Source: a candidate division WOR-3 bacterium (lineage in GTDB: Bacteria; Hydrothermota; Tepidihabitantia; Tepidihabitantales; DTDR01). Taken from it: a stretch of DNA of 64,000 nucleotides. The notes under the pieces are model-generated. The model worked only from the letters and a program-made list of their open reading frames with translations, made no database searches and was not told the origin of the DNA. Below are positions 1 through 64,000 of the stretch, piece after piece (within the stretch, counting starts at the first letter, position 1; each line of letters starts with the position of its first letter). The stretch lies in contig JBDRVE010000002.1 of assembly GCA_039801725.1 (NCBI GenBank), forward strand, positions 336-64,335, read 5' to 3'. Made by a program: the position numbers and the translations under genes.

Positions 1-13
1 CTCTTTAATTTTC

Positions 14-376
14 TCATAGGATAATACTAAAAAGGTCAATCCTTAATTTTTCCATAATCTCTTTATTTAAGCCTTTTGCTTCCCATTTACTTTCAGTAAT
101 CGCAACAAGTTTATAAAGCATAATACCCGAATATTTATTAGTAAGTCGCCAGATTTCCTTAACATAAGAGAAATAATATAGATATTGGGTAGGTATTGTA
201 TCTGGATGGGAATCCAAGATTGCCTTTATTTTGGTATCCAAGGAAGTGAGTTCCTGGTATTTTGGGATTACATTCTCAATCATCTGTTCTTTTAAGGCAT
301 CGTATCTTTTCTTATTAATTTCTGGTTCTAATTTAGCGATATATTTATTAATTCTTTGATAGGCGTTTCTTACCAT
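14..376 (-). CDS. hypothetical protein (120 aa)
   Basis: Complete ORF. On the minus strand AAAGGAGG lies 5 nt upstream of the ATG at 376. No recognisable family motifs. Confidence 0.5.
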   Translation of the reverse strand: MVRNAYQRINKYIAKLEPEINKKRYDALKEQMIENVIPKYQELTSLDTKIKAILDSHPDTIPTQYLYYFSYVKEIWRLTNKYSGIMLYKLVAITESKWEAKGLNKEIMEKLRIDLFSIIL

Positions 377-451
377 AATATCCTCCTTTTTATATAAATT
401 AAGTGGTGAAGGGCCATAGGCTCTTCTCCCTTACATATATATAACGGAAAA

Positions 452-478
452 GAGTGGCAAAAGGTTACCACTTTTTTT
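452..478 (+). terminator. Hairpin (AGTGG-n10-CCACT) followed by a T7 run in the leader upstream of mgtA; candidate intrinsic terminator/attenuator
   Basis: Read directly in the sequence: agagtggcaaaaggttaccacttttttt. No plus-strand gene ends here, so an attenuator role is inferred. Confidence 0.35.
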
Positions 479-605
479 AATTCATTTTGCGACAAATTAC
501 AAAAACCATTTATTATTTACTTTTATAATATTTTGACAAAAAGATAGAGATAATTAAAATTATAGCGAAATTGAAAGGAATTTTATATTCTATATATAAA
601 AAGAT

Positions 606-3134
606 ATGGCGGAAAAGGAGATAAAGCCATTCTGGAATAAAGAACCTACGGAAGTTTTGAAAGAACTCAATACAGATAACGAAGGTCTCACGAGTGTTGA
701 AGCAGCCCAACGTATTAAGATATATGGTCCCAATGTTTTAAAGCCTTCAAAAAGACTTACCACTCTTTCTCTTTTTCTTTCCCAATTTAAAAGTCCGATT
801 ATTATTCTTCTTATTCTTGCAGTTATTTTATCTTTTTTTCTTAAAGAATTTACCGATGCGATAATAATCCTCATAATTGTCATCGCCAGCGGTATACTTA
901 GTTTTATTCAAGAGAAGAATGCCCAAGATGTGATTGCCAAACTTCTCGCTATTGTCCAAGTAAAAACCAAAGTCTTGCGTGATAAAAAGCCGGTTGAAAT
1001 TCCGGTAGAAGATGTTGTTCCTGGTGATATTGTCCTTCTTGGTGCGGGTGATATTGTTCCTGGTGACTGTTTAGTTTTGCAATCTAAAGATCTTTTTGTT
1101 AATGAAGCAATCCTAACCGGTGAAACATTTCCGGTAGAAAAGGAACCAGGTATTATTCCAGCCGATACACCGTTAGCCCACCGTACCAATTCATTATTTA
1201 TGGGTACTCACATTGTTAGCGGAAGTGCCCAAGCATTGGTTGTCTATACTGGTCGTTCCACCGAATTTGGTAAGGTTTCCGAGCGTTTAAAGCTCAAACC
1301 TCCGGAAACGGAATTTCAAAGAGGAGTTAATAGGTTTGGTTTCTTTTTAATGGAAGTAACTTCTTTGTTCGTTATTATAATCTTTGGTATGAATGTTTAT
1401 TTGAAAAAACCGGTGCTCGATTCTTTTCTTTTTGCTTTGGCACTGGCAATTGGCTTTACTCCTCAACTCTTGCCGGCAATCATAAGCATCAATTTAGCGC
1501 ATGGTGCCAAAGGAATGGCAAAAAAGAAGGTTATTGTCAAAAAACTTGCTTCGATAGAAAATTTTGGCAGTATGAATATTCTCTGTTCGGATAAAACTGG
1601 TACCTTGACAGAAGGGATGGTTCAAGTAAAAAAGGCAATTGATATTGAAGGTAGAGAAAGTGAAAAAGTTCTTTTTTATGCGTATCTTAACGCCTTTTAT
1701 CAAACGGGATTAAAAAATCCTATTGATGAAGCCATATTGAATTTTAAAAAATTTTCTCTTGCCAGTTGTAAAAAACTGGATGAAGTTCCTTATGATTTTA
1801 CTCGCAAACGGTTAAGTATCTTGGTACAAATAGAAAATGAAGTGATAATGATTACCAAAGGAGCAATTTCTAATATTTTAGAAATTTGCTCAAAAGCGGA
1901 GATGTCGGATGGAAAGATTGTTGAGATTAGCACGGTTTATCCCCTTATTGAAGAACGTCTAAATGAATTTAACAGAAATAGTTTTCGTTTTCTCGGTATT
2001 GCCTATCGGAAAATGAACGAAGATAGAACTATTTCCCAAAAAGATGAAACAGGTATGATTTTTCTTGGTTTTCTTGCTTTTTTCGATCCGCCTAAAAAGG
2101 ATGTTGCCCAAACTATAAGGAAGTTAAACAGATTAGGGCTCTCTCTGAAAATTATAACTGGCGACAATAAGCAGGTGGCGATAAATGTTGCTAAACAGAT
2201 TGGATTAAAAGAACCGAAGGTCCTAACCGGTAAAGAACTTCAGCAGATAGTAGATGAGGCATTGCTGGTAATAGCGCCGGATATTAACATTTTCGCCGAA
2301 GTGGAGCCCAGTCATAAAGAACGGATTGTGTTAGCTCTTAAAAAACTGGGGAATGTTGTTGGCTATATGGGCGATGGTATAAATGACATATCAGCACTGC
2401 ACACTGCCGATGTTGGTATATCTGTAGATAGTGCAGTGGATGCTGCCAAGGAAGCAGCCGATATTGTTCTTTTGGAAAAAGACCTCAACGTATTATTAGA
2501 GGGTGTGCATCACGGTCGTTTAACCTTTGCCAATACACTAAAATATATTTTTATGGCAACAAGTGCTAATTTCGGTAATATGTTCAGTATGGCAGGAGTT
2601 TCTTTATTTTTACCCTTTCTTCCGCTCTTACCCAAACAGGTTTTACTTACCAATCTTTTGACCGATTTTCCCGAAATGACTATTGCTACTGATAATGTGG
2701 ATAAGGAAATGATTGAAACTCCTCAACGTTGGAATATAAACTTTATCCGTCGGTTTATGATTATTTTTGGTTTGATAAGTTCAATCTTTGATTATCTCAC
2801 TTTTGGAGTCCTTCTCTTTCTTCTTCACGCATCAACCGAACAATTTCGTACTGGTTGGTTTGTGAAATCGGTTGTATCAGCAGCACTTATTGTGCTTGTT
2901 ATAAGGAGCCGTAGACCTTTCTTTAAAAGTTTGCCGGGAAGATATCTCTTGTTGGCAACCAGTTTAATTATGTTGCTAACCATTATCCTGCCTTGGTTGC
3001 CGATTGGGAAACTTTTTGGTTTTGTCGGTTTACCAATTTCTTTTATTTTTGTCTCATTTATTATACTGGCTCTTTATGTGATTACTGCCGAAATAACAAA
3101 ATACCTTTTCTATCGAAAGATAAACAAAATTTGA
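606..3134 (+). CDS. mgtA: Mg2+-importing P-type ATPase (MgtA-type, P3B)
   Basis: Has the DKTGTLT phosphorylation motif. The TM4 segment TPQLLPAIISINLAHGA...VIVKKLASIENFGSMNILCSDKTGTLT closely resembles MgtA. Also has the GDGINDISAL hinge. 842 aa, TGA stop. Confidence 0.85.
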   Translation: MAEKEIKPFWNKEPTEVLKELNTDNEGLTSVEAAQRIKIYGPNVLKPSKRLTTLSLFLSQFKSPIIILLILAVILSFFLKEFTDAIIILIIVIASGILSFIQEKNAQDVIAKLLAIVQVKTKVLRDKKPVEIPVEDVVPGDIVLLGAGDIVPGDCLVLQSKDLFVNEAILTGETFPVEKEPGIIPADTPLAHRTNSLFMGTHIVSGSAQALVVYTGRSTEFGKVSERLKLKPPETEFQRGVNRFGFFLMEVTSLFVIIIFGMNVYLKKPVLDSFLFALALAIGFTPQLLPAIISINLAHGAKGMAKKKVIVKKLASIENFGSMNILCSDKTGTLTEGMVQVKKAIDIEGRESEKVLFYAYLNAFYQTGLKNPIDEAILNFKKFSLASCKKLDEVPYDFTRKRLSILVQIENEVIMITKGAISNILEICSKAEMSDGKIVEISTVYPLIEERLNEFNRNSFRFLGIAYRKMNEDRTISQKDETGMIFLGFLAFFDPPKKDVAQTIRKLNRLGLSLKIITGDNKQVAINVAKQIGLKEPKVLTGKELQQIVDEALLVIAPDINIFAEVEPSHKERIVLALKKLGNVVGYMGDGINDISALHTADVGISVDSAVDAAKEAADIVLLEKDLNVLLEGVHHGRLTFANTLKYIFMATSANFGNMFSMAGVSLFLPFLPLLPKQVLLTNLLTDFPEMTIATDNVDKEMIETPQRWNINFIRRFMIIFGLISSIFDYLTFGVLLFLLHASTEQFRTGWFVKSVVSAALIVLVIRSRRPFFKSLPGRYLLLATSLIMLLTIILPWLPIGKLFGFVGLPISFIFVSFIILALYVITAEITKYLFYRKINKI

Positions 3135-3149
3135 TATTATTACTTCTTA

Positions 3150-3177
3150 TTGACTTTTCAATATTTTGTATTATATT
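3150..3177 (+). promoter_or_regulatory. sigma70-like promoter (TTGACT-16-TATATT) for the nrdR-nrdD operon
   Basis: -35 at 3150-3155 and -10 at 3172-3177, about 25 bp upstream of the nrdR ATG. Confidence 0.5.
3156..3171 (+). promoter_or_regulatory. NrdR box 2 (tttCAATATTTTGtat) inside the promoter spacer
   Basis: Matches the NrdR-box core CwAtATaTwG with one weak-position mismatch. Its centre is 29 bp from box 1. Confidence 0.45.
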
Positions 3178-3184
3178 TTATAAA

Positions 3185-3200
3185 ATACAATATATTGATT
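3185..3200 (+). promoter_or_regulatory. NrdR box 1 (ataCAATATATTGatt), palindromic, abutting the nrdR start codon
   Basis: CAATATATTG is a perfect palindrome. 13 of 16 positions match the published NrdR-box consensus acaCwAtATaTwGtgt. Confidence 0.55.
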
Positions 3201-3671
3201 ATGAGATGTCCTAATTGTAATGTTGATAACGACCGGGTGATTGATTCGAGGCCGGTGTTGAATGGTGAGGCGATTAGAAGAAGGCGGGAGTGTTTGAATT
3301 GTGGCCAGCGGTTTACTACTTTTGAATATATTGAACAGATTCCGTTAATGGTAATAAAGTCGGATGGTCGAAGAGAGCCTTATAATCGAGAAAAATTAAT
3401 TAAAGGAATTGTTTTGGCTTGTCGGAAGAGACCGATTTCTCAAGAGAAGATTCAGGAGATCGTTAATTTAATTGAAAAAGAAATGATTGATAATAATCAA
3501 TTAGAAGTAGAATCCAAATATTTGGGCGAAAGGGTTTTAGATTATTTAAAAAGAATTGATGAGGTTGCTTATGTAAGATTTGCTTCGGTATATAAAAATT
3601 TTCAAAATATTGATGAATTTATTAAAGAAATTAAAAAGATGAAAAAGGAGGAAGAAGATGGCAAAAGTTAA
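3201..3671 (+). CDS. nrdR: transcriptional repressor NrdR (zinc ribbon + ATP cone)
   Basis: N-terminus MRCPNCNVDNDRVIDSRPV...CLNCGQRFTTFE is the NrdR CxxC-x-CxxC ribbon. Start chosen at the internal ATG at 3201; the ORF-track start at 3150 would add a non-conserved leader. Confidence 0.85.
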   Translation: MRCPNCNVDNDRVIDSRPVLNGEAIRRRRECLNCGQRFTTFEYIEQIPLMVIKSDGRREPYNREKLIKGIVLACRKRPISQEKIQEIVNLIEKEMIDNNQLEVESKYLGERVLDYLKRIDEVAYVRFASVYKNFQNIDEFIKEIKKMKKEEEDGKS

Positions 3672-6060
3672 AAATAGTATTATCTATGTTGAGAAAAAGG
3701 ATAAGAGAAAAGAATTTTTTTCTCATAACAAAATTTTCCAAAGTATTTATAATGCTGGCTGCGAAGTTGGTCAGTTTGACAAAGAATTTTTTAAAAGATT
3801 AACAAAAGAGATTGTCAAATTATTAAGGAATGAAAACGGTGATAACGGGGTTATTGATACTGAAACGATTAGCGAAACAATAAAAAGAGTTTTGAGTCAT
3901 TATGGTTATTACGAAATCCTTAAGGCTTATAATGATTTTTATAAGCGAAAACTATTTCTAAAAGAAACTGTCCAAACTGAATTTTCTTTTGTTAAAGAAG
4001 TAAAAGAGTCAACCGATTTTGCTTTATTTGTCCAAACTTCGCAAGAATTAATCGAAAAATGGGATAGAAATAAAATTGTCAAGGCATTAATTCGTGAGAC
4101 CGCTTTAGATGAAGAGACAGCAAATACGATCGCTTTAGAAGTAGAGGATTTTATAAAAAAAGCCCAACCAAAGGTAATCACAAGTAATTTAATCCGAGAA
4201 CTGGTCAATGCTAAATTAATTGAAAAAGGTTTGTTTGAAATTAGAAAGAGACATCAAAGATTAGGAATTCCTTTGTATGATGTTGAAAGGATTTTATTTT
4301 ATCGAAATAAAGAGAACGCCAATACTCCTCATTGTCCTGAGGGGACCAATCTTACTTTAGCCGAAGCAATCAATAAACAGTATGCTTTAGAAGTTGTTTA
4401 TAGTGCTGATGTTGCCGAAGCCCATATTCGTGGCGATATTCATATTCACGATTTAGGGTTTATCAACCGACCCTATTGTTCGGGGCAATCGGTAGAGTAT
4501 GTGAAAAAATTTGGACTTTCTTTACCGGGTGCTTTATCTATTGCCAAACCTGCTAAACATCCGGAAACCCTTTTAGCCCATATGGTAAAATTTTCTGCTG
4601 CTTTACAAGGTCATTTTGCGGGTGCGATTGGTTGGGATGCGGTAAATATTTTTTTTGCTCCCTTTTTAGTAGGAATGTCCGATAAAGATTTATATCAACT
4701 TGCGCAAATGCTTATTTTTGAATATTCCCAACAAAATGTTGCTCGGGGAGGACAGGCAATATTTTCTGATTTAAATCTTTATTGGGAAATTCCCAAACAT
4801 TTTGAAAATACACCGGCTATTGGTCCGGGTGGAGAGTATACTGGTAAAACTTACAAAGATTATTTAAAAGAAGCTCAAAGGTTTTTAAAAGCAATCTTTT
4901 ATGTCTATTTAGATGGTGATGGTAGTGGTCGACCTTTCTTTTTCCCTAAGCCTCTTGTTCATATTACTGAAAGGTTTTTCCAAACGGAAGGTTATGAAGA
5001 GTTTTTATATTTAATTTCAGAAGTCGCGAGCGAAAAAGGAAATACCTATTTTGTTTTTGACCGGGGAGAAACCGCAAAAATTTCTGAATGTTGTCGCTTA
5101 GCTTTTAAATTAGATGAAAACGATCTAAAAGATGCTATGCAGCCTTGGAAAATGCGTTATTGTGCTCTTCAAAATGTTACTTTAAATTTACCAAGAATCG
5201 CTTATTTGGCTAATCATAATGATGAAATACTTTTTAACAAAATAAAAGAGTTTTTTGAATTAGCGATCAAAGCTCATATTCAAAAAAGGAATTTCTTAGA
5301 AAATCTATTAAGATTGAAAGATGAAGGACCTTTGGCTTTATTGGCAATGGAACGAGATGGAGAACCTTATCTAAGGATGTACCGAGTTACTTATCTCATT
5401 GGAATTCTGGGATTAAATGAGTTGGTCCAGTATCATTTAGGAAAAGAATTGGCAGAGGATGACGAAGCTTTTAAATTTGGTCTAAAAGTAATCGCTTATC
5501 TTAAATTCCTTTGTGATAGGTATTCTAAAATTTTTAATATGCGTTTTGTTTTGGAACAGACACCGGCCGAGAGTTGTGCCTATCGTCTTGCCAAGTTAGA
5601 TATGGAATATTATCCCAACCAAGCAAAAATGGTTGTCAAGGGAAGTATTTCCAAGGATAGTGTTTACTATACTAATTCTACTTATTTAAATATCAGCGCA
5701 CCAATTCCGCCAATGGAAAGAGTTTACAAAGAAGGTAAATTTCACGACCTAATTGAAGCCGGTGCTTTAACCCATATTTGGTTAGCCGATACCAAACCAC
5801 CAAAAGAAAGTATTGCTAACTTTGTAATTAAAACCTTTCACTATACTCGAAACGCTCAAATTGCTTTTTCACCGGAGTTTACTACTTGTAATACCTGTTT
5901 AAAAACTTCTCGGGGATTACGTCAAGTTTGTCCTTATTGTCAATCCAAAAATGTGGACCACATAACCAGAGTAACCGGTTACTTTTCTCGGGTTTCTGCT
6001 TGGAATAAAGGCAAAAAACAGGAATTAAAAGATCGCTATAAGGGAGCAGAAATTATTTAA
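3658..6060 (+). CDS. nrdD: anaerobic ribonucleoside-triphosphate reductase, class III (NrdD)
   Basis: 800 aa. C-terminal CxxC...CxxC zinc ribbon followed by the glycyl-radical motif RVTGYFS. AAGGAGG RBS upstream. Overlaps the nrdR stop. Confidence 0.85.
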   Translation: MAKVKNSIIYVEKKDKRKEFFSHNKIFQSIYNAGCEVGQFDKEFFKRLTKEIVKLLRNENGDNGVIDTETISETIKRVLSHYGYYEILKAYNDFYKRKLFLKETVQTEFSFVKEVKESTDFALFVQTSQELIEKWDRNKIVKALIRETALDEETANTIALEVEDFIKKAQPKVITSNLIRELVNAKLIEKGLFEIRKRHQRLGIPLYDVERILFYRNKENANTPHCPEGTNLTLAEAINKQYALEVVYSADVAEAHIRGDIHIHDLGFINRPYCSGQSVEYVKKFGLSLPGALSIAKPAKHPETLLAHMVKFSAALQGHFAGAIGWDAVNIFFAPFLVGMSDKDLYQLAQMLIFEYSQQNVARGGQAIFSDLNLYWEIPKHFENTPAIGPGGEYTGKTYKDYLKEAQRFLKAIFYVYLDGDGSGRPFFFPKPLVHITERFFQTEGYEEFLYLISEVASEKGNTYFVFDRGETAKISECCRLAFKLDENDLKDAMQPWKMRYCALQNVTLNLPRIAYLANHNDEILFNKIKEFFELAIKAHIQKRNFLENLLRLKDEGPLALLAMERDGEPYLRMYRVTYLIGILGLNELVQYHLGKELAEDDEAFKFGLKVIAYLKFLCDRYSKIFNMRFVLEQTPAESCAYRLAKLDMEYYPNQAKMVVKGSISKDSVYYTNSTYLNISAPIPPMERVYKEGKFHDLIEAGALTHIWLADTKPPKESIANFVIKTFHYTRNAQIAFSPEFTTCNTCLKTSRGLRQVCPYCQSKNVDHITRVTGYFSRVSAWNKGKKQELKDRYKGAEII

Positions 6061-8149
6061 ATAGCGAATAGCGTAAGATAAATCCCAAAAAAACAATCGA
6101 AATCATTGACATCAATTTAATTAAAATATTAAGAGAAGGACCAGCAGCATCTTTAAAGGGATCGCCGACAGTATCACCTACTACCGCGGCTTTATGAGCA
6201 GAAGAGCCTTTGCCGCCAAAATTTCCCTTTTCGATATATTTCTTGGCATTATCCCAAGAGGCACCAGCATTTGCCATCATTACCGCACAAACAAAACCAG
6301 CAGTTAAGGCACCCGCTAAAAGACCGCAAACTCCTTCGACTCCCAAAAAAATACCAACAAGAATTGGTGCGATAATTGCTAATAAAGCGGGCAAAATCAT
6401 TTCTTTTTGGGCTGCTCTGGTACAGATACCTACCGCCTTGCCATAATCCGGTTTTGCTTTTCCTTCTAATAAACCGATAATTTCCCGAAATTGTCGTCTC
6501 ACTTCTTCAACAATTTTCTGTGCTGCTCGGCCAACTGCTTTCATAATCAAAGAAGCAAAAGCATAAGGGAGCATTGCTCCCAAAAATAATCCGGCGATTA
6601 ACCGAGGGTTTAAAAGAAATAAATCTAATATTTTTTTACCTTCGCTAACAATCTTTACTTCTTCGCGATAAGAAGCAATTAATGCTAAAGCAGTTAATGC
6701 TGCTGAACCAATAGCAAAACCTTTACCTGTCGCAGCTGTCGTATTCCCTAAAGCATCTAAAGCATCGGTTCTTTCTCTTACATAAGGTGGTTGGTGAGAC
6801 ATCTGGGCATTGCCACCAGCATTATCAGCTACCGGACCATAAGCATCGCTAGCCAACGTTATTCCTAAAGTAGAAAGCATACTAACTGCCGAAATTCCGA
6901 TTCCGTAAAGTCCTAAAGAAAAATTATAAAAACCACCGCTTAAATAAAAACTACAGATTACTCCACAAGCAACAATAATTACAATCGCTAAAGTAGACAA
7001 CATCCCTACTGAAATGCCTTCAATAATTACCGTTGCTGGCGAAGCTGTGGCTGCCGAGGCTAAACTACGAGTAGGTAAATAAGCATCGGAAGTAAAAAAT
7101 TCAGTAAAGAAACCAATACCAATACCTACTAATAAACCAGCAAGAACTGCCCAATAAATATTTATATATTCATTGCCCAAAACTGATTTTACAGCAAAAT
7201 AAGAGAATAAAGCAACAAGGAAAGTGGCTAAATAGATTCCTCTTCTTAAAGCACTGAGTAAAGCTAACTGATTTGCTTCTTCTCCTGTTCGGACAAGAAA
7301 ATAACCAACAATCGAAGAAACGGTTCCAATTCCCGCAATAACGAGAGGTAATAACACTCCGTTCTCTTTTAATCCAGCAGCAACTGATAAAGCCATTGTT
7401 GCTACTATAGAGCCAACATAAGATTCATACAGATCGGCGCCCATTCCAGCAATATCACCAACATTATCGCCAACATTATCGGCAATTACTGCTGGATTTC
7501 TTGGATCATCTTCAGGAATTCCAGCTTCTACTTTTCCAACTAAATCAGCACCCACATCAGCAGCTTTTGTGTAAATTCCTCCACCAACCCTGGCAAAAAG
7601 TGCTTGAGAGGAAGCACCAATTCCGAATCCCAGCATAGTGGAGGTAATTTTTTCCATCCGAATTGTAATTTCTAAAGATTGATAGACTTTAGAAAGAATA
7701 AAATACCAAATCGCTAAATCTAATAAAGCAAGTCCGACGACCACTAAACCCATTACCATTCCGGCAGAAAAGGCGATCCTTAATCCAGCATTTAATGATC
7801 TTTTACAGGCATTAGTTGTTCTTGCTGAAGAACGAACACCGATTGACATTCCAATAAATCCTGATAAACCGGAGAAGAAGCCACCGGTGATAAAAGCAAA
7901 GGGAACAAATATCGGTAACATTTTATTTAAAGCCAAATAAAGCAATATAATGAAAAGAACTACGAAATAAATACTAACCACTTGATATTGTCTTTTTAAA
8001 TAGGCGGTGGCACCTTCCTTTACGGCTTCGGCGATTTTGCGCATTTCGGGTTCGCCTTCGTTTTCTTTAAAGATTTTGAAAATTAAAAAAATTACAAATA
8101 AAATTGCGATAATTGAACTTATTGGTGCAAAATAGTACCAGGTATTCAT
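6053..8149 (-). CDS. hppA: membrane-bound proton/sodium-translocating pyrophosphatase (K+-dependent type)
   Basis: Has the DNVGDNVGD motif and GNTTAATGKGFAIGSAAL; Ala at the K+-dependence position. 698 aa, polytopic. Confidence 0.85.
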   Translation of the reverse strand: MNTWYYFAPISSIIAILFVIFLIFKIFKENEGEPEMRKIAEAVKEGATAYLKRQYQVVSIYFVVLFIILLYLALNKMLPIFVPFAFITGGFFSGLSGFIGMSIGVRSSARTTNACKRSLNAGLRIAFSAGMVMGLVVVGLALLDLAIWYFILSKVYQSLEITIRMEKITSTMLGFGIGASSQALFARVGGGIYTKAADVGADLVGKVEAGIPEDDPRNPAVIADNVGDNVGDIAGMGADLYESYVGSIVATMALSVAAGLKENGVLLPLVIAGIGTVSSIVGYFLVRTGEEANQLALLSALRRGIYLATFLVALFSYFAVKSVLGNEYINIYWAVLAGLLVGIGIGFFTEFFTSDAYLPTRSLASAATASPATVIIEGISVGMLSTLAIVIIVACGVICSFYLSGGFYNFSLGLYGIGISAVSMLSTLGITLASDAYGPVADNAGGNAQMSHQPPYVRERTDALDALGNTTAATGKGFAIGSAALTALALIASYREEVKIVSEGKKILDLFLLNPRLIAGLFLGAMLPYAFASLIMKAVGRAAQKIVEEVRRQFREIIGLLEGKAKPDYGKAVGICTRAAQKEMILPALLAIIAPILVGIFLGVEGVCGLLAGALTAGFVCAVMMANAGASWDNAKKYIEKGNFGGKGSSAHKAAVVGDTVGDPFKDAAGPSLNILIKLMSMISIVFLGFILRYSLFK

Positions 8150-8204
8150 AGTTTTTATTATAATAATTTATTGAATTTTTTGCAAATATTTTCTATAATT
8201 TGTT

Positions 8205-9842
8205 ATGAAAATTTTCTTAATAATTTCATTTTTGTTTAATTTAGAATATCAAGAGTCTTCTAACGGTTTGGTTCCTCCTACCTTAGAAGGTGGCAGATTG
8301 GAAATAGAAATGGTTGACATTAATTTTGATGGCAATTTAGATTTAATTTCTATTGGTGACCATGGTTCTCCTTATATCAATACTGATCAACACGGCATTA
8401 TGGTGTGGTTTGGCGATGGTCGAGGAAATTGGCAGGTTTATATGAATGGTGATTTTGGTTATGGAGGGATTGCCTATGGTGATGTGAATAATGATGGTTT
8501 TTTAGATGTTGGCTATGGGATGCATCACAATTATTCAAGGAATGATTTTGGTGACCAGTTATTAGAGGTGGCTTTGGGAGATGGAACAGGCAGAAATTGG
8601 ATTCCTTGGGATGATAGTTTGGCAACCCATGGTCAAGATTGGGGAATGTTTTGTGTTGATTTTGCTGATGTTAATAATGATGGGCTTTTAGATATCGGTG
8701 CTAATTCTTTTGGTGCCGATGACGGAATTCATATTTATTTAAATTTGGGTAATGGAACTTGGCGAAGAAGTTTTGGTTTTATCGGTGGCAATTCCAATAT
8801 GGATTTCGTCTTTGGTGATATTAATAAAGATGGTAATATAGATTTTGCGGTTGCTCATCAATATGGTAGTGTCTATTTTGGAGACGGAACTGGTAATTTT
8901 GTTTTAGCCCACCGTAATTTACCTTCTCCAGGGCTTGTTGGTTATTATAGTGTATCTTTAAGCGATGTAGATAATGACGGTGGTATGGATTTAGGATTTA
9001 TTAATCCGCAAGGTGGTATTGAAGTTTGGATTTTTAATGAAGAAGGAGATAGTTGGGAAAATTTTTCTGGCAATTTACCATCTTCGGGTTCTTATCAGAG
9101 AATACAACTTTTTGATATGAATTGCGACGGTTTTATTGATGTTATTGCCCAAGGTAATGGAGTTTTGAAAATATATTTAGGTAATGGCAGAGGCAATTGG
9201 CAGGAAACAGTAACGATTAATACTCCCTCTCCGGGAACCGGACAAGAATTAAAAGTCGGTGGCGATTGTGACCATAATGGTTATCCGGATATAATTTTAG
9301 TAACGCGAGAAGGAACTTGGCCCAATTATCGAAATCGGGCAAGATTTTTTAAAGAGACATCAATACCAGAAAATTTAAATATCTTTCCAGTTTTTCCTAA
9401 AGGTTATGAAATATTTCAACCTAATTCAGTTAATTTTATTAGGTGGCTCTCGGCTGTACCCAATCATCCCCAAAACCCCTCTTTTGTAAAAATTGAGTTT
9501 TCTGCTAATGGATCTAATGGACCTTTTATTACTCTTACCGATTCTTTTCCTAATACTGGTTTTTATCAATGGCAAATTCCCAATATTATAAGTAATAACT
9601 GCTATCTTAAGTTTACTTTATTTACTGCCACCGATACTGTTTCGGCATTAACTAACCGACCTTTCGCCATAGGTATCACTAGCGATATTAAAGATTATAA
9701 AGATGGTAAAATAAAAAGGAAAAATTTTGAAACGGCAAAGACTTTTAATATTACAGGTCAAGAGGTTAAAAAAAATCAGAAAAAAGGAATATATTTTGTT
9801 AAGGAAAATAAAAAGTTTAAAAAATTGGTTATTATCAAATAA
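8205..9842 (+). CDS. secreted FG-GAP/VCBS-repeat protein with a type IX secretion-like C-terminal sorting domain
   Basis: Signal peptide. At least seven Dx[DN]xDGxxD repeats (DVNNDGFLDVG, DVNNDGLLDIG, DINKDGNIDFA and others). C-terminus NITGQEVKK..GIYFVKENKKFKKLVIIK resembles a T9SS C-terminal domain. Confidence 0.6.
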   Translation: MKIFLIISFLFNLEYQESSNGLVPPTLEGGRLEIEMVDINFDGNLDLISIGDHGSPYINTDQHGIMVWFGDGRGNWQVYMNGDFGYGGIAYGDVNNDGFLDVGYGMHHNYSRNDFGDQLLEVALGDGTGRNWIPWDDSLATHGQDWGMFCVDFADVNNDGLLDIGANSFGADDGIHIYLNLGNGTWRRSFGFIGGNSNMDFVFGDINKDGNIDFAVAHQYGSVYFGDGTGNFVLAHRNLPSPGLVGYYSVSLSDVDNDGGMDLGFINPQGGIEVWIFNEEGDSWENFSGNLPSSGSYQRIQLFDMNCDGFIDVIAQGNGVLKIYLGNGRGNWQETVTINTPSPGTGQELKVGGDCDHNGYPDIILVTREGTWPNYRNRARFFKETSIPENLNIFPVFPKGYEIFQPNSVNFIRWLSAVPNHPQNPSFVKIEFSANGSNGPFITLTDSFPNTGFYQWQIPNIISNNCYLKFTLFTATDTVSALTNRPFAIGITSDIKDYKDGKIKRKNFETAKTFNITGQEVKKNQKKGIYFVKENKKFKKLVIIK

Positions 9843-9888
9843 ATTAAATATTGATTTTTAGACAATTTATTTTTAAAATTAAATTAAA

Positions 9889-11334
9889 ATGCTAGAAGAT
9901 TTTTTAAATATTTTCGGTAATTCGTTGCAATTCGGTTTTATTTATTTTAGTAAAGATGGGGTTATAAAATTTGTTAATAAAAGTTTTGTTAATCTTTCTC
10001 AACTGTCAGAAAGTGATTTGATTAATAAAAATTGGTCAGAAATAATTGCCGAAGAAGATAAAAGATGGGTAGAGGAATTTTTTCGGGAAAATAAAAATAG
10101 AAATTTCTCCTTAGATTTTCGTATTAGAAAAAATTCTTTGCCAATTCGTTGTTTTTTTTCTCCGATTGAAAAGGAGAAAGAATTGATAGGGTATGTACTC
10201 ACTCTTTTCACCCTGGAGAAAGAAAAAGAATTAGAACGAGAGATTGCCATTTCAACAAATATCTATCATGAGATTATGGAAAATGCTATTGATGGAATTT
10301 GTATCTTAAAGGATAACAAAATTATTTTAGCTAATCGCCGTCTAGAAGAACTTACTGGCTATTCGGTTGAGGAACTTAAAGATATTAGTATTTTAGATTT
10401 GATTAGTTCACCTGATAAAGAGAAAATAGCTCTAATAATTGAAAAACCGGAGAATATCTTTTCTCCCCTTCATTTTGGAGTAAAAATCATTAATAAAAAT
10501 AAATTTGAAATTGATACGGAATTGAGAATTGTACCAATAACAAAAAATGGTCTTAATTCTTTAATTTTCTTTTTCCGAGATATAACTTATTTAAAAGAAC
10601 TGGAAAAATTAAAAACTGATTATTTTGCAATGGTCTCCCATGATTTAAGAAGTCCACTCACCACTATTAAAGAAGCTGCTACTATTTTACAAGAAATGGT
10701 GAAAGATAAATTACCTAAAGAAGGCGAAAAATTTTTCAGCATTATTTTTGAAGAATTAATACGCCTTTTTCATTTAATTGACAACTTGATTGAAGTTTCT
10801 CGTTTAGAGATGGGAAAAATAAAATTGAATTTCCAACCTACCGATATTCACCAATTAATAAATAAAGTAATAGAACGTTTTAATATTTTTATCCAAAAGA
10901 AAAATATCAAAATTGAAAAAAAATATCATTCCTATCCTATAAAAGCAGAAATTGACCCCGACCGTTTTTCTTCAGTGATTAGTAATCTTTTAGATAATGC
11001 TATTAAGTATTCGCCAGAAAATGGTAAAATCACTATTATGACACAAAAAGTTGATCCCAATTCGACAATTTTAAAAGAAAAAAAATTAAAGGCTAATCTT
11101 TCTTATTTATTGATAGGAATTACTAATGAAGGTCCTGCGATTCCTAAGGAATATCAAGAAAAGATTTTTGATAAATTCGAAAGAGTTGAATTAAAACCAG
11201 GAATAAAAGGGATCGGGTTAGGGTTAACAATTGTTAAAAATATTATTAAATTACATAAAGGAGAAATTTGGGTGGAAAGTAGCCCCGAGAAAGGAACAAC
11301 TTTTTATTTTTTAATACCATTAACTCCAAAATAA
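9889..11334 (+). CDS. cytoplasmic PAS-domain sensor histidine kinase
   Basis: H-box HDLRSPLTT, N-box LLDNAIKYS, G-boxes GIGLGLTIVK. No TM segments. Confidence 0.8.
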   Translation: MLEDFLNIFGNSLQFGFIYFSKDGVIKFVNKSFVNLSQLSESDLINKNWSEIIAEEDKRWVEEFFRENKNRNFSLDFRIRKNSLPIRCFFSPIEKEKELIGYVLTLFTLEKEKELEREIAISTNIYHEIMENAIDGICILKDNKIILANRRLEELTGYSVEELKDISILDLISSPDKEKIALIIEKPENIFSPLHFGVKIINKNKFEIDTELRIVPITKNGLNSLIFFFRDITYLKELEKLKTDYFAMVSHDLRSPLTTIKEAATILQEMVKDKLPKEGEKFFSIIFEELIRLFHLIDNLIEVSRLEMGKIKLNFQPTDIHQLINKVIERFNIFIQKKNIKIEKKYHSYPIKAEIDPDRFSSVISNLLDNAIKYSPENGKITIMTQKVDPNSTILKEKKLKANLSYLLIGITNEGPAIPKEYQEKIFDKFERVELKPGIKGIGLGLTIVKNIIKLHKGEIWVESSPEKGTTFYFLIPLTPK

Positions 11335-11335
11335 T

Positions 11336-11734
11336 ATGGAAGAAAAGAAATATAAAATACTATTAGTAGAAGACGAAGAAAACTTAAGAGAACTTTTAAA
11401 ATATCAATTAGAAAATGCTGGTTACCAAGTTATCACAGCAAGCGATGGTCTTGAGGCATTGGATCTTGCGAGAAAAAATAAGGTAGATCTAATTATTTTA
11501 GATTTGATGCTTCCAAAACTTGATGGTTATACGGTTTGTCGACTTTTAAAATTTAGTGAACAGTATCGAAAGATTCCGCTCATTATGGCAACTGCTCGAA
11601 CAAATCCCGAAGACAAAGAACGTGGATTGGAAATGGGCGCTGATTTTTATTTAACAAAACCATTAAATAGTCAGGAATTATTGGAAAAAATTAAGGAGCT
11701 TCTAAAACCAAAAGAAATTCCTAAAGAAACTTAA
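11336..11734 (+). CDS. single-domain response regulator (CheY-like receiver)
   Basis: ILLVEDEE...DLIILDLMLPKLDG...K. No output domain. Confidence 0.8.
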   Translation: MEEKKYKILLVEDEENLRELLKYQLENAGYQVITASDGLEALDLARKNKVDLIILDLMLPKLDGYTVCRLLKFSEQYRKIPLIMATARTNPEDKERGLEMGADFYLTKPLNSQELLEKIKELLKPKEIPKET

Positions 11735-11976
11735 ACCCTTTCGCTTCCCGTTATACTTTTCTCTTTCTGATAGAAAAATTAGCAATCATTAAAAGACAAT
11801 TAGAATAAAAAGTTTTTGGTATTTTACTGATTTTAACGGTAGAGATAGTTTTTGGGATAACAAAAAATAAAAAAGTAAAGAGAGAAAATACTTGTTGCAA
11901 TTTAATTAAAAATAGTGAAAAATTCTTGAAAGAAAAAAAATTTTTATTACACTTATTAGGTAAAAAGGAGAAAATA

Positions 11977-12723
11977 ATGTTTAATTTCAAAGAGAAAAGG
12001 ATAATTATTACCGGTGCCGGTCAAGGGATTGGAAAAGCAATTGCTAAAAAGTTTGCAGAATTTGAAGCCTTTATTGCCGTTTGCGATATTAATGAGGAAA
12101 ATGCTCAACTAACCGCTAAAGAGTTAGAAATCATTGGTGGCAGAAGTCTTCCTTATAAAGTAGATGTTAGCAATTATAAAGAAGTAAAAGAGGTAGTTAA
12201 AAAAATTGCTCAAGATTTTTCCGGTATTGATATTCTTATCAATAATGCCGGAATTGTCCGTGATATGCTTTTATTAAAAATGGAGGAAGAGGATTTTCAA
12301 AAAGTAATTGATGTGAATTTGAAAGGTACTTTTAATTTTACTAAAGCTGTCTTGCCTTATCTTTTAGAAAAGCGCTGGGGAAGAATTATAAATATTGCTT
12401 CTATAATTGGTGAAATGGGAAATGTCGGTCAAGCAAATTATGCGGCTGCGAAAGCAGGAATTATTGGTTTTACCAAAAGTGTCGCTAAAGAGGTTGCTAG
12501 TAAAAATATCACTGTGAATGCCATTGCTCCGGGTTTTATAGAAACGCCGATGACCGAGAATTTAAAACCAGAAATAAAAGAGAAATACTTATCATTAATT
12601 CCTTTAAAAAGATTTGGCAAACCGGAAGAAGTGGCTTATCTCTGCATATTTTTATGTAGCGAAATGGCCAGTTATATAACCGGCCAGGTTATCAGGATTG
12701 ATGGCGGTCTTTTGATGGGATAA
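11977..12723 (+). CDS. fabG: 3-oxoacyl-[ACP] reductase (SDR family)
   Basis: TGAGQGIGKAIA Rossmann motif, NNAG, YAAAKAG catalytic motif. AAAGGAG RBS 6 nt before the ATG at 11977. Confidence 0.75.
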   Translation: MFNFKEKRIIITGAGQGIGKAIAKKFAEFEAFIAVCDINEENAQLTAKELEIIGGRSLPYKVDVSNYKEVKEVVKKIAQDFSGIDILINNAGIVRDMLLLKMEEEDFQKVIDVNLKGTFNFTKAVLPYLLEKRWGRIINIASIIGEMGNVGQANYAAAKAGIIGFTKSVAKEVASKNITVNAIAPGFIETPMTENLKPEIKEKYLSLIPLKRFGKPEEVAYLCIFLCSEMASYITGQVIRIDGGLLMG

Positions 12724-12747
12724 TTTTAAAATTTATAGATATCAGAA

Positions 12748-13314
12748 TTAAGTAGCAGAAACAGCTTTTTTACCTGGTTTAAGTTTGATAACTTCTCCCT
12801 TATATCTTATGCCCTTCCCCTTATATTTGTCGGGAGGCTTAATCTTTCTGATATTGGCGGCAACTTGCCCTACCAAATACTTATCAATTCCTTTTACTAC
12901 AATTTCAGTTAAAGGAGTTTTAGGATCATCAGGATTAGGAGCCTGTCTAACATCTACTTCAATTCCTTTGGGAATAGGAAAATCTACCGGATGAGAAAAA
13001 CCAACAAAAAGTTGAATACCTTCTTTTGTTTTTTGTACCCGATAACCTTGTCCTCTGACTTCTAATATTTTCTCAAATCCCTTTGTCACACCGACTATCA
13101 TATTATTTATCAAAGCCCACATTAATCCTCGGAATTTTTTTGCCTTAGGAGATTTTTCTTTTACTTTAATTTGGTTATCTTCTAAAATAACATCCACTTG
13201 TGGATGGATTTTCATACTCAACTGTCCCAAAGGACCCCAAACATAAATTTCGTTGTCTTTCAATTCTAATTTTACATTTGTTGGTATCGTTATTGGTCGT
13301 TTACCAACTGGCAT
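12748..13314 (-). CDS. rplF: 50S ribosomal protein L6
   Basis: MPVGKRPITIP..., GFSHPVD, GQVAANIR, KYKGKGIRY are all L6 signatures. Not adjacent to other ribosomal-protein genes. Confidence 0.8.
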   Translation of the reverse strand: MPVGKRPITIPTNVKLELKDNEIYVWGPLGQLSMKIHPQVDVILEDNQIKVKEKSPKAKKFRGLMWALINNMIVGVTKGFEKILEVRGQGYRVQKTKEGIQLFVGFSHPVDFPIPKGIEVDVRQAPNPDDPKTPLTEIVVKGIDKYLVGQVAANIRKIKPPDKYKGKGIRYKGEVIKLKPGKKAVSAT

Positions 13315-14272
13315 AGTATAAATTATATTAAAAATTATTTTAAAGTCAAATAAATAAAAACGCATTAAAATGTGTTTATCAGGGAAAGGTTAATAAAGAT
13401 CTTTAAATAAAAAGAATCATAAAATTGGCAACTATTAACACTCTTTTGGAAAGCCTAAATCCTTAAGATTAACTATTGAAACTTGATTCCCAGTTGTACA
13501 TGGTTTTTAACTAAATATTATTAACTTCGTTTTATAATAAAAAAGTAACCTTAAGTTTTTTACGTTATTTATATATGGGGAAAAGAAAATATTTTACTAA
13601 AGTCAAAGTATAAAGTAGGAATATTAATTAAGAAAGGGATAATAATTAAGTAAGACTGCGACGTTTTGAGACCATTCAATAGGATTGGGAAGATTAGAAT
13701 ATTAGCAAATATTGAAAATTTAGAAAAAAGATCTATTAAAAAGATAAATTAAAGATAGAAATAGTTAACACAGAAATTTTTTATTTAATATTTAAATAAG
13801 TTCCTTTTTGCTTATATTGTTTCTTCGGCTCTACTTTTATAAAACAAGGGGATTTTATTTTTTGTTAAAAAGGAACTGGATGGTAGAGAGTGTAAAAAAT
13901 TAGAGAAAAAATGAATAGGTAAAATTGCCGATTTCATCTTTTCATTCCCAATTGATTATTTTGTTGAATAATCAGTAGCAGAATTATTTTGGAAATCGGA
14001 TAACAATATAACTTAATATATAAACTTCTATAATCTCCTAGCAATTTTTGTAGCAATAGATTTTGTTCTATTTATCTTCTGAAAATAGGATTGGTATCTA
14101 AATCTATGAAATAACTTTTTATCTTCTTAATAAAATATTCCTTTTAAGATGCTAACTATTGCTTTTCTTTCATAAAAGATGAAGAAATGTTCTAAACTAT
14201 TATTTCGGATTATTAAACTTCTAATTATTTATTAATCTATTGGCGGTGTTCTCTCAATTAATTAGGAGTAAA

Positions 14273-15508
14273 TTATATTCTTGATAAAAGACTATAAAGA
14301 ATATTTGGATAACTTAAGACTTTTACCTGATATTCTTTTTCATTTTCTTTAAAATCCATAACATAAGTTTTTTGATAAACTTCTTTTAAAAGATATCCTT
14401 TTTCTTTGGGAATTTTTAAGGTTTTTCTTTTTAAGAATTTTCTTATTCTTTTTTTTATTAGATTTTTTAAAGAATTTAAGTTTATTTCTTTTAAAGCGGA
14501 AATAAAAATAGCATTAGGATATTCCCTTTTTAATCTCTGTAATTGGATTTTTTCGAAAAGAAGGTCAATCTTATTAAAAACCAACACAATTTTTTCCTCT
14601 TCGCAGCCAATTTCTTTCAAAGTTTCTTTTACCACGTTAATTTTTTCTACTAAATTTTCTGAAGTAGCATCAACTAAATGAATTATTAAATCACTTCTTT
14701 TAATATCCTCTAAGGTGGCATGGAAAGCAGAAATTAATTGAGGAGGCAAATTTTTGATAAAACCTACCGTATCGGTAATCAAAATTTTAATATTAGGAAA
14801 AATTTCAAAAGCTTTTGTGTTTGCATCTAAAGTAGCAAAAAGTTCATCAGAAATATAAACATTTTCTTTGGTTAGCGCTTTGAAGAGCGTTGATTTTCCT
14901 GAATTGGTATAACCGGCTAAAGCAATTTTAAAAAAATATTCTCTCTGGGCTCTTTGAATTTCTTTGGTTTTTTTTAGTTTTTCCAAATTTTTCTTTAAAA
15001 GATAAATTCTTTCTTTAATTTTTCTTTTATCAATTTCTAATTGTTTTTCACCAGGCCCTCGTGTTCCAATTCCACCACCTAATTGAGAAAGAGTTTTACC
15101 TTTACCGGTAAGCATTGTCAATTGATAAGAAAGTTGTGCTAGTTCTACCTGTAACATTGCTTCAGCAGTTCGGGCATGCCGAGCAAAAATATCTAAAATT
15201 AAAGCTCTTCGATCAATCGTACGGACATTAACTATTTCCTCAATGTTTCTTATCTGGGAAGGGGTTAATTGGTTATCAAAAATTAATAAATCAATTTTAT
15301 GTTGTTGACAGATTCGTTTTAATTCCTCTATTTTACCTTTTCCTAACAATGTTTTGGGCGAAGGATTCCTCTTTATTTGGATAAAACTACCAACAACTTC
15401 TCCACCAGCCGTTTCGGTAAGAGCTTTTAATTCTTCTAAATCATTAATTTTTTGGTATTTTTCTCGCTCATTTCTTATCAGGGCAATTAAGATTACCCTT
15501 TCTTTCAT
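14273..15508 (-). CDS. hflX: GTPase HflX
   Basis: HflX N-domain plus G1 GYTNSGKST, DTVGF, NKID. Confidence 0.8.
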   Translation of the reverse strand: MKERVILIALIRNEREKYQKINDLEELKALTETAGGEVVGSFIQIKRNPSPKTLLGKGKIEELKRICQQHKIDLLIFDNQLTPSQIRNIEEIVNVRTIDRRALILDIFARHARTAEAMLQVELAQLSYQLTMLTGKGKTLSQLGGGIGTRGPGEKQLEIDKRKIKERIYLLKKNLEKLKKTKEIQRAQREYFFKIALAGYTNSGKSTLFKALTKENVYISDELFATLDANTKAFEIFPNIKILITDTVGFIKNLPPQLISAFHATLEDIKRSDLIIHLVDATSENLVEKINVVKETLKEIGCEEEKIVLVFNKIDLLFEKIQLQRLKREYPNAIFISALKEINLNSLKNLIKKRIRKFLKRKTLKIPKEKGYLLKEVYQKTYVMDFKENEKEYQVKVLSYPNILYSLLSRI

Positions 15509-16071
15509 AGATTTCTTAGAGAATGAGATATTCTTTGAATAAAGGTCCCTAAGTTGCCGATTATTAAAATTACCAACAGATAAGCAAAATATTTCTTTAA
15601 CAAAAAAGAGCCGATTATTAAAAATAACATTCTTGTTGGTCTTTCAAATATTCCTATTTTACATTCGATTCCCACCCCTTCTGCTCGAGCACGAGCATAA
15701 CTTACAAAAAGAGAAGAGGCAAAAGCCAGAAAGGGAAGAAAGGCAACTTTAGAATTTTGATAATAAAGAAAAAGACCAAAGAAAATGAAAAATTCAGTCA
15801 AGCGATCAATAATCGAATCTAAAAAAGCACCCCTTTTAGTTACTTTTTCTCTTTTTCGCGCAAGTTCTCCATCGATAGTATCGGCTAAAGCAATTAAGAT
15901 AAGAAAAATTCCTGCCTTTAAAAAATTTCCTTGGAAATAAAAATAACTAGCAAAAATAGAAAAAAAGAGTCCACTTAAAGTAATAAAGGTAGGAGATATT
16001 TTTAGATAGACTAAAAATTTGACAAGAAAATAAAGAAAACGCGTCAATTTTCTTTTGGTTGTTTCTTTCAT
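15505..16071 (-). CDS. CDP-alcohol phosphatidyltransferase (PgsA-like)
   Basis: DTIDGELARKx8GAFLDSIID matches D-x2-DG-x2-AR-x8-G-x3-D-x3-D. Polytopic, 188 aa. Confidence 0.75.
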   Translation of the reverse strand: MKETTKRKLTRFLYFLVKFLVYLKISPTFITLSGLFFSIFASYFYFQGNFLKAGIFLILIALADTIDGELARKREKVTKRGAFLDSIIDRLTEFFIFFGLFLYYQNSKVAFLPFLAFASSLFVSYARARAEGVGIECKIGIFERPTRMLFLIIGSFLLKKYFAYLLVILIIGNLGTFIQRISHSLRNL

Positions 16072-16760
16072 TCTTCTTTACCCTTTACAATCAGCACTAT
16101 TTCACCTTTTATTCTTTCTTGCTTTTCTAATCTTTTTTTTAAAATCTCAATTATTTCGCTAATTTTCCCTCTTAAAACCTCTTCAAATTTTTTGGTTAAT
16201 TCCCGACACAAAGCAATTTCTCGATCCCCGAAAATTTCTAAAAAGGTATTTAAAGTTCTCATTATTCGATAGGGTGATTCATAAAACACCATCGTTCTTT
16301 CTTCGTTTACCAAATTTAAAAGTTTCTTTCTTTTTCTTCCTTCTCTTTTGGGCAAAAATCCTTCAAAGGCAAAACGGTCAGAGGGTAAACCAGAAACAAT
16401 TAATCCTGCAATCATTGCTGCTGGTCCTGGAATTGGACTTATTTTTATTCCTTCCTTAATTACTTCTCGTACCAAATAATAACCAGGATCAGAAATTACT
16501 GGTGTACCGGCATCAGAAACAAAAGCCAAACTTTCTCCCTTTTTTAAAAGCTGAATAATCTCTGGAGTTTTATTAAATTTATTATGTTCATTATAAGAAA
16601 TTAAAGGTTTTTTAATTTGATAATGATCAAGTAGAATTTTTGTCCGGCGGGTATCTTCACAAACAATGTAGGAGACTTCTTTTAATATTTCTAGAGCTCT
16701 TAACGTGATATCTTTTAAATTGCCGATAGGTGTGGCCACCAGATAAAGGATTCCGCTCAT
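16068..16760 (-). CDS. rsmI: 16S rRNA (cytidine1402-2'-O)-methyltransferase RsmI
   Basis: ILYLVATPIGNLKDITLRALEIL tetrapyrrole-methylase-like N-terminus typical of RsmI. Confidence 0.8.
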   Translation of the reverse strand: MSGILYLVATPIGNLKDITLRALEILKEVSYIVCEDTRRTKILLDHYQIKKPLISYNEHNKFNKTPEIIQLLKKGESLAFVSDAGTPVISDPGYYLVREVIKEGIKISPIPGPAAMIAGLIVSGLPSDRFAFEGFLPKREGRKRKKLLNLVNEERTMVFYESPYRIMRTLNTFLEIFGDREIALCRELTKKFEEVLRGKISEIIEILKKRLEKQERIKGEIVLIVKGKEE

Positions 16761-18085
16761 TTTTTATTATGAAAAAGCGATTTTAAAATTTCACCGGCAA
16801 GATAGAAAGAGCCGGTTATTATTAATAATTTTTTTTCCTTATTAGCTTTTTTGAAAACATAATTAAAAGCTTTTTTAACCGAAGAAAAAGCAGTATGTTT
16901 CAATTTGATTTTTTTTGCCAATTCTTTTAATTTATTTAAAGGAGTGGCTCTTTTTGTTTTTGCTTTAGTAAAAACAATCTCTTGTGACACAGGTTTTAAA
17001 AATTTCAACATTTTATAACTATCTTTATCTTTTGATACTCCAAAAAGAAAATAATATTTTTTGGAGTTATTTATTTTTGTTAACGTTTCTTTGAGAGATT
17101 TAATCGAAATTGGGTTATGAGCGGTATCAATAATGAGAAAGCCGCCATTATAAGAAATATAAGAAATTCTTCCTAAAAGAGGTACGTTATTAATTGCCCG
17201 TTTAATAGCGGAATAATTAATCAATTTATGGTTTTTACTTAAAAGGAGAAGGGTAGTAAGTACTAAACCAATATTTTCTTTTTGAAATTCGCCAATTAAA
17301 TTAGTATGAATAATATCTTCTTTGAAATTATTTTCGAAAGTTTCTTTTAAAAAATTAACAAAAAAAGTTGTGCCTTTAGTGGAAATTTCTAATAAATGAA
17401 AGGAGAAATAATCATCGGAATAGAAAATTTTAGAATTTTTTTTATTACACACTTTTTGAAAAACTCTATCAACAGATTTGCGTTGGTGAAAAGTTATTAA
17501 AGGTACTTCTGTATGAATAATACCAGCTTTTTCGTAGGCAATTCTCGATAGAGTTTTTCCTAAAATTTCTGTGTGGTCGTAATCAATTCGAGTGATTATG
17601 GAAATAATTGGATTTACTACATTAGTAGCATCCAATCGGCCTCCTAAACCTACTTCTAATATCACAAAATCATGAGGTTTTCTTAAAAAGAATAAAAAAG
17701 CAATAGCAGTTAAAGATTCAAAAAAAGTTAATTTGTGCATTTTTATCAATTTCTTTAAGTAAAAAGTTAATTCAGTAAATTCTTCTTTTTCAATGGGATG
17801 ATTTTGAAACTGAATTCTTTCACGTAAACTTATTAAATGAGGAGAAGTGTAAATTCCCACTTTATATCCACATTCTTTTAAACAATTTCCTAATATCGAA
17901 GCTGTAGAACCTTTGCCTTTAGTACCAGCAATTAAAATAGGATTTTTTAAAAAGCGATGGGGGTCTCCTATTTCAGAGAGAAAATTTAAAAAACGGATTA
18001 ATTTAAAATCATTATAATTTGCCTTTTTTCTTTCGTAATTAATTAAACTTGATAAAAAATTAATTGCTTTTTTATACGAATTCAT
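16757..18085 (-). CDS. folC: folylpolyglutamate synthase / dihydrofolate synthase
   Basis: Mur-ligase fold with IAGTKGKGST P-loop and a FolC-like N-terminus. Confidence 0.75.
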   Translation of the reverse strand: MNSYKKAINFLSSLINYERKKANYNDFKLIRFLNFLSEIGDPHRFLKNPILIAGTKGKGSTASILGNCLKECGYKVGIYTSPHLISLRERIQFQNHPIEKEEFTELTFYLKKLIKMHKLTFFESLTAIAFLFFLRKPHDFVILEVGLGGRLDATNVVNPIISIITRIDYDHTEILGKTLSRIAYEKAGIIHTEVPLITFHQRKSVDRVFQKVCNKKNSKIFYSDDYFSFHLLEISTKGTTFFVNFLKETFENNFKEDIIHTNLIGEFQKENIGLVLTTLLLLSKNHKLINYSAIKRAINNVPLLGRISYISYNGGFLIIDTAHNPISIKSLKETLTKINNSKKYYFLFGVSKDKDSYKMLKFLKPVSQEIVFTKAKTKRATPLNKLKELAKKIKLKHTAFSSVKKAFNYVFKKANKEKKLLIITGSFYLAGEILKSLFHNKK

Positions 18086-18271
18086 ACAATTAAATATAAT
18101 ACATTTTTTTTAGAAAATTTCAATAATACTGCCATCAAGAATTTAATTATTAAAATAAAACAACTACCTTCTAATACCTTATTAAATAAATTTTTAATAA
18201 AAATACCTCTTTTGTTTATAAGTGATGAAAAATCAATAATTTATTAATAAAAAATTTAAATAAAAAATCGC

Positions 18272-18297
18272 TTGACATTTCGTTTAGTTTTATTATA
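18272..18297 (+). promoter_or_regulatory. sigma70 consensus-like promoter (TTGACA-16-TATATT) of the division/cell-wall cluster
   Basis: TTGACA at 18272-18277 and TATATT at 18294-18299 region. The predicted transcription start falls 2-3 nt before the ATG at 18307, implying a leaderless mraZ mRNA. Confidence 0.55.
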
Positions 18298-18306
18298 TTT
18301 TTGGTA

Positions 18307-18825
18307 ATGAATGGTGATAAAATAAATCTTAATGGTGATAAAATAAATCTTAATGGTGAAGAAAGGGGATATAATTTTACTGGTGTTTATTTTCATACTA
18401 TAGATGAAAAGGGCAGGATTGCAATTCCGTTACCTTTCCGTTTAGCCCTTCCACAAGAATCAAAAGATAGATTATTTATTAGCCCAGGCCTCAGTAAAAC
18501 AATCTTTTGTTATCCCACCCCTGAATGGAAAAGGTTTCGGAATTGCGTCCTGTCCTTTTTTTCTCATTTTGAAGAAAACGAAAGAAAGATCTTATGGTGG
18601 ATAAGTCTTAACACTTTTGAAGTCTCTTTGGATAACCAAGGACGAATTCTTATATCGGAAGAACTTAGAAGATGGGCAAATTTATCAAAAATTGCGGTAG
18701 TTCTTGGAGCAATTTATTATTTCGTAATTTGTAATGAGGAAAGATACGAGGAAATAAAAAAACATGGAGAAAGTAATTTTGAAGAGTTTATTAAAAAGCT
18801 TTATGAAAATGGTAGGATTCGTTGA
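18307..18825 (+). CDS. mraZ: transcriptional regulator MraZ (with repeat-encoded N-terminal extension, or a later non-canonical start)
   Basis: HTIDEKGRIAIPLPFR and ISLNTFEVSLDNQGRILI are the duplicated MraZ (G)R-I/V-x-IP motifs. The start is uncertain: the repeats encode NGDKINLNGDKINL. Confidence 0.7.
   Translation: MNGDKINLNGDKINLNGEERGYNFTGVYFHTIDEKGRIAIPLPFRLALPQESKDRLFISPGLSKTIFCYPTPEWKRFRNCVLSFFSHFEENERKILWWISLNTFEVSLDNQGRILISEELRRWANLSKIAVVLGAIYYFVICNEERYEEIKKHGESNFEEFIKKLYENGRIR
18310..18359 (+). repeat. 21-bp perfect tandem direct repeat (aatggtgataaaataaatctt x2.4) at the 5' end of mraZ
   Basis: Read directly. Units at 18310-18330 and 18331-18351, partial unit at 18352-18359. A related TGGTAA lies 11 bp upstream. 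Confidence 0.9.
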
Positions 18826-19786
18826 AGAAAGTTTTCATATTCCAGTGATGCTAAAAGAAGTGATTGATTTTTTCTTTCTCAGTCCCCAAGAGCTGATGGA
18901 AAGATATTTTTCTAAAAAGAGAATCTTATTAGCCATTAAAGAAATACCGGAAATTTTCGTAGATGCTACCGCAGGAGGCGGAGGGCATTTATTTTCTATA
19001 ATTAACTATTACAAAACATTCTTCCCCAAAAATTTTAAAACTGCTATTTTTATTGGTTTAGATGTGGATAAGGAAGCAATTGAATATTTGGAAAAAAAGA
19101 AAATTAAATTAGGATTGAATAATCTTTTTATTCATTGGGAAAATTATTTAAATATTAGGGAATTATTTTCTGCTTTTTATCCTCAAAAAAAACCTTGTCG
19201 AATTTTATTTGATTTAGGTATCTCTTACTATCAAGCAAAAAGTGCTCTCCGAGGTTTTTCTTACGACAGTAACGGGATAATCGACATGCGTTTTGATCAG
19301 ATTCGTCAAACAAAGAAGGCCTTAGATCTTATTAGAGAATTAAATTTGAATAAACTGAAAGAAATTTTAAAAAAATTTGGCGAAGAGGTCAACGCCGAAA
19401 GAATTGCTAAGAAAATTTTTCAACAAAAGAAAGAAATTAAGACTACTTATGATTTAAAAAGAATTGTTCTTTCGGTAAGCGGAAAAAAAAGTATACCTCG
19501 GGTTTTTCAAGCCTTTAGAATATTTGTAAATAACGAATTAGAAAATTTAAAGACTGGTTTAAAAGAAGCTTTTTTACTTTTAAAAAACGAAGGAAGATTA
19601 GCGGTAATTACTTATCATTCTTTGGAAGATAGAATTGTAAAGAATTCTTTTAATCTTTGGGAAAAAGAAAAAAAAGGTAGAAAGCTCACCCCTAAACCAA
19701 TCGTTGCCTCTTTTGGTGAAATCGAAAATAATAGAGCAGCCCGAAGTGGAAAGTTAAGGGTATTTCTGAAATATGAAGAGAATTAA
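18809..19786 (+). CDS. rsmH: 16S rRNA (cytosine1402-N4)-methyltransferase RsmH/MraW
   Basis: HIPVMLKEVIDFF, DATAGGGGH, conserved C-terminal ARSGKLRV. The start is approximate. Confidence 0.75.
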   Translation: MVGFVEESFHIPVMLKEVIDFFFLSPQELMERYFSKKRILLAIKEIPEIFVDATAGGGGHLFSIINYYKTFFPKNFKTAIFIGLDVDKEAIEYLEKKKIKLGLNNLFIHWENYLNIRELFSAFYPQKKPCRILFDLGISYYQAKSALRGFSYDSNGIIDMRFDQIRQTKKALDLIRELNLNKLKEILKKFGEEVNAERIAKKIFQQKKEIKTTYDLKRIVLSVSGKKSIPRVFQAFRIFVNNELENLKTGLKEAFLLLKNEGRLAVITYHSLEDRIVKNSFNLWEKEKKGRKLTPKPIVASFGEIENNRAARSGKLRVFLKYEEN

Positions 19787-20072
19787 TTTAATTATTTTCT
19801 TTATTTTTCTCTCAGGATTTTTTCAATTAATTTTAGTCTATAGAAATTTTCGATTGATGAATGAAATCGCCAACTTGGAAGAGAAGAAAAAACTTCTAAT
19901 TATTAGGATTAAAAAAGAGAATGTTTATCTTGATAGTTTATCTATCTTTTCCTCTTTTCTTCAAGAAAAGAGTTTAGAAATGAAATTTGCTGAGCTTTTT
20001 AGAAAAGATTCTAACTTTCCGGATATAATAGAGATAACAGAGATTGCTAAAAAAGAAAATGGCGAAGAATGA
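19773..20072 (+). CDS. ftsL: cell division protein FtsL (small bitopic)
   Basis: 99 aa with an N-terminal TM helix then a coiled-coil. Sits between rsmH and ftsI. Confidence 0.6.
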   Translation: MKRINLIIFFIFLSGFFQLILVYRNFRLMNEIANLEEKKKLLIIRIKKENVYLDSLSIFSSFLQEKSLEMKFAELFRKDSNFPDIIEITEIAKKENGEE

Positions 20073-21768
20073 TTTGTGGAAATTTAAATTGGCTAGAATT
20101 TACTTTTCTGTTATTTTTGGCGTTATAATTTGGTTATTAATAAAATATCAAATTATTGACTTCAAAAAATATCAAACAGAGGCAAATGTTTATCATTTAA
20201 AAAAATTTGTTCTTTTCCCCAAACGAGGTGAGATATATGATAAAAAAGGAAGAATATTAGCATATTCTTTACCATTCTTTAAATTGGAAATTTATTCCCA
20301 ATATTTAAATGAAAAAAAAACTGCCAGCGTGTGTTCTCTGCTTTTAAAATTTTTTCCCCAATATTCCTTTACACAGATTTCTCAAAGGTTAACGAAAAGA
20401 CGATTTTTTTATTTTACCAAAAATCTTGATTACGAAACAGGAAAAATTTTAGAAAAAGAAATATCCAAAAAGGGATTACGTGACGTTTTATGTTTAAAAG
20501 AAAATTTCCGGAGAATCTATCCTTACCGCGAAGTTGTTAATTTATTAGGTTTTCTTGATGATCAGCAAGAGGGAATAATAGGAATTGAGAAAAAATTTAA
20601 TGAACTTCTTAAAGGAAAAGAGGGATATTGTTATTTACAGAAAGATGCTTCTGCCAATCTTTATTCTTATCCTAATTATCCGAAAATTCCACCGGTAGAT
20701 GGAGAGGATGTCTATTTAACAATTGATTTAGATATTCAAAGATTGGTTTATGAAGAGTTAAAAAAAGCAGTAAAAAAGGAAGAGGCCAGAAGAGGTAGTT
20801 GTGTGGTTATTGATTGCGAAAATTTAGAAATTTTGGCTTTAGTTGATTATCCGGAGATTAATCCTGATTTTTTTTATCTTACTCCAGCGAGTCTCTGCGA
20901 ATCTTTTGAGCCAGGTTCAATTTTTAAGTTAGTGATTCTAACAACCGTGTTAAGTTCTCCTGAAAAAGAGTCCTTTTTAAAAAACCGTTACGATCTACGA
21001 GGCGGCTATTTCCAGGTTGGAAAAAAGAAGATTTATGATGCTGAAAGAAAAAAATTAGGCGTTATTGATTTTTTTGATATTTTTATTTATTCTTCTAATA
21101 TTGGTGTTTCTCAGTTAGCTTTAAGAATAAAAAAAGAGAATTTTTATGCCATGGTTAGGAAATTTGGTTTTGGTAAAAAAATAGATATCGGAATCCCTAA
21201 CGAGGATGTTGGTGTTATTCCTTATTTTAGAAACAAAAATATTTCGGATGTTGATTATTGTAATAATGTTTTTGGCCAAGGAATTAGAGTTAATTTATTG
21301 CAGATTGCCCTAGCCTATTTAACGATTGTTCAAAATGGTTATTATGTTAAACCAATTCTTGTTAAAAAAATTGGTGGCAGAGTATGTCAACCAGAAACAA
21401 TAGAAAAAGTTACTGATGAAGAAAATGTAAAAATGATAAAAGAAATTCTTTATAATGTGTGTGCGAGAGGTACCGGGCAGCTTGCTGTCTTTTCTGAAGA
21501 TATTAAAATTTGCGGAAAAACAGGAACAGCACAGAAATTTGAACCAAAATTTAAAAGTTATTCAAACACCAAGTCAACAATTTCTTTTGTTGGCTTTTTC
21601 CCAATGGAAAAACCAAAATTTTTAATCGTCCTTTTATTAGACGAACCAAAAAAAAGTAGATTTGCTTCCCAAGGTGTATGTCCGATATTTCGTAAAATCG
21701 CCTACAAAATTTGGCACCTTAAAAATGACTTTGCTAATTTAAAAAATGAAATTAGTAGACTTAATTAA
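20044..21768 (+). CDS. ftsI: peptidoglycan D,D-transpeptidase FtsI (PBP3-like)
   Basis: N-terminal TM, SIFK (SxxK), SSN, KTGTA motifs. Confidence 0.8.
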   Translation: MLKKKMAKNDLWKFKLARIYFSVIFGVIIWLLIKYQIIDFKKYQTEANVYHLKKFVLFPKRGEIYDKKGRILAYSLPFFKLEIYSQYLNEKKTASVCSLLLKFFPQYSFTQISQRLTKRRFFYFTKNLDYETGKILEKEISKKGLRDVLCLKENFRRIYPYREVVNLLGFLDDQQEGIIGIEKKFNELLKGKEGYCYLQKDASANLYSYPNYPKIPPVDGEDVYLTIDLDIQRLVYEELKKAVKKEEARRGSCVVIDCENLEILALVDYPEINPDFFYLTPASLCESFEPGSIFKLVILTTVLSSPEKESFLKNRYDLRGGYFQVGKKKIYDAERKKLGVIDFFDIFIYSSNIGVSQLALRIKKENFYAMVRKFGFGKKIDIGIPNEDVGVIPYFRNKNISDVDYCNNVFGQGIRVNLLQIALAYLTIVQNGYYVKPILVKKIGGRVCQPETIEKVTDEENVKMIKEILYNVCARGTGQLAVFSEDIKICGKTGTAQKFEPKFKSYSNTKSTISFVGFFPMEKPKFLIVLLLDEPKKSRFASQGVCPIFRKIAYKIWHLKNDFANLKNEISRLN

Positions 21769-23218
21769 AAAAATAGATAATTTAGAAATCTTTGGAGAAA
21801 GGGATATCCTAATTGAAGGAATTACTTCTTTCTCTAAAGAGGTGAAGAAAAATTATCTCTTTGCGGCGATTCCTGGATTCAAGACCGATGGCTTTTTTTA
21901 TTTAGAAGAAGCAAAAAAAAATGGAGCAGTGGCATTCTTGTTGCCTAAAGAGAGAAAAAAAGATTTGGAGAAAAAAGATGGTTTTACCTATATTTATACT
22001 GATGAAATAAGAAAAACTTATTCCTTAATTTGTAAAAATTTTTATAACCAAATTGATGAGAATTTAGATTTGATCGGTGTTACCGGTACGCAAGGAAAAA
22101 CAACAACAACTTATTTGGTTAAACATATTTTAAATTCTTTTAATATCCCTACGGGTTTGGTTGGTACTATTCAAAATTTTGATGGCGAGAATTGGACAAA
22201 ATCTTTAAATACTACACCTGCTAGCGAAATTATTTATTCATTGCTTAATAAGCTTTATATAAAAAATATCAAATATTGCGTAATGGAAATTTCTTCACAT
22301 GCTTTAGCACTAGATAGAGTTTATGGTCTAAATTTTCAAATAGCTGGATTAACAAATTTAGGACACGACCATTTAGATTTTCATAGAAGTATAGAAAATT
22401 ATAAAGATAGTAAGCGAAAATTGTTTGAATATCTAAAAAATGGGGGATGGGCAGTAATAAATAATGACGACAGTTTTGGAAGAGAGTTAATTAGTATAAT
22501 TGACAAAAATAAAGTTAATATTATTACTTACGGGATAGATTTGCCAGCTTCAATAAAGGGTAAAATTTTAAAATTTGATTTGAGCGGAATGGAGTTTATT
22601 GTGAAAATCGATAATAAAAAAGAGGTAAAGGGAAAAGCAAAAATTTTTGGAAAATTTAATTTATACAATATTTTGTTAAGTTTAGGAATTGTAAAAAGTT
22701 TAGGATTTTGTGAAGAAGAAGTTTTAAAAAAAATAGAAAATTTTGAGGGAGTACCAGGAAGATTGGAGAAAGTTGATAATGATTTAGGTATAAACGCTTT
22801 TATCGATTTTGCTCATACGCCCGAAAGTTTAAAAGAGGTGCTAAAGGTTCTTCGTCCATTTAGTAAAAAATTAATTTTAGTTTTTGGTTGCGGTGGCGAA
22901 AGAGATAAAGAAAAAAGACCATTGATGGGTAAGGTGGCTTGTGAATTTGCTGATATTATAATTATTACCCAAGATAATAGCCGTTCAGAGAGTTTCAAAG
23001 ACATTTTAGAGGATATTTTAAAAGGTGTGAATAAAAAAGTAATTATTGAAGAAGACAGAAAAAAGGCTATTGAGAAAGGAGTTTCTTTAGCAGGAAAAGA
23101 AGATACGATTCTCGTAGCGGGAAAAGGGCACGAAGAATACCAAATTATTGATAGTCAAATTTTTTATTTTAGTGATAAAGAAGAATTAAAAAAAGCTTTG
23201 AATAAATGTTGTATTTAA
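21746..23218 (+). CDS. murE: UDP-N-acetylmuramoyl-L-alanyl-D-glutamate--2,6-diaminopimelate (or Lys) ligase MurE
   Basis: GVTGTQGKTTTT P-loop; position in the cluster. Confidence 0.8.
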   Translation: MKLVDLIKKIDNLEIFGERDILIEGITSFSKEVKKNYLFAAIPGFKTDGFFYLEEAKKNGAVAFLLPKERKKDLEKKDGFTYIYTDEIRKTYSLICKNFYNQIDENLDLIGVTGTQGKTTTTYLVKHILNSFNIPTGLVGTIQNFDGENWTKSLNTTPASEIIYSLLNKLYIKNIKYCVMEISSHALALDRVYGLNFQIAGLTNLGHDHLDFHRSIENYKDSKRKLFEYLKNGGWAVINNDDSFGRELISIIDKNKVNIITYGIDLPASIKGKILKFDLSGMEFIVKIDNKKEVKGKAKIFGKFNLYNILLSLGIVKSLGFCEEEVLKKIENFEGVPGRLEKVDNDLGINAFIDFAHTPESLKEVLKVLRPFSKKLILVFGCGGERDKEKRPLMGKVACEFADIIIITQDNSRSESFKDILEDILKGVNKKVIIEEDRKKAIEKGVSLAGKEDTILVAGKGHEEYQIIDSQIFYFSDKEELKKALNKCCI

Positions 23219-24285
23219 TACTTTATCCTTTAAAAGATTTATGGTTTGGTTTTAATATTTTCCGTTACATAACTTTCCGAGCTTTTTGTGGCGGTGCTTT
23301 GGCAATTATCTTAGTATTATTATTAGGGAAAAAAACAATTAATTATTTAAAAAAGAAAAATTTTATTCAACCTATAAAAAAATTTATGCCCGAAGAACAT
23401 CTTAAAAAGAATATTCCTACAATGGGTGGAATTTTAATTGTCTTTGTTTGTCTAATCTCTTTTTTGCTTTTTGCTGATATTACTAATCGATACATAATTT
23501 TAGGCATTTCTTTTTTTATTGGCTTTGCGATTATCGGGTTTTGGGACGATTATTATAAAGTTAAAAGAAAAAAGGGGTTAGAAATCAAAACAAAATTAAT
23601 TTTAGAAAGTATTATGATTTTGCTGTTAGTTACATTACTTTATTTTTGGGCAGAAAATAAACAATTAAGAGGAGTTACTCAAGTGCTTTTTTTTAAAAAT
23701 ATTCTTCTTAATTTTAAAGGCTTTTATCCAGTAATGGCTTTTATCTTTATGTTAATTGTAAGCAACGGAATAAATTTTACTGATGGATTAGATGGTTTAG
23801 CAGCAGGTTTAATTGCTATAAGCAGTGGAGTATACGGAGTACTTGCTTATTGTGGCGGAAATTTTAAAATTGCTAATTATTTAAATCTTCTTTATATCAA
23901 AGAAGTAGGGGAATTAAGCGTTTTTGCTTTGATTTTAATGGGTGCTTGTTTGGGATTTTTATGGTTTAACGCCCATCCGGCAGAAATTTTTATGGGTGAT
24001 ATAGGCTCTCTGCCTTTGGGGATGATGGTGGGTTATTTAGCATTGGCTAGCAAACAAGAAATCTTATTTATTTTTGCTGGCGGGGTATTTTTATTGGAAT
24101 TCTTATCGGTCTTTTTACAAGTAGTTTATTTTCGTCTTACCAAAGGTAAGAGAATTTTTTTAATGGCTCCTCTTCATCATCACTACGAGATGAAAGGAGA
24201 AAAAGAAGAGAAAATTGTAATTCGGTTTTGGATTATCGGTGTACTTTTAGGAATAATTGCTTTAGCAAGCCTAAAAATAAGATGA
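23206..24285 (+). CDS. mraY: phospho-N-acetylmuramoyl-pentapeptide transferase MraY
   Basis: Polytopic. NGINFTDGLDGLAAG and HHHYEMKG motifs. Confidence 0.85.
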   Translation: MLYLILYPLKDLWFGFNIFRYITFRAFCGGALAIILVLLLGKKTINYLKKKNFIQPIKKFMPEEHLKKNIPTMGGILIVFVCLISFLLFADITNRYIILGISFFIGFAIIGFWDDYYKVKRKKGLEIKTKLILESIMILLLVTLLYFWAENKQLRGVTQVLFFKNILLNFKGFYPVMAFIFMLIVSNGINFTDGLDGLAAGLIAISSGVYGVLAYCGGNFKIANYLNLLYIKEVGELSVFALILMGACLGFLWFNAHPAEIFMGDIGSLPLGMMVGYLALASKQEILFIFAGGVFLLEFLSVFLQVVYFRLTKGKRIFLMAPLHHHYEMKGEKEEKIVIRFWIIGVLLGIIALASLKIR

Positions 24286-25625
24286 GATATCTCGTATTAG
24301 GGTTAGGAAGACAAGGAAAAGGGATTACAAAATTTCTTTTAGAAAATAATGAAATAGTATATGGATATGATCAAAACGAAGAAAGGAAAAAAGAATTTTT
24401 AAGATATAAAAACTTTCAATGGATAAAAGAAGAAGATATTAAAAAACTAAAAAATATTAAAAATTTAATTGTAATCGCTAGCGCTGGGATTCACGACGAA
24501 AATCCTATAATAAAGACAGCAAGTCAGTTTTGGCCAATAATTTCGGATATTGAGTTTGTTTATTCTTTTATAAAAAATACTACAATTATTGCTGTTACTG
24601 GAACAAATGGAAAATCTACGACTACCTGTTTAATTGCCGAAATTTTGTTGAAGGATAAAAAAGATGTGTTTTACGGAGGTAATTTGGCGCCTGGTCAGCC
24701 TGCTATTGAAGCAGTATGGGCTAAAAAAGAATTTAATATATTAGAAATTTCTTCTTTTCAATTAGCACGGATAAAAAATTTTAAACCACACATAGGAGTA
24801 TTGCTTAATATAAGTTATGAACATTTAGATTGGCATAAAAATTTTGAAGATTATCAAAAAAGCAAAATGAGAATTTTTGAAAATCAAACAGAAAAAGATT
24901 ATTGTGTAATTAACAAGAATTTGATACATAGCCCTTATTTTAAAGTTTCTCGACCTCAAATAAAAACTTTTTCGGCGGATAACCAATTTACTGATGCTTA
25001 TTATGATAAGATAAAAAAAGAATTTTTCATAAATCTTGATGGATATCCAAATAAACTTATAAATATTGAAGAAATGAAATTTATTGGAAAGATTCATTAC
25101 GAAAATATCTTAGCCGCTATTATCGTTGCTAAAATATTAAACATTAATGAAGAAACAATTAGGGAAGCTCTTAAAAATTTCAAAGGTTTGCCTCACCGTT
25201 TGGAACTGGTATTGGAAAAAAATGGGATTAAATATATTAATAATTCAATGTGTACTAATCCGATGGCAGGAATAAAATCTTTGCTTGCTTTTGATAAAAA
25301 AGTTATTTTAATTACGGGAGGCAAAGAGAAAAATCTGCCCATAGAAGATTATATTCACACGATTTCAAAAAAGGCAAAACATACAATTTTATTTGGTGAG
25401 AATAAAGAAAAATTAAAAAAAGAACTTTTGAATATAAATTATTATAACCTTTCTTTAGCTGAATCCTTAGCCGAGGCAGTATTAAGAGCTAAAGAAGTAA
25501 GTAAACCTGGAGATATAATTCTTTTTTCTCCTGCTTTTGCAAGTTTTGATTATTTTCAAGATTTTATTGAACGAGGAGAAAAATTTAAGAAAATCGTTTA
25601 TGAAATTGAAGCAAATAAAAATTGA
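24282..25625 (+). CDS. murD: UDP-N-acetylmuramoylalanine--D-glutamate ligase MurD
   Basis: GTNGKSTTT. Start at the ATG 24282, overlapping the mraY stop as ATGA. Confidence 0.8.
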   Translation: MRYLVLGLGRQGKGITKFLLENNEIVYGYDQNEERKKEFLRYKNFQWIKEEDIKKLKNIKNLIVIASAGIHDENPIIKTASQFWPIISDIEFVYSFIKNTTIIAVTGTNGKSTTTCLIAEILLKDKKDVFYGGNLAPGQPAIEAVWAKKEFNILEISSFQLARIKNFKPHIGVLLNISYEHLDWHKNFEDYQKSKMRIFENQTEKDYCVINKNLIHSPYFKVSRPQIKTFSADNQFTDAYYDKIKKEFFINLDGYPNKLINIEEMKFIGKIHYENILAAIIVAKILNINEETIREALKNFKGLPHRLELVLEKNGIKYINNSMCTNPMAGIKSLLAFDKKVILITGGKEKNLPIEDYIHTISKKAKHTILFGENKEKLKKELLNINYYNLSLAESLAEAVLRAKEVSKPGDIILFSPAFASFDYFQDFIERGEKFKKIVYEIEANKN

Positions 25626-26652
25626 TTTGATTTTTTTAGAAATTATTTTGCTTTTTACTTTTTTTTCTCTTTTAGTTATTTATTCTTCCACTATGATAGA
25701 AGGTCCGATTTATTTTAAAAAACATCTTTTAAGAGTACTTATTGGTATTGGAGCTCTTATCTTAGGAATACTTATTCCTTACGAATTTTGGAGCGGAAAA
25801 AGAGCAAAGATTTTGTATATTTTTTCGACAATTATTCTTTTTTTAACCGTATTGTTTTCAAAAACAATTCGGCAATTTTCTCTCTTTTCTTTAAAATTTC
25901 AACCACAAGAATTTTGTAAAATTTTTTTACTCTTTTTTGTGGCTGAGTTTTTAAGTAGAATAAGAGAAAAAAAAGAATTGGGAAAATTTCATTTAGAAAT
26001 TTTTTTAATAATTTTAATAATTTCTTTAATTTTAGTCCAACCAGCAATTGGTACTACAATAATTTTATTTTTAACCGTTTTGATAATGTTTCTATTTTCC
26101 GGAATTAGGTTTTCGGTTATTTTAGTATACAGTTTGGTAGTTTTTTTGCTTGTTTTTTTGGGAATTAATACTTTTCCTCATGCAAAAAGAAGATTTGAGA
26201 AATTCCGAGAGAGAGAAATTTATCAACAATATCATTCGAGAATTGCTATTGGTTCAGGCGGGCTTTTAGGAAAAGGTTTAGGATGTGGTAAGCAAAAATT
26301 TAAATTTATTCCTAAAATCCACACTGATTTTATTTTTGCCGGAATGGCTGAAGAATTAGGATTTTTTACAATCTTGCTTTTATTATTGGGATATTATTTT
26401 GTTTTGATGAGAGGAATTACAATTGCTCAGAATGCAAATAGTGATTTCGGCAGGTTTTTTGCTATTGGTTTTACTTTTATGCTTTCTTTTTATATTTTTA
26501 TTCATATTTTTTCTTCACTGGCGTTAATTCCGGTAACAGGGCAACCTTTACCCTTTATATCTTATGGCGGAAGTGCTTTAATAAGCAATCTTTTTGCTAT
26601 CGGAGTAATGTTAAATATTTCTCGGGAAAGAAAGGTTCCCTATGAGATATAA
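25600..26652 (+). CDS. ftsW: peptidoglycan glycosyltransferase FtsW (SEDS family)
   Basis: Polytopic SEDS protein with HTDFIFA and GLLGKGLG motifs. The start is approximate. Confidence 0.8.
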   Translation: MKLKQIKIDLIFLEIILLFTFFSLLVIYSSTMIEGPIYFKKHLLRVLIGIGALILGILIPYEFWSGKRAKILYIFSTIILFLTVLFSKTIRQFSLFSLKFQPQEFCKIFLLFFVAEFLSRIREKKELGKFHLEIFLIILIISLILVQPAIGTTIILFLTVLIMFLFSGIRFSVILVYSLVVFLLVFLGINTFPHAKRRFEKFREREIYQQYHSRIAIGSGGLLGKGLGCGKQKFKFIPKIHTDFIFAGMAEELGFFTILLLLLGYYFVLMRGITIAQNANSDFGRFFAIGFTFMLSFYIFIHIFSSLALIPVTGQPLPFISYGGSALISNLFAIGVMLNISRERKVPYEI

Positions 26653-27691
26653 TATTTTTATTAGTGCCGCCGTTACAGGAGGACACATAATGCCTGGTAT
26701 AAGTATTAGTCAAGAATTAAAAAAATTCAATTTTAATTGTATCTTTTTAGGTAAGAAAGGCGGGATTGAAGAGAGAATATATAAAGAGTATAATCTCAAT
26801 TATTATCTATTACCAATTTATCATCCCTTTAGTAAAGGATATAAAGAAATGTTATTATTTTTTTTGACTTTGATTTATAACGTCTTAAAATTATTTTATC
26901 TTTATTGGCATTTTAAACCAAAAGCTTTAATCGCTACGGGAAATTATTTTTGTATATTACCAATTTTAATTACGAAGATATTTTCTAAACCAATCTATCT
27001 TTTAGAACAAAATGTAACTTTAGGGAGAACAGTGAAATATTTTTCAATTTTTGCTGAGAAAGTTTTTTTAGGATTCCCTTTAAGTAACAGTTATTTAAGA
27101 AAAAATTCAAAATTTGTTTATACTGGTAATCCTTTGAGAAAAGAAATCGTTGAAGAAAGTTTAAAAAATGGAGAAGAGAAATTTTGTATAGTTTTAGGGG
27201 GAAGTTTGGGAGCGAGAAAATTGGTTGAAATAGGTATAAGATTAGCAGAAGAATTTCCGGAAGAATATTTTTTAATTCAAGGGGGTCTTAAAAAAGATGA
27301 GGAAATAATTAAGCAAAAGAAATTAAAAAATGTTGAAATTTTTAATTTCAAATTAGATATTTATAAATATTTAAAAAATGCGAAAGTGGTAATAACTCGG
27401 GCAGGAGGATTAACTATTTCGGAAATTTTATGTTTTAAGGTCCCTGCGATTTTTATTCCTTATCCCTTTGCTAAAGATAACCATCAACAAAAAAACGCCC
27501 AATATCTCGCACAAAATATCGGAACTTTTTTCGCTAGTGAAAATGACTGGAAAAACATAAAAAATATGTTTTTGCAATTACTTACTAATAAGGAGCTAAG
27601 AGAAAAAATGAAAGTAAATATGGAAAAATTTGCCAAGAAAGAAGGAGCTAATTTAATTACTCAATTGATTATCGAAAAATTAAAAAAATGA
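26642..27691 (+). CDS. murG: UDP-GlcNAc:lipid I GlcNAc transferase MurG
   Basis: GGHIMPG N-terminus; GT28 C-terminal domain (ITRAGGLTISE). Confidence 0.8.
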   Translation: MRYNIFISAAVTGGHIMPGISISQELKKFNFNCIFLGKKGGIEERIYKEYNLNYYLLPIYHPFSKGYKEMLLFFLTLIYNVLKLFYLYWHFKPKALIATGNYFCILPILITKIFSKPIYLLEQNVTLGRTVKYFSIFAEKVFLGFPLSNSYLRKNSKFVYTGNPLRKEIVEESLKNGEEKFCIVLGGSLGARKLVEIGIRLAEEFPEEYFLIQGGLKKDEEIIKQKKLKNVEIFNFKLDIYKYLKNAKVVITRAGGLTISEILCFKVPAIFIPYPFAKDNHQQKNAQYLAQNIGTFFASENDWKNIKNMFLQLLTNKELREKMKVNMEKFAKKEGANLITQLIIEKLKK

Positions 27692-29085
27692 AAAAAAATG
27701 ATTTGGTTTTTATTAAAAAGAGGTGGCAGATTAAAAAAATTCATTTTGTAGGAATTGGTGGGAGTGGAATGTCCGGTTTAGCATTAGTTTTAAAAAATTT
27801 AGGTTTTGAAATTTCCGGTTCGGATATAAAAAAAACCTCCCTAACAGAATTTTTAGAAAAAAATGGTATAAGGGTATATTATTCTCACGATGAAGAAAAT
27901 GTAAAAAATGCAGATTTAGTAGTGTTCTCTTCTGCTATTCCGCCTTCTAACCCCGAATTGGTTTATGCTAGAAGTTTAAATATCCCAGTAATTCCTCGGG
28001 CAGAAATGCTGAGTGAATTGATGCGAATGAAATATTCAATAGCTGTTTCGGGAACTCATGGGAAAACCACTACTACTTCTTTGATTGCTCATATTTTGGA
28101 ATTCGCTCACAAAGACCCAACCGTAATTATTGGTGGCAGAATACTCGGTATGGATAGTGGTGCTAAGTTAGGTAAAAGTGATTATTTAGTTTGTGAGGCT
28201 GATGAATCAGACAAAAGTTTTTTAATGCTTTTTCCTACGGTTGCCGTAGTTACTAATATTGAACCAGAGCATCTCGATCATTATAAAGATTTAATTTCTT
28301 TAAAAAGTGCTTTTTTAGAATTTTTAAATAAAACTCCCTTCTTTGGGCTCTGTGTAATTAATGAGGACGACCCGAGTTTAAAAGAAATTAAAAATTCAAT
28401 AAAAAGAAGGGTATTAACTTATGGTTTTTCTTCAACCGCCGATTTTCAAATTAAAAATATAAAGTTAAGAAAAAATTTTTCTTCTTTTGATTTATACTAT
28501 AAAAATCAAAAATGGCTCTCTTTGAAAATTCCTTTATTAGGAGTTCATAACATTTTGAATGCTTCTGCTGCAGTAATTGTAGCAAAAGAATTAGGCGTTA
28601 AAAAAGAAAAAATAAAGAAGGCTTTAAAAATTTTTCAAGGTATTGAACGACGATTAGAGAAAAAAGGAGAAAAAGGTGGAGTAATTTTTTATGACGATTA
28701 TGCCCATCATCCGACTGAGATAAGGTTTACTTTAAAAGCTTTGCGACAAAGATATCCAGAACAGCGGATAGTTGCTATCTTCCAACCTCATCGTTATACC
28801 AGAACCTTTTATCTTTGGGAAGATTTTGGAGAAGTTTTTGAAGAGGCTGATATTTTGGTGGTGACGGAGATTTATCCGGCTAACGAATCGCCAATACCAG
28901 GAGTAAGCGGTAGATTGATTTATGATGCGGTAATTTTAAAAGGAAAAAATAAAGAAGTCTATTACTTAGAAACTTTTGAAGAAATTTATAATATGATAAT
29001 AAAAAAAATTAAAAAGGGAGATGTGGTAATTACCTTAGGAGCAGGAAATATTAAAGAATTATGCGAGAAATTTTTGAAGGACTAA
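27688..29085 (+). CDS. murC: UDP-N-acetylmuramate--L-alanine ligase MurC
   Basis: IHFVGIGGSGMSGLA and GTHGKTTTT. Confidence 0.85.
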   Translation: MKKNDLVFIKKRWQIKKIHFVGIGGSGMSGLALVLKNLGFEISGSDIKKTSLTEFLEKNGIRVYYSHDEENVKNADLVVFSSAIPPSNPELVYARSLNIPVIPRAEMLSELMRMKYSIAVSGTHGKTTTTSLIAHILEFAHKDPTVIIGGRILGMDSGAKLGKSDYLVCEADESDKSFLMLFPTVAVVTNIEPEHLDHYKDLISLKSAFLEFLNKTPFFGLCVINEDDPSLKEIKNSIKRRVLTYGFSSTADFQIKNIKLRKNFSSFDLYYKNQKWLSLKIPLLGVHNILNASAAVIVAKELGVKKEKIKKALKIFQGIERRLEKKGEKGGVIFYDDYAHHPTEIRFTLKALRQRYPEQRIVAIFQPHRYTRTFYLWEDFGEVFEEADILVVTEIYPANESPIPGVSGRLIYDAVILKGKNKEVYYLETFEEIYNMIIKKIKKGDVVITLGAGNIKELCEKFLKD

Positions 29086-29942
29086 AAGGAATTGAAGTTA
29101 AAAAGAATTTTTCTTTAAATAAAATTTCCTCTATTGGTATTGGTGGTAAAATTAGATATTTAGTTAAAATAAAAGATAAAAATTCTTTACCCCTTCTGAA
29201 AGAGGTTATCCAGAAGGAAAAAATTAAATATGTTTTTATTGGAAAACTTACTAATCTTCTTTTTCCTGATGGTTATCTAGACGGAGTGGCAATACAATAT
29301 CAAGATGATTTTTTTGAAGAGTTGGGAAAAGATCCGCCTCTTTTTAAAGTGGGAGCAGGTATGGGTTTAGCAAGTTTAATTTTGAAACTTCGGAATCTTT
29401 CGGTCTCGGGTTTAGAACCACTAATTGGTATTCCAGGAACTGTTGGAGGAGCTATTAAAATGAATGCCGGAGCTTTTGGATTTTCCATCTCAGATTTTGT
29501 AAAAGAGATAGAAGTTTTCTCCTTTAAAGAAGGCTTTAAAATCTTAAAAAAGGAAAAAATTAATTTTGATTATCGCTTTTCTTCGATTGGCGATGATGAG
29601 TTAATAATTAGTGCCACATTCGAGTTAAAGAAAGATAATTATAATAATTTGATTGAAAAATACTTAAGAATAAGAAATGAAAAATTTCCTAAAGGAAAAT
29701 CCTTAGGTTGTATTTTTAAAAATCCGGTAGGTCTTATTGCTGGTGAATTAATTGAGAAAGCCGGATTAAAAAATTTTCGAATCGGTGATGCGATTATTTC
29801 TGATAAACATGCTAACTTTATTATTAATATAAAAAGAGCGAAATTTTTGGATGTCTATGAGATGATTCAAATTGTTAAAGAAAAGGTGCAAAAGAAGTTT
29901 AATGTTTTATTAGAAGAGGAAATAAAAATAATGGATATTTAG
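29061..29942 (+). CDS. murB: UDP-N-acetylenolpyruvoylglucosamine reductase MurB
   Basis: FAD-binding PCMH fold; GSTFKNP-like CIFKNP motif. Confidence 0.75.
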   Translation: MREIFEGLKGIEVKKNFSLNKISSIGIGGKIRYLVKIKDKNSLPLLKEVIQKEKIKYVFIGKLTNLLFPDGYLDGVAIQYQDDFFEELGKDPPLFKVGAGMGLASLILKLRNLSVSGLEPLIGIPGTVGGAIKMNAGAFGFSISDFVKEIEVFSFKEGFKILKKEKINFDYRFSSIGDDELIISATFELKKDNYNNLIEKYLRIRNEKFPKGKSLGCIFKNPVGLIAGELIEKAGLKNFRIGDAIISDKHANFIINIKRAKFLDVYEMIQIVKEKVQKKFNVLLEEEIKIMDI

Positions 29943-29943
29943 T

Positions 29944-31191
29944 ATGAAAAAAGAAATAATTACTACCATAGATTTGGGAATTACTACCATAAAATGTCTA
30001 ATTAGTGAAACTGATTTACAAGAACGAATTCACATTTTAGGATTTGGTGAAGCAGAAGCAAAGGGATTTAGCAGAGGAGTGGTAATTGATAGTGATAAAG
30101 CCTGCGAATCTCTTAGATCAGCCATTACCGAAGCCGAGCAGAAAGCCAAAATTAAAGTAAAAAAAACAAAAATAGTGGCTGGTCTACAAGGAGAATATAT
30201 AAAGGAATTAAGGGGTGAAAGTGGAAAGGATGATTTTACTCGGACTGTGCAAAAAGTTCAAGAAGAAGATATTATAGAAATAAAAAGAAAGATCCAAAAA
30301 ATTCATCTGCCCCAAGAGTTAGTTATATGGCAGTTAATTCCCTTAGAATACACCATTGATGGAGTAGAAGGAATAACTCAACCTTTAAAAATGTCGGTTT
30401 TTAATAAATTAACTTTAAAAGCATTGTTATTGACTATTCCTCGCAGCAGTCTAAAAACGATTATTGAAATTTTTTATGAATTGGAATTAAAAAAATTCGA
30501 ATTTGTCTTTCAAAACGCTGTAATTGGTTTAGGAGTATGTGAGGAAGACGAGTTAACCAAGGGAGTAGCGATTTTAGATATTGGCGGCGGAGTAAATTTT
30601 GGGATTTATAAAAATGGAGAATATCAAATTGGTTTTAATCTGCCAATTGGTGGAGTATCTATTACTAATGATATTGCTGTGGTGTTTTTGACTCCTTTTC
30701 CTTATGCTGAAAAAATTAAAAAAGAATACGGTATGGCTTCTCGGGAGAATGTAATAGAGGATCTGCCAATAGAAATAATTAATCATTCAGGTAAAACTAA
30801 AAGACGAATAACCCAAAGTCAATTATCGGAGGTTATTGAATATCGGCTACGAGAAATTTTATATTTAACAAAACAAGAATACGAAAAAATAAAAAATGGA
30901 AAAATTCTACCCTTAAGTATTGTGGTTACTGGTGGTGTAGCAAATACTCCCGGAATTGAGAGGTTAGTGGAAGAAATATTCTCTTTGCCTACGAGAGTTG
31001 GCTTTGCGCCTTCTGTGAGAGATAAGATTTTTCCCAGTGATTTTATTAATCCAAGATTTGCCACTTTAATTGGTTTAGTGGAATATAAATTAAAAAAGAA
31101 GAACTATTTACCAATTAAAGAAATGGATATTTTTGATAAAATAAAAAACTGGATAAAAAAGAGATTTACTTCCATTTTAGGAGAAGAATAA
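29944..31191 (+). CDS. ftsA: cell division protein FtsA
   Basis: Actin-like ATPase (DLGITTIKC, DIGGGV). Confidence 0.8.
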   Translation: MKKEIITTIDLGITTIKCLISETDLQERIHILGFGEAEAKGFSRGVVIDSDKACESLRSAITEAEQKAKIKVKKTKIVAGLQGEYIKELRGESGKDDFTRTVQKVQEEDIIEIKRKIQKIHLPQELVIWQLIPLEYTIDGVEGITQPLKMSVFNKLTLKALLLTIPRSSLKTIIEIFYELELKKFEFVFQNAVIGLGVCEEDELTKGVAILDIGGGVNFGIYKNGEYQIGFNLPIGGVSITNDIAVVFLTPFPYAEKIKKEYGMASRENVIEDLPIEIINHSGKTKRRITQSQLSEVIEYRLREILYLTKQEYEKIKNGKILPLSIVVTGGVANTPGIERLVEEIFSLPTRVGFAPSVRDKIFPSDFINPRFATLIGLVEYKLKKKNYLPIKEMDIFDKIKNWIKKRFTSILGEE

Positions 31192-31204
31192 AAAGGAGGG
31201 AGAT

Positions 31205-32311
31205 ATGATTTATCCTTGTGAGAGAATCCAAAAATTAAAAATGAAAATTTTTGGAATTGGCGGTGGGGGCGGCAATATTTTGAATACTTTAATAAAATAC
31301 CATCGCCAATTAAATTTTCAACTAGTGAATACTTGTTTAGAATATTTTGCATTCAATACTGATTTGATCGCATTGAAAAATTCTTTGGCAATAAATAAAG
31401 TTCAATTAGGGAAAAATTTGACCAGAGGATTTGGTTCTGGCGGCAAACCAGAGGTAGGCGAACAGGCAGCAATAGAAAGCGAAGAAGAGATTCGACAAAA
31501 GATTAGAAATACTGATTTATTAATATTGATTTCTTGTTTGGGTAAAGGTACTGGCAGCGGAGTCACGCCAAAAATTGCTGAATGGGCACGCGAAGAAAAT
31601 GTTTTAACATTAGTAATAACTGTTAAACCTTTTAATTATGAAGGTCACGCAATTAATATGATTGCTCGAAATTCTTTAGAAAAAATTGAGAATTTCTCTT
31701 CTTCCGTAATTGTGGTTTCTAATACTCAGGTAAAGAAGAAATTAGGCAATATCCAGGTAGAAGAGGCTTTTCAAAGGATAAATGAGATATTGGCCATGGG
31801 ACTTACTGATTTAATAAAAATTATTGATAATTCTCACTTAATAGGAATAGATTTTGCTGATATAAAAAACATAATTGAAGAAAAGGGTAGGGGTGCACTC
31901 GTTGTTGGTGAAGAAAAAGATCCTCAGAAAGTTTGTGAGGCCATATTTGATTCGCCCTTATTTGATAACAAAATTGAATATGCCAAAAATCTTTTGGTTT
32001 GGGTTTGCGGTGACGAATCAGTGACCTTAGAAACGGTTAGTGAGATTTGTGAAAAGATTTCTAAGAAAGTAAATAATAATACAAAAATTAGGTTTACCTT
32101 TTTAAAGGATAAAAGCATAGATAAAATACGGGCAGGATTTTTTGCCTCCGGACTTTTTAAAGAAGCGATTGATGAATGGGAAAAGGATCTGATTATAGAA
32201 AAATTACAAGAAGAAAAAATCGAGGAAGAGTTAAATTTAGTTATGCCCATTGAAAAAAAGGTAGATAAAAATAATTTAACCTTACCAACAATATTTAGAA
32301 TGTTGTTGTGA
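31205..32311 (+). CDS. ftsZ: cell division protein FtsZ (divergent signature GKGTGSG)
   Basis: GIGGGGGN; T4 loop GKGTGSG instead of GGGTGTG; T7 NLIGIDFADI. AAGGAGG RBS 6 nt upstream. C-terminal peptide LTLPTIFRML. Confidence 0.8.
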   Translation: MIYPCERIQKLKMKIFGIGGGGGNILNTLIKYHRQLNFQLVNTCLEYFAFNTDLIALKNSLAINKVQLGKNLTRGFGSGGKPEVGEQAAIESEEEIRQKIRNTDLLILISCLGKGTGSGVTPKIAEWAREENVLTLVITVKPFNYEGHAINMIARNSLEKIENFSSSVIVVSNTQVKKKLGNIQVEEAFQRINEILAMGLTDLIKIIDNSHLIGIDFADIKNIIEEKGRGALVVGEEKDPQKVCEAIFDSPLFDNKIEYAKNLLVWVCGDESVTLETVSEICEKISKKVNNNTKIRFTFLKDKSIDKIRAGFFASGLFKEAIDEWEKDLIIEKLQEEKIEEELNLVMPIEKKVDKNNLTLPTIFRMLL

Positions 32312-32312
32312 T

Positions 32313-32537
32313 TTATTTGTAACGATAAATAATTCGACCTCGGGTCAAATCGTAAGGTGAAAGTTCAACAGTTACGCGGTCACCTTTTACTATTTTAATA
32401 AAATGGATTCTCATTTTACCTGATACGTGAGCTAAGACAATATGGCCATTATCTAATTGTACGCGGAAGAAAGCATTTGGCAACACTTCAATAACGGTTC
32501 CGTCTACTTGGATAACATTCTTTTTTTCTTTACTCAT
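32313..32537 (-). CDS. infA: translation initiation factor IF-1
   Basis: 74-aa S1-like OB fold with a typical IF-1 sequence. Confidence 0.9.
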
Positions 32538-33285
32538 CGATTGTTAAAATTTCTGCTTTTCTTTTGCCTACTAAAATGGTGTGTTCAAAGTGGGCTGAAC
32601 AACTATTATCAGCAGTTACAATTGTCCAACCATTTTTTTTGGTGAAAACCTTTTCTGTTCCTAAATTTACCATTGGTTCAACTGCTAATGTCATTCCAGC
32701 TTTTAAGATTACCCCATTCATCTGAGGAGAATAGTAATTAGGAACAATTGGATCCTCGTGAAGTTGCAAACCGACTCCGTGACCAGATAATTCACGAACA
32801 ACAAAAAAGCCATTTTTTTCTACATAGTCTTGAATTTTTTTACTGATTGCCGATAAAGGATTATTTTCATAGGCTTCCTCAATTCCTAAATAAAGTGCTT
32901 TTTCTGTCACTTCCACTAAATGTTTAATTTTTGGGGAAACTTTTTTGCAGATAAAGGTTTTGGCACCATCCGCATAATAGCCATCTTTTTTAACACCGAC
33001 ATCAATTTTAACAACATCACCCTCTTCTAATATTCGATCATCGGGGATTCCATGCACCACTTCTTCATTTAAACTAATACAAATAGCCGAAGGAAATCCT
33101 TTATAGCCCAGAAAAGCAGGATAAGCATTTTGAGCATAAATAAAATCGGCGCAAATTTTTTCAATTTCTTTTAAACTTATTCCTGGTCTTATTTCCTTTT
33201 CAATTAATTTCAAGGTTTTAGCAACAATTTTTCCTGCTTCTCTTATTTTGTCAATTTCTTTTTTTGATTTAATATAAATTGCCAT
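32530..33285 (-). CDS. map: methionine aminopeptidase type I
   Basis: Pita-bread fold with metal ligands D, D, H, E, E in a conserved context. Confidence 0.85.
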
Positions 33286-33925
33286 AGTTTTTTATCATTC
33301 TTATAATTTCTGAATAAACATAGTCTCTTCCTAAATTGCCATTTATTCGATATAATTTGTTTTTTTGTTCATAATAGGCAATTAATGGTGCCGTATCTTT
33401 ATAGTAAATTGTAATTCTTTCCCTTATCACTTCTTCATTATCATCTTTTCTTTGGATTAATTGGCCACCACACAGGTCACAGATATTTTCTATTTTTGGT
33501 TTTTTGAAATTCAAATTATAAATGGCCCCACAATTTTCACACACCCTTCGTGAGGTTAATCTTTTAATAATTTCCTCTTCTGCTAATTCAATAAGAAAAC
33601 AGAAATTCACTTTCTGATTTTTTTCTTCGAGAAATTGGTCTAAAGAGATTGCTTGCCGAATCGTGCGGGGATAACCGTCAAAAACAATTTTTTTATCACA
33701 ATTTTCTTTTAAGAAAGCCTCAACGATTTCAATCACAATTTCATCAGGCACTAATAAACCCTTTTCCAGATAATGTTGAACTTTTTTTCCTAAAGAGGTT
33801 TGGTTAGCAATTTCCTGACGAAAAAAATCACCGGTAGAAAAATGATAAAATCCTTCTTTTTCCTTTAACAATTCCGCCTGTGTACCTTTGCCACTTCCTG
33901 GCGGTCCAAATAATACTATTTTCAT
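33269..33925 (-). CDS. adk: adenylate kinase (zinc-lid type)
   Basis: GPPGSGKGTQ P-loop; CENCG...CDLCGG lid. Confidence 0.9.
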   Translation of the reverse strand: MKIVLFGPPGSGKGTQAELLKEKEGFYHFSTGDFFRQEIANQTSLGKKVQHYLEKGLLVPDEIVIEIVEAFLKENCDKKIVFDGYPRTIRQAISLDQFLEEKNQKVNFCFLIELAEEEIIKRLTSRRVCENCGAIYNLNFKKPKIENICDLCGGQLIQRKDDNEEVIRERITIYYKDTAPLIAYYEQKNKLYRINGNLGRDYVYSEIIRMIKNYGNLY

Positions 33926-34005
33926 TAAATAATTTTAATTAAATAAAAAGATTTATCAAGATTTCTTTATTTGATTTTTAAAAAAGGTTACATAGAATTT
34001 AAACT

Positions 34006-34446
34006 ATGGAGAAAATAATGATTAGATGGATGAGAGAAAAAGATTTGGACGAAGTTTTAAGGATTGAAAAAGAGAATTTTAAATTTCCTTGGAAAAAAAG
34101 TTATTTTGATTATGATTTAAGAAGACCTAATACTTACTGTTTAGTGGCAGAAGTGGATAATAAAATAGTAGGGTATTTGGTGGCTTGGGAAATAGTGGAT
34201 GAATTACATTTAGCAAATATTTCGGTAGATAAAAATTATCAAAGAAAAGGGATTGGTACAAGATTGATGAATGAAATTATTACCATTGCTCGTTTAAGAG
34301 ATATGAAAAAAATTTATTTAGAAACAAGAGTTTCCAACTTAGTTGCCCAAAAGTTTTATCAAAAATTAGGTTTTAAATATAGTTATTTAAGAAAAGGCTA
34401 TTATAGTGATGGTGAAGATGCCTGGATAATGGAGAAAGACCTGTAA
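34006..34446 (+). CDS. rimI: GNAT N-acetyltransferase (RimI-like)
   Basis: QRKGIGTRLM acetyl-CoA motif; 146 aa. Confidence 0.55.
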   Translation: MEKIMIRWMREKDLDEVLRIEKENFKFPWKKSYFDYDLRRPNTYCLVAEVDNKIVGYLVAWEIVDELHLANISVDKNYQRKGIGTRLMNEIITIARLRDMKKIYLETRVSNLVAQKFYQKLGFKYSYLRKGYYSDGEDAWIMEKDL

Positions 34447-34447
34447 A

Positions 34448-34966
34448 TTATTGATACTGATTATAGCAAACAATTTCAGAAAGAGGTTTTCTTGGTCGTG
34501 GTAGTGGCTCTTCGTTAGGGTATCCTAAAGGAGTTAAGGCAATGATTTTTACATCTTCGGGACATTTTAAAATTCTTTTTACTTCCTTTTCGTCATAAGC
34601 ACCGATCCAACAGGTTCCTAAACCTTCGTTAGCAGCTGCTAAGATAATATGTTCCATAGCAATCGCACAGTCAACCGGATAGGAACTCCAATAGCCTCCC
34701 ATCCTTCCCCAAGCAATTTTTTCTAAGGCAACAACACAGATAACAATTGGTGCCTCGGCAATAAATTTCTGATTCCGACAAGCAGAGACTAATTCTTCCT
34801 TAATTTTGGGATCATCAATTACAATAAATTTCCACGGTTGGATATTCTTTGCCGAAGGGGCTAAGCGGCCAGCTTCTAAAATTTTTTCTAAAACTTCTTT
34901 AGGGATTGGGTCTGGTTTGTAACTTCTAATACTTTTTCTTCTTTTGATTACTTCGTAAAATTCCAT
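34448..34966 (-). CDS. nitroreductase-family flavoprotein
   Basis: RRSIRSY...PSAKNIQPWKFIV. Confidence 0.7.
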   Translation of the reverse strand: MEFYEVIKRRKSIRSYKPDPIPKEVLEKILEAGRLAPSAKNIQPWKFIVIDDPKIKEELVSACRNQKFIAEAPIVICVVALEKIAWGRMGGYWSSYPVDCAIAMEHIILAAANEGLGTCWIGAYDEKEVKRILKCPEDVKIIALTPLGYPNEEPLPRPRKPLSEIVCYNQYQ

Positions 34967-34983
34967 AATTTTTAATCTATTTA

Positions 34984-35056
34984 AGCGCCTGACGCGATTT
35001 GAACGCGCGACCTGCGGATCCGGAGTCCGCCGCTCTATCCACTGAGCTACAGGCGC
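34984..35056 (-). tRNA. tRNA-Arg (anticodon CCG)
   Basis: Folded by hand. Acceptor GCGCCTG/CAGGCGC, D-arm GCTCAGTGGATAGAGC, anticodon stem GCGGA/TCCGC with loop CTCCGGA, T-arm GCGCGTTCAAATCGCGT. CCA is not encoded. Confidence 0.85.
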
Positions 35057-35117
35057 TTTTGAATAATTTTAACCTCTTTTCCTAAAAAGTCAAATTTTTA
35101 AAATTACTATAAAGACT

Positions 35118-38099
35118 TTAAAAATAAAGTCGCGAAGAGAAATTAATTTTAACCTCTTGCTCTTTAAATCCTTCTTTTAGATAGTTAAATTCCCAGGTAA
35201 AAGAGAGATTTTGGTTGAGATTTTTGCTAAGTAAAATGGAAAAATTATAAGAAAATCCTTTGGGTTCATAATAAGCTAATTCTAAGGGCAAAATTTCTTT
35301 GGGGTAAATTCGATAGATTATTTCTAAAAAGGTAGTTAAATAGAGATTTTTTAAGATTTCGTTATTTTTTTCTAAAGTGAGACTGGTTTTTTTAATTAAA
35401 TAATCTTTTCTAAATGGTAGAAAATATTGATAATAAATAAAGAAGATACCTGGTTTTAAGTTTAAATTATAATTTTCTTTTAATTCCCATAAATTAGAAA
35501 ATCCATAAGTTTTTCCTTTTTGATAATAAAATTCGCCTTTTCTCTTTTCCTCCTTTTCAAATTGGAGAACCTGTGTAAGACTTAATGATTTTGATAGTTC
35601 TTTTTTAAGAGTAAGGAGATTTTGTACCCCTTTATTTTTGGGATTTTCGTATATTAGATCTTTATTTTCTTTTTGATAATAATTTATTTTGTAATTTATC
35701 AGAAAATTTTCTTTGATATAATAATCGGTCAGGAATTGGCAATCTAAATTTTTAGGATAAGTAAAATTGGAAGAAAAACTTATTTTTAACTTTTTTATTG
35801 GCAACCAACAAAAACTGTGATTAAATTCGGCTTTGGAAATTCTTTTCCCTTTTCTTAAAGGAATAATTTCTTTTAAATATTCACCAAGAGAATCAGGATA
35901 ATATTCATTAGTTATCGTATCTTTTGAATAATTACCTTCCCCTTTTTTCACTTTAACAAATCTTATCTCTTTAATAACTTCTTCTTCGTTAGTAAATTTT
36001 TTAGAAAAACTAAATTGGAAAACATTTTTAAAAGAATAATTAAAATCAAAATCAGAAAAAAAGGAGTTTTCAAAAAAACCAATGATAAAAGAGGCTTTGG
36101 GATTATTTTGATTGGTGATACCCAATTTAGTAATTTTCTTTTTATTTAAATGATTTTTTTCTGTTTCCCTTTCATAAGTTAAAAAAAATTTACTTTCCTT
36201 AAAATAAAAATTGATACCCCAGCAATGGGTTAAAAAATAATTATTAGTATCCTTTCGGTAAGTAAAAGAATAGGTTGGATTAAAAGAATGGTAGGTTGGT
36301 GATGTGACAAAAGAAAAGATATTTCTATTGTAATAATCCTTCTTTAAAGAAATTTCATTGAAAAAGAAGTTAAATTTACTAACTCCAAAATAATCCCAGT
36401 TTTTTTCCTTTTTTATCAATTCTAATTTATTAAGAAAACTTAAACTTTTAACAGGCGAAAAATTTATTTGAAAAGATGTTCTATTTTTCAAAGGGAAATT
36501 AAAGAATTCTTCATTTTTTAATTGAGAAAGAATTTGGTAATTTTTAAATAGGTGAAGATTTTTAAAAGATAAAAAGATTTTTTCGCTTTGATAGGAAAAA
36601 GCAAAATTTGTTCCGTAACCATAACAATTTGTATCACCATAGGGTGAAAAAATATTTTCATCTTTTTTATTTACCATTCCACCAACTTGAATATTTAAAT
36701 TTTCATTAATCGGTATTTCCAAATTAATTGAAGTAAAAAGATTTTCTTTTGGTAAATCTATTTTAGAGTAGGGAAGATATTTTCCCTTGTTTTTACCAAC
36801 ATAATAATAACAATTTTTTATATTATCATAATCATAATCTCCTAAACTTTCACCAACAAAGGTAAAATTTACCAGATAACTACCATTATTTTCGCCGACA
36901 TAGAAAAATATCTCACCCTCTTTTTCATAATCACCCTTATTTTTGCCAACATAGCGAAAAGAATTTATGTAAGCCTTTGCTGTATCGTTGCCAATTTTGG
37001 TAAGATAGTTTTTTATTTCCTTATCAAAAAATTCTCTTTTATTCTTATCCTTTTCCCAATAATAACTTATATTAGTTTTTATTGGCAGGCGAGTAGTCAA
37101 AAGAGTTAAACAATAGTTATCTTTTTCGTAAATTTCTTCTTCGTATAAAAAATCTATTTCAATAAGATTGCGGGAGGTAATGATCCAACGATTAGTAAAA
37201 CTTATAAAACCAAATTCGTAATCAATTAAATAATCTTCATTATTACCCCTTTTTAACAGTTTGCCATCTAAATATACCCTCTCACTATTTGGTAAGATTT
37301 TTATCGATTTATCCTTTTTTAGATAGTAAGGTCCTTGGATAAAATCTTTACCATAAAATTGTATCTTTTCATATTTAAAAGGAGTTGTTAAATAATGAAA
37401 ATAAAGGGTTTCATAAAGATTTGTTTGAAAAAAAGATGCTCCTATACCTTGAGAAGAAAGTCTTCCAAAATGGGAAAAATCTATTTCTTTACCTTGATTT
37501 CCCCAAGTTAAAGAAAGGCTTTTTGTTTTCATTTTCAAATAAGAATTGTCCATCTCTTTTACTGATAAACCCTCTTCTTTATTTTCTTTGCCATTAAAGA
37601 AGCCTTCAAAATTTATTTCATCCACATTACCATTTAAGGAGAAATTTGTTTGCTGATTAAGATTTATCCCTTCTTTATTGTGATAATTTAATTTGATCTC
37701 TTTTTCTCCTTCTAAAATAATATCATTAAAACTGGTATTAAAAGAAGTATCAGTTATTAAAGGAGAGATAGCAGAAAGGGAATCAGATTCTATTTTCTTT
37801 ATAATAGGAGGTGATAGAAAGGGGATTGAAAAAGGCAAATAAAAATAGATAATTTTAAGGGTACAGGGAAGTAAAGATGGCAACTTTTTTATCTCAATGA
37901 CCCCTTTTTCATAATTAATAAAATAACCATCTTTTTTAACAAATTCTTTTTGAAAATAAAGGGTTTCTGAATTTTTTATAATTGGATAATTCTTTAGATA
38001 AATTGTTAAATAATTATTATTTATATTATTTATTATAAAAGTCTCTTCCCTTTTCAAATTGAAGAAGAGATAAAAACAGAAGAAAAAAAGGTTCATCAA
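35118..38099 (-). CDS. large (993 aa) N/K/Y-rich secreted protein, putative outer-membrane beta-barrel, with internal YVGKNKGxY-type repeats
   Basis: Hydrophobic N-terminus. C-terminal ...RLYF (terminal Phe, typical of an OMP beta-signal). Repeats YVGKNKGDY / YVGENNGSY / FVGESLGDY / YVGKNKGKY. No family assignable. Confidence 0.45.
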   Translation of the reverse strand: MMNLFFFCFYLFFNLKREETFIINNINNNYLTIYLKNYPIIKNSETLYFQKEFVKKDGYFINYEKGVIEIKKLPSLLPCTLKIIYFYLPFSIPFLSPPIIKKIESDSLSAISPLITDTSFNTSFNDIILEGEKEIKLNYHNKEGINLNQQTNFSLNGNVDEINFEGFFNGKENKEEGLSVKEMDNSYLKMKTKSLSLTWGNQGKEIDFSHFGRLSSQGIGASFFQTNLYETLYFHYLTTPFKYEKIQFYGKDFIQGPYYLKKDKSIKILPNSERVYLDGKLLKRGNNEDYLIDYEFGFISFTNRWIITSRNLIEIDFLYEEEIYEKDNYCLTLLTTRLPIKTNISYYWEKDKNKREFFDKEIKNYLTKIGNDTAKAYINSFRYVGKNKGDYEKEGEIFFYVGENNGSYLVNFTFVGESLGDYDYDNIKNCYYYVGKNKGKYLPYSKIDLPKENLFTSINLEIPINENLNIQVGGMVNKKDENIFSPYGDTNCYGYGTNFAFSYQSEKIFLSFKNLHLFKNYQILSQLKNEEFFNFPLKNRTSFQINFSPVKSLSFLNKLELIKKEKNWDYFGVSKFNFFFNEISLKKDYYNRNIFSFVTSPTYHSFNPTYSFTYRKDTNNYFLTHCWGINFYFKESKFFLTYERETEKNHLNKKKITKLGITNQNNPKASFIIGFFENSFFSDFDFNYSFKNVFQFSFSKKFTNEEEVIKEIRFVKVKKGEGNYSKDTITNEYYPDSLGEYLKEIIPLRKGKRISKAEFNHSFCWLPIKKLKISFSSNFTYPKNLDCQFLTDYYIKENFLINYKINYYQKENKDLIYENPKNKGVQNLLTLKKELSKSLSLTQVLQFEKEEKRKGEFYYQKGKTYGFSNLWELKENYNLNLKPGIFFIYYQYFLPFRKDYLIKKTSLTLEKNNEILKNLYLTTFLEIIYRIYPKEILPLELAYYEPKGFSYNFSILLSKNLNQNLSFTWEFNYLKEGFKEQEVKINFSSRLYF

Positions 38100-38160
38100 A
38101 TAAAATTTTAATTTTATATAACTTTAAAGTCAATTAATTAAATATATTCTACTATTTCCC

Positions 38161-38188
38161 TTGACATTTTAAAATTTTTGCCTATATT
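38161..38188 (+). promoter_or_regulatory. orphan consensus promoter TTGACA-16-TATATT, about 570 bp upstream of the next plus-strand gene
   Basis: Read directly. Followed by a 10-codon mini-ORF, G5 runs and 24-bp tandem repeats. Confidence 0.4.
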
Positions 38189-38349
38189 TGTATTAGTTAT
38201 GTTTATAGAACGTTATAAATTCTTAATAGAAATATTTAAAAATGGGAAAAAATTTGCACAGAAGAAGAAAAACCTAATGAGGGGGTAATAGGGGGTAGGT
38301 GTATCATACGGGAATATTTTTAACTCTATTAGTGTTAATAATAATATTT

Positions 38350-38409
38350 TTATTAATGGTAATAACAATAACTTTATTAAGGCGAATAACAATAATCTTA
38401 TTAATGGCC
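38350..38409 (+). repeat. 24-bp imperfect tandem repeat x2.5 (ttattaatggtaataacaataact / ttattaaggcgaataacaataatc / ttattaatggcc)
   Basis: Read directly. Confidence 0.8.
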
Positions 38410-38761
38410 TTATAAATAAGCGGATTTTTAAGAATTTCGTAGTGCCTAAATAACTTATAGATATTAGACTATATAGATGAGTTTCCTATAAATGGAAAGA
38501 AAAGTAAAGCAAAATATAATAAATAATAAGAATAGTTAGGAGAACGATAAACCCACATAATAAAATGTTGCTTTATTCAGGATATTTTAGAAGATATTTA
38601 TTTGAGCATAAGCAAAAGGTTTTTAGGGCATTTTTATCCTGACATCCTTATTACTCTGGTAAACATCTTTTAATACATTTACTATTTTTATTGACTTTTT
38701 CTAAAATTTTGGTATTATAATTTAGTGATAAATTTTAAAAGGAGGAGAGTATAGGAAATAA

Positions 38762-39397
38762 ATGTGTTGTATGGAGAAGGAAGAAATCTATTATAAGCAT
38801 AAAAGATATTTAGATTTATTGTTACTTTTTTTCGTCTTCATCACTGTCGTTCCCTTATTTCTTTTAATTTTTTTAGCAATCAAACTATCTTCCCGCGGTC
38901 CTCTCTTTTATAAACATAAAAGAGTAGGAAAAAATGGCAGACCCTTTTATGTTTATAAGTTTCGCACTATGGTGGATGGTGCTGAGGCGCTACTACCTAA
39001 AATTTTAAAGAATAATCCTCAGGCGCGAGAAGAGTTTGAAAATGGGTACAAGTTAAAAAACGATCCAAGGGTAACACCTATTGGGAAAATATTAAGAAAG
39101 ACAAGTCTTGACGAGTTACCTCAATTAATAAATATCTTAAGAGGCGAAATGAGTTTTGTTGGACCAAGGCCAATTGTGGAAGAAGAAAAAGTGAAATACG
39201 GAGAATATTTACCTTTGCTTTTAAAAGAAAAACCTGGTTTGACAGGACTTTGGCAGGTTTCCGGTCGAAATAATCTTTCCTATGAAGAGCGGGTAGCCTT
39301 GGATATGGAATATATTCGCAAAAAGAGTTTACGTTTAGATATAAAAATTATTTTAAAAACTATTCCGGTACTCTTTTCGGGAAACGGAGCATATTGA
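38762..39397 (+). CDS. undecaprenyl-phosphate sugar phosphotransferase (bacterial sugar transferase, PglC/WbaP C-domain type)
   Basis: KRVGKNGRPFYVYKFRTM ... DELPQL...G.MS.VGPRP. Confidence 0.8.
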   Translation: MCCMEKEEIYYKHKRYLDLLLLFFVFITVVPLFLLIFLAIKLSSRGPLFYKHKRVGKNGRPFYVYKFRTMVDGAEALLPKILKNNPQAREEFENGYKLKNDPRVTPIGKILRKTSLDELPQLINILRGEMSFVGPRPIVEEEKVKYGEYLPLLLKEKPGLTGLWQVSGRNNLSYEERVALDMEYIRKKSLRLDIKIILKTIPVLFSGNGAY

Positions 39398-39400
39398 TAA

Positions 39401-40381
39401 ATGATTTTCGTTACTGGTGGTGGTGGTTATATAGGCTCAGTAGTTGTTAGGTTATTGATTGAAAATGGTTATCAGGTGATCGTTTACGATAATTTATCCC
39501 GCGGACATTTATCGGCAATTGATAAAAGGGCGATTTTTATTAAAGGCGATTTGGCAGATAAGGATTTGCTTTCTAAGGTTTTTAAAAAGTATCCAATTGA
39601 AGCGGTTCTTCATTTTGCCGCCTATATTGAGGTTGGCGAATCGGTGAAATATCCTACTCTTTTCTTTGATAACAATGTGAAAAATTGTATAAATTTACTT
39701 AACTGTATGTGTGAAAATGGGTGTTATAAAATAATTTTTTCCTCTTCGGCAGCCGTGTATGGGGAACCAATTGAAATTCCAATTAAAGAAAACCATCCTT
39801 TATTACCAATAAATCCCTATGGAGAAACAAAAAGATTGATTGAAGAATTGCTTTTTTCTTATGAAAAATATTGTGGTTTGAAATTTATTTCTTTAAGATA
39901 CTTTAATGTGGCGGGTGCTTACGAAAATTTAGGAGAGGATCACCGTCCAGAAACCCATCTAATTCCTTTGATTGTTAAAGCAGCATTGGGAAAGGAGAAA
40001 ATTTTTAAAATCTATGGAGATGATTATCCAACACGAGATGGCACTTGTATTCGGGATTATATTCATGTGTATGATTTAGCAATTGCTCATATTTTGGCAC
40101 TGAAAAAACTCTTAAAAGAAGATAAAAGCGAAGTTTATAATTTAGGAAGTGAAAATGGGTATTCGGTCAAAGAAGTTTTTGAGACAGCCTGTGAGGTTAT
40201 TGGGAAAGAGATTCCTTATGAGATTGTTGATAGGAGACCTGGAGATGTGCCGATATTAATTGCCTCTTCCGAAAAAATTAAAAAAGAATTGGGTTGGAAG
40301 CGGGAAAAGGATGATTTAAAAGTAATAATTAAGGATACTTTTGAGTGGCATAAGAGATTTCCATCGGGCTATCCAGATTGA
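39401..40381 (+). CDS. galE: UDP-glucose 4-epimerase
   Basis: IFVTGGGGYIGS, YxxxK, SSSAAVYG. Confidence 0.8.
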   Translation: MIFVTGGGGYIGSVVVRLLIENGYQVIVYDNLSRGHLSAIDKRAIFIKGDLADKDLLSKVFKKYPIEAVLHFAAYIEVGESVKYPTLFFDNNVKNCINLLNCMCENGCYKIIFSSSAAVYGEPIEIPIKENHPLLPINPYGETKRLIEELLFSYEKYCGLKFISLRYFNVAGAYENLGEDHRPETHLIPLIVKAALGKEKIFKIYGDDYPTRDGTCIRDYIHVYDLAIAHILALKKLLKEDKSEVYNLGSENGYSVKEVFETACEVIGKEIPYEIVDRRPGDVPILIASSEKIKKELGWKREKDDLKVIIKDTFEWHKRFPSGYPD

Positions 40382-41241
40382 ACCAAAATATTATCAATTA
40401 GACGGGCTTTGCCAAAAAAAACTGCCAAAGCGATACAAACTTTACCAGTAATTTCTTTTAGGGGTTCTAAAGTTTTCGCATCAACAATTTCAATATAATC
40501 AATTTTACCCGAACTTTCCGTAGTAATAATTTTTTCCATTTCTTTTATTATCTTTTCGGGATCTTTTTCTCCTTCCTTTATCATTTTTTTTGCTAACATT
40601 AATGACCGATAGAGCACCGTGGCTTCTTTCCTTTCCTTTTCGTTAAGATAAATATTTCTTGAACTACATGCTAATCCATCTTTTTCACGGACCGTTGGCG
40701 CCACAATAATTTTGATATCAAAATTTAGGTCTTTCGCCATTTTTTTTATAATCACTGCTTGCTGATAATCTTTTTGACCAAAAACGGCAATATGGGGTTT
40801 AACAATATTAAATAATTTAGTAACTACTGTTGCCACTCCTTCGAAATGACCAGGTCGAGAACGACCACAAAGACCTTCCGAAAGTTTTTTTACTTGGACA
40901 TAGGTTAGACAAGGCTCCGGATACATTTCTTTTTCGCTGGGATAGAAAATAATATCTACCCCCAACTCCGCCAGTAACTTTTTATCTCTTTGGAAATCTC
41001 GGGGGTAAATTTGGTAGTCTTCTTTTGGACCAAATTGTAAGGGATTGACAAAAATACTAACAACGCAAACATCGCTTTTCCTTTTAGCAATTTTAACTAA
41101 ACTCAAGTGTCCCTTATGAAGATAGCCCATTGTCGGTACAAAACCAATGATTTTCCCTTTTTTTCTTAACTGGTCGGCAATTTTCTGCATCTCTTTTATT
41201 TTCTTAACAACTTTCATCGGCTTTAAAACTATGTTCTTCAT
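40369..41241 (-). CDS. panC: pantoate--beta-alanine ligase
   Basis: PTMGYLHKGHLSL HIGH-like motif. Confidence 0.85.
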   Translation of the reverse strand: MKNIVLKPMKVVKKIKEMQKIADQLRKKGKIIGFVPTMGYLHKGHLSLVKIAKRKSDVCVVSIFVNPLQFGPKEDYQIYPRDFQRDKKLLAELGVDIIFYPSEKEMYPEPCLTYVQVKKLSEGLCGRSRPGHFEGVATVVTKLFNIVKPHIAVFGQKDYQQAVIIKKMAKDLNFDIKIIVAPTVREKDGLACSSRNIYLNEKERKEATVLYRSLMLAKKMIKEGEKDPEKIIKEMEKIITTESSGKIDYIEIVDAKTLEPLKEITGKVCIALAVFFGKARLIDNILVQSG

Positions 41242-42010
41242 TAGGAAACTTTCCCTTTTTTACTTCTTCTAAATATTCGCTTACCGCCTTTTTAATTAAA
41301 GTTAATAAGTCGGCATATCTCTTAACAAACTTAAATTTCTTTTCGTTCAATCCTAACATATCATGAAGAACGAGAATTTGACCATCGCAATAGGGACCAG
41401 CACCAATTCCAATCGTCGGAATTTTTAATCTTTCCGTAACTATTTTTGCTACCTCCATTGGAACCTTTTCTAATACTATAGCAAAACAACCCGCTTCTTC
41501 TAACATCAGGGCATCTTTCAATAATTTTTCTTGTTCCTCTTTTGTTCGGGCTTGTAATTTGTAGCCGCCTAGCTGGTGAACCGATTGAGGAGTTAATCCT
41601 AAATGTCCCATAACTGGAATTCCAAATTTAACTAAATGTTCAACAATCGGCACCACCGGTTCGCCACCTTCCAATTTTACTCCTTGAGCGCCGGCTTTTA
41701 AAAATAAACCAGCATTTTTTAATGCCTCTTCTTTAGAAATTTGATAAGATAAAAAAGGCATATCACCAACAACAAAGGCTCTTTTTACCGCTCGGGCAAC
41801 TGCTGAGGTAAACATTAACATCGCTGAAAGGTCAATGGGTAAAGTAGTTTCGTAACCAAAAATTACATTAGCAGCTGAATCGCCTACTAAGATTAAATCC
41901 ACTCCGCTCTCGTCCAAGATTTTGGCAGTTAGATAATCATAGGCGGTTAAAGCAACAATTTTTTCTTTTTTTTCTTTCATTCTTAATAATAAATCAATAG
42001 TGACTTTCAC
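41204..42010 (-). CDS. panB: 3-methyl-2-oxobutanoate hydroxymethyltransferase
   Basis: LTAYDY, GDSAANV, GAQGVKLEGG. Confidence 0.85.
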   Translation of the reverse strand: MKVTIDLLLRMKEKKEKIVALTAYDYLTAKILDESGVDLILVGDSAANVIFGYETTLPIDLSAMLMFTSAVARAVKRAFVVGDMPFLSYQISKEEALKNAGLFLKAGAQGVKLEGGEPVVPIVEHLVKFGIPVMGHLGLTPQSVHQLGGYKLQARTKEEQEKLLKDALMLEEAGCFAIVLEKVPMEVAKIVTERLKIPTIGIGAGPYCDGQILVLHDMLGLNEKKFKFVKRYADLLTLIKKAVSEYLEEVKKGKFPNEEHSFKADESC

Positions 42011-42011
42011 A

Positions 42012-42647
42012 TTAAACCAAAAATTTTCGTCCTTCCTTTAAATTTTCAATAGCAATTATTAAATCCCGAAAGGCTTTTGGATTTTCCCAATAGTTATAAC
42101 TTTCCGTATTCACAATTAAGATGGGCACACGAGAATAATGGAAAAAAAATTGATTGTAGGCATTAGCAATTGCGAGCAGATATTCCCAATTAATTTTTTT
42201 TTCATATTCTCGCTCACTTCTGCGCAAACGTTCCCAAATTGTTTCTAAATTAGTTTGCAAAAAAACTATTTTAGTAGGTCTAAGAGTAAGATTTTTTTCT
42301 AAAAGTTGAAAAATTTTTTCGTAGATAAAATATTCACTTTCGGATAAATTGACACTAGCATAAATCTTATCTTTTTCCAATGTGTAATCACTTACAATTT
42401 TTTTCTCCGCAAATAAAGAAAGTTGGTTTAAACTTAGTTGTTGTTGATAACGGCTAAGAAGGAAAAAGAGTTGGGTCTGAAAGGCATAAGTTCTTTTGTT
42501 TTCGTAAAAATTTTTTAAAAAAGGATTTTCTAAATTATCTAATATCAATTCAGCACGCCAATAATTAGCTAATTTGGTAGCCAAATAAGTTTTGCCTATT
42601 CCCATAATCCCTTCTATTGCCACGTATTCGAGTTCCTTTTTTTCCAT
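42012..42647 (-). CDS. deoxynucleoside kinase (dCK/dGK family)
   Basis: IEGIMGIGKT P-loop, ERS-like lid, family length. Confidence 0.6.
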   Translation of the reverse strand: MEKKELEYVAIEGIMGIGKTYLATKLANYWRAELILDNLENPFLKNFYENKRTYAFQTQLFFLLSRYQQQLSLNQLSLFAEKKIVSDYTLEKDKIYASVNLSESEYFIYEKIFQLLEKNLTLRPTKIVFLQTNLETIWERLRRSEREYEKKINWEYLLAIANAYNQFFFHYSRVPILIVNTESYNYWENPKAFRDLIIAIENLKEGRKFLV

Positions 42648-43117
42648 ATCCGAACACCATTAGTATCTATCTTTTCGCTAAATTCTTTTAAGTTTTTTTT
42701 AACTACGGGATGATAGAAATCCGGCGCCACTTCCAATAAAGGGATTAATACAAAATTTCTTTCTAAGATTTTGGGATGAGGAATTTTAAGATATTTATCA
42801 TCAATGATTTCTGAATTATAGAAAAGGATATCAATGTCTAATAAACGGGGAGCATTTTTGAACAATCTTAATCGGTAAAACCTATTTTCAATTTTTTTAA
42901 TCATCTTCAAAACTTCTTTTGGTGGCAGGTTGGTTTTAAAGACGCCCACGCTATTAATAAAAGAAGGTTGAAAAGGAAAACCAACTGGTTTGGTTAGATA
43001 AAAAGAAGAAATTTTTTGGGGATAGATATTAACCTTTTCTAAAAATTTAATAGCCCTTTCAATATTTTTCACACGATTTCCGAGATTGCTACCAAAGGAT
43101 AAAATTACCTCTTTCAT
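42614..43117 (-). CDS. folK: 2-amino-4-hydroxy-6-hydroxymethyldihydropteridine pyrophosphokinase
   Basis: LSFGSNLGNR ... LDIDILFY. Confidence 0.8.
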   Translation of the reverse strand: MKEVILSFGSNLGNRVKNIERAIKFLEKVNIYPQKISSFYLTKPVGFPFQPSFINSVGVFKTNLPPKEVLKMIKKIENRFYRLRLFKNAPRLLDIDILFYNSEIIDDKYLKIPHPKILERNFVLIPLLEVAPDFYHPVVKKNLKEFSEKIDTNGVRIWKKRNSNTWQ

Positions 43118-43137
43118 TTATAAAAATAATGAAAATT

Positions 43138-43653
43138 CTAAATTTTGTCAATAAATTTATTAGCCAATTCTTCAAAACTTCTTCGCCATTTTTGAGGATC
43201 CGGAAATTCAGCGATATTTATCGCTAACCATTGGTAAAAATTTTTCTCAGATAAAAAAGGTAGATAATATTTAGTGGTTGATTCATAGATTGTTAATAAA
43301 TAACCGACCACCTTTTTATTTAATAATTCAATTGTGTCAATTAAATTCCTTAAAGATTGGTTAAACTTATCTTCGGGAAAGTAATTTGGTTGGTTAAGAA
43401 AAATACCCCATTCACATTGAATCAATGCTTTTATTTCTCCTTGATAGAAGACGCCCAAGTCAATAATTTTCCCTTTTATATTCAAGCCTGCTCGAACTAA
43501 CCAATGGGGTAATGTTAAGAAATATCTTCGGGCATGATAATAAGCAATTACTTTTAAATCTTCTTTGGAAAAGAGACGGAAGGAAAGTAAATCTTCTTTT
43601 ATTTTAACCAAAAATTGACCGGTTAAAAATTGGTTAAAAGTTTGATAACTCAT
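43138..43653 (-). CDS. hypothetical protein (171 aa)
   Basis: ORF in operon context; no recognisable motif. Confidence 0.4.
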   Translation of the reverse strand: MSYQTFNQFLTGQFLVKIKEDLLSFRLFSKEDLKVIAYYHARRYFLTLPHWLVRAGLNIKGKIIDLGVFYQGEIKALIQCEWGIFLNQPNYFPEDKFNQSLRNLIDTIELLNKKVVGYLLTIYESTTKYYLPFLSEKNFYQWLAINIAEFPDPQKWRRSFEELANKFIDKI

Positions 43654-44393
43654 TCATGAATAAAAAAATTGGTTAAAAGAATTATTAAAAATATTCCTAA
43701 AATAAAGATTATAAAAGAGTAAATACTTTTTCTTAAATCTATTTCCCGATGGAGTTCCGGAATAATATCAGAAGAGGCGATATAAAGAAAATTACCTCCG
43801 GCTAAGGAGAGAAGAAAGGGTAAAAGGGATTGGAATTTTTCTAAGAAAAGAAAGCCGATAATTGCTCCTAAGACGGCGGCAGTAGCACTTAGAAAATTAT
43901 AAAATAATGCTTTCCTTTTGGTGTAACCTCCATAAACAAGAATTGCAAAATCACCAATCTCTTGCGGTATTTCGTGGACAATTGTTCCTAATGTTATTAA
44001 CAGACCGGTTTTCAAAGAAGTTAAATAACCAGCAGCAATTATTAAGCCATCAATGAAATTATGAAGGGAATCACCAAGGAGATTAAGAGGACCAATCGGA
44101 TGGATTTCACATTTAGGCAAATGGCAATGACGCCAACGGATAATTCTTTCTAAGATGAAAAAGATGAGAAAACCAATGGTTAAAAAAAGAGAAAAGAGAT
44201 AAGGAGGGAAATGTTCAATAGTTTCTTTTAAAATATGAAAAAAGACAATACCGAAGAGAACACCACCGGCAAAAGCGACTAAATAATAAATAATTTTTTC
44301 AAATAGATTAGTTTTAAAAAATAAAAAGAAAATGCCAATAAGAGAAAGAAGGCTAACAAAAATGGAAGAAAAGAGAGTATATAGAAAAATCAT
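43650..44393 (-). CDS. ZIP-family divalent metal transporter (ZupT-like)
   Basis: HNFIDGLIIAAG and HEIPQEIGDFAIL motifs; 8 TM. Confidence 0.75.
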   Translation of the reverse strand: MIFLYTLFSSIFVSLLSLIGIFFLFFKTNLFEKIIYYLVAFAGGVLFGIVFFHILKETIEHFPPYLFSLFLTIGFLIFFILERIIRWRHCHLPKCEIHPIGPLNLLGDSLHNFIDGLIIAAGYLTSLKTGLLITLGTIVHEIPQEIGDFAILVYGGYTKRKALFYNFLSATAAVLGAIIGFLFLEKFQSLLPFLLSLAGGNFLYIASSDIIPELHREIDLRKSIYSFIIFILGIFLIILLTNFFIHE

Positions 44394-44923
44394 AATTGGT
44401 CGATGTGATAGCCAACCATTAGGGCTCGTTCATTCATTTCTAAAAACTGGGGTGTTACTCGATGAGAGATTGCTTTTTTTAATGATTCAATCTTTACAAT
44501 TTCCGTAAAACGAGCCAGAGAGCCCAAAAGAATGATATTGGCAAATAATTCCCGTCCCAATTTTTCTTTAGCAATCAATGAAAAAGGAAAGGCATAAATT
44601 TTTATATTTTCTTTATTAAAATTTCCACAGTAATAAGAGTCAATAATCAGAATACCGTTCTCTTTTAATTTTTTAATATATTCCTCCAGGGCTTGGCGGC
44701 TTAAGCAAGCCAAAATATCTAAATTCTGAGTTTGAGGAAAATAGATTGGTTTGTCACTGATAATTATATCGGCTTTAGAGGCGCCACCTCGTGCTTCTGG
44801 ACCATACGATTGAGTTTGGGAAACATATTTATTTTCATAAACACCCACTGCTTCGGCTAAAACAATTGCCGCAAAAATAATTCCTTGGCCACCAGTTCCA
44901 GCAATTCTAATCTCTTTTTTCAT
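44390..44923 (-). CDS. 2-oxoacid:ferredoxin oxidoreductase gamma subunit
   Basis: IAGTGGQGII N-terminus typical of KorC/PorG. Confidence 0.75.
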   Translation of the reverse strand: MKKEIRIAGTGGQGIIFAAIVLAEAVGVYENKYVSQTQSYGPEARGGASKADIIISDKPIYFPQTQNLDILACLSRQALEEYIKKLKENGILIIDSYYCGNFNKENIKIYAFPFSLIAKEKLGRELFANIILLGSLARFTEIVKIESLKKAISHRVTPQFLEMNERALMVGYHIDQL

Positions 44924-45719
44924 CTATTATCCTTTTTAATTTTTCACAATACTCTTCTCTTTCTCTATCTAATAAAATACCAATCGCAATTTTATCAGCG
45001 GGTATTTCGGAAAGGTCTTTGATATGGGAAATATTAATTGCCCTATTTTTAAAATCTTCTAACATTTTTACTGCGTCGCCTAATCTATTTAAACGACCGT
45101 AAAGGGTTGGACATTGAGAAATTACTTCTACCACTGAAAACCCTTTTTTTGTTAGTGCTTTTTTAAATATATTTTTTAAATGGGCAGTATGATAGGTAGT
45201 GGAACGAGCAAAAAACACAGCACCAGCACTTTTTGAGATTTCATAAATATCAAATTCTTCTTCGGGATTGCCATAAGGGGTTGTATAAGTAAATTTTCCT
45301 TTTGGAGTTGTGGGTGAAACCTGACCACCAGTCATTCCGTAATTAAAATTATTAATAATTATTACTGTTAAATCAATATTTCTTCTTGCCGCGTGGATAA
45401 AATGGCTCAAGCCGATTGCCAAGATATCACCGTCACCACCAATAACAATCACCTTTAAATGGGGCTTTGCCAATTTTACTCCGATAGCACAAGGAATTGC
45501 CCGACCGTGAAGGGTATGAAAGGTATCACAATCAATATATCCAGGAATACGAGAAGAACAGCCAATTCCTGATACCAAACAGATATTATTTTTATCTAAA
45601 TTTAATTCGTTAAAAGTTCTTATAAGAATATTAGTAATTGTTCCGATACCACAACCAGGGCATAAAATATGGGGAAATCTTTCGTCTAATCTTAAATAAT
45701 TTTTTATCTCTTCTTTCAT
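44907..45719 (-). CDS. 2-oxoacid:ferredoxin oxidoreductase beta subunit (TPP-binding)
   Basis: GIGCSS, GGDGD TPP motif. Confidence 0.8.
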   Translation of the reverse strand: MKEEIKNYLRLDERFPHILCPGCGIGTITNILIRTFNELNLDKNNICLVSGIGCSSRIPGYIDCDTFHTLHGRAIPCAIGVKLAKPHLKVIVIGGDGDILAIGLSHFIHAARRNIDLTVIIINNFNYGMTGGQVSPTTPKGKFTYTTPYGNPEEEFDIYEISKSAGAVFFARSTTYHTAHLKNIFKKALTKKGFSVVEVISQCPTLYGRLNRLGDAVKMLEDFKNRAINISHIKDLSEIPADKIAIGILLDREREEYCEKLKRIIDEKRD

Positions 45720-46822
45720 ATTACCGCTAATATTTCTTCCGGAGTTATTATTTCACCGTCATATCTCTGAACACCAACAATTTCAATTTCCGGACTTATT
45801 GCCCTTTCAATTTCATTGATTAATTGTCCTTGGTTCATTTCAACAACAATTACCTTCTTAGCACTTTTTAATAAAGATTTTAAGGGTTTATCTGGAAAAG
45901 GCCAGATTGTTTTAAGGCGAATATAACCTAAGGCTCTTTTTTCTTCTTTTTCAAAGATATATTTTGCTTCTAACGCAGTGCGGGCAGATATTCCGTAAGA
46001 GATAAGACAAATTTCGGCACCAATATCTTGATATTCTAAATCCCATAATTTTTCTTTATTATCTTCAATTTTTCTTTTTAGCCTATCTAATTTTCTCTTA
46101 ATCTCTTCTGGGTTATTAGTAGGAAACCCATCTTCCCGATGAGTAAGTCCAGAAATATGGATTCGATAGCCTTCACCAAAATAGGCAACTTCCGCATCAT
46201 AAATTGTCTCTTCTGAATAGAGTAAAAATTCTTCAGGGCTTTTTTTCTTTCTCTTTGGTTGGTAGATTTCAATTTCTTCGGGCAATTCAACCACTTCTCG
46301 CATATGAGCAATTATTTCATCGGTTAGCAAAATTACCGGTACCCTTAAAAAATAGGCAGTATTAACTGCTTTAACTGTTAAATAGAAACTTTCCAAGACA
46401 CTGTAAGGATAAAAAACAACAATCGGATGGTCGCCGTGGGTTCCCCATCTTGCTTGCATTACATCGCTTTGGGAAGGTTTTGTCGGCAAGCCGGTAGCCG
46501 GACCACCTCTTTGGACATTTACAATAAGACAAGGTATTTCTGCCATACAAGCATAACCAATCCCTTCTTGCATCAAAGAGAAACCAGGTCCAGAAGTGGC
46601 GGTCATTGCTTTCATACCAGCAGCACTAGCACCAATCACCGCATTTATTGAAGCAATTTCGTCTTCCATTTGGATAAAAACTCCGCCAATTTTTGGTAAT
46701 TCCCTTGCCATATATTCAGCAATTTCGGTAGATGGAGTAATTGGGTAGCCAGCAAAAAATCTTATTCCGGCTTTTATCGCTCCAATCGCAACCGCTTCAT
46801 TTCCCGATAATAACTGACGCAT
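45716..46822 (-). CDS. 2-oxoacid:ferredoxin oxidoreductase alpha subunit
   Basis: LSGNEAVAIGAIKAG...GYPITPS. Confidence 0.8.
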   Translation of the reverse strand: MRQLLSGNEAVAIGAIKAGIRFFAGYPITPSTEIAEYMARELPKIGGVFIQMEDEIASINAVIGASAAGMKAMTATSGPGFSLMQEGIGYACMAEIPCLIVNVQRGGPATGLPTKPSQSDVMQARWGTHGDHPIVVFYPYSVLESFYLTVKAVNTAYFLRVPVILLTDEIIAHMREVVELPEEIEIYQPKRKKKSPEEFLLYSEETIYDAEVAYFGEGYRIHISGLTHREDGFPTNNPEEIKRKLDRLKRKIEDNKEKLWDLEYQDIGAEICLISYGISARTALEAKYIFEKEEKRALGYIRLKTIWPFPDKPLKSLLKSAKKVIVVEMNQGQLINEIERAISPEIEIVGVQRYDGEIITPEEILAVI

Positions 46823-47061
46823 TATTTCTCTTTTTCAATAAAAATAGCAAAATCTGGACACATCAACTCACAAAGATAACAGGCGATACATTCATCAGGA
46901 TTTTTGGCAAATACCTTAAAATCCTTATCCCAATCTAAAACCTTTTTCGGACAGAAATTTATACAAATACCACAACCTTTACAAAAATATTTTATAACTT
47001 TTATCTTTTTATTATCTTTAGAAAGATAAACCTTTGGTTCTTCTTTTAAGAATTTTTTCAC
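46822..47061 (-). CDS. 2x[4Fe-4S] ferredoxin delta subunit
   Basis: CKGCGICINFCP ... CIACYLCELMCP. Confidence 0.75.
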   Translation of the reverse strand: MKKFLKEEPKVYLSKDNKKIKVIKYFCKGCGICINFCPKKVLDWDKDFKVFAKNPDECIACYLCELMCPDFAIFIEKEK

Positions 47062-47942
47062 AGATTTAACTTTGCTAATAAATTAACTATCTCTTGTGGC
47101 TCTTCAAAAACTTCGATACCAGCACTTATAAAGGCTTCAATTTTACTTTGGGCAGTTCCTTTTCCCTGCTCAATAATTGCTCCGGCATGTCCCATTCTCT
47201 TTTCCGGTGGAGCAGTTTTTCCAGCAATGAAACCAAATATTGGTTTTTTGATGTTTCTTTTTACAAACTTTGCTGCCTCTTCTTCATCCAAACCGCCAAT
47301 CTCACCAATAATGACAATCGCTTTTGTTTCTTCATCTTTATTAAAAAGTTTTAAAATATCAACAAAATCCATTCCTTTAATTGGGTCACCACCAATACCA
47401 ACAATTGTTGATAATCCATATTTGGTTTGCGAGATATGATAAGATATTTCATAAGTCAAAGTTCCGCTTCTGGAGACAACACCAATAACACCCCTTTTAA
47501 AATATTCGTGAGGGATAATACCAATTTTTACCTCTTCCGGAACCAATATTCCTGGGCAGTTTGGTCCCAATAGTTTAGATTTTTTATTTTTTAGATAGGC
47601 ATTAATTTTCATCATATCATGAACTGGTATTCCTTCGGTGATTACGACAATCAAAGGGATGTTTTCATCTATTGCTTCGTAAATAGCATCAGTAGCAAAG
47701 GCAGCAGGAACAAATATAATACTGGCATCAAATTCAAAATATTTCTTTGCTTCATAAATAGAATTAAAGACCGGTATTGGTTCACTATTTTGAAAATCAA
47801 TCTTCTGGCTACCTTTTCCTGGTGTCACACCGGCAAGGATTTTTGTGCCAAAATTAATCATTCTCTGGGTATGGAACTGTCCGTCCCTGCCGGTAATTCC
47901 TTGAACCAAAACCTTTGTATCTTTATTAATTAAAATACTCAT
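47058..47942 (-). CDS. sucD: succinyl-CoA synthetase alpha subunit
   Basis: CoA-binding GITGR, phospho-His loop SRSGTLTYE, GHAGA. Confidence 0.85.
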   Translation of the reverse strand: MSILINKDTKVLVQGITGRDGQFHTQRMINFGTKILAGVTPGKGSQKIDFQNSEPIPVFNSIYEAKKYFEFDASIIFVPAAFATDAIYEAIDENIPLIVVITEGIPVHDMMKINAYLKNKKSKLLGPNCPGILVPEEVKIGIIPHEYFKRGVIGVVSRSGTLTYEISYHISQTKYGLSTIVGIGGDPIKGMDFVDILKLFNKDEETKAIVIIGEIGGLDEEEAAKFVKRNIKKPIFGFIAGKTAPPEKRMGHAGAIIEQGKGTAQSKIEAFISAGIEVFEEPQEIVNLLAKLNL

Positions 47943-49069
47943 AATTTTACGGCAATTTCCACTGCCTTTTTAATCGCCTCTTTCATATCATCAATTAAAA
48001 TTACTTTGGTATCTTTTAATATTTCATAAGCCTTATCCTGATTAGTGCCAATCAGACGGGCAACAATTGGAATATCTATCTCTTTGATGACCGACAATAA
48101 TCCCTGAGCCACATCATCGCAACGGGTAATTCCACCAAAAATATTTACTAAAATTACTTTTATATCTTTATCTTGGATTAATAATCTCAATGCCTTTTCT
48201 ATTCTTTCTTTATTTGTTGAGCCACCAATATCCAAAAAATTTGCTGGGTTTTCGCCATATTTTTTTATCAAATCTAATGTTGCCATTGCCAAACCAGCAC
48301 CATTCACAATACAGCCAACCTTTCCTTCTAATTTTATATAAGAAAATCCCAATGTCTTTGCCTCTTCTTCAATCTTATTCCTGATTTCCTGCTTTTCATA
48401 AGTTTTCAATTCGGGATGGCGAAAGAGGGCATTATCATCAATAATCATTTTCGCATCAATCGCACAGAAATTATTATCAGAAGTTAATGCCAAAGGATTA
48501 ATCTCTACCAATTGGGCTTCATAAAGAAAGAAAATAGTTGTCAATTTTTGCAAAAGTTCACTAAATTGATTAACCAGAGATAAATCACCAAACAAATCTA
48601 AACAGAGGTTTCTTGCTTGGTAATTTTTTAAACCTAATAATGGGTCAATGTTTATTTTTAAGATACTTTCTGGTCTTTCTCTTGCCAACTCTTCAATTTC
48701 AATTCCACCTTCTTTTGAAGCAATAATAATTGGGCTTTTTTCCTGTCGGTCAATAGTTACTGAAAGATATAGTTCTTTTTTTATATCAACAAAACTACTT
48801 ACCAATACTTTTTCAACAGGTATATCTTTTATTTTTAACGAGAATATTTCTTTTGCTAATTTTTTGGCTTCATTTTCATTTTCTATCTTTTTAATTCCAC
48901 CTGCTTTACCTCTGCCACCAACCAAAACCTGTGCCTTAAATATACAAGGAAAACCAATCTCTTTAGCAAAAATCATTGCCTCATATTCATTATTTGCCAA
49001 TTTTTCTTTGGGAGTAAAAATATTAAATCTTCTAAATATCTCCTTTGCTTGATATTCAAACAACTTCAT
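47939..49069 (-). CDS. sucC: succinyl-CoA synthetase beta subunit
   Basis: MKLFEYQAKE, ATP-grasp, NIFGGI. Confidence 0.85.
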   Translation of the reverse strand: MKLFEYQAKEIFRRFNIFTPKEKLANNEYEAMIFAKEIGFPCIFKAQVLVGGRGKAGGIKKIENENEAKKLAKEIFSLKIKDIPVEKVLVSSFVDIKKELYLSVTIDRQEKSPIIIASKEGGIEIEELARERPESILKINIDPLLGLKNYQARNLCLDLFGDLSLVNQFSELLQKLTTIFFLYEAQLVEINPLALTSDNNFCAIDAKMIIDDNALFRHPELKTYEKQEIRNKIEEEAKTLGFSYIKLEGKVGCIVNGAGLAMATLDLIKKYGENPANFLDIGGSTNKERIEKALRLLIQDKDIKVILVNIFGGITRCDDVAQGLLSVIKEIDIPIVARLIGTNQDKAYEILKDTKVILIDDMKEAIKKAVEIAVKL

Positions 49070-49165
49070 AGATTTTTAATTTTAGTAAAAATTGAGATAA
49101 AATCAATAAAATCAATAAAATAACTTTTCATAAAAAATTAAGGCATAGGGGAGGGGGTATATATC

Positions 49166-49216
49166 TATAAGTCCTTATAAATCAAAGACTTATATAGGTA
49201 TAGGGTTATCCCTATA
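49166..49216. promoter_or_regulatory. cluster of inverted repeats between the polyferredoxin gene and sucC (TATAAGTC-n13-GACTTATA; TATAGGG-ttat-CCCTATA; ACTATATAGT)
   Basis: Read directly. Preceded by GGGGAGGGGGTAT. Confidence 0.5.
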
Positions 49217-49327
49217 TCAGTATACTATATAGTCCTTTTAATAATATGAAATAAACTTTTTGATTAAAAATTTTGGGTTGAGTAAAGATTTTTTTAATCT
49301 GAGCAATCAAAGGTTAAAATTGTTAAT

Positions 49328-50311
49328 TTAAGATATTTTTAATTTGATTGCCTTTTTGGGGCATTGGTAATAGCATTCTAAACATCTAATACAGTCGGTT
49401 TGGTTAGCATTTTCATAGACATTTATATCGGTGGGGCAGACTTTTATACAGATATTACATTTACCACATTTTTCTTTATCAACTTCTAAATGGAAGAGGC
49501 TTATCTTATTAAAGAGAGAATAAATCGCACCAATAGGACATATTACTTTGCAAAATATTCTTTTTATAAAGATTGCCAGGATAAAGATAATTATTAATAT
49601 CAAAATCTTTAGATAGAAAAATAACCCAACCATTGTTTTTAAACTATTCTCTGGGTCGTATAATACTAAAGGGATTCCTGCTTCTAATGTTCCTTGGGGA
49701 CAAAGTTTACAAAACCAAGGTTCATTGGTAAAAAAGACAATAAAGGTTGCCAAAAATATGAGAAAGATATATTTGAGAAAAGTCAAATCAATTTCTTTTA
49801 TACGGATTTTTAAGATTATATCTAAGAGAAGACCGATAATTGTTGAAGTTAAAATTATAACAATTTTAATGATTAAAGAAAGATAGTTAAATTTAAGCCA
49901 GATTAAAAAATAAGAAGAGAGAAATAGTATAATGGTAAATAAAGGGGTAATTTTAGGAAGAGAGATTTTTTTCTTACTTATTTTAAAAAGTAGGTCTTGG
50001 AAAAGACCAAAAGGACATAGCCAACCACAAGCCATTCTGCCAACAAAGGCACCAATAATAAAGAACAAACCCAAGGTATAAAAAGGAAAATCTTTAATTA
50101 TTATAGAATGTTGATAGGCACCCAATGGACAAGAAAACCAAGTGGTTGGAGTTGACCAGCAGTTTAATATCGGCACCAAAAAACTTTTTAAATATCCGGT
50201 ATAAATTAATGTCTTTTCAAAAAATACTAAAATATAACTGTTGATTAATATTGTAAAAATTATTTGGGAGATTCTAAAAGGTCTCATCCTAAACCCATAC
50301 AAGAAAGGCAA
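49328..50311 (-). CDS. membrane polyferredoxin (NapH/MauN/CcoG-like 4Fe-4S protein)
   Basis: TM helices, CGWLCPFGLFQD, C-terminal CGKCNICIKVCP and CIRCLECYYQCP. Confidence 0.65.
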   Translation of the reverse strand: MPFLYGFRMRPFRISQIIFTILINSYILVFFEKTLIYTGYLKSFLVPILNCWSTPTTWFSCPLGAYQHSIIIKDFPFYTLGLFFIIGAFVGRMACGWLCPFGLFQDLLFKISKKKISLPKITPLFTIILFLSSYFLIWLKFNYLSLIIKIVIILTSTIIGLLLDIILKIRIKEIDLTFLKYIFLIFLATFIVFFTNEPWFCKLCPQGTLEAGIPLVLYDPENSLKTMVGLFFYLKILILIIIFILAIFIKRIFCKVICPIGAIYSLFNKISLFHLEVDKEKCGKCNICIKVCPTDINVYENANQTDCIRCLECYYQCPKKAIKLKIS

Positions 50312-50417
50312 AGTAAAATACCGGTGTTAAATACTTCTTTAATCTGTTCTAATCTTACTGCCATAATTAAAAAGATAATTCCAATAATTAAAGGAATTAG
50401 AAAGAGATATCTTCTCA

Positions 50418-51878
50418 TTATATTCTCACTTGTAAGGAAGTTTTTATTCCGCTGAAAGGTGCCTCATAACGACAGACACCACCAGAGCAAACAAGTCCGC
50501 CCCTTTCTTGGCCAATTCTTATCCGCCAAGTTATGTTTTGGGTAATAAAGAAGGTTCCTTCTAATAATAGCCATTTGTCTTCATAGTCATATTTGGGAAC
50601 CTTTTTTGTTGTTCTTTGGTAACTAATATTAAATATGAAATAGGGATTATATTCATATTCTAAATTTATTCCCCAATCCTTGTATTTTAAAGTATCATCA
50701 GAAGAAAAATTCAAAGGTATTTCTAAACCAAAGGTATGATTATTGAAAGATAATTTAGCCTCATTAGTAAATTTTAATTCTTCGGTTATATCTACTTTTG
50801 CTTCAATTCCTTTTTTCTTATGGTATTCAAAGGTGAAGGTATTATTAAAATCTTCATTCTTTTTTAGATTAATTTTATTAATAAATTCTTTTAGATATTT
50901 ATCTTTTTTATTAGTTTGTAAATAGCCATAACTACCCTCATAATTTAGAAAATCAAAAGGTGTGAAATTTAGTGAGATGCCAAATCCTTTTTCGTCTCTT
51001 CCACGGTTGATTGATATTCCTTCTTTACTTGGTGTGGGCACATCGTTATAACGATATCCTTCACCACCAAAATCAATACTATCATATTTCATTCCTTCTA
51101 AACTGAGCCCAAAACCAGTAAAAGTGAAAGAGGTTACTAAATAATGGCCATATCCTTTTTTTCTACCACCAATTACTTCACGGGTAGAAAGTTTTTCAGC
51201 AAATTCATAATAAAAGTCAAAAAAATTAGAAGTAAAAGAGATACTTGGACCAAATATTTCAGTAAAGGCACGAGGAGTTATATCCTTTTCTTTATTTAAC
51301 CGTACATATCTTCCACCAATTTCTAAAAAAGAGAAAGGATAGATTATAATTTCTCCACCTCTTAATTGGTCAGTGGTGTCATTTTCATATTGGTATCTAT
51401 TCTCTTGGAAGATGATATTCTTCATTTTTCCGGCAAAGAGGGTGATATCAGATTTTAAAATATGAGATATTGCCCGACCACCGAATAGCACCTTATCATA
51501 ACGAAAATCCTCATTAAGATAAGAACGGAAAGTAAGACTACGACCAAAGACTTGGTAAAAATTTCCAAGCAAAAATTCAATCTTCGGATGGGAATATTCA
51601 AAATTGTAATAATATTCTTTTAAACTCTTTTTAGGTAAACTTGGTTGATAAAGGAAAATACCTGCTCGTAAGTAAATATTTTCATAGTTAATTAAAAACC
51701 GCGACTTGCCCTCAAAATGGTCAGAGAGTTTGAATTCAGGTTCTTTTTTTGTCCAAAACCAATATTCGCCTTTAATTTCACCGGAAATGTTTAACTTCTT
51801 TTCAACCGGCATTTCTTCCTGGGAATAGAGATAAAAGAAAAGAAAGAAAAATAAGAAAAATTTACTTTTTCTCTTCAT
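50418..51878 (-). CDS. hypothetical secreted / outer-membrane protein (486 aa)
   Basis: Signal peptide. Alternating aromatic/polar pattern suggests a beta-barrel. Confidence 0.4.
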   Translation of the reverse strand: MKRKSKFFLFFFLFFYLYSQEEMPVEKKLNISGEIKGEYWFWTKKEPEFKLSDHFEGKSRFLINYENIYLRAGIFLYQPSLPKKSLKEYYYNFEYSHPKIEFLLGNFYQVFGRSLTFRSYLNEDFRYDKVLFGGRAISHILKSDITLFAGKMKNIIFQENRYQYENDTTDQLRGGEIIIYPFSFLEIGGRYVRLNKEKDITPRAFTEIFGPSISFTSNFFDFYYEFAEKLSTREVIGGRKKGYGHYLVTSFTFTGFGLSLEGMKYDSIDFGGEGYRYNDVPTPSKEGISINRGRDEKGFGISLNFTPFDFLNYEGSYGYLQTNKKDKYLKEFINKINLKKNEDFNNTFTFEYHKKKGIEAKVDITEELKFTNEAKLSFNNHTFGLEIPLNFSSDDTLKYKDWGINLEYEYNPYFIFNISYQRTTKKVPKYDYEDKWLLLEGTFFITQNITWRIRIGQERGGLVCSGGVCRYEAPFSGIKTSLQVRI

Positions 51879-52383
51879 TTATTATTTCTTCGATAACTCT
51901 TATAAATTTCTTTTCATCGCCCTTTTTATAACCCCGAGAAACTAACCGAATATTTCCCTTTTTATCAAGAATAAAACTTGTTGGCATCGTTGAACCGACA
52001 CCAAAAAGTTCTCTCACTTTTCCATCAGGGTCTAATAAGATTTCGTATTTCCATTTCTTTCCTTTCACAAAGGACTTTACATTATTTATTGCCCTTGGTC
52101 CATCTTCAGAAATAGCCAATACTTTAAGTCCTAATGTTTCATATTGGTCATAAATCTTTTTAAAGGCATCCAGTTCTTGAATACAAAGTTTACACCACAG
52201 TGCCCAGAAACTAATAAAAATTGGTCCTTTCCCCAAAAGAGAGTCAAGATAGATTTTTTCTTTATTGATGTTATAAAGAGAAAAACTTGGCGCTTTCTTA
52301 TAAGATTTTAAGGTATCAGTTTTTTCTTGGGGATATATGAGGAAAAATAAAATTAAGATAAAAATTAAATTCCTTAATTTCAT
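51862..52383 (-). CDS. periplasmic TlpA/ResA-like thiol-disulfide oxidoreductase
   Basis: Signal peptide. FISFWALWCKLC (WCxxC). Thioredoxin fold. Confidence 0.75.
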   Translation of the reverse strand: MKLRNLIFILILFFLIYPQEKTDTLKSYKKAPSFSLYNINKEKIYLDSLLGKGPIFISFWALWCKLCIQELDAFKKIYDQYETLGLKVLAISEDGPRAINNVKSFVKGKKWKYEILLDPDGKVRELFGVGSTMPTSFILDKKGNIRLVSRGYKKGDEKKFIRVIEEIINEEKK

Positions 52384-53108
52384 CTTTCACCTCCCAATTT
52401 TAGACTTTTACTTTGAATGATTTCTAAGTTATTAACATTTTGGATAAGGGCAACCACATTTAGATTTCTTTGATTTAAAGAAATATTAAAAGTAGTATCA
52501 AAGGTATCAAAAATTGTGGCATTAAAATTGATACCTTCTAAAGGAAAAAGATTTTCTCTTAAAACCCAATTGTTTTCAAAAAAAGGAGCTATTTCCGAAA
52601 ATAAACTATCTTCGGTAAGAAAGACAAATAACCGATATTCTTGGGGAGTTGGATTTTCGCTATTAGAAATAATTTTAAGATTTATGGTGCTATTATTTAA
52701 TGGATTTAAAAGAATTTGATAATAAGTACTTTCTGAAAGGGCATTTAAAATATAGTAATTATAGACTGAGTCAATATTTGTTATTTCTTCTAAGAAGACT
52801 TTATATCTTCCATTAAAAACGGCGGTTGGTATTCGGTTTATTTGGTATAAATCATAACGGTTTTCACATATTTCGTTTTGGAATTCGTCGCCTAAATGAT
52901 ACGCAATTATTGATAAACTATCTTGATATTCTTCTTTTAAATTTAATAAAGACTGCTCCGCAGCCATACAGAAAGGTCAACCTGCTTGAGTAAAGATTTC
53001 AACCAAAACTTTCTTATTTCCTTTTTTAAATTCAATTTTTGGTGCTTCGGAACAAGAAATTAAAAAAACAAAGTTTAACGTACTGAGTAAGAAAAATAGT
53101 CTATTCAT
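52380..53108 (-). CDS. thioredoxin-fold lipoprotein with in-frame UGA at the active site (candidate selenoprotein, UxxC)
   Basis: ATG 53108. Lipobox FLISC. VLVEIFTQAG-TGA(52979..52977)-PFC, then the same frame continues into the 195-aa ORF; RIPTAVFNG cis-Pro-like motif about 50 aa later. TGA is otherwise a stop in this genome. Confidence 0.5.
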
Positions 53109-53140
53109 AAAAGTTATTATAATTAAGAATAATTTTTAAA

Positions 53141-54304
53141 TCAAGAAGTTTTATATAAAGGTGAAATTTCTCTCAGTTTTTTTACGATGGATGGAAATAC
53201 TTCTAAAAGATAGTTAATATCTTCTTCTTTATTATCAATTCCCAAGGTGAAAAGAATGGAACCTTGGGCTAAAATGGGTGGTATGCCCATTGCCAAAAGA
53301 ACATGAGATGCTTTTAACTGTTTAGAAGAACAAGCCGAACCAGAGGCACAAGCAATGCCATATTGGTTTAAATATAAAACCATTGCCTCACCTTCTATAT
53401 ATTCTACACAGAAACTAACGTGGTTAGGTAAACGATTCTCCGGATGTCCAGTTAAGTAAACATTTTCAACCATTCTTGGCAATTCTTGTATCAACTTATT
53501 TCTTAATCTTTTTAACCTTTCGTTTCTTTCTTCCATTTCTTTTATGGCAATTTCGTAGGCCTTTGCCATACCAATAATACCAATTAAATTCTCTGTTCCT
53601 GCTCGTCGATTATTTTCTTGAATACCGCCTTCAATCAATGGTTGGATTTTTGTCCCCTTTTTGATATATAATAAAGCAACACCTTTTGGACCATAAAAGG
53701 TATGGGAAGAAATAGTATAAAGGTTAACGTCTAATTCCTTTAAATCAATTTTTAATTGACCAGCCGCTGCCACACCGTCAGAGTGGAAAATAATATTATT
53801 CTCTTTGGCTATTTCAGCAATTTCTTTTATTGGTTCAATTGTGCCTACCTCATAATTGGCATGCATTATTGAAATCAAAATTGTTTCCTTTTTTATCTTC
53901 TTTTTTAACTCATCTAAATCAACAGTGCCGTATTTATCAACGGGCAGATAAGTTATTTCAAATCCCATTTTCTCTAACCTTTTTGCTGGTTGAATTATTG
54001 AGGAATGTTCAATTGCTGAAACGATAATATGGTTGCCTTTATCTTGATTGGCAAAGGCGACTCCCTTTATTGCCCAGTTATTACTTTCGGCACCGGAAGA
54101 GGTAAAGCAGATTTCCGAAGGTGAAACATTTAAAAGAGAGGCAATTTTTTCTCTTGCTTCTTCTAATAATTTTTTTGCTTCAAAACCAAAATAATGGGAA
54201 CTTTGCGGATTACCAAATACCTCCTTTTGTAGATTTTCCATTAAGGACAAAACTTCCGGATGGATAGGAGTGGTTGCTTGGTGGTCCAGATAGACTCTTT
54301 TCAT
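53141..54304 (-). CDS. cysteine desulfurase (NifS/IscS family; possible Sec lyase)
   Basis: VYLDHQATTP N-terminus, PLP Lys region SSHTFYGPKG, active-site Cys in SGSAC. Confidence 0.8.
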   Translation of the reverse strand: MKRVYLDHQATTPIHPEVLSLMENLQKEVFGNPQSSHYFGFEAKKLLEEAREKIASLLNVSPSEICFTSSGAESNNWAIKGVAFANQDKGNHIIVSAIEHSSIIQPAKRLEKMGFEITYLPVDKYGTVDLDELKKKIKKETILISIMHANYEVGTIEPIKEIAEIAKENNIIFHSDGVAAAGQLKIDLKELDVNLYTISSHTFYGPKGVALLYIKKGTKIQPLIEGGIQENNRRAGTENLIGIIGMAKAYEIAIKEMEERNERLKRLRNKLIQELPRMVENVYLTGHPENRLPNHVSFCVEYIEGEAMVLYLNQYGIACASGSACSSKQLKASHVLLAMGIPPILAQGSILFTLGIDNKEEDINYLLEVFPSIVKKLREISPLYKTS

Positions 54305-54792
54305 GGTCCTAAATGTTCTAAGGAAAATTTTTTATATGCTTCATAAGAAGTGAAACTGGTTAATAAATCATATTCGGTCTTTATAATTTGATAATGAGAC
54401 TTTTCCATAGAAGCAAGATAAATCAACAATCTTTTGCTATTTTCATCATTAATCAATATTGAATTTTCCCGATAGAATTTCTCTGAAACCTCTTCCGCTT
54501 CCATCGCTGCTTCTAAAAGAGATTCTAACGATAATTTTTCAACCATATCAATTGCTGGTAAGGGGGTAAAGCCTTTTTCGGGCAATCTGATTTTTTGTTT
54601 AGGAAATTGATTTTTAAATACGTTTCTTAATAGTTTTTCATGTTTTTTCTCTTCATTTTTTAGAAAGTTTAATTTCTTTTCTAAGACTTTATTTTCTACT
54701 ATTTTTTGTAATTTATTATAAAATTGATAAGCCTCAATTTCTGATTTTATCGCCTTTTGTAATATTTCTAAGGGAGTTAAGGCTTCTTCCAT
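54301..54792 (-). CDS. ferritin-like / rubrerythrin-like diiron-domain protein (paralog 3 of 3)
   Basis: Two half-domains with E...ExxH-type motifs (EIEAYQFY, EEKKHEKL; EAEEVSEKFY, MEKSHYQI). Confidence 0.55.
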   Translation of the reverse strand: MEEALTPLEILQKAIKSEIEAYQFYNKLQKIVENKVLEKKLNFLKNEEKKHEKLLRNVFKNQFPKQKIRLPEKGFTPLPAIDMVEKLSLESLLEAAMEAEEVSEKFYRENSILINDENSKRLLIYLASMEKSHYQIIKTEYDLLTSFTSYEAYKKFSLEHLGP

Positions 54793-54810
54793 ATCTCCTC
54801 CTTTTTATTT

Positions 54811-55311
54811 TTAATATTCTTCCAAGGTAAATTCCCGAAAATCAAACCAAAAACCGGTTTTTGTTAAAGAATCGATTTCGGCTTGAATTAATTTATAATG
54901 ACCCTCTTCAATCTCTTTTAATCTTTGCCAGATTTTTTTAGCAATCTCGTCACTGCTCTCTTTTTCTTGTTTTTGATAGAAATCAATACTTTTGCTTTCT
55001 AATGATAAAGCCATTTGTAAGATATTTAATTCATTCAAATCCGATACCTTTTTCTCTTTGGGTAATAAGGGTTTTAAATTGATAACCGTTTTTTCAATCT
55101 CCGTTAAAGGAATTTCTACATCCTTAAATTTTTTTTCTTTTTCAAAATATTCTAATTCTCTTTCTAAGATCTCAATATGTTCAAATTCATCCATTGCTAA
55201 ACGGATAAAAAGGTTTTTCCCTTTTAGGTCTTCAATCTGGTGTCCAAAACGAAGATAGGAAGAGAGTGCTTCTTTTTCCAAATTGATTGCTAATTGAAAG
55301 ATTTCTTTCAT
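54811..55311 (-). CDS. ferritin-like / rubrerythrin-like diiron-domain protein (paralog 2 of 3)
   Basis: LEKEALSSY, DEFEHIEIL; ESKSIDFY, EEGHYKLI. Confidence 0.55.
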   Translation of the reverse strand: MKEIFQLAINLEKEALSSYLRFGHQIEDLKGKNLFIRLAMDEFEHIEILERELEYFEKEKKFKDVEIPLTEIEKTVINLKPLLPKEKKVSDLNELNILQMALSLESKSIDFYQKQEKESSDEIAKKIWQRLKEIEEGHYKLIQAEIDSLTKTGFWFDFREFTLEEY

Positions 55312-55787
55312 TTAATTTCTCCTTTTATAGTTTCTAATTTTTTAATATGTGCCTTTTCTTCATTAATTAACTTTAACACCACAGGTGTTTCTTCTTGGGC
55401 AACTAAATTTAATATTTCATAATAAAAGAGCAATGTCTCCTTTTCAAAAGCAATTGCCAAGTCAATCAGCTCTTTTTCGTTTTTGGCTCTTTCCATTAAA
55501 TTTAAAACTTTATCTTCACCAGTAAAGAAATGGGAGTCGGTGATTACTTTTAAATACAGTTTTACTTCTTCCCAATCAAAAGGTAAGGTATAAGGTGTTG
55601 TTTTTAATCGATTTTTAATTTCATTAAAAGCTTCCATATGTCTCAACTCTTCGCCTGCTAAGAAATCAAAGAGTTGTTTCAATTTCTCTGCTTTGGTCTT
55701 TTCTTTTGATTTTGAATAAAACTGATAACCACTTTTTTCAATCTGGATTGCCATTTCTAAAACCTCGTTTATTGAATAAAAGACCAT
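55308..55787 (-). CDS. ferritin-like / rubrerythrin-like diiron-domain protein (paralog 1 of 3)
   Basis: IEKSGYQFY, GEELRHMEAF; EKETLLFY, EEKAHIKKL. Confidence 0.55.
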   Translation of the reverse strand: MVFYSINEVLEMAIQIEKSGYQFYSKSKEKTKAEKLKQLFDFLAGEELRHMEAFNEIKNRLKTTPYTLPFDWEEVKLYLKVITDSHFFTGEDKVLNLMERAKNEKELIDLAIAFEKETLLFYYEILNLVAQEETPVVLKLINEEKAHIKKLETIKGEIK

Positions 55788-55798
55788 TCTTCCTCCTT

Positions 55799-57079
55799 TT
55801 AAAATATTTTCCTTTTATCTTTAAAAATCTTTGCTAATTTCTGGGCTTGAAAAAATTCATTAAGTAGCCGATTAACATCGGTGACGGTAGTGCCGCTACC
55901 CAGGGCAATTCTTCTTTTTCTGCTACCGTCAATAATCTTAGGGTTTCTTCTCTCCTCTTTGGTCATTGAGAGAATAATTGCCTCCATTTTTATGAGTTCC
56001 TTTTCATCAAAATTTATTCCTTTTAACTCGGGAATCGGAACCATTGCTAAAATTTTTTGGAGGCTTCCCATTTTTTTTATCATTTTTATTTGGTTGAGAA
56101 AATCTTCTAAGGTAAATTCGCCTTTTAAAAATTTTTTTGCTAATTTCTCTTGTTCTTCCCTGCTTATTGTACTTTCAACTTTTTCTATTAAGGTTTTTAT
56201 GTCTCCTCGTCCTAAAATGCGGCTGGCAATTCTATCAGGATGAAATTCTTGTAAATCCTCAACTTTTTCACCAACACCAATGAAGATTATTGGTGCCTTG
56301 CTTACTGCTCTGATTGAAAGGCAAGCACCACCTTTGGCATCACCATCCATTTTGGTTACAATTACTCCATCAATGCCAATTTTCTCATTGAATTCTTTTG
56401 CTTGATTTACCGCATCCTGTCCAACCATTCCATCAACTACTAAGAGATTATAATTTGGTTTTATTTTCTCTTTGAATTCTTTTAATTCTTTCATTAACTC
56501 TTCGTCAATATGAAGACGACCAGCAGTGTCAAAAATGACTAATTGGTTATTATTCTTTTTAGCAAATTCTAAGGCAATTTTTGCTGTTTCGAAAACATCT
56601 TCTTTAACGGGAATAAAATCGGCTTTCACCTTTTCGGCTAACATCTGGAGTTGTAAAGAAGCAGCGGGTCTTTTGGGATCGCAAGCAACCAACAAAGGTT
56701 TTTTGGATCGGTAATAATAAGCTAGTTTAGCAGCAGTGGTGGTTTTCCCGGTTCCTTGTAGACCAAATAGACAGATAGTATTAAAGGGGCCGCTCAGATT
56801 AAGTTTTATTGGTTTTTCACCAAGTAATTTTACCATTTCTTTGTATAACTCAACGATCACCAACTCACCAGGTTTTAAAGCGGAGGTAATTTTTTCCGAT
56901 TTTAATTTTTCTTCTAAAGACCGTAGAAATTCTCCAACAACCTTATAGTTCACATCAGCATCCAAAAGTAAAATTCTAATCTCTCTTAAAGTATCAGAGA
57001 TTTCTTTTTGGGAAAGGCGACCATAACCCAGAAGTTTTCTTTGTAATTTTACAAAACGATCAGCAATTATATCAAACAT
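55799..57079 (-). CDS. ffh: signal recognition particle protein Ffh (426 aa)
   Basis: N, G (GLQGTGKTTT, DTAGR) and Met-rich M domains. Confidence 0.85.
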   Translation of the reverse strand: MFDIIADRFVKLQRKLLGYGRLSQKEISDTLREIRILLLDADVNYKVVGEFLRSLEEKLKSEKITSALKPGELVIVELYKEMVKLLGEKPIKLNLSGPFNTICLFGLQGTGKTTTAAKLAYYYRSKKPLLVACDPKRPAASLQLQMLAEKVKADFIPVKEDVFETAKIALEFAKKNNNQLVIFDTAGRLHIDEELMKELKEFKEKIKPNYNLLVVDGMVGQDAVNQAKEFNEKIGIDGVIVTKMDGDAKGGACLSIRAVSKAPIIFIGVGEKVEDLQEFHPDRIASRILGRGDIKTLIEKVESTISREEQEKLAKKFLKGEFTLEDFLNQIKMIKKMGSLQKILAMVPIPELKGINFDEKELIKMEAIILSMTKEERRNPKIIDGSRKRRIALGSGTTVTDVNRLLNEFFQAQKLAKIFKDKRKIF

Positions 57080-57722
57080 TTCTAATTTTTTTTATTACTA
57101 AAGAATAATCCTTTTCTTTAAAAATCGCACTACCGACAATTAATTTATCGGCGCCGGCCAAAATTAGTAATTTACTGTTTTCTGGCCCCACACCGCCATC
57201 TACCGAAATGGTTATTTTTAAATTTTCTTTGGTAATTAATTTTTTTAAATCCTCAATCTTTTTAATAACTTCGGGAATAAATTTTTGTCCTCCAAAACCA
57301 GGATAAACACTCATTATTAAGATCTCATTCAATTCATAGAGATAAGGGAAAATACTTTCAATTGGCGTTGGCGGATTTAAAGCAACTCCACATTCTAAAT
57401 TATTTTCTTTAATTTTATTGATTGTTTCTTTTAATTCTTTCCCATCTTTCATTGCTTCACAGTGAAAGATTATTCCTAAAGAACCAGGAATAAACCATTC
57501 AATCATTTTAATTGGGGAGAATACCATTAAGTGAGTGATAATTGGTTTTTGTGCCACTTTTTTTAAGGCATTAAAAATTGGTGTACCAAAACTTAAATTG
57601 GGAACAAAATGGCCATCCATCACATCCAAGTGGAAAGAATCAATTCCTGCCTCTTCTGCCTTTTTTATTTCTTCCTCTAACTTTAAAAAATTACAATTTA
57701 AAATAGAAGCCGAAATATGCAT
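57072..57722 (-). CDS. rpe: ribulose-phosphate 3-epimerase
   Basis: SILNCNF...HLDVMDGHFVPN. Confidence 0.85.
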   Translation of the reverse strand: MHISASILNCNFLKLEEEIKKAEEAGIDSFHLDVMDGHFVPNLSFGTPIFNALKKVAQKPIITHLMVFSPIKMIEWFIPGSLGIIFHCEAMKDGKELKETINKIKENNLECGVALNPPTPIESIFPYLYELNEILIMSVYPGFGGQKFIPEVIKKIEDLKKLITKENLKITISVDGGVGPENSKLLILAGADKLIVGSAIFKEKDYSLVIKKIRNV

Positions 57723-58444
57723 TATTCCTTTCCTTTAGAAATAATTATTATAATTGAATCACCGGGTTTTACAAGTGTCCCTTCCTCTGGATATTGAAAG
57801 ACAATGGTACCAATTTTTTCATTACTTTCCGTTTCTCTTATTTCTTTAATATAAAGAGAATAATTTTCTAGAATTTTTTGAACACTATTAATTTCTAAAC
57901 CATAAAGATTAGGCATTGGAAAAATTCTTGCTTCTTTTGTAGCGTAATAAATTTTTACGAGGCTACCTTTACGAACCTTGGTATTAGGTTCCGGTTCGAT
58001 TCCAATTATTTTCCCTTCTTTTTCCGGCAAATAAATTGATTCCACTGCTACTTTTAAATCATACTGGTTTAATAGTTGAATACTTTTTTCTAAATCAGTT
58101 TCGTAAATTTCCGGTATCCTAATAAATTTTGGTCCGGAAGAAACAATTATTTTTACATACCTACCGATTTTTATTTTGCTATTTGGTTCCGGTTTTTGTT
58201 TAAAAATTCTTCCTTCCGGAAAAGAACTTTCTTCGTAGATAATTTTTTCATCTAATTTTAGACCATTCTTTTTTAATGTTTCTTTTGCTTCTTGGGGAGT
58301 TAAGCCAATTAAATTAGGAACCCTAACTTCCCAAGAGGTTTTAACGAATATTGGAAGAATTAAAAACCCATAAAAAAATAGATTGAAAATAAACCCTAAA
58401 AATATTGCAAAGATAATTATTAAAATTTTAATTATTAAACGCAT
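57722..58444 (-). CDS. membrane-anchored protein with three PASTA domains (no kinase or PBP domain)
   Basis: N-terminal TM. Repeats VPNLIGLT..A...L, IPEIYETDLEKS, MPNLYGLEINSV. Confidence 0.6.
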   Translation of the reverse strand: MRLIIKILIIIFAIFLGFIFNLFFYGFLILPIFVKTSWEVRVPNLIGLTPQEAKETLKKNGLKLDEKIIYEESSFPEGRIFKQKPEPNSKIKIGRYVKIIVSSGPKFIRIPEIYETDLEKSIQLLNQYDLKVAVESIYLPEKEGKIIGIEPEPNTKVRKGSLVKIYYATKEARIFPMPNLYGLEINSVQKILENYSLYIKEIRETESNEKIGTIVFQYPEEGTLVKPGDSIIIIISKGKE

Positions 58445-59366
58445 CGCCAGTTTTTATTCGATAACCATTAATAAAGTCTAAATCACTAATTATTTTTTTT
58501 CCGCTCGGTTTTAATTCCTTAATTCTTAAAAAAGAATTGCCACATTTTACATATAAACCTTTGTTTAAAATTAAAATTCCTCCGCAAGGAAGGAGGGGAA
58601 GATCATTTACTTCCTTTAAAGAAATTTCTGATTTTAATATAATTAATTGCTCATTCCGAAAAAAAGTATAGGCACCAGGTATAGGTGAAAGAGCACGAAT
58701 TTGGTTGAAAATATCTTCTTTCCCTTTTTCCCAGTTTATTTTTCTCTCTTCCTTCTTAATTTTTGGTGCATAGGTTGCTAATTTATCATCTTGATAGATA
58801 ACAGGTTCGTTATTTAAATACTTCTTAATTGCCTTAATAAGAAAATTTTTACTCAATTCTTTTAATTTCTCTTTGAGACTGCCGTAATTATCTTCCTCTT
58901 TTATTTCAATCTTTTCCTGACAGATAATTGGTCCGGCATCAAGTTTTTCATTAAGAAGAAAGGCAGAAAGTCCAGTTTCTTTTTCGCCATTCATTAGGGC
59001 TCTTTGGATTGGTGCGGCACCACGGTATTTGGGCAAAAGAGAAAAATGGATATTAATAATCCCTTTTTCAAAGATTTCAATTAATTCTTTTTTTAAAATC
59101 TTTCCATAACTGATTAATACTCCTAAATCAGGTTTTAGTTCTTTTAGAAGAGTTATGAACTCTCTATCATTTGGGTCTACCGGTTGAAAAATTTTAAGAA
59201 ATAATTTTTCTGCCTTTTCTTTTATTGGATTTGGTAAAACTTTTAATCCTCTTCCCTTTGGTTTGTCTGGACTTGTAATTATACCAATAACTTCATAATT
59301 ATTTTCTAATAGAGCTTCTAAACCGGGAATACCTAAATCATCGCTGCCAAAGAAAATAATTCTCAT
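58428..59366 (-). CDS. fmt: methionyl-tRNA formyltransferase
   Basis: MRIIFFGS..., formyltransferase N and C domains; operon with def. Confidence 0.8.
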   Translation of the reverse strand: MRIIFFGSDDLGIPGLEALLENNYEVIGIITSPDKPKGRGLKVLPNPIKEKAEKLFLKIFQPVDPNDREFITLLKELKPDLGVLISYGKILKKELIEIFEKGIINIHFSLLPKYRGAAPIQRALMNGEKETGLSAFLLNEKLDAGPIICQEKIEIKEEDNYGSLKEKLKELSKNFLIKAIKKYLNNEPVIYQDDKLATYAPKIKKEERKINWEKGKEDIFNQIRALSPIPGAYTFFRNEQLIILKSEISLKEVNDLPLLPCGGILILNKGLYVKCGNSFLRIKELKPSGKKIISDLDFINGYRIKTGDAFNN

Positions 59367-59854
59367 TTGATTTGGTTAAGAATAAACTTTTTTCTTATTT
59401 CGCTTAAATGGTCAATAAAAAGAATTCCTTGAAGATGGTCATATTCGTGAAGAAAACATCGGGCAAGAAGATATTTTCCTTCCAAAGTTATCTCTTTTTC
59501 ATCTAAGGTTATCCCTTTTACAACAACGATTTTTGGTCTCAAAACAATCTCCCGAATATTAGGAATTGAGAGGCAACCTTCGTAATCTTCAATTTCTCCT
59601 TCTTGGTGGATAATTTCTGGATTAACTATCGTTAAGATTTTTGGTTTTTCTTTATCACCGCTCAAATTAACAATAAAAAGAGATTTTAAAACACCAATCT
59701 GATTAGCTGCCAGCCCTAAACCATCATAGTAGAAAAGGGTCTTTTCCATTTTTTTGACTAATTGGATAATTTTCTCATCAATTTTTTTAACCTGGGAACA
59801 CTTTTTACGAAGAAGGGGATTAGGATAAGTTATTAATTTCGGTTTTTCTTCCAT
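59363..59854 (-). CDS. def: peptide deformylase
   Basis: GLGLAANQIG, EGCLSIP, HEYDHLQG. Confidence 0.9.
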   Translation of the reverse strand: MEEKPKLITYPNPLLRKKCSQVKKIDEKIIQLVKKMEKTLFYYDGLGLAANQIGVLKSLFIVNLSGDKEKPKILTIVNPEIIHQEGEIEDYEGCLSIPNIREIVLRPKIVVVKGITLDEKEITLEGKYLLARCFLHEYDHLQGILFIDHLSEIRKKFILNQIK

Positions 59855-59862
59855 AATTAAAA

Positions 59863-60159
59863 TTAACCTTGTTTTTTATAGGCAATTGAGGTTTTTTCAA
59901 TTTCGATTTTAGTGTTTTCGTCTACTTTTAAAATAAATGTGGTCTCTTTAATATCAGAAATAACACCGTGAATTCCACCAGTGGTCACTACTTTATCACC
60001 TCTTTTTAAACTGTTAATCATCTCCTGATGTTTTTTTTGCCTTCTTTGCTGAGGAATAACTAATAAGAAATAAAAAATTAAAATAATTAAAATTAATGGT
60101 AAAAAAGAAGCCAAAGGATTAACTTGTTGGCCATTTGTAGCATAAAGGAAATCAAACAT
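59863..60159 (-). CDS. yajC: preprotein translocase subunit YajC
   Basis: 98 aa, single TM, KRGDKVVTTGGIHGVI. Confidence 0.75.
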   Translation of the reverse strand: MFDFLYATNGQQVNPLASFLPLILIILIFYFLLVIPQQRRQKKHQEMINSLKRGDKVVTTGGIHGVISDIKETTFILKVDENTKIEIEKTSIAYKKQG

Positions 60160-60169
60160 CTTTCCTCCT

Positions 60170-60757
60170 TTAAGTTAAATATAATTTATTTTCAATAATA
60201 TATTTATAAACCTTTTCAGGTAAAAAATACCTAAAAGGTTTATTATTTTTAATTCTCTCTCTAATTTCGCTTGATTTTATTGCCAATTGAGAAACAGGTA
60301 AAAATACTAAATTTTCTTTATTTTCTTCTTTTGGTAAAGGATAACCATATCGGAAAAGCACACAAATTTTTATCTCTTTTAAAATCTCTTTCGGTTGATA
60401 CCAGTTTTTAAATTCTATATATTGGTCAGAACCAATAATAAAATATAATTCTTTATCAGGATAAATTTTTTTCAACTCTCTTATCGTATAAATGCTATAA
60501 GAACTTTCAATATTATAATTCTCTTTTATCTTTTTTTCAATATCGGAAATAATAAACTTTTCGTTATTCTCAATTGCCAAACTGAGCATATTAAAACGAT
60601 GTTCAAAAGAGGTAATAGTTGTCTTGTGGGGTGGATAATAAGTAGGAACAAAAAGGATTTTTGATAAAGAAAGAGAAAAAAGAACTTCCTCGGCAACTAT
60701 TAAATGGGCAATATGGGGTGGATCAAAGGTACCGCCCAAAATTCCTATTTTTTCCAT
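60170..60757 (-). CDS. nadD: nicotinate-nucleotide adenylyltransferase
   Basis: IGILGGTFDPPHIAHL (H/TxGH motif). Confidence 0.8.
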   Translation of the reverse strand: MEKIGILGGTFDPPHIAHLIVAEEVLFSLSLSKILFVPTYYPPHKTTITSFEHRFNMLSLAIENNEKFIISDIEKKIKENYNIESSYSIYTIRELKKIYPDKELYFIIGSDQYIEFKNWYQPKEILKEIKICVLFRYGYPLPKEENKENLVFLPVSQLAIKSSEIRERIKNNKPFRYFLPEKVYKYIIENKLYLT

Positions 60758-61479
60758 TTTGCTAATAATTTTTGGGCTTGGATTTTTAAATTGCTGTCGC
60801 CCTCTTTTATGATTTCGTTAAGATAACTTTCGGCTTTTTCTATTTCATTATTTTTGTAAGCAAGTTCGGCTAAATAATATAGAGAACGAAATTTAAGGGA
60901 AACCTTGGGAAAATTATTTTTTATATATTCAAAATAGGTTTTTGCTCCGTTTAATTCACCGTTTTTGTAATACAAAAAGGCGATATCAAAGAGATTTTGG
61001 GCAATCAGCGAGTCAATAATAATAACACAATTTTCTGCTTCTTTTGAAAATTGACTTAATGGATAATTTTCTTGAAACTCTAAAAATTTTTCTTTTAGTT
61101 CTTCTAAAGCAGAAAGGTTTTGTGTTTTTTTTAGTAATTTTAAATCACAAAGTAAGGTTTTATAGATAGCCTTTTCGTAATCTTCCGCATAAGGAAAAGT
61201 TTTTGTATAAAATTCGTATTCTAGTTTAGCCTTTTCGTAATCCTTTTTTTGAAAATAACATTCTGCCAAAAGAAATTGGGATTTAATCAGATAAGCACTA
61301 TGGGGATATTCATTAACAATTTTATTAAAGTATTTTATCGCAATATCATATTTATTTTCTGCCATTGCCTTAATGCCGCTATCAAATAATTCAGTTACGT
61401 TTTCTTGGATTATAATATTTTTTTTAGCACAGGTAAAAAAAATAAAAAGAGTAAGAATTAAAAGGATTTTTTTAGACAT
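60745..61479 (-). CDS. TPR-repeat lipoprotein, BamD/YfiO-like
   Basis: Signal peptide with Cys. Repeated YP.S.Y...A...LAECYF..KDY..A TPR pattern similar to BamD. Confidence 0.45.
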   Translation of the reverse strand: MSKKILLILTLFIFFTCAKKNIIIQENVTELFDSGIKAMAENKYDIAIKYFNKIVNEYPHSAYLIKSQFLLAECYFQKKDYEKAKLEYEFYTKTFPYAEDYEKAIYKTLLCDLKLLKKTQNLSALEELKEKFLEFQENYPLSQFSKEAENCVIIIDSLIAQNLFDIAFLYYKNGELNGAKTYFEYIKNNFPKVSLKFRSLYYLAELAYKNNEIEKAESYLNEIIKEGDSNLKIQAQKLLAKWKK

Positions 61480-62290
61480 TCAATCTCTTAATAAATTCTT
61501 TTATTAATGTAGTTAATTTTGGTTCGGTTTCTTTAGCAATTTTTAATATTTCTGCTAAATTTACCGGTTTTAAAGCATCAGGTAATCCCATATCGGTAAT
61601 AACAGAAAAACCGATTACCTTTATTCCCACCTGGCGGGCAACAATCACTTCTGGAACCGTTGACATACCAACAGCATCGGCACCTAAAATTCTAAATGCT
61701 CGATATTCGGCAGCAGTTTCTAAACTGGGTCCCATTACTGCGATATAAACCCCTTTTTTTATTGGAATTTTCAAATCTAAGGCAACCTCTTCGGCGAGTT
61801 TAATTAGATTTTTGTCATAACAATTATACATATCAGGAAATCTTGGACCAAAATCGGGATCGATTAAACCTCTTAAAGGATTATCGCAAAGAAAGTTAAT
61901 ATGGTCAGTGATTATCATAATATCACCAGGGGAAAATAAAGGGTTTAAACCACCGCTCGCGTTGGAAACAATAAGTACTTCTACACCCAATTCTTTCATT
62001 ACTCTTACTGGTAAAGTGATTTCAAACATTGAATATCCTTCATAATAGTGGAAACGACCTTGAAAGGCACAAACTTTTTTCTTATTTACATAGCCAAAAA
62101 TAAGTCTTCCTTCGTGGGTAACGACTGTTGGCATAGGAAAGTTGGGAATTTCCGAATAGGGAATGACTTTGTTAATTTCAATCTCTTCGGCAAGTCTTCC
62201 TAAACCAGTTCCTAAAATAATTCCAATCTTTGGTTTAAAATCACACTCTTTTTTTATAAAATCAACTGCTTCTTTTATCTTCTCCTTCAT
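61472..62290 (-). CDS. purine nucleoside phosphorylase (PNP/MTAP family I)
   Basis: PKIGIILGTGLG, phosphate-binding and GMSTVPE motifs. Confidence 0.7.
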   Translation of the reverse strand: MKEKIKEAVDFIKKECDFKPKIGIILGTGLGRLAEEIEINKVIPYSEIPNFPMPTVVTHEGRLIFGYVNKKKVCAFQGRFHYYEGYSMFEITLPVRVMKELGVEVLIVSNASGGLNPLFSPGDIMIITDHINFLCDNPLRGLIDPDFGPRFPDMYNCYDKNLIKLAEEVALDLKIPIKKGVYIAVMGPSLETAAEYRAFRILGADAVGMSTVPEVIVARQVGIKVIGFSVITDMGLPDALKPVNLAEILKIAKETEPKLTTLIKEFIKRLNV

Positions 62291-62738
62291 ATTCTTTCTC
62301 CCATTCTTTAATAAAATTATTTAAACCCTCAATTAACCCCTTTAAATTAGAAAGAAAAATTCTTTTTTGTAGATTTAGTTTATTTAACTCTTCTCGTAAT
62401 TTGTTAACTTCTTTTTGAGCATTCATTATCATTTCTTCCGCTTCTAATTTTGCTTTTTTCACCACGTTTTCGGCTTCTTTTTGAGCGTTATTTTTTAGGT
62501 CTTCTATTTGTTTTTGAACGGTCATAAGAGTTTCTTGTAAAAGTTTCTCTTGCCTTTGATAATCTGCTACTTTTTCTTCTAAAAAAGATACTTTATTAAT
62601 TAATTCATCTTTCTCTTTAATTATCTCTTCTAGTTCTTTAGCAACGATTTCTAAAAATTCTTTTACTTCTTTTTTGTCATAACCACGAAAGCGAATAAAA
62701 AAATCCTTTCTTCTGATATCTAAAGGAGTTATTTTCAT
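62262..62738 (-). CDS. DivIVA-domain protein
   Basis: MKITPLDIRRKDFFIRFRGYDKKEV, then a coiled coil. Confidence 0.75.
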   Translation of the reverse strand: MKITPLDIRRKDFFIRFRGYDKKEVKEFLEIVAKELEEIIKEKDELINKVSFLEEKVADYQRQEKLLQETLMTVQKQIEDLKNNAQKEAENVVKKAKLEAEEMIMNAQKEVNKLREELNKLNLQKRIFLSNLKGLIEGLNNFIKEWEKEYEGEDKRSS

Positions 62739-62927
62739 AAGATAATTTTAATGTATTAAATAAAATAAGTCAATTTAGTAATTAGGAAAAGAAAAAGATC
62801 AGGAAATTTCGTTAAAAACAAAACTTCTCGGAATTGGGTAAAAGAAAATATCGATAGACTTTGGTAAAAAGATATTTTATTTTAAGAAACATCTTATAAC
62901 GAGTAACGACATCTCAACCGAATGGCT

Positions 62928-64000
62928 TTATATCTTCTTTTGAAAATATTTTCCTTTTTTTAAAAAATAAACCATTCTTTTCTTTTTATTTTTTATTTTA
63001 CTTCCCAAAGCATTATAAAATTCTTCTTTTTGGTCATTTTTGCTATTCTTTTCTATCTTCTTATAATACTCTCGAGAAGTATATTCTTTTGCGATGAGAT
63101 AAGCATAATAAGCATTAGGAAGCCCAAATCCATAGTGTTTATCCCAACCTTTTTCTCCCAGATCAATCGTTCCAACATTCAAAATTGCGCGCAACTGGTA
63201 ATTAGTAAGAAAAGGAAAGGAGGATAAAATTAAAGAAGTAATTCCTGTGATTTGTGGAGCCGACATGGAAGTGCCATCTAATAGAAGATATTGATTATTA
63301 GGGATGGTTGATAAGATCTCTCTACCGGGAGCAACTAATTCTTGTTCTTTTCCGTAGTTACTGAAATCAGTTAAGTGGCTATTTTTATCTAATGCTCCAC
63401 AAGCAATAACTTCTTTAAATCTTGCTGGATAGAAAATATTTTGTGTTCCTTCATTACCACTGGCGGCGACTAATAATACTCCCTTTTTATAGGCATATTC
63501 CACAGCTTCTTTTAATACCGAAGAATAATTACTTGCTCCCAAACTTAAATTTATAATTCTTGCTCCATTATCTGTTGCCCATCTTATTCCTTCTGCCACA
63601 TCAAAATCGCTTCCTTCACCATTCTCGTCTAAAACCCTTACGGCTAATAACCGAACCTGTGCCCAACCACTTATACCAATATAATTATTTGTAACACCAG
63701 CAACTATCCCTGCAACATGGGTTCCGTGATATTCGTTCTCATTATCCGGATAAGGATTACTGTCGTCATCAACAAAATCATAGCCAATTAAATCAAAAGA
63801 AAAATTGTCCTTTAAATCCGGATGATAATAATCTATCCCTTGGTCACAAATCGCAACGATAATATCCTTTTTTCCAATCTCAAAATCCCAAATTAAATCG
63901 CTATACATAACCCATTTATCCCATTGATAATCTAAATAAAATTCATCATTAGGTATAAAACAGGCTTTTAATTTTACATTTGGTTCAAAATAGTTAATAA
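62928..64000 (-). CDS. subtilisin-like S8 serine peptidase (N-terminus runs off the window)
   Basis: Catalytic D (VAICDQGID), H (HGTHVAG) and S (GTSMSAPQITG). The reading frame is open upstream of the first Met to position 64000. Confidence 0.8.
   Translation of the reverse strand, partial: INYFEPNVKLKACFIPNDEFYLDYQWDKWVMYSDLIWDFEIGKKDIIVAICDQGIDYYHPDLKDNFSFDLIGYDFVDDDSNPYPDNENEYHGTHVAGIVAGVTNNYIGISGWAQVRLLAVRVLDENGEGSDFDVAEGIRWATDNGARIINLSLGASNYSSVLKEAVEYAYKKGVLLVAASGNEGTQNIFYPARFKEVIACGALDKNSHLTDFSNYGKEQELVAPGREILSTIPNNQYLLLDGTSMSAPQITGITSLILSSFPFLTNYQLRAILNVGTIDLGEKGWDKHYGFGLPNAYYAYLIAKEYTSREYYKKIEKNSKNDQKEEFYNALGSKIKNKKKRMVYFLKKGKYFQKKI

What the first reader, a model, noticed from the sequence alone, without database searches (positions are those of the whole stretch)
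49328..55787. Co-directional 8-gene redox module: 3x ferritin-like + NifS + Sec-Trx lipoprotein + TlpA + OMP + polyferredoxin
Eight minus-strand genes with overlapping or abutting boundaries look like one operon. They are, in order of transcription: three tandem paralogous ~160-aa diiron ferritin/rubrerythrin-like proteins, a cysteine desulfurase, the UGA-containing thioredoxin-fold lipoprotein, a secreted TlpA-like CxxC thioredoxin, a hypothetical outer-membrane protein, and a NapH/CcoG-like membrane polyferredoxin. The combination spans cytoplasm (diiron proteins, desulfurase), inner membrane (polyferredoxin), periplasm (two Trx-fold proteins) and outer membrane. It does not correspond to a named pathway such as Ccm/Res cytochrome maturation (no CcdA/ResBC) or Nap (no NapA). 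It could be an envelope-spanning reductive pathway, for example oxidative-stress or metal(loid)/chalcogen (S/Se) handling.
Basis: inference. Interest (0 to 1): 0.65.

Follow-up and report, generated by a model that had tools for sequence, protein, structure and literature searches.

The report
Conserved selenoprotein envelope redox gene module

Summary
The genes are there as described. They come from a candidate division WOR-3 genome that uses the standard code.

The "eight-gene operon" is really two independent blocks.

**Block A** is three diverged diiron ferritin-like paralogs plus NifS. It lies next to the downstream genes only in the closest relatives, 2 of 82 loci. In one related lineage a ~10 kb type III-A CRISPR-Cas island sits exactly at the NifS|TlpA junction.

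**Block B** is a real conserved module of five genes:
- an Omp28-like thioredoxin-fold lipoprotein
- a TlpA-like protein
- a DUF6029 barrel
- a NapH-like polyferredoxin

All five are present in 47 of 61 loci that have enough flanking sequence.

The lipoprotein's in-frame UGA is conserved in all 53 orthologs found directly upstream of TlpA. It aligns with the first Cys of CxxC in Cys-type homologs. A covarying SECIS-like hairpin follows it. In 29 loci the small peptide is also UGA-encoded (ULSCMGLV), with its own hairpin spanning the stop codon. tRNA-Sec and part of SelB lie near the module in other WOR-3 loci.

Most likely function, by inference only: a thiol/selenol relay from cytoplasmic Fe-S centres to the periplasm and outer membrane. 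I found no paper describing it. NCBIfam holds models for related families.

The parts
55308..55787 (-). Ferritin-like/rubrerythrin-family protein 1 (159 aa). Belongs to block A, not to the conserved module.
   Evidence: PF02915 40.5 bits. Two ExxH motifs, at residues 47 and 144. Next to the module only in L001 and L006.
54811..55311 (-). Ferritin-like/rubrerythrin-family protein 2 (166 aa). Block A.
   Evidence: PF02915 33.9 bits. ExxH at residues 42 and 135. About 30% identical to its paralogs.
54301..54792 (-). Ferritin-like/rubrerythrin-family protein 3 (163 aa). Block A.
   Evidence: PF02915 60.5 bits. PDB 2fzf at E 7e-26. ExxH at residues 48 and 130.
53141..54304 (-). NifS/IscS-type cysteine desulfurase (387 aa). 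Block A.
   Evidence: PF00266 265 bits. TIGR03402 507 bits against a cutoff of 531. NF002806 309 bits against a cutoff of 304.
53116..53144 (-). Sigma-70-like promoter match (TTGATT-17-TATAAT) just upstream of the lipoprotein start. A possible separate promoter for the module.
   Evidence: 10 of 12 match, but the region as a whole has no excess of such matches. The element is kept in L001 and L006, even though L006 has lost the lipoprotein gene.
52380..53108 (-). Omp28-like thioredoxin-fold lipoprotein, 242 aa. Lipobox LISC|SEAP; redox motif FTQAG-U-PFC.
   Evidence: - Translation.
- NCBIfam NF045500 (Omp28-related selenoprotein) 51.9 bits and NF033782 48 bits, both below cutoff.
- A profile of the lipoprotein family hits PDB 2r2c (Omp28) and 5y1a (HBP35).
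- AF2 pLDDT 89; top Foldseek hit 2r2c.
- Directly upstream of TlpA in 53 of 66 loci.
52977..52979 (-). In-frame UGA read as selenocysteine; first position of the UxxC motif.
   Evidence: - TGA is an ordinary stop in 23 of 59 long ORFs of the window.
- The same in-frame TGA is present in all 53 orthologs found upstream of TlpA.
- Cys occupies this position in homologs P0127, P0132, P0136 and others, and in L075, L078 and L081.
52949..52967 (-). SECIS-like hairpin: an 8-bp stem with a GGA loop, starting 12 nt after the UGA.
   Evidence: - Across 54 distinct sequences, 93.8% of cells are paired, against 24-55% in slid controls.
- 6 of 8 pairs show compensatory changes; no shuffle of 500 matched.
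- The covariance model hits only this site in the window, at 45.6 bits.
51862..52383 (-). Secreted TlpA/ResA-like thiol-disulfide oxidoreductase (173 aa, WCKLC).
   Evidence: PF00578 87.5 bits. Signal peptide and CxxC conserved in 60 loci. Directly upstream of DUF6029 in 69 of 72 loci.
50418..51878 (-). DUF6029 outer-membrane beta-barrel (486 aa) with an invariant C-terminal CSGGVC pair.
   Evidence: PF19494 85.5 bits. C464 and C469 are invariant in 31 homologs. Used as the anchor for the 82 loci.
50284..50418 (-). 44-aa single-pass membrane peptive... with C-terminal CLSCMGLG. Its orthologs are UGA-encoded (ULSCMGLV) in 29 loci.
   Evidence: - ORF.
- Conserved in 66 of 75 loci: 37 Cys-type and 29 Sec-type.
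- The Sec-type genes have a hairpin across the stop codon: 97% paired, with pair 18-28 as CG 10 / GC 10 / UA 9.
- Weak hit to NF040920, the CD1871A CXXC family.
49328..50287 (-). NapH-like membrane polyferredoxin (319 aa). It has two CxxxCP motifs, two 4Fe-4S motifs, and four further conserved Cys in the loops predicted to be periplasmic.
   Evidence: - PF12801 77.7 bits; TIGR02163 62 bits, below its cutoff of 213.
- All 16 Cys are conserved in 62-64 of 64 homologs.
- Within 1 kb downstream of DUF6029 in 64 of 72 loci.
- The AF2 model is poor (pLDDT 52).

Best explanation
The interval holds two unrelated neighbouring blocks.

**Block A (55787-53141)** is three diiron ferritin-like paralogs plus a NifS cysteine desulfurase. 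These are ordinary cytoplasmic iron / oxidative-stress and Fe-S housekeeping genes.

**Block B (53108-49328)** is a five-gene module conserved across WOR-3 and neighbouring candidate phyla:
- an outer-membrane-type lipoprotein with a thioredoxin fold, a selenocysteine-cysteine (UxxC) active site and an Omp28-type beta-sandwich
- a secreted TlpA-like CxxC oxidoreductase
- a DUF6029 outer-membrane barrel with an invariant CxxxxC pair
- a 44-residue membrane peptide whose C-terminal CxxC is predicted to face the periplasm, and which is UxxC in other lineages
- a NapH-like polyferredoxin

**Proposed mechanism (inferred, not shown).** Electrons enter from reduced ferredoxin or NAD(P)H at the two cytoplasmic 4Fe-4S clusters of the polyferredoxin. 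They reach its conserved periplasmic-loop cysteine pairs and the small peptide. From there they pass by thiol/selenol-disulfide exchange to TlpA, then to the selenocysteine lipoprotein, which works at or with the DUF6029 barrel. The polyferredoxin plus peptide would do the job that CcdA/DsbD does for TlpA-type proteins elsewhere.

**Shown:**
- the gene content
- co-conservation of the five genes
- the conserved UGA codons with their hairpins
- conservation of every cysteine

**Inferred:** the membrane topology, the direction of electron flow, the order of partners and the final substrate.
For: **Module conservation over 82 non-redundant loci**
- TlpA upstream of DUF6029: 69 of 72.
- Lipoprotein upstream of TlpA: 53 of 66.
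- Small peptide: 66 of 75.
- Polyferredoxin: 64 of 72.
- All five together: 47 of 61.

**Selenocysteine**
- The UGA is conserved, while TGA is a normal stop in the window.
- Cys occupies the same position in homologs.
- Both hairpins covary, and both place the apical loop at nucleotide 21 counted from the U of UGA.
- tRNA-SeC occurs in L045 and L048, and a SelB C-terminus in L045.

**Redox chemistry in every component**
- UxxC in the lipoprotein, WCxxC in TlpA and CSGGVC in DUF6029.
- CxxC or UxxC in the peptide.
- 16 conserved Cys in the polyferredoxin.

**Cytoplasmic donor hint.** A GltD-like NAD(P)H Fe-S flavoprotein directly follows the polyferredoxin in 16 loci.

**The peptide-polyferredoxin pair is a unit of its own.** In Cloacimonadota locus L074 it occurs together, apart from TlpA-DUF6029.

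**No CcdA/DsbD among the window ORFs of 150 aa or more that I scanned** (L001 annotation).

**Block A is separable**.
Against: - There is no experimental or structural evidence for electron flow.
- The polyferredoxin topology rests on hydropathy, the positive-inside rule and analogy to NapH. Its AF2 model was unusable (pLDDT 52).
- The lipoprotein is missing upstream of TlpA in 13 of 66 loci. It is a deletion remnant in the close relative L006, so it is not indispensable.
- Whether WOR-3 genomes lack CcdA/DsbD elsewhere was not tested.
- Sec machinery was not verified in the window's own genome.
- The recurrent LipA-like radical SAM neighbour, in 25 loci, is unexplained.
- The role of the barrel is unknown.
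Confidence: 0.5

Rival explanations
1. Thiophilic metal or metalloid handling. The polyferredoxin acts like CcoG, an Fe-S metal reductase. The thioredoxin-fold Sec lipoprotein acts like a Sco-type metallochaperone that TlpA keeps reduced. The DUF6029 barrel is the outer-membrane passage for the metal or chalcogen species (Cu, or S/Se/Te).
For: - CcoG belongs to the same Fer4_5 class. It has two 4Fe-4S clusters and two Cu sites and reduces Cu(II) (review PMC7558416).
- TlpA reduces the Sco and CoxB copper sites in rhizobia (established knowledge, not tested here).
- The closest solved relative of the N-terminal domain is the haemin-binding surface protein HBP35 (PMC2907840).
- A conserved YH motif follows the active site in the lipoprotein family.
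Against: - TIGR02745 CcoG scores 27 bits against a cutoff of 317.
- There is no P-type ATPase, CopZ or Sco-type CxxxC...H signature in the module.
- The motif is a classic thioredoxin CxxC/UxxC at the alpha-1 N-terminus.
- No metal-resistance genes recur among the neighbours.
Confidence: 0.2
2. An oxidative-folding pathway running the other way. The lipoprotein or TlpA introduces disulfides (or selenylsulfides) into envelope proteins such as DUF6029. The peptide plus polyferredoxin re-oxidises them like DsbB/VKOR, passing the electrons to quinone or Fe-S centres.
For: - NapH-type proteins are thought to exchange electrons with the quinone pool (established knowledge).
- DUF6029 has an invariant Cys pair that could be a client.
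- No DsbB or VKOR was seen in the window.
Against: - TlpA/ResA-type proteins are reductants in every characterised case.
- Selenocysteine in the CxxC position is typical of reductases.
- A GltD-like NAD(P)H enzyme follows the polyferredoxin in 16 loci, which points to a cytoplasmic donor.
- Electrons moving from thiols to low-potential Fe-S clusters would run uphill.
Confidence: 0.1
3. One reading: all eight genes form one operon for a single envelope-spanning oxidative-stress or chalcogen pathway. In it, the ferritin-like proteins and NifS supply or protect the cytoplasmic end.
For: - Gene spacing is tight, from a 17-nt overlap to a 32-nt gap, across the whole set.
- The arrangement is kept in L001 and, without the lipoprotein, in L006.
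- NifS-type enzymes can also act on selenocysteine (established knowledge).
Against: - Rbr and NifS are next to the module in only 2 of 82 loci.
- A type III-A CRISPR-Cas island lies between NifS and TlpA in the L087/L007 lineage.
- The same tight spacing links ffh, rpe, fmt and def upstream.
- A promoter-like element sits between NifS and the lipoprotein gene.
Confidence: 0.05
4. The TGA is a genuine stop or a lesion. On this view the lipoprotein gene is split or a pseudogene, and only the 195-aa downstream ORF (as annotated in public records) or nothing at all is made.
For: Public gene calls give only the 195-aa ORF (P0001-P0006). No Sec machinery was seen in the 64-kb window.
Against: - The signal peptide, lipobox and first strand upstream of the TGA are conserved in frame across 53 diverged orthologs.
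- The TGA always falls on the first Cys position of CxxC.
- The SECIS-like hairpin covaries.
- tRNA-SeC and SelB are present in related loci.
- The 195-aa product would lack its export signal and its active site.
Confidence: 0.03

Closest known systems
CcdA/DsbD - TlpA/ResA/CcmG periplasmic reducing pathways
   Same: A secreted TlpA-fold CxxC protein sits in an envelope pathway, together with a membrane component that has conserved cysteines on both faces. Thiol-disulfide exchange is the likely chemistry.
   Different: - No CcdA/DsbD gene is in the module or in the window ORFs of 150 aa or more that I scanned.
- The membrane partner is an Fe-S polyferredoxin plus a 44-aa CxxC/UxxC peptide.
- There are no cytochrome-maturation genes (ResBC/Ccm).
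- An outer-membrane lipoprotein and a barrel belong to the unit.
NCBIfam NF045500 'Omp28-related selenoprotein' / NF033782 Omp28 family lipoprotein / P. gingivalis Omp28 (PDB 2r2c) and HBP35 (PDB 5y1a)
   Same: The lipoprotein combines an N-terminal thioredoxin-like CxxC/UxxC domain with an Omp28-type beta-sandwich. A selenocysteine form of this architecture is already curated by NCBI.
   Different: - The window protein scores far below both cutoffs: 52 against 200, and 48 against 150.
- It is shorter than the NF045500 model: 242 aa against 377 positions.
- It belongs to a distinct subfamily that is fixed upstream of TlpA.
- The ~350-aa UxxC paralogs in the same loci look closer to NF045500, but I did not score them.
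NapH / MauN / NosR / CcoG (Fer4_5 membrane polyferredoxins)
   Same: A membrane domain with two CxxxCP motifs followed by two cytoplasmic CxxCxxCxxxCP 4Fe-4S motifs.
   Different: - Below the NapH and CcoG cutoffs (62 against 213; 27 against 317).
- Four extra invariant Cys lie in the two loops predicted to be periplasmic.
- It is always paired with a small CxxC peptide.
- No NapG/NapA, NosZ or ccoNOQP context.
NCBIfam NF040920 'CD1871A family CXXC motif-containing protein'
   Same: A ~40-aa protein with one hydrophobic helix and a C-terminal CxxC.
   Different: Hits are below the cutoff of 32 bits: 15 bits for the window peptide and 25 for a Sec-type member. I found no record of selenocysteine members or of a link to TlpA, DUF6029 or Omp28-like genes.
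Erythrin / rubrerythrin-family ferritin-like proteins and the NifS-type Fe-S assembly desulfurase (block A)
   Same: A four-helix diiron fold with E...ExxH twice. A class V PLP desulfurase.
   Different: There is no rubredoxin domain, so these are not true rubrerythrins. No NifU lies next to NifS. Block A is not linked to the module.

Membership tests
Bacterial selenoprotein (SelB/SECIS-dependent UGA decoding) | An in-frame UGA conserved among orthologs, in a genome where UGA is otherwise a stop | tested here: met
   TGA ends 23 of 59 long ORFs in the window. An in-frame TGA sits at the same codon in all 53 orthologs found upstream of TlpA.
Bacterial selenoprotein (SelB/SECIS-dependent UGA decoding) | Cysteine-containing homologs with Cys at the UGA position | tested here: met
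   P0127, P0132, P0136, P0141, P0144 and P0153 carry CxxC there. CxxC is also present in L075, L078 and L081.
Bacterial selenoprotein (SelB/SECIS-dependent UGA decoding) | A stem-loop immediately 3' of the UGA, with G in the apical loop at the canonical distance, supported by covariation | tested here: met
   - The hairpin occupies nt 13-31 counted from the U of UGA.
- 93.8% of cells are paired, and 6 of 8 pairs show compensatory changes.
- The loop is mostly GGA.
- The canonical distance and loop rule are recalled from the bSECISearch consensus and were not re-checked here.
Bacterial selenoprotein (SelB/SECIS-dependent UGA decoding) | selA, selB, selC and selD present in the same genome | not testable with these tools
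   None was found in the 64-kb window. tRNA-SeC occurs in L045 and L048, and a SelB C-terminus in L045, all from other WOR-3 genomes.
NF045500 Omp28-related selenoprotein | HMM score at or above the curated cutoff of 200 bits | tested here: not met
   51.9 bits, covering residues 30-237.
Omp28 family (PF11551 / NF033782) | HMM score at or above the cutoff (34.9 / 150 bits) | tested here: not met
   29.3 and 48 bits.
Omp28 family (PF11551 / NF033782) | The Omp28-type beta-sandwich fold | tested here: met
   The AF2 model has pLDDT 89. The top Foldseek PDB hit is 2r2c, at E 6.5e-6 and TM (target) 0.59-0.63. The profile search also hits 2r2c, at E 1.7e-6.
TlpA/ResA-type thiol-disulfide oxidoreductase | A thioredoxin-fold AhpC-TSA/Redoxin domain with a CxxC motif and an export signal | tested here: met
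   PF00578 87.5 bits and PF08534 57.4 bits. WCKLC and a cleavable-type signal peptide are conserved in 60 loci.
TlpA/ResA-type thiol-disulfide oxidoreductase | Equivalog-level score to ResA (NF002854, 170 bits) or TlpA (NF047696, 230 bits) | tested here: not met
   90 and 25 bits.
CcdA/DsbD-dependent reducing pathway | A CcdA/DsbD membrane electron transporter encoded with, or near, the TlpA-like gene | tested here: not met
   None of the window ORFs of 150 aa or more that I scanned with Pfam is one. For 57-62.9 kb I rely on the annotation of relative L001. No such family recurs among the neighbours in 82 loci. The rest of the genome was not examined.
NapH/MauN (TIGR02163) and CcoG (TIGR02745) | HMM score at or above the cutoff (213 / 317 bits) | tested here: not met
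   62.4 and 27.4 bits.
Fer4_5 membrane polyferredoxin (PF12801) | Fer4_5 repeats with CxxxCP, plus C-terminal 4Fe-4S motifs | tested here: met
   77.7 bits in three stretches. Both CxxxCP motifs and both CxxCxxCxxxCP motifs are invariant in 63-64 of 64 homologs.
DUF6029 (PF19494) | HMM score at or above the cutoff of 27 bits | tested here: met
   85.5 bits.
CD1871A family CXXC protein (NF040920) | HMM score at or above the cutoff of 32 bits | tested here: not met
   15.4 bits for the window peptide and 25.1 bits for a Sec-type member with U replaced by C.
Rubrerythrin | A diiron four-helix domain plus a C-terminal rubredoxin domain | tested here: not met
   The PF02915 domain is present in all three, each with two ExxH motifs. 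There is no rubredoxin domain and there are no CxxC pairs. They are ferritin-like/erythrin-type proteins only.
Single operon / functional unit of the eight genes | Co-conservation of the gene set in other genomes | tested here: not met
   Rbr and NifS occur with the module in 2 of 82 loci. A CRISPR-Cas island sits at the junction in the L087/L007 lineage.

The most novel reading that the evidence does not exclude
WOR-3 and allied candidate phyla use a previously undescribed envelope-spanning selenol/thiol relay. An Fe-S polyferredoxin plus a ~45-residue (seleno)cysteine micropeptide replaces CcdA/DsbD as the transmembrane source of reducing power. The chain ends in a selenocysteine lipoprotein paired with a dedicated outer-membrane barrel, so that reducing equivalents are delivered to the outer membrane or the cell surface. 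The micropeptide would be among the smallest selenoproteins, with a SECIS that runs across its own stop codon.
Probability: 0.3. Interest if true: 0.8.

Novelty: new variant of a known kind. Interest (0 to 1): 0.66.

Why it matters
How anaerobes without a recognisable DsbD/CcdA supply reducing power to the periplasm and outer membrane is poorly understood. This module offers a concrete, testable candidate that is present across a whole uncultured phylum.

It also shows that public annotation systematically truncates or misses two selenoprotein families. The lipoprotein is called as a 195-aa fragment that lacks its signal peptide and its active site. In the two annotated loci I inspected that carry the Cys-type peptide gene (L003, L004) it is called but unnamed. 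The Sec-type peptide gene would be cut at its UGA, but I did not check how it is annotated.

The two covarying SECIS elements could be used to find more selenoproteins in these genomes.

For the scan itself, the lesson is that in compact genomes like this one, tight co-directional spacing does not define an operon. Synteny across relatives does.

Tried and rejected
- **Alternative genetic code (UGA = Trp or Gly).** Rejected: TGA ends 23 of 59 long ORFs in the window.
- **The 52951-52965 hairpin as an intrinsic terminator.** The scan flagged it, but it lies inside the conserved reading frame and covaries as a SECIS.
- **AF2 model of the polyferredoxin.** pLDDT was 52, too poor to assign topology or to run a fold search, so I dropped it.
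- **Word-indexed homolog search with the lipoprotein.** It found only relatives of 93% identity or more. The exhaustive HMMER search and a custom HMM run on ORFs read through TGA were needed to find the family.
- **First tblastn with the lipoprotein.** I used a mis-framed query. This was corrected.
- **Rfam at gathering threshold.** It found only the tRNA-Arg.
- **Other in-frame TGA candidates in the window.** All of them are antisense or out-of-frame noise.
- **Sec machinery or CcdA/DsbD elsewhere in the window.** I found none; the rest of the window is housekeeping.
- **Literature searches.**
  - Omp28 + selenoprotein, CD1871A, and 'candidate division WOR-3' + selenoprotein each returned no paper.
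  - WOR-3 + selenocysteine, and selenoprotein + polyferredoxin, returned only papers that did not look relevant from title and abstract.
  - The one DUF6029 paper I read mentions it only as a Wzi-like barrel.

Full report
**Source and code.** The closest database proteins are annotated as candidate division WOR-3 bacterium MAGs. The window is 31% G+C. TGA ends 23 of its 59 long ORFs, so it uses the standard bacterial code.

**What is in the interval.**
- Pfam and NCBIfam confirm three PF02915 ferritin/rubrerythrin-family proteins.
  - Each has two ExxH motifs and none has a rubredoxin domain.
  - They are only about 30% identical to one another.
  - Rbr3 matches PDB 2fzf at E 7e-26.
- The other confirmed genes are:
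  - a NifS/IscS-type desulfurase
  - a TlpA/ResA-like secreted CxxC protein
  - a DUF6029 outer-membrane protein
  - an Fer4_5 (NapH-like) polyferredoxin
- The lipoprotein runs from ATG 53108 to 52380.
  - It has the lipobox LISC|SEAP and an in-frame TGA at 52977-52979, in the motif FTQAG-U-PFC.
- A ninth gene was missed: a 44-codon ORF at 50284-50418, MRRYLFLIPLIIGIIFLIMAVRLEQIKEVFNTGILLCLSCMGLG.
  - It overlaps the end of DUF6029 by 1 nt and the polyferredoxin by ATGA.
  - This sets the polyferredoxin start at ATG 50287.

**Is the arrangement more than background?** No, not on spacing alone.
- Junctions inside the set range from a 17-nt overlap to a 32-nt gap.
- But ffh lies only 11 nt upstream of the first ferritin-like gene.
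- The co-directional run from 40369 to 63998 also holds def, fmt, rpe, ffh, sucCD, a 2-oxoacid:ferredoxin oxidoreductase, a ZIP transporter, folK-like HPPK and panBC.
- The first real gap, 258 nt, comes after the polyferredoxin.

**Comparative genomics splits the set in two.** I aligned DUF6029 homologs and scanned one genome per species, which returned 80 loci. Most are WOR-3; a few are labelled TA06, Stahlbacteria, Latescibacterota, Cloacimonadota or Coatesbacteria. With loci from exact-protein look-ups this gives 82 non-redundant loci.
- A tblastn search with all the window genes shows TlpA-DUF6029-polyferredoxin in the same order almost everywhere.
- The ferritin-like genes, NifS and ffh appear only in the two closest relatives, L001 and L006.
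- L006 is colinear with the window over 21 kb, but its lipoprotein gene is reduced to a short deletion remnant.
- L007 keeps synteny from TlpA downstream, and only from there.
- A metagenome scan with Rbr3 found L086 and L087.
  - They keep def...ffh-Rbr1-3-NifS and then carry Cas6.
  - Their tail overlaps the head of L007 at 85% nt identity, and L007 encodes Csm1-6 up to TlpA.
- So in that lineage a ~10 kb type III-A CRISPR-Cas island sits exactly at the NifS|TlpA junction.
- A promoter-like TTGATT-17-TATAAT lies in that junction in the window and is kept in L001 and L006. This is suggestive only, because such matches are not enriched in the region.

**The conserved module.**
- An HMM of the lipoprotein family, run on ORFs read through TGA, finds the lipoprotein directly upstream of TlpA in 53 of 66 testable loci.
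- The small peptide follows DUF6029 in 66 of 75 loci, and the polyferredoxin in 64 of 72.
- TlpA precedes DUF6029 in 69 of 72 loci.
- All five genes are present in 47 of 61 loci with enough flank. Nine more lack only the lipoprotein.
- Other recurrent neighbours are weaker: a LipA-like radical SAM protein (25 loci) or a GltD-like NAD(P)H Fe-S flavoprotein (16 loci) right after the polyferredoxin, an MFS transporter (19) and enolase (16).
- In Cloacimonadota locus L074 the peptide-polyferredoxin pair occurs on the opposite strand, behind a tetrahaem cytochrome c gene. That pair is therefore a unit of its own.

**Selenocysteine in the lipoprotein.**
- Every one of the 53 orthologs upstream of TlpA has TGA at the same codon, the first position of a UxxC motif.
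- The signal peptide, a CS(E/D)AP lipobox region and the first strand are conserved in frame upstream of it.
- Full-length homologs from the exhaustive search carry CxxC there.
- Public gene calls start just after the motif, at 195 aa.
- Counting from the U of UGA, nt 13-20 pair with nt 24-31 around a loop that is mostly GGA.
  - Over 54 distinct sequences, 93.8% of cells pair, against 24-55% when the partner is slid.
  - Six of the eight pairs show compensatory changes.
  - No shuffle of 500 reaches the observed score.
- The window keeps GCG-GAG codons here despite its 31% G+C.
- A covariance model of this element hits only this site in the window.
- tRNA-SeC genes lie in WOR-3 loci L045 and L048, and L045 starts inside selB.
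- The window's own genome could not be checked for Sec genes.

**A second selenoprotein in the module.**
- The small peptide comes in two forms.
  - 37 loci, including the window, have the Cys form ...CLSCMG....
  - 29 loci have ...QI-U-LSCMGLV, with an in-frame TGA.
- In the Sec form, nt 15-20 pair with nt 26-31 around the loop CGUGU, and the 3' arm runs across the UAG stop into non-coding sequence.
  - 97% of cells pair.
  - Pair 18-28 is CG in 10 sequences, GC in 10 and UA in 9.
- Both SECIS-like elements put the apical loop at nt 21.
- The peptide has a basic N-terminus, one hydrophobic helix and an acidic tail. By the positive-inside rule this puts the CxxC/UxxC in the periplasm (inference).
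- Its only family hit is a sub-threshold match to NCBIfam NF040920, the CD1871A CXXC family. Pfam has nothing.

**The lipoprotein fold.**
- NCBIfam NF045500 (Omp28-related selenoprotein) and NF033782 (Omp28 family lipoprotein) match at 52 and 48 bits. Both are far below their cutoffs.
- A family profile hits P. gingivalis Omp28 (2r2c) with the C-terminal half, and the thioredoxin domain of the haemin-binding surface protein HBP35 (5y1a) with the N-terminal part.
- An AF2 model of the 195 residues after the active site is confident (pLDDT 89). It shows the rest of a thioredoxin fold plus a beta-sandwich whose best PDB match is 2r2c.
- The loci hold 31 further Omp28-like paralogs of about 350 aa, all UxxC. 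They may be the family that NF045500 models; I did not score them.

**The polyferredoxin.**
- All 16 Cys are conserved in 62-64 of 64 homologs:
  - two CxxxCP motifs
  - two CxxCxxCxxxCP motifs
  - C43/C53 and the CxxC at C193/C196
- Hydropathy gives six helices in the window protein and four in shorter homologs, with the same parity.
- With the N-terminus inside, as in NapH (recalled from the literature, not re-checked), the CxxxCP motifs and the Fe-S clusters are cytoplasmic and the four extra Cys are periplasmic. This is inference.
- The AF2 model was too poor to test it.
- DUF6029 has an invariant CSGGVC near its C-terminus. TlpA keeps its signal peptide and CxxC in 60 loci.

**Mechanism.** Every component carries a conserved redox-type Cys or Sec pair, and the set spans cytoplasm, inner membrane, periplasm and outer membrane.
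- No CcdA/DsbD turned up among the ORFs scanned in the window or among the recurrent neighbours.
- The best-supported reading is a reductive thiol/selenol relay, fed from cytoplasmic Fe-S centres through the polyferredoxin and peptide to TlpA, the Sec lipoprotein and the barrel.
- The rivals are:
  - a CcoG/Sco-like handling path for a thiophilic metal or chalcogen (CcoG is a cupric reductase of the same class; PMC7558416)
  - an oxidative-folding pathway running in the reverse direction
- None of these has direct evidence. The substrate is unknown.

**Novelty.** The components belong to known superfamilies, and NCBI curates related models. I found no paper describing the module, the WOR-3 selenoproteins or a Sec micropeptide. 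I rate it a new variant of a known kind: a TlpA-type envelope redox pathway with an unprecedented membrane donor and an outer-membrane end.

Noticed in passing
L016, L024, L028, L063 and 25 other loci (e.g. L028:11422-11559): The ~45-aa membrane peptide is UGA-encoded (…QI-U-LSCMGLV) in 29 high-GC WOR-3 loci. Its covarying hairpin spans the UAG stop codon. It looks like an unannotated micro-selenoprotein family.
   Followed up: yes
L029:4266-6537, L034:2368-4519, L045:4470-6679, L057:2354-4514 and others: There are 31 additional Omp28-like paralogs of ~350 aa, often in tandem pairs a few kb from the module. All carry an in-frame TGA in an EE(A/L)YSEG-U-xSC motif. WOR-3 genomes therefore encode several Omp28-like selenoproteins each.
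   Followed up: partly
L045:4245-4338 (-), L048:496-589 (-), L045:28-801 (+): tRNA-SeC genes lie 4-9 kb upstream of the module in two WOR-3 loci. In L045 the tRNA is directly beside a selenoprotein paralog, and the locus starts inside selB (SelB winged-helix domains).
   Followed up: partly
L087:8141-12489 and L007:1-6700: A type III-A CRISPR-Cas locus (Cas6, Cas10/Csm1, Csm2-5, Csm6) sits between NifS and TlpA in a relative, at the place where the window has the lipoprotein gene.
   Followed up: yes
L006:9320-9483: In a close relative (85-90% aa identity) the lipoprotein gene is reduced to a short remnant. It keeps the promoter-like element and the signal-peptide-like 5' end, but about 620 nt are deleted.
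   Followed up: yes
L074:14255-14767 (-): In a Cloacimonadota locus a 170-aa protein with four CxxCH haem motifs directly precedes the small CLSC peptide and the polyferredoxin, convergent to TlpA-DUF6029.
   Followed up: no
window 53049-53063 and the orthologs listed: The residues after the lipobox Cys are almost invariant, CS(E/D)AP, across very diverged orthologs. This could be a lipoprotein sorting or surface-export signal.
   Followed up: no
protein P0131 compared with L073:8370-9143: One database homolog reads FTQDG-W-SYC where the corresponding locus has TGA. Some pipeline apparently translated the selenocysteine codon as Trp.
   Followed up: no
loci such as L004:11515-12402 and L027:12456-14027: A LipA-like radical SAM protein (25 loci) or a GltD-like NAD(P)H Fe-S flavoprotein (16 loci) directly follows the polyferredoxin. 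The second could be its electron donor. The first is unexplained.
   Followed up: partly
window 35118-38123 (-): A 1001-aa ORF next to the tRNA-Arg has no Pfam match at E 1e-6.
   Followed up: no
L003:7846-8500: The ~650-nt stretch upstream of TlpA has no lipoprotein gene. Its translations look repetitive (recurring REL/KEL-like units), which suggests a tandem repeat.
   Followed up: no
window 18229-32311 (+): A complete dcw cell-division and cell-wall cluster: mraZ, mraW, ftsI, murE, mraY, murD, ftsW, murG, murC, murB, ftsA, ftsZ. Ordinary.
   Followed up: partly

What the first reader, a model, noticed from the sequence alone, without database searches (positions are those of the whole stretch)
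52380..53108. Hidden candidate selenoprotein: thioredoxin-fold lipoprotein with UGA at the CxxC position (UxxC)
The six-frame track reports only a 195-aa ORF starting MAAEQS. Reading the same frame upstream gives a lipoprotein signal peptide (MNRLFFLLSTLNFVFLISC...), then a beta-strand VLVEIFT and QAG-[TGA]-PFC, and the frame continues without interruption into the listed ORF. The TGA therefore sits exactly where thioredoxins carry the first Cys of WCGPC. A cis-Pro-like RIPTAVFNG follows about 50 residues later, as in the thioredoxin fold. In this genome TGA is a bona fide stop (mgtA, galE, murD end in TGA), so a genome-wide recoding is unlikely. That leaves selenocysteine insertion or a very recent nonsense mutation. 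A 6-bp stem-loop (GGCUGC-GGA-GCAGUC) begins exactly 11 nt after the UGA, the spacing used by bacterial SECIS elements, although the loop is not canonical. The next gene is a TlpA-like CxxC thioredoxin, and a NifS-like desulfurase (a potential Sec lyase) lies immediately upstream.
Basis: partly seen in the sequence, partly recalled or inferred. Interest (0 to 1): 0.78.

Follow-up and report, generated by a model that had tools for sequence, protein, structure and literature searches.

The report
Unannotated selenocysteine lipoprotein gene in WOR-3
The in-frame TGA is almost certainly a selenocysteine codon in a membrane-anchored, thioredoxin-like redox protein of an uncultured WOR-3 bacterium; public annotation cuts the gene in two, but it belongs to an already known kind of selenoprotein.

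Summary
On the minus strand, 53108-52380 is one reading frame: a lipoprotein signal peptide, VLVEIFTQAG-TGA-PFC, then the listed 195-aa ORF. TGA is a normal stop in this window (15 of 46 long ORFs).

The selenocysteine reading is strongly supported:
- **Not an error or recent mutation.** The same TGA is found in 12 contigs read base by base, from independent assemblies, including a strain only 93% identical. Twelve other WOR-3/Stahlbacteria genomes (35-53% GC) also carry it.
- **Cysteine counterparts.** Cys-containing homologues place CxxC exactly on U-P-F-C.
- **Conserved hairpin.** A stem with an invariant GC-GGA-GC top sits at the same place in all 14 sequences. Five of its 8 pairs show compensatory changes, and it fits the published bacterial SECIS model.
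- **Machinery in relatives.** One relative has tRNA-Sec 3.9 kb from its ortholog. A metagenome contig with a near-identical tRNA-Sec carries selA and selB.

The Sec machinery of the window's own genome could not be reached. The NifS link is not supported, because NifS is not a conserved neighbour. The conserved unit is Sec gene, ResA/TlpA-like gene, DUF6029 gene, NapH-like gene. The closest characterised relative is P. gingivalis HBP35. NCBIfam's Omp28-related selenoprotein model is matched only weakly, so this is a new subfamily of a known kind.

The parts
52380..53108 (-). Complete selenoprotein gene: 242 sense codons, Sec at codon 44, own stop TGA at 52380-52382. N-terminal thioredoxin-like domain followed by a C-terminal Omp28-type beta-sandwich.
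   Evidence: Translation. With U replaced by C, Pfam Omp28 matches residues 85-239 at E 9e-7, and several thioredoxin-type families match residues 29-100 weakly. NCBIfam Omp28_seleno scores E 7e-14 and lipoprot_Omp28 E 9e-13. The family profile hits thioredoxin-fold PDB entries.
53052..53108 (-). Lipoprotein signal peptide with lipobox L-I-S-C (Cys19), followed by SEAP.
   Evidence: Read from the sequence. The motif C-S-(E/D/K/R)-A-P is conserved after a hydrophobic stretch in all 12 orthologs.
52977..52979 (-). In-frame UGA, the proposed selenocysteine codon (residue 44).
   Evidence: The same TGA was read in 12 contigs of this species, including a 93% identical variant. It is also present in 12 other WOR-3/Stahlbacteria genomes. 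It aligns with the first Cys of CxxC in Cys homologues and with C48 of HBP35.
52968..52979 (-). U-P-F-C redox motif, directly after the strand VLVEIFT.
   Evidence: The profile alignment to 1fo5 (CPHC), 1nho (CPYC), 2axo (CASC) and HBP35 (CGYC) places their CxxC on these four codons.
52949..52967 (-). SECIS-type hairpin. Core stem GGCUGC/GCAGUC with loop GGA lies at 52951-52965. An A-U pair outside a U.U mismatch extends it to 52949-52967.
   Evidence: dG -7.4 kcal/mol. The helix is in the same register in 14 sequences, with 86.6% of cells paired against 18-54% when the partner is slid. Five of 8 pairs show double changes, and 0 of 500 shuffles reach the observed score. It is built from rare codons: GCG 9%, GAG 19%, CAG 21%. 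The covariance model finds no second copy in 255 kb.
52827..52829 (-). Pro94 in RIPTAVFNG, the likely cis-proline of the thioredoxin fold.
   Evidence: Invariant in alignments A1 and A2. It aligns with vPTIVING of thioredoxin 1fo5.
51862..52383 (-). ResA/TlpA-like periplasmic thiol:disulfide oxidoreductase (WCKLC). Its ATG overlaps the Sec gene's stop (ATGA).
   Evidence: Pfam AhpC-TSA E 8.5e-25 and NCBIfam ResA E 1.7e-25. It lies directly downstream of the ortholog in all 12 related genomes.
50418..51878 (-). DUF6029 protein (486 aa), third gene of the conserved unit. Function unknown.
   Evidence: Pfam DUF6029 on record. No NCBIfam match. Same position in all 12 related genomes, 32-39% identity.
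49328..50311 (-). NapH/MauN-like membrane polyferredoxin (Fer4_5), fourth gene of the conserved unit.
   Evidence: Pfam Fer4_5. NCBIfam napH_ E 4.7e-17, below its cut-off. Present downstream in the 11 related loci long enough to show it.

Best explanation
Window 53108-52380 (minus strand) is a single gene for a selenocysteine-containing lipoprotein.

**Translation (inferred).** The UGA at codon 44 is read as Sec. The hairpin that starts 11 nt downstream has a GC-GGA-GC top. It is the expected binding site for SelB carrying GTP and Sec-tRNA(Sec), which would deliver Sec to the ribosome.

**Export and anchoring (inferred from sequence).** The product is exported through its type II signal peptide, lipidated on Cys19 and anchored in the cell envelope.

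**Chemistry.** The N-terminal thioredoxin-fold domain carries a U44-P-F-C47 centre that cycles between a selenol/thiol and a selenenyl-sulfide form. A C-terminal Omp28-type beta-sandwich follows it. Homology to HBP35 indicates thiol-disulfide oxidoreductase activity. The substrate is unknown.

**Partners (inferred from conserved gene order only).** The protein probably works with the three genes that always follow it: a ResA/TlpA-like periplasmic reductant, a DUF6029 protein and a NapH-like membrane iron-sulfur protein. The last could feed electrons from the membrane to the envelope.

**What is shown and what is not.** Shown: the conserved UGA, Sec/Cys pairing, the covarying hairpin, the fold, and the synteny. 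Inferred: actual Sec insertion, protein location, electron path and substrate.
For: 1. **One frame, normal stop elsewhere.** There is a single frame with one TGA, and TGA is otherwise a normal stop.
2. **Not an error or a recent mutation.** The 195-aa protein is on 21 contigs from NCBI, JGI, ENA and Logan assemblies. The 10 read carry the identical split. Both contigs of a 93% identical strain keep the TGA. Changes on both sides are mostly or half synonymous: 3 synonymous to 2 nonsynonymous upstream, 16 to 14 downstream.
3. **Conserved across species.** Twelve WOR-3/Stahlbacteria genomes of 35-53% G+C have TGA at the same codon. The ortholog family is about 30% identical to the window protein. 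A conserved lipobox and the strand xFFT lie upstream, in frame.
4. **Sec/Cys pairing.** Cys homologues have CxxC at that spot: P0007 CPNC, P0012 CGYC, P0016 CTYC, P0021 CPAC, P0024 CLYC.
5. **Independent lineages.** Two further lineages of the same superfamily also carry TGA there (L013-L016; L021/L038/L039).
6. **Covarying hairpin.** 86.6% of cells are paired, 21 cells show double changes, and 0 of 500 shuffles reach the score. The Ala GCG and Glu GAG codons in the loop are invariant in 14 of 14 sequences although rare. A Gln-to-Arg change at column 26 goes with a U-to-C change at the third codon position of column 18.
7. **Fits the SECIS model.** The hairpin meets the model quoted in PMC13188914. 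Orthologs fold at -8.7 to -13.8 kcal/mol.
8. **Machinery in the lineage.** tRNA-Sec (Rfam RF01852, 77.5 bits) lies 3.9 kb from the ortholog in L021. Contig L037 has selA (552 bits), selB (324 bits) and a tRNA-Sec 95% identical to that of L021.
9. **Fold and active site.** Profile hits to 2axo, 1fo5 and 1nho align the CxxC and the cis-Pro. An AlphaFold model of Cys homologue P0042 best matches HBP35, PDB 5y1a (E 1.3e-11, TM 0.68), and the Omp28 domain 2r2c. HBP35 C48/C51 are needed for its thioredoxin activity (PMC2907840) and align with U44/C47.
10. **Conserved gene order.** The same order is found in the related genomes.
Against: - No selA, selB, selD or tRNA-Sec was found in the roughly 83 kb of this organism's DNA that could be read, namely the window plus flanks of contig JBDRVD010000003.1.
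- selD was not seen anywhere.
- In the window itself the hairpin is the weakest of the 14. Its -7.4 kcal/mol is 0.1 short of the model's -7.5 limit, and it has a U.U mismatch.
- One database relative (P0011) shows Trp at the Sec position. Its DNA could not be checked.
- There are no expression, proteomic or selenium-labelling data.
- The AlphaFold model is of a 27% identical homologue, and confidence is low right at the CxxC loop.
Confidence: 0.88

Rival explanations
1. The TGA is a true stop. The locus is a pseudogene or a recent nonsense mutant, or two separate genes: a 43-aa peptide and a 195-aa Omp28-domain protein without a signal peptide.
For: Public annotation calls it that way. TGA is a normal stop in this genome. 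An ATG follows four codons after the TGA.
Against: The TGA is kept in 12 other species spanning 35-53% G+C, while the sequence on both sides stays conserved and in frame. A dead gene would drift. Cys homologues are single polypeptides. The 195-aa product would lack its signal peptide, the first strand and the active site. The start codon after the TGA is not conserved: orthologs have Ala, Trp or Ser there.
Confidence: 0.03
2. The UGA is read through, but not as selenocysteine. It is read as Trp or Cys, by near-cognate or suppressor decoding helped by the downstream hairpin.
For: One relative in the protein database, P0011, has Trp at this position. The Sec machinery of this particular genome was not seen.
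Against: The position is the nucleophilic Cys of a CxxC centre in all Cys homologues, so Trp would destroy it. The hairpin has the spacing and the G-containing loop of bacterial SECIS elements. tRNA-Sec, selA and selB occur in related WOR-3 DNA, and tRNA-Sec sits beside a paralog with the same UxxC. The Trp in P0011 may be a TGA translated with code 4 by a gene caller. This was not tested.
Confidence: 0.06
3. Sequencing or assembly error, or a lineage-wide reassignment of UGA.
For: None beyond the bare presence of an in-frame stop.
Against: The sequence is identical in the 10 contigs read, from independent assemblies in four archives. 15 of 46 long ORFs end in TGA, and no other gene in the window is split by TGA.
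Confidence: 0.01

Closest known systems
HBP35 of Porphyromonas gingivalis (PDB 5y1a), a cell-surface thioredoxin-like hemin-binding protein
   Same: It has the same two-domain build, a thioredoxin-like domain plus an Omp28-type beta-sandwich. It is the best structural match of the modelled Cys homologue (E 1.3e-11, TM 0.68). Its active-site C48-G-Y-C51 aligns with U44-P-F-C47. Recombinant HBP35 reduces insulin, and the C48S/C51S mutant does not (PMC2907840). It is an envelope protein.
   Different: HBP35 uses Cys, not Sec. It is a type IX secretion cargo with a C-terminal sorting domain, whereas the window protein is a lipoprotein without that tail. The WOR-3 paralog in L021 does have the tail. 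Sequence similarity is remote: the profile E-value is 5e-4, over the N-terminal 50 residues only. Hemin binding was not tested here.
NCBIfam NF045500 'Omp28-related selenoprotein', listed as 'Hypothetical protein GOS_C', UxxC, in the selenoproteome review PMC13188914
   Same: It is an Omp28-related protein with a UxxC motif. It is the best NCBIfam match of the window protein, aligned over residues 30-237.
   Different: The score is 52 bits against a cut-off of 200, so the window protein is not a member of that equivalog. The WOR-3 paralog (43 bits) and the third lineage (68 bits) also fail. The model is 377 positions long. The window protein is 242 aa, and only model positions 37-267 are covered.
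Sec-containing thioredoxin-fold oxidoreductases (Trx, Grx, DsbA-like, thiol:disulfide interchange, Prx-like selenoproteins)
   Same: They have a UxxC at the N-terminus of helix 1 of a thioredoxin fold and exist as Sec/Cys pairs. Many such families are listed as predicted selenoproteins (PMC13188914).
   Different: Here the domain is fused to an Omp28 beta-sandwich and carries a lipoprotein anchor. The gene sits in a conserved four-gene unit with ResA-like, DUF6029 and NapH-like genes.
Bacterial SECIS element, E. coli fdhF type and the bSECISearch consensus
   Same: It is a hairpin inside the coding sequence just after the UGA. The stem starts 11 nt downstream, which from my own knowledge is the spacing required in E. 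coli fdhF. [quoted passage not shown]
   Different: The element is short, with a 6-8 bp stem and a 3-nt GGA loop, and no bulged U is evident. The window copy is 0.1 kcal/mol weaker than the model's energy limit. No Rfam family matches it.

Membership tests
Bacterial selenoprotein gene (SelB/SECIS-dependent UGA decoding) | In-frame UGA conserved among orthologs, with conserved coding sequence on both sides | tested here: met
   TGA is at the same codon in 14 of 14 sequences from 13 species or strains, with a conserved lipobox and xFFT strand upstream. The substitution pattern fits selection on both sides.
Bacterial selenoprotein gene (SelB/SECIS-dependent UGA decoding) | Homologues with Cys aligned to the UGA position (Sec/Cys pair) | tested here: met
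   P0007, P0012, P0016, P0033, P0021 and P0024 have CxxC aligned to U-P-F-C. In a second lineage, P0042, P0024 and P0045 (Cys) pair with L013-L016 (TGA).
Bacterial selenoprotein gene (SelB/SECIS-dependent UGA decoding) | SECIS hairpin after the UGA: 3-9 nt loop, G in the first two loop positions, 16-37 nt spacing, MFE at or below -7.5 kcal/mol (model quoted in PMC13188914) | tested here: met
   The loop is GGA, the spacing is 17 nt and the stem is 6-8 bp. The helix covaries. Orthologs fold at -8.7 to -13.8 kcal/mol. The window copy folds at -7.4 kcal/mol and misses the energy limit by 0.1.
Bacterial selenoprotein gene (SelB/SECIS-dependent UGA decoding) | tRNA-Sec, SelA, SelB and SelD encoded in the same genome | not testable with these tools
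   None was found in the window or in about 19 kb of flanks. The rest of the MAG could not be read. In relatives, tRNA-Sec is in L021, selA, selB and tRNA-Sec are in L037, and a SelB homologue (39% identical, tblastn only) lies beside the tRNA-Sec in L034. selD was not seen anywhere.
Bacterial selenoprotein gene (SelB/SECIS-dependent UGA decoding) | Selenium actually incorporated at the UGA | not testable with these tools
   This needs 75Se labelling or mass spectrometry.
Thioredoxin fold (CxxC oxidoreductase) | Strand, then CxxC at the start of helix 1, then a cis-Pro before strand 3 | tested here: met
   The family profile hits 2axo (E 3.6e-6), 1fo5 (1.7e-5) and 1nho (1.9e-5), with the CxxC and the P-T motif aligned. 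P94 is invariant. The AlphaFold model of homologue P0042 shows strand 37-43, CxxC, helix 50-64 and strand 69-75, with low confidence at the loop itself.
Omp28 family (Pfam PF11551; NCBIfam NF033782 lipoprot_Omp28) | Match to the family model above its curated cut-off | tested here: not met
   PF11551 scores 29.3 bits against a cut-off of 34.9. NF033782 scores 48 bits against 150. The fold is nevertheless shared: the model of the homologue matches the Omp28 domain 2r2c with TM 0.71 normalised to the target. It is a remote relative, not a member by score.
NCBIfam NF045500 Omp28-related selenoprotein (GOS_C) | Score of at least 200 bits against the equivalog model | tested here: not met
   51.9 bits. 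Relatives score 43 and 68 bits.
Bacterial lipoprotein | Type II signal peptide with lipobox [LVI][ASTVI][GAS]C | tested here: met
   The signal ends ..FVFLISC, followed by SEAP. The Cys and the following S-(E/D/K/R)-A-P are conserved in all 12 orthologs. The consensus was recalled from my own knowledge, and no predictor was run.

The most novel reading that the evidence does not exclude
WOR-3/Stahlbacteria may carry a lineage-wide set of cell-envelope UxxC selenoproteins that public annotation misses entirely.
- One is the lipoprotein studied here, always followed by ResA-like, DUF6029 and NapH-like genes.
- Another is a much larger family of HBP35-like proteins with a type IX secretion tail: 273 database relatives, the top 120 all cut off at the N-terminus.

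Together they could form an undescribed selenium-based redox pathway, fed by a membrane iron-sulfur protein and reaching the outer surface.
Probability: 0.3. Interest if true: 0.65.

Novelty: new member of a known kind. Interest (0 to 1): 0.5.

Why it matters
The gene is annotated in GenBank MAGs as a 195-aa 'hypothetical protein', and the paralog family as truncated 'Omp28-related outer membrane protein'. The redox-active half of these proteins is therefore absent from public protein sets.

Recognising the UGA as Sec has three consequences:
- It restores a full envelope oxidoreductase.
- It shows that this uncultured phylum uses selenium.
- It provides a well-defined, covarying SECIS element (UGA, 9-11 nt, 6-8 bp stem, GGA loop) that could be used to re-annotate many WOR-3 genomes.

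It does not change what is known about how selenoproteins work.

Tried and rejected
- **Folding the window alone.** The 86-nt and 47-nt pieces after the UGA are no more stable than shuffles, so the window gives no proof by itself.
- **Rfam.** There was no match at gathering score or at E up to 10.
- The first alignment was too diverse for the genome scan.
- **Sec machinery in the window.** Ten large ORFs are housekeeping genes such as NrdD, pyrophosphatase, HflX and FolC. No other gene is split by TGA. tblastn with recalled E. coli SelA/SelD, and later with the L037 SelA/SelB, found nothing in the window or flanks.
- **Extending the source contig.** Only AspS/AsnS-type, GatCAB, ParAB and peptidase genes appeared.
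- **Looking past the tRNA-Sec of L021.** The sister assembly's contig ends there.
- **Looking for the paralog in the window's own organism.** Amino-acid composition of the hits did not point to it. The best candidate, P0090, comes from another assembly.
- **NifS as a selenocysteine lyase partner.** Rejected, because it is not syntenic in relatives and scores far below the SclA model.
- **Literature.** Searches for Omp28 with selenoprotein and for WOR-3 with selenocysteine gave nothing relevant. The BSepDB supplements are not held.
Full report
**1. What is in the sequence**

On the minus strand, window 53108-52380 is one reading frame of 242 sense codons. It is interrupted by a single TGA at 52977-52979. 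It reads MNRLFFLLSTLNFVFLISC|SEAPKIEFKKGNKKVLVEIFTQAG-TGA-PFC-MAAEQS... The mechanical ORF list shows the two halves as a 43-aa and a 195-aa ORF in the same frame.

The window has 31% G+C. Of its 46 long ORFs, 15 end in TGA, 27 in TAA and 4 in TAG. No other gene is split by a TGA. UGA is therefore an ordinary stop in this organism.

Taken alone it is not impressive. Longer pieces fold no better than shuffles, and 5.5% of synonymous recodings do as well. It is, however, built from three consecutive rare codons: GCG 9%, GAG 19% and CAG 21% of their families.

**2. Source, and exclusion of error or recent mutation**

The 195-aa product is a GenBank 'hypothetical protein' of candidate division WOR-3 MAGs, for example ABIK77_02280. 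It is found on 21 contigs from NCBI, JGI, ENA and Logan assemblies. The 10 that were read all carry the same 43-aa ORF, TGA and 195-aa ORF. The window corresponds to about 20.0-84.0 kb of JBDRVD010000003.1 in GCA_039801665.1.

A strain whose protein is 93% identical (L011, L012) keeps the TGA. Codon changes are 3 synonymous and 2 nonsynonymous upstream of the TGA, and 16 synonymous and 14 nonsynonymous downstream. That pattern is expected of a coding sequence under selection on both sides.

**3. Relatives**

*Search with the C-terminal part.* An exhaustive HMMER search with the 195-aa part returned two kinds of hit.
- Full-length proteins in which a CxxC lies exactly on U-P-F-C: P0007 CPNC, P0012 CGYC, P0016 CTYC, P0033 CVYC, P0021 CPAC and P0024 CLYC.
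- Proteins that begin precisely after that motif: P0009, P0014 and P0017.

*Genome scan.* A scan of one genome per species found 12 WOR-3/Stahlbacteria genomes with orthologs (L017-L028, 35-53% G+C; the family is about 30% identical to the window protein). Every one has TGA at the same codon. The preceding sequence is a conserved lipobox (C-S-E/D/K/R-A-P) and the strand (V/I)LxE(F/L/I)FT, and x-(F/Y)-C follows.

*Other lineages.* Two further lineages of the same superfamily carry TGA at the same spot.
- L013-L016 read TATW-TGA-xYC, and their Cys sisters read TATWCLYC.
- A paralog with a type IX secretion tail reads YSEG-TGA-ASC and similar, in L021, L038 and L039.

This is the classical Sec/Cys signature.

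**4. The RNA element**

*Pairing and covariation.* The 42 nt from the UGA align without gaps in all 14 sequences. Columns 13-20 pair with columns 24-31, around an invariant GC-GGA-GC top.
- 86.6% of cells form standard pairs, against 18-54% when the 3' partner is slid by 1-3 columns.
- Five of 8 pairs show changes on both sides, in 21 cells. The slid controls show 2-8 such cells.
- None of 500 shuffles reaches the observed pairing or covariation score.
- RNAalifold independently predicts the inner five pairs.

*Changes that cannot come from protein constraint.*
- Whenever Gln (CAG) becomes Arg (CGN) at column 26, column 18, the third position of the codon two places upstream, switches from U to C.
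- The Ala and Glu codons that form the loop are GCG and GAG in 14 of 14 sequences, even in 31-36% G+C genomes.

*Fit to the SECIS model.* The element fits the bacterial SECIS model quoted in PMC13188914. That model asks for a 3-9 nt loop, G in the first two loop positions, 16-37 nt between the UGA and the loop (17 here), and MFE of -7.5 kcal/mol or lower. Orthologs fold at -8.7 to -13.8 kcal/mol. The window copy, at -7.4, is the weakest.

*Specificity.* A covariance model built from the alignment finds no other copy in 255 kb of held sequence. No Rfam family matches.

**5. Sec machinery**

*In the window's organism.* Nothing was found in the window: the only tRNA is tRNA-Arg, and ten large ORFs are housekeeping genes. 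Nothing was found in about 19 kb of flanking contig either. The rest of this genome could not be reached, so this test remains open for the window's own organism.

*In relatives.*
- L021, a WOR-3 MAG of 36% G+C, has a tRNA-Sec 3.9 kb upstream of its ortholog, immediately beside the UxxC paralog. ARAGORN and Rfam RF01852 both call it (77.5 bits against a gathering score of 47).
- A metagenome scan with that tRNA's anticodon and T arms found five contigs, all with tRNA-Sec.
- One of them, L037 (35% G+C), has a tRNA-Sec 95% identical to that of L021. It also carries selA (TIGR00474, 552 bits against a cut-off of 268) and selB (TIGR00475, 324 bits against 242).
- Another, L034, has a SelB homologue (39% identical, tblastn only) next to its tRNA-Sec.
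- L038 repeats the arrangement of tRNA-Sec beside the paralog.

**6. What the protein is**

With U replaced by C, the N-terminal 100 residues hit several thioredoxin-type Pfam families weakly. Residues 85-239 hit Omp28.

The family profile matches three solved thioredoxin-fold proteins: 2axo (DUF1223), 1fo5 and 1nho. The CxxC and the proline of RIPTAVF align in each.

An AlphaFold model of the Cys homologue P0042 has a mean pLDDT of 73. Confidence is high in the beta-sandwich and low at the CxxC loop. It shows a thioredoxin-like domain followed by a beta-sandwich. Its best PDB match is HBP35 of Porphyromonas gingivalis, 5y1a (E 1.3e-11, TM 0.68). The Omp28 domain 2r2c also matches.

HBP35 is a cell-surface protein. 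Its recombinant form reduces insulin, and the C48S/C51S mutant does not (PMC2907840). Those two cysteines align with U44 and C47.

The signal peptide ends in L-I-S-C, a lipobox by the consensus I know, and the cysteine is conserved.

**7. Context**

In all 12 related genomes the ortholog is followed by a ResA/TlpA-like gene and a DUF6029 gene (44-51% and 32-39% identical to the window's). Where the locus is long enough, a NapH-like Fer4_5 gene comes next.

In the window the Sec gene's own TGA stop overlaps the ATG of the ResA-like gene, which suggests coupled translation.

Neither the NifS-like gene nor the three rubrerythrin-like genes upstream are found in any related locus. The NifS-like protein also scores only 120 bits against the SclA selenocysteine-lyase model, whose cut-off is 525.

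**8. Mechanism proposed**

*Shown:*
- a conserved UGA;
- Sec/Cys pairing;
- a covarying SECIS-type hairpin;
- a thioredoxin fold with the UGA at the nucleophilic position;
- conserved gene order.

*Inferred:*
- SelB binds the hairpin and inserts Sec at codon 44.
- The protein is exported and lipidated on Cys19.
- The U44/C47 pair cycles through a selenenyl-sulfide.
- Reducing power reaches it through the ResA-like protein, perhaps from the NapH-like membrane iron-sulfur protein.

The role of DUF6029 and the substrate are unknown.

**9. Comparison with what is known, and novelty**

Thioredoxin-fold UxxC selenoproteins are numerous. An 'Omp28-related selenoprotein' model already exists as NCBIfam NF045500. 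The review PMC13188914 lists it as 'Hypothetical protein GOS_C', UxxC.

The window protein scores 52 bits against that model, whose cut-off is 200. The two other TGA-bearing lineages score 43 and 68 bits. None is a member. They are new subfamilies of a known kind.

What is new is practical rather than conceptual:
- an unannotated selenoprotein in an uncultured phylum;
- a cleanly defined SECIS;
- a conserved four-gene unit;
- a hint of a much larger truncated family. Of the 273 paralog relatives, the top 120 all lack the N-terminus, and DNA was checked in three.

**10. Verdict**

The remaining doubt is that the Sec machinery of this genome and the protein itself have not been seen. Interest is moderate: a solid, correctable annotation gap and a new subfamily, not a new principle.

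Noticed in passing
L021 270-1322 (+), beside tRNA-Sec at L021 62-155 (-); also L038 about 220-1263 (-) and L039 about 1540-2613 (+): This is a second Omp28/HBP35-like gene with a type IX secretion sorting tail. It has an in-frame TGA at ..YSEG-U-ASC and its own hairpin, GCCAGU-AGUGU-ACUGGC, 15 nt after the UGA. A database search gave 273 relatives, and the top 120 all lack the N-terminus. It is probably a large, mis-annotated selenoprotein family in WOR-3.
   Followed up: partly
L013 9830-10555, L014 466-1203, L015 4181-4912, L016 2015-2746: A third lineage, of about 40% G+C and unknown taxon, has TATW-TGA-xYC where close relatives have TATWCLYC. It has a different downstream hairpin: a perfect 7-bp stem, CUCAGCC-AGUU-GGCUGAG, 27 nt after the UGA.
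   Followed up: partly
protein P0011 (233 aa, from the representative search): This full-length relative reads FFTQDG-W-SYC, with Trp at the Sec position. It may be a TGA translated with genetic code 4 by a gene caller, or a real TGG. Its DNA could not be fetched.
   Followed up: no
L037 5762-6102; L018 2759-2861, 3788-3898, 5379-5487, 7931-8040: Three tandem units of about 115 nt lie in the selA-selB-tRNA-Sec contig. They recur as dispersed copies on both strands in a WOR-3-type MAG at 75-85% identity. The nature of the repeat is unknown.
   Followed up: no
window 49328-50311 (-): tblastn aligns only residues 1-106 and 177-327 of the NapH-like Fer4_5 protein to its orthologs. The window copy therefore seems to carry about 50-55 extra residues in the middle. 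Low-complexity masking is an alternative explanation.
   Followed up: no
window 54301-55787 (-) and 53141-54304 (-): Three tandem rubrerythrin-family genes (159, 166 and 163 aa) are followed by a NifS-like cysteine desulfurase, directly upstream of the selenoprotein gene. This block is found only in this species, not in the 12 related loci.
   Followed up: partly
window 52380-52383 (-): The selenoprotein gene ends in TGA, and that stop overlaps the ATG of the ResA-like gene (ATGA). One mRNA therefore holds a UGA read as Sec and, 198 codons later, a UGA read as stop.
   Followed up: no
window 8199-9842 (+) and 35118-38123 (-): Two large ORFs (547 and 1001 aa) have no NCBIfam match at E 1e-5. 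The first has a weak FG-GAP Pfam hit on record.
   Followed up: no
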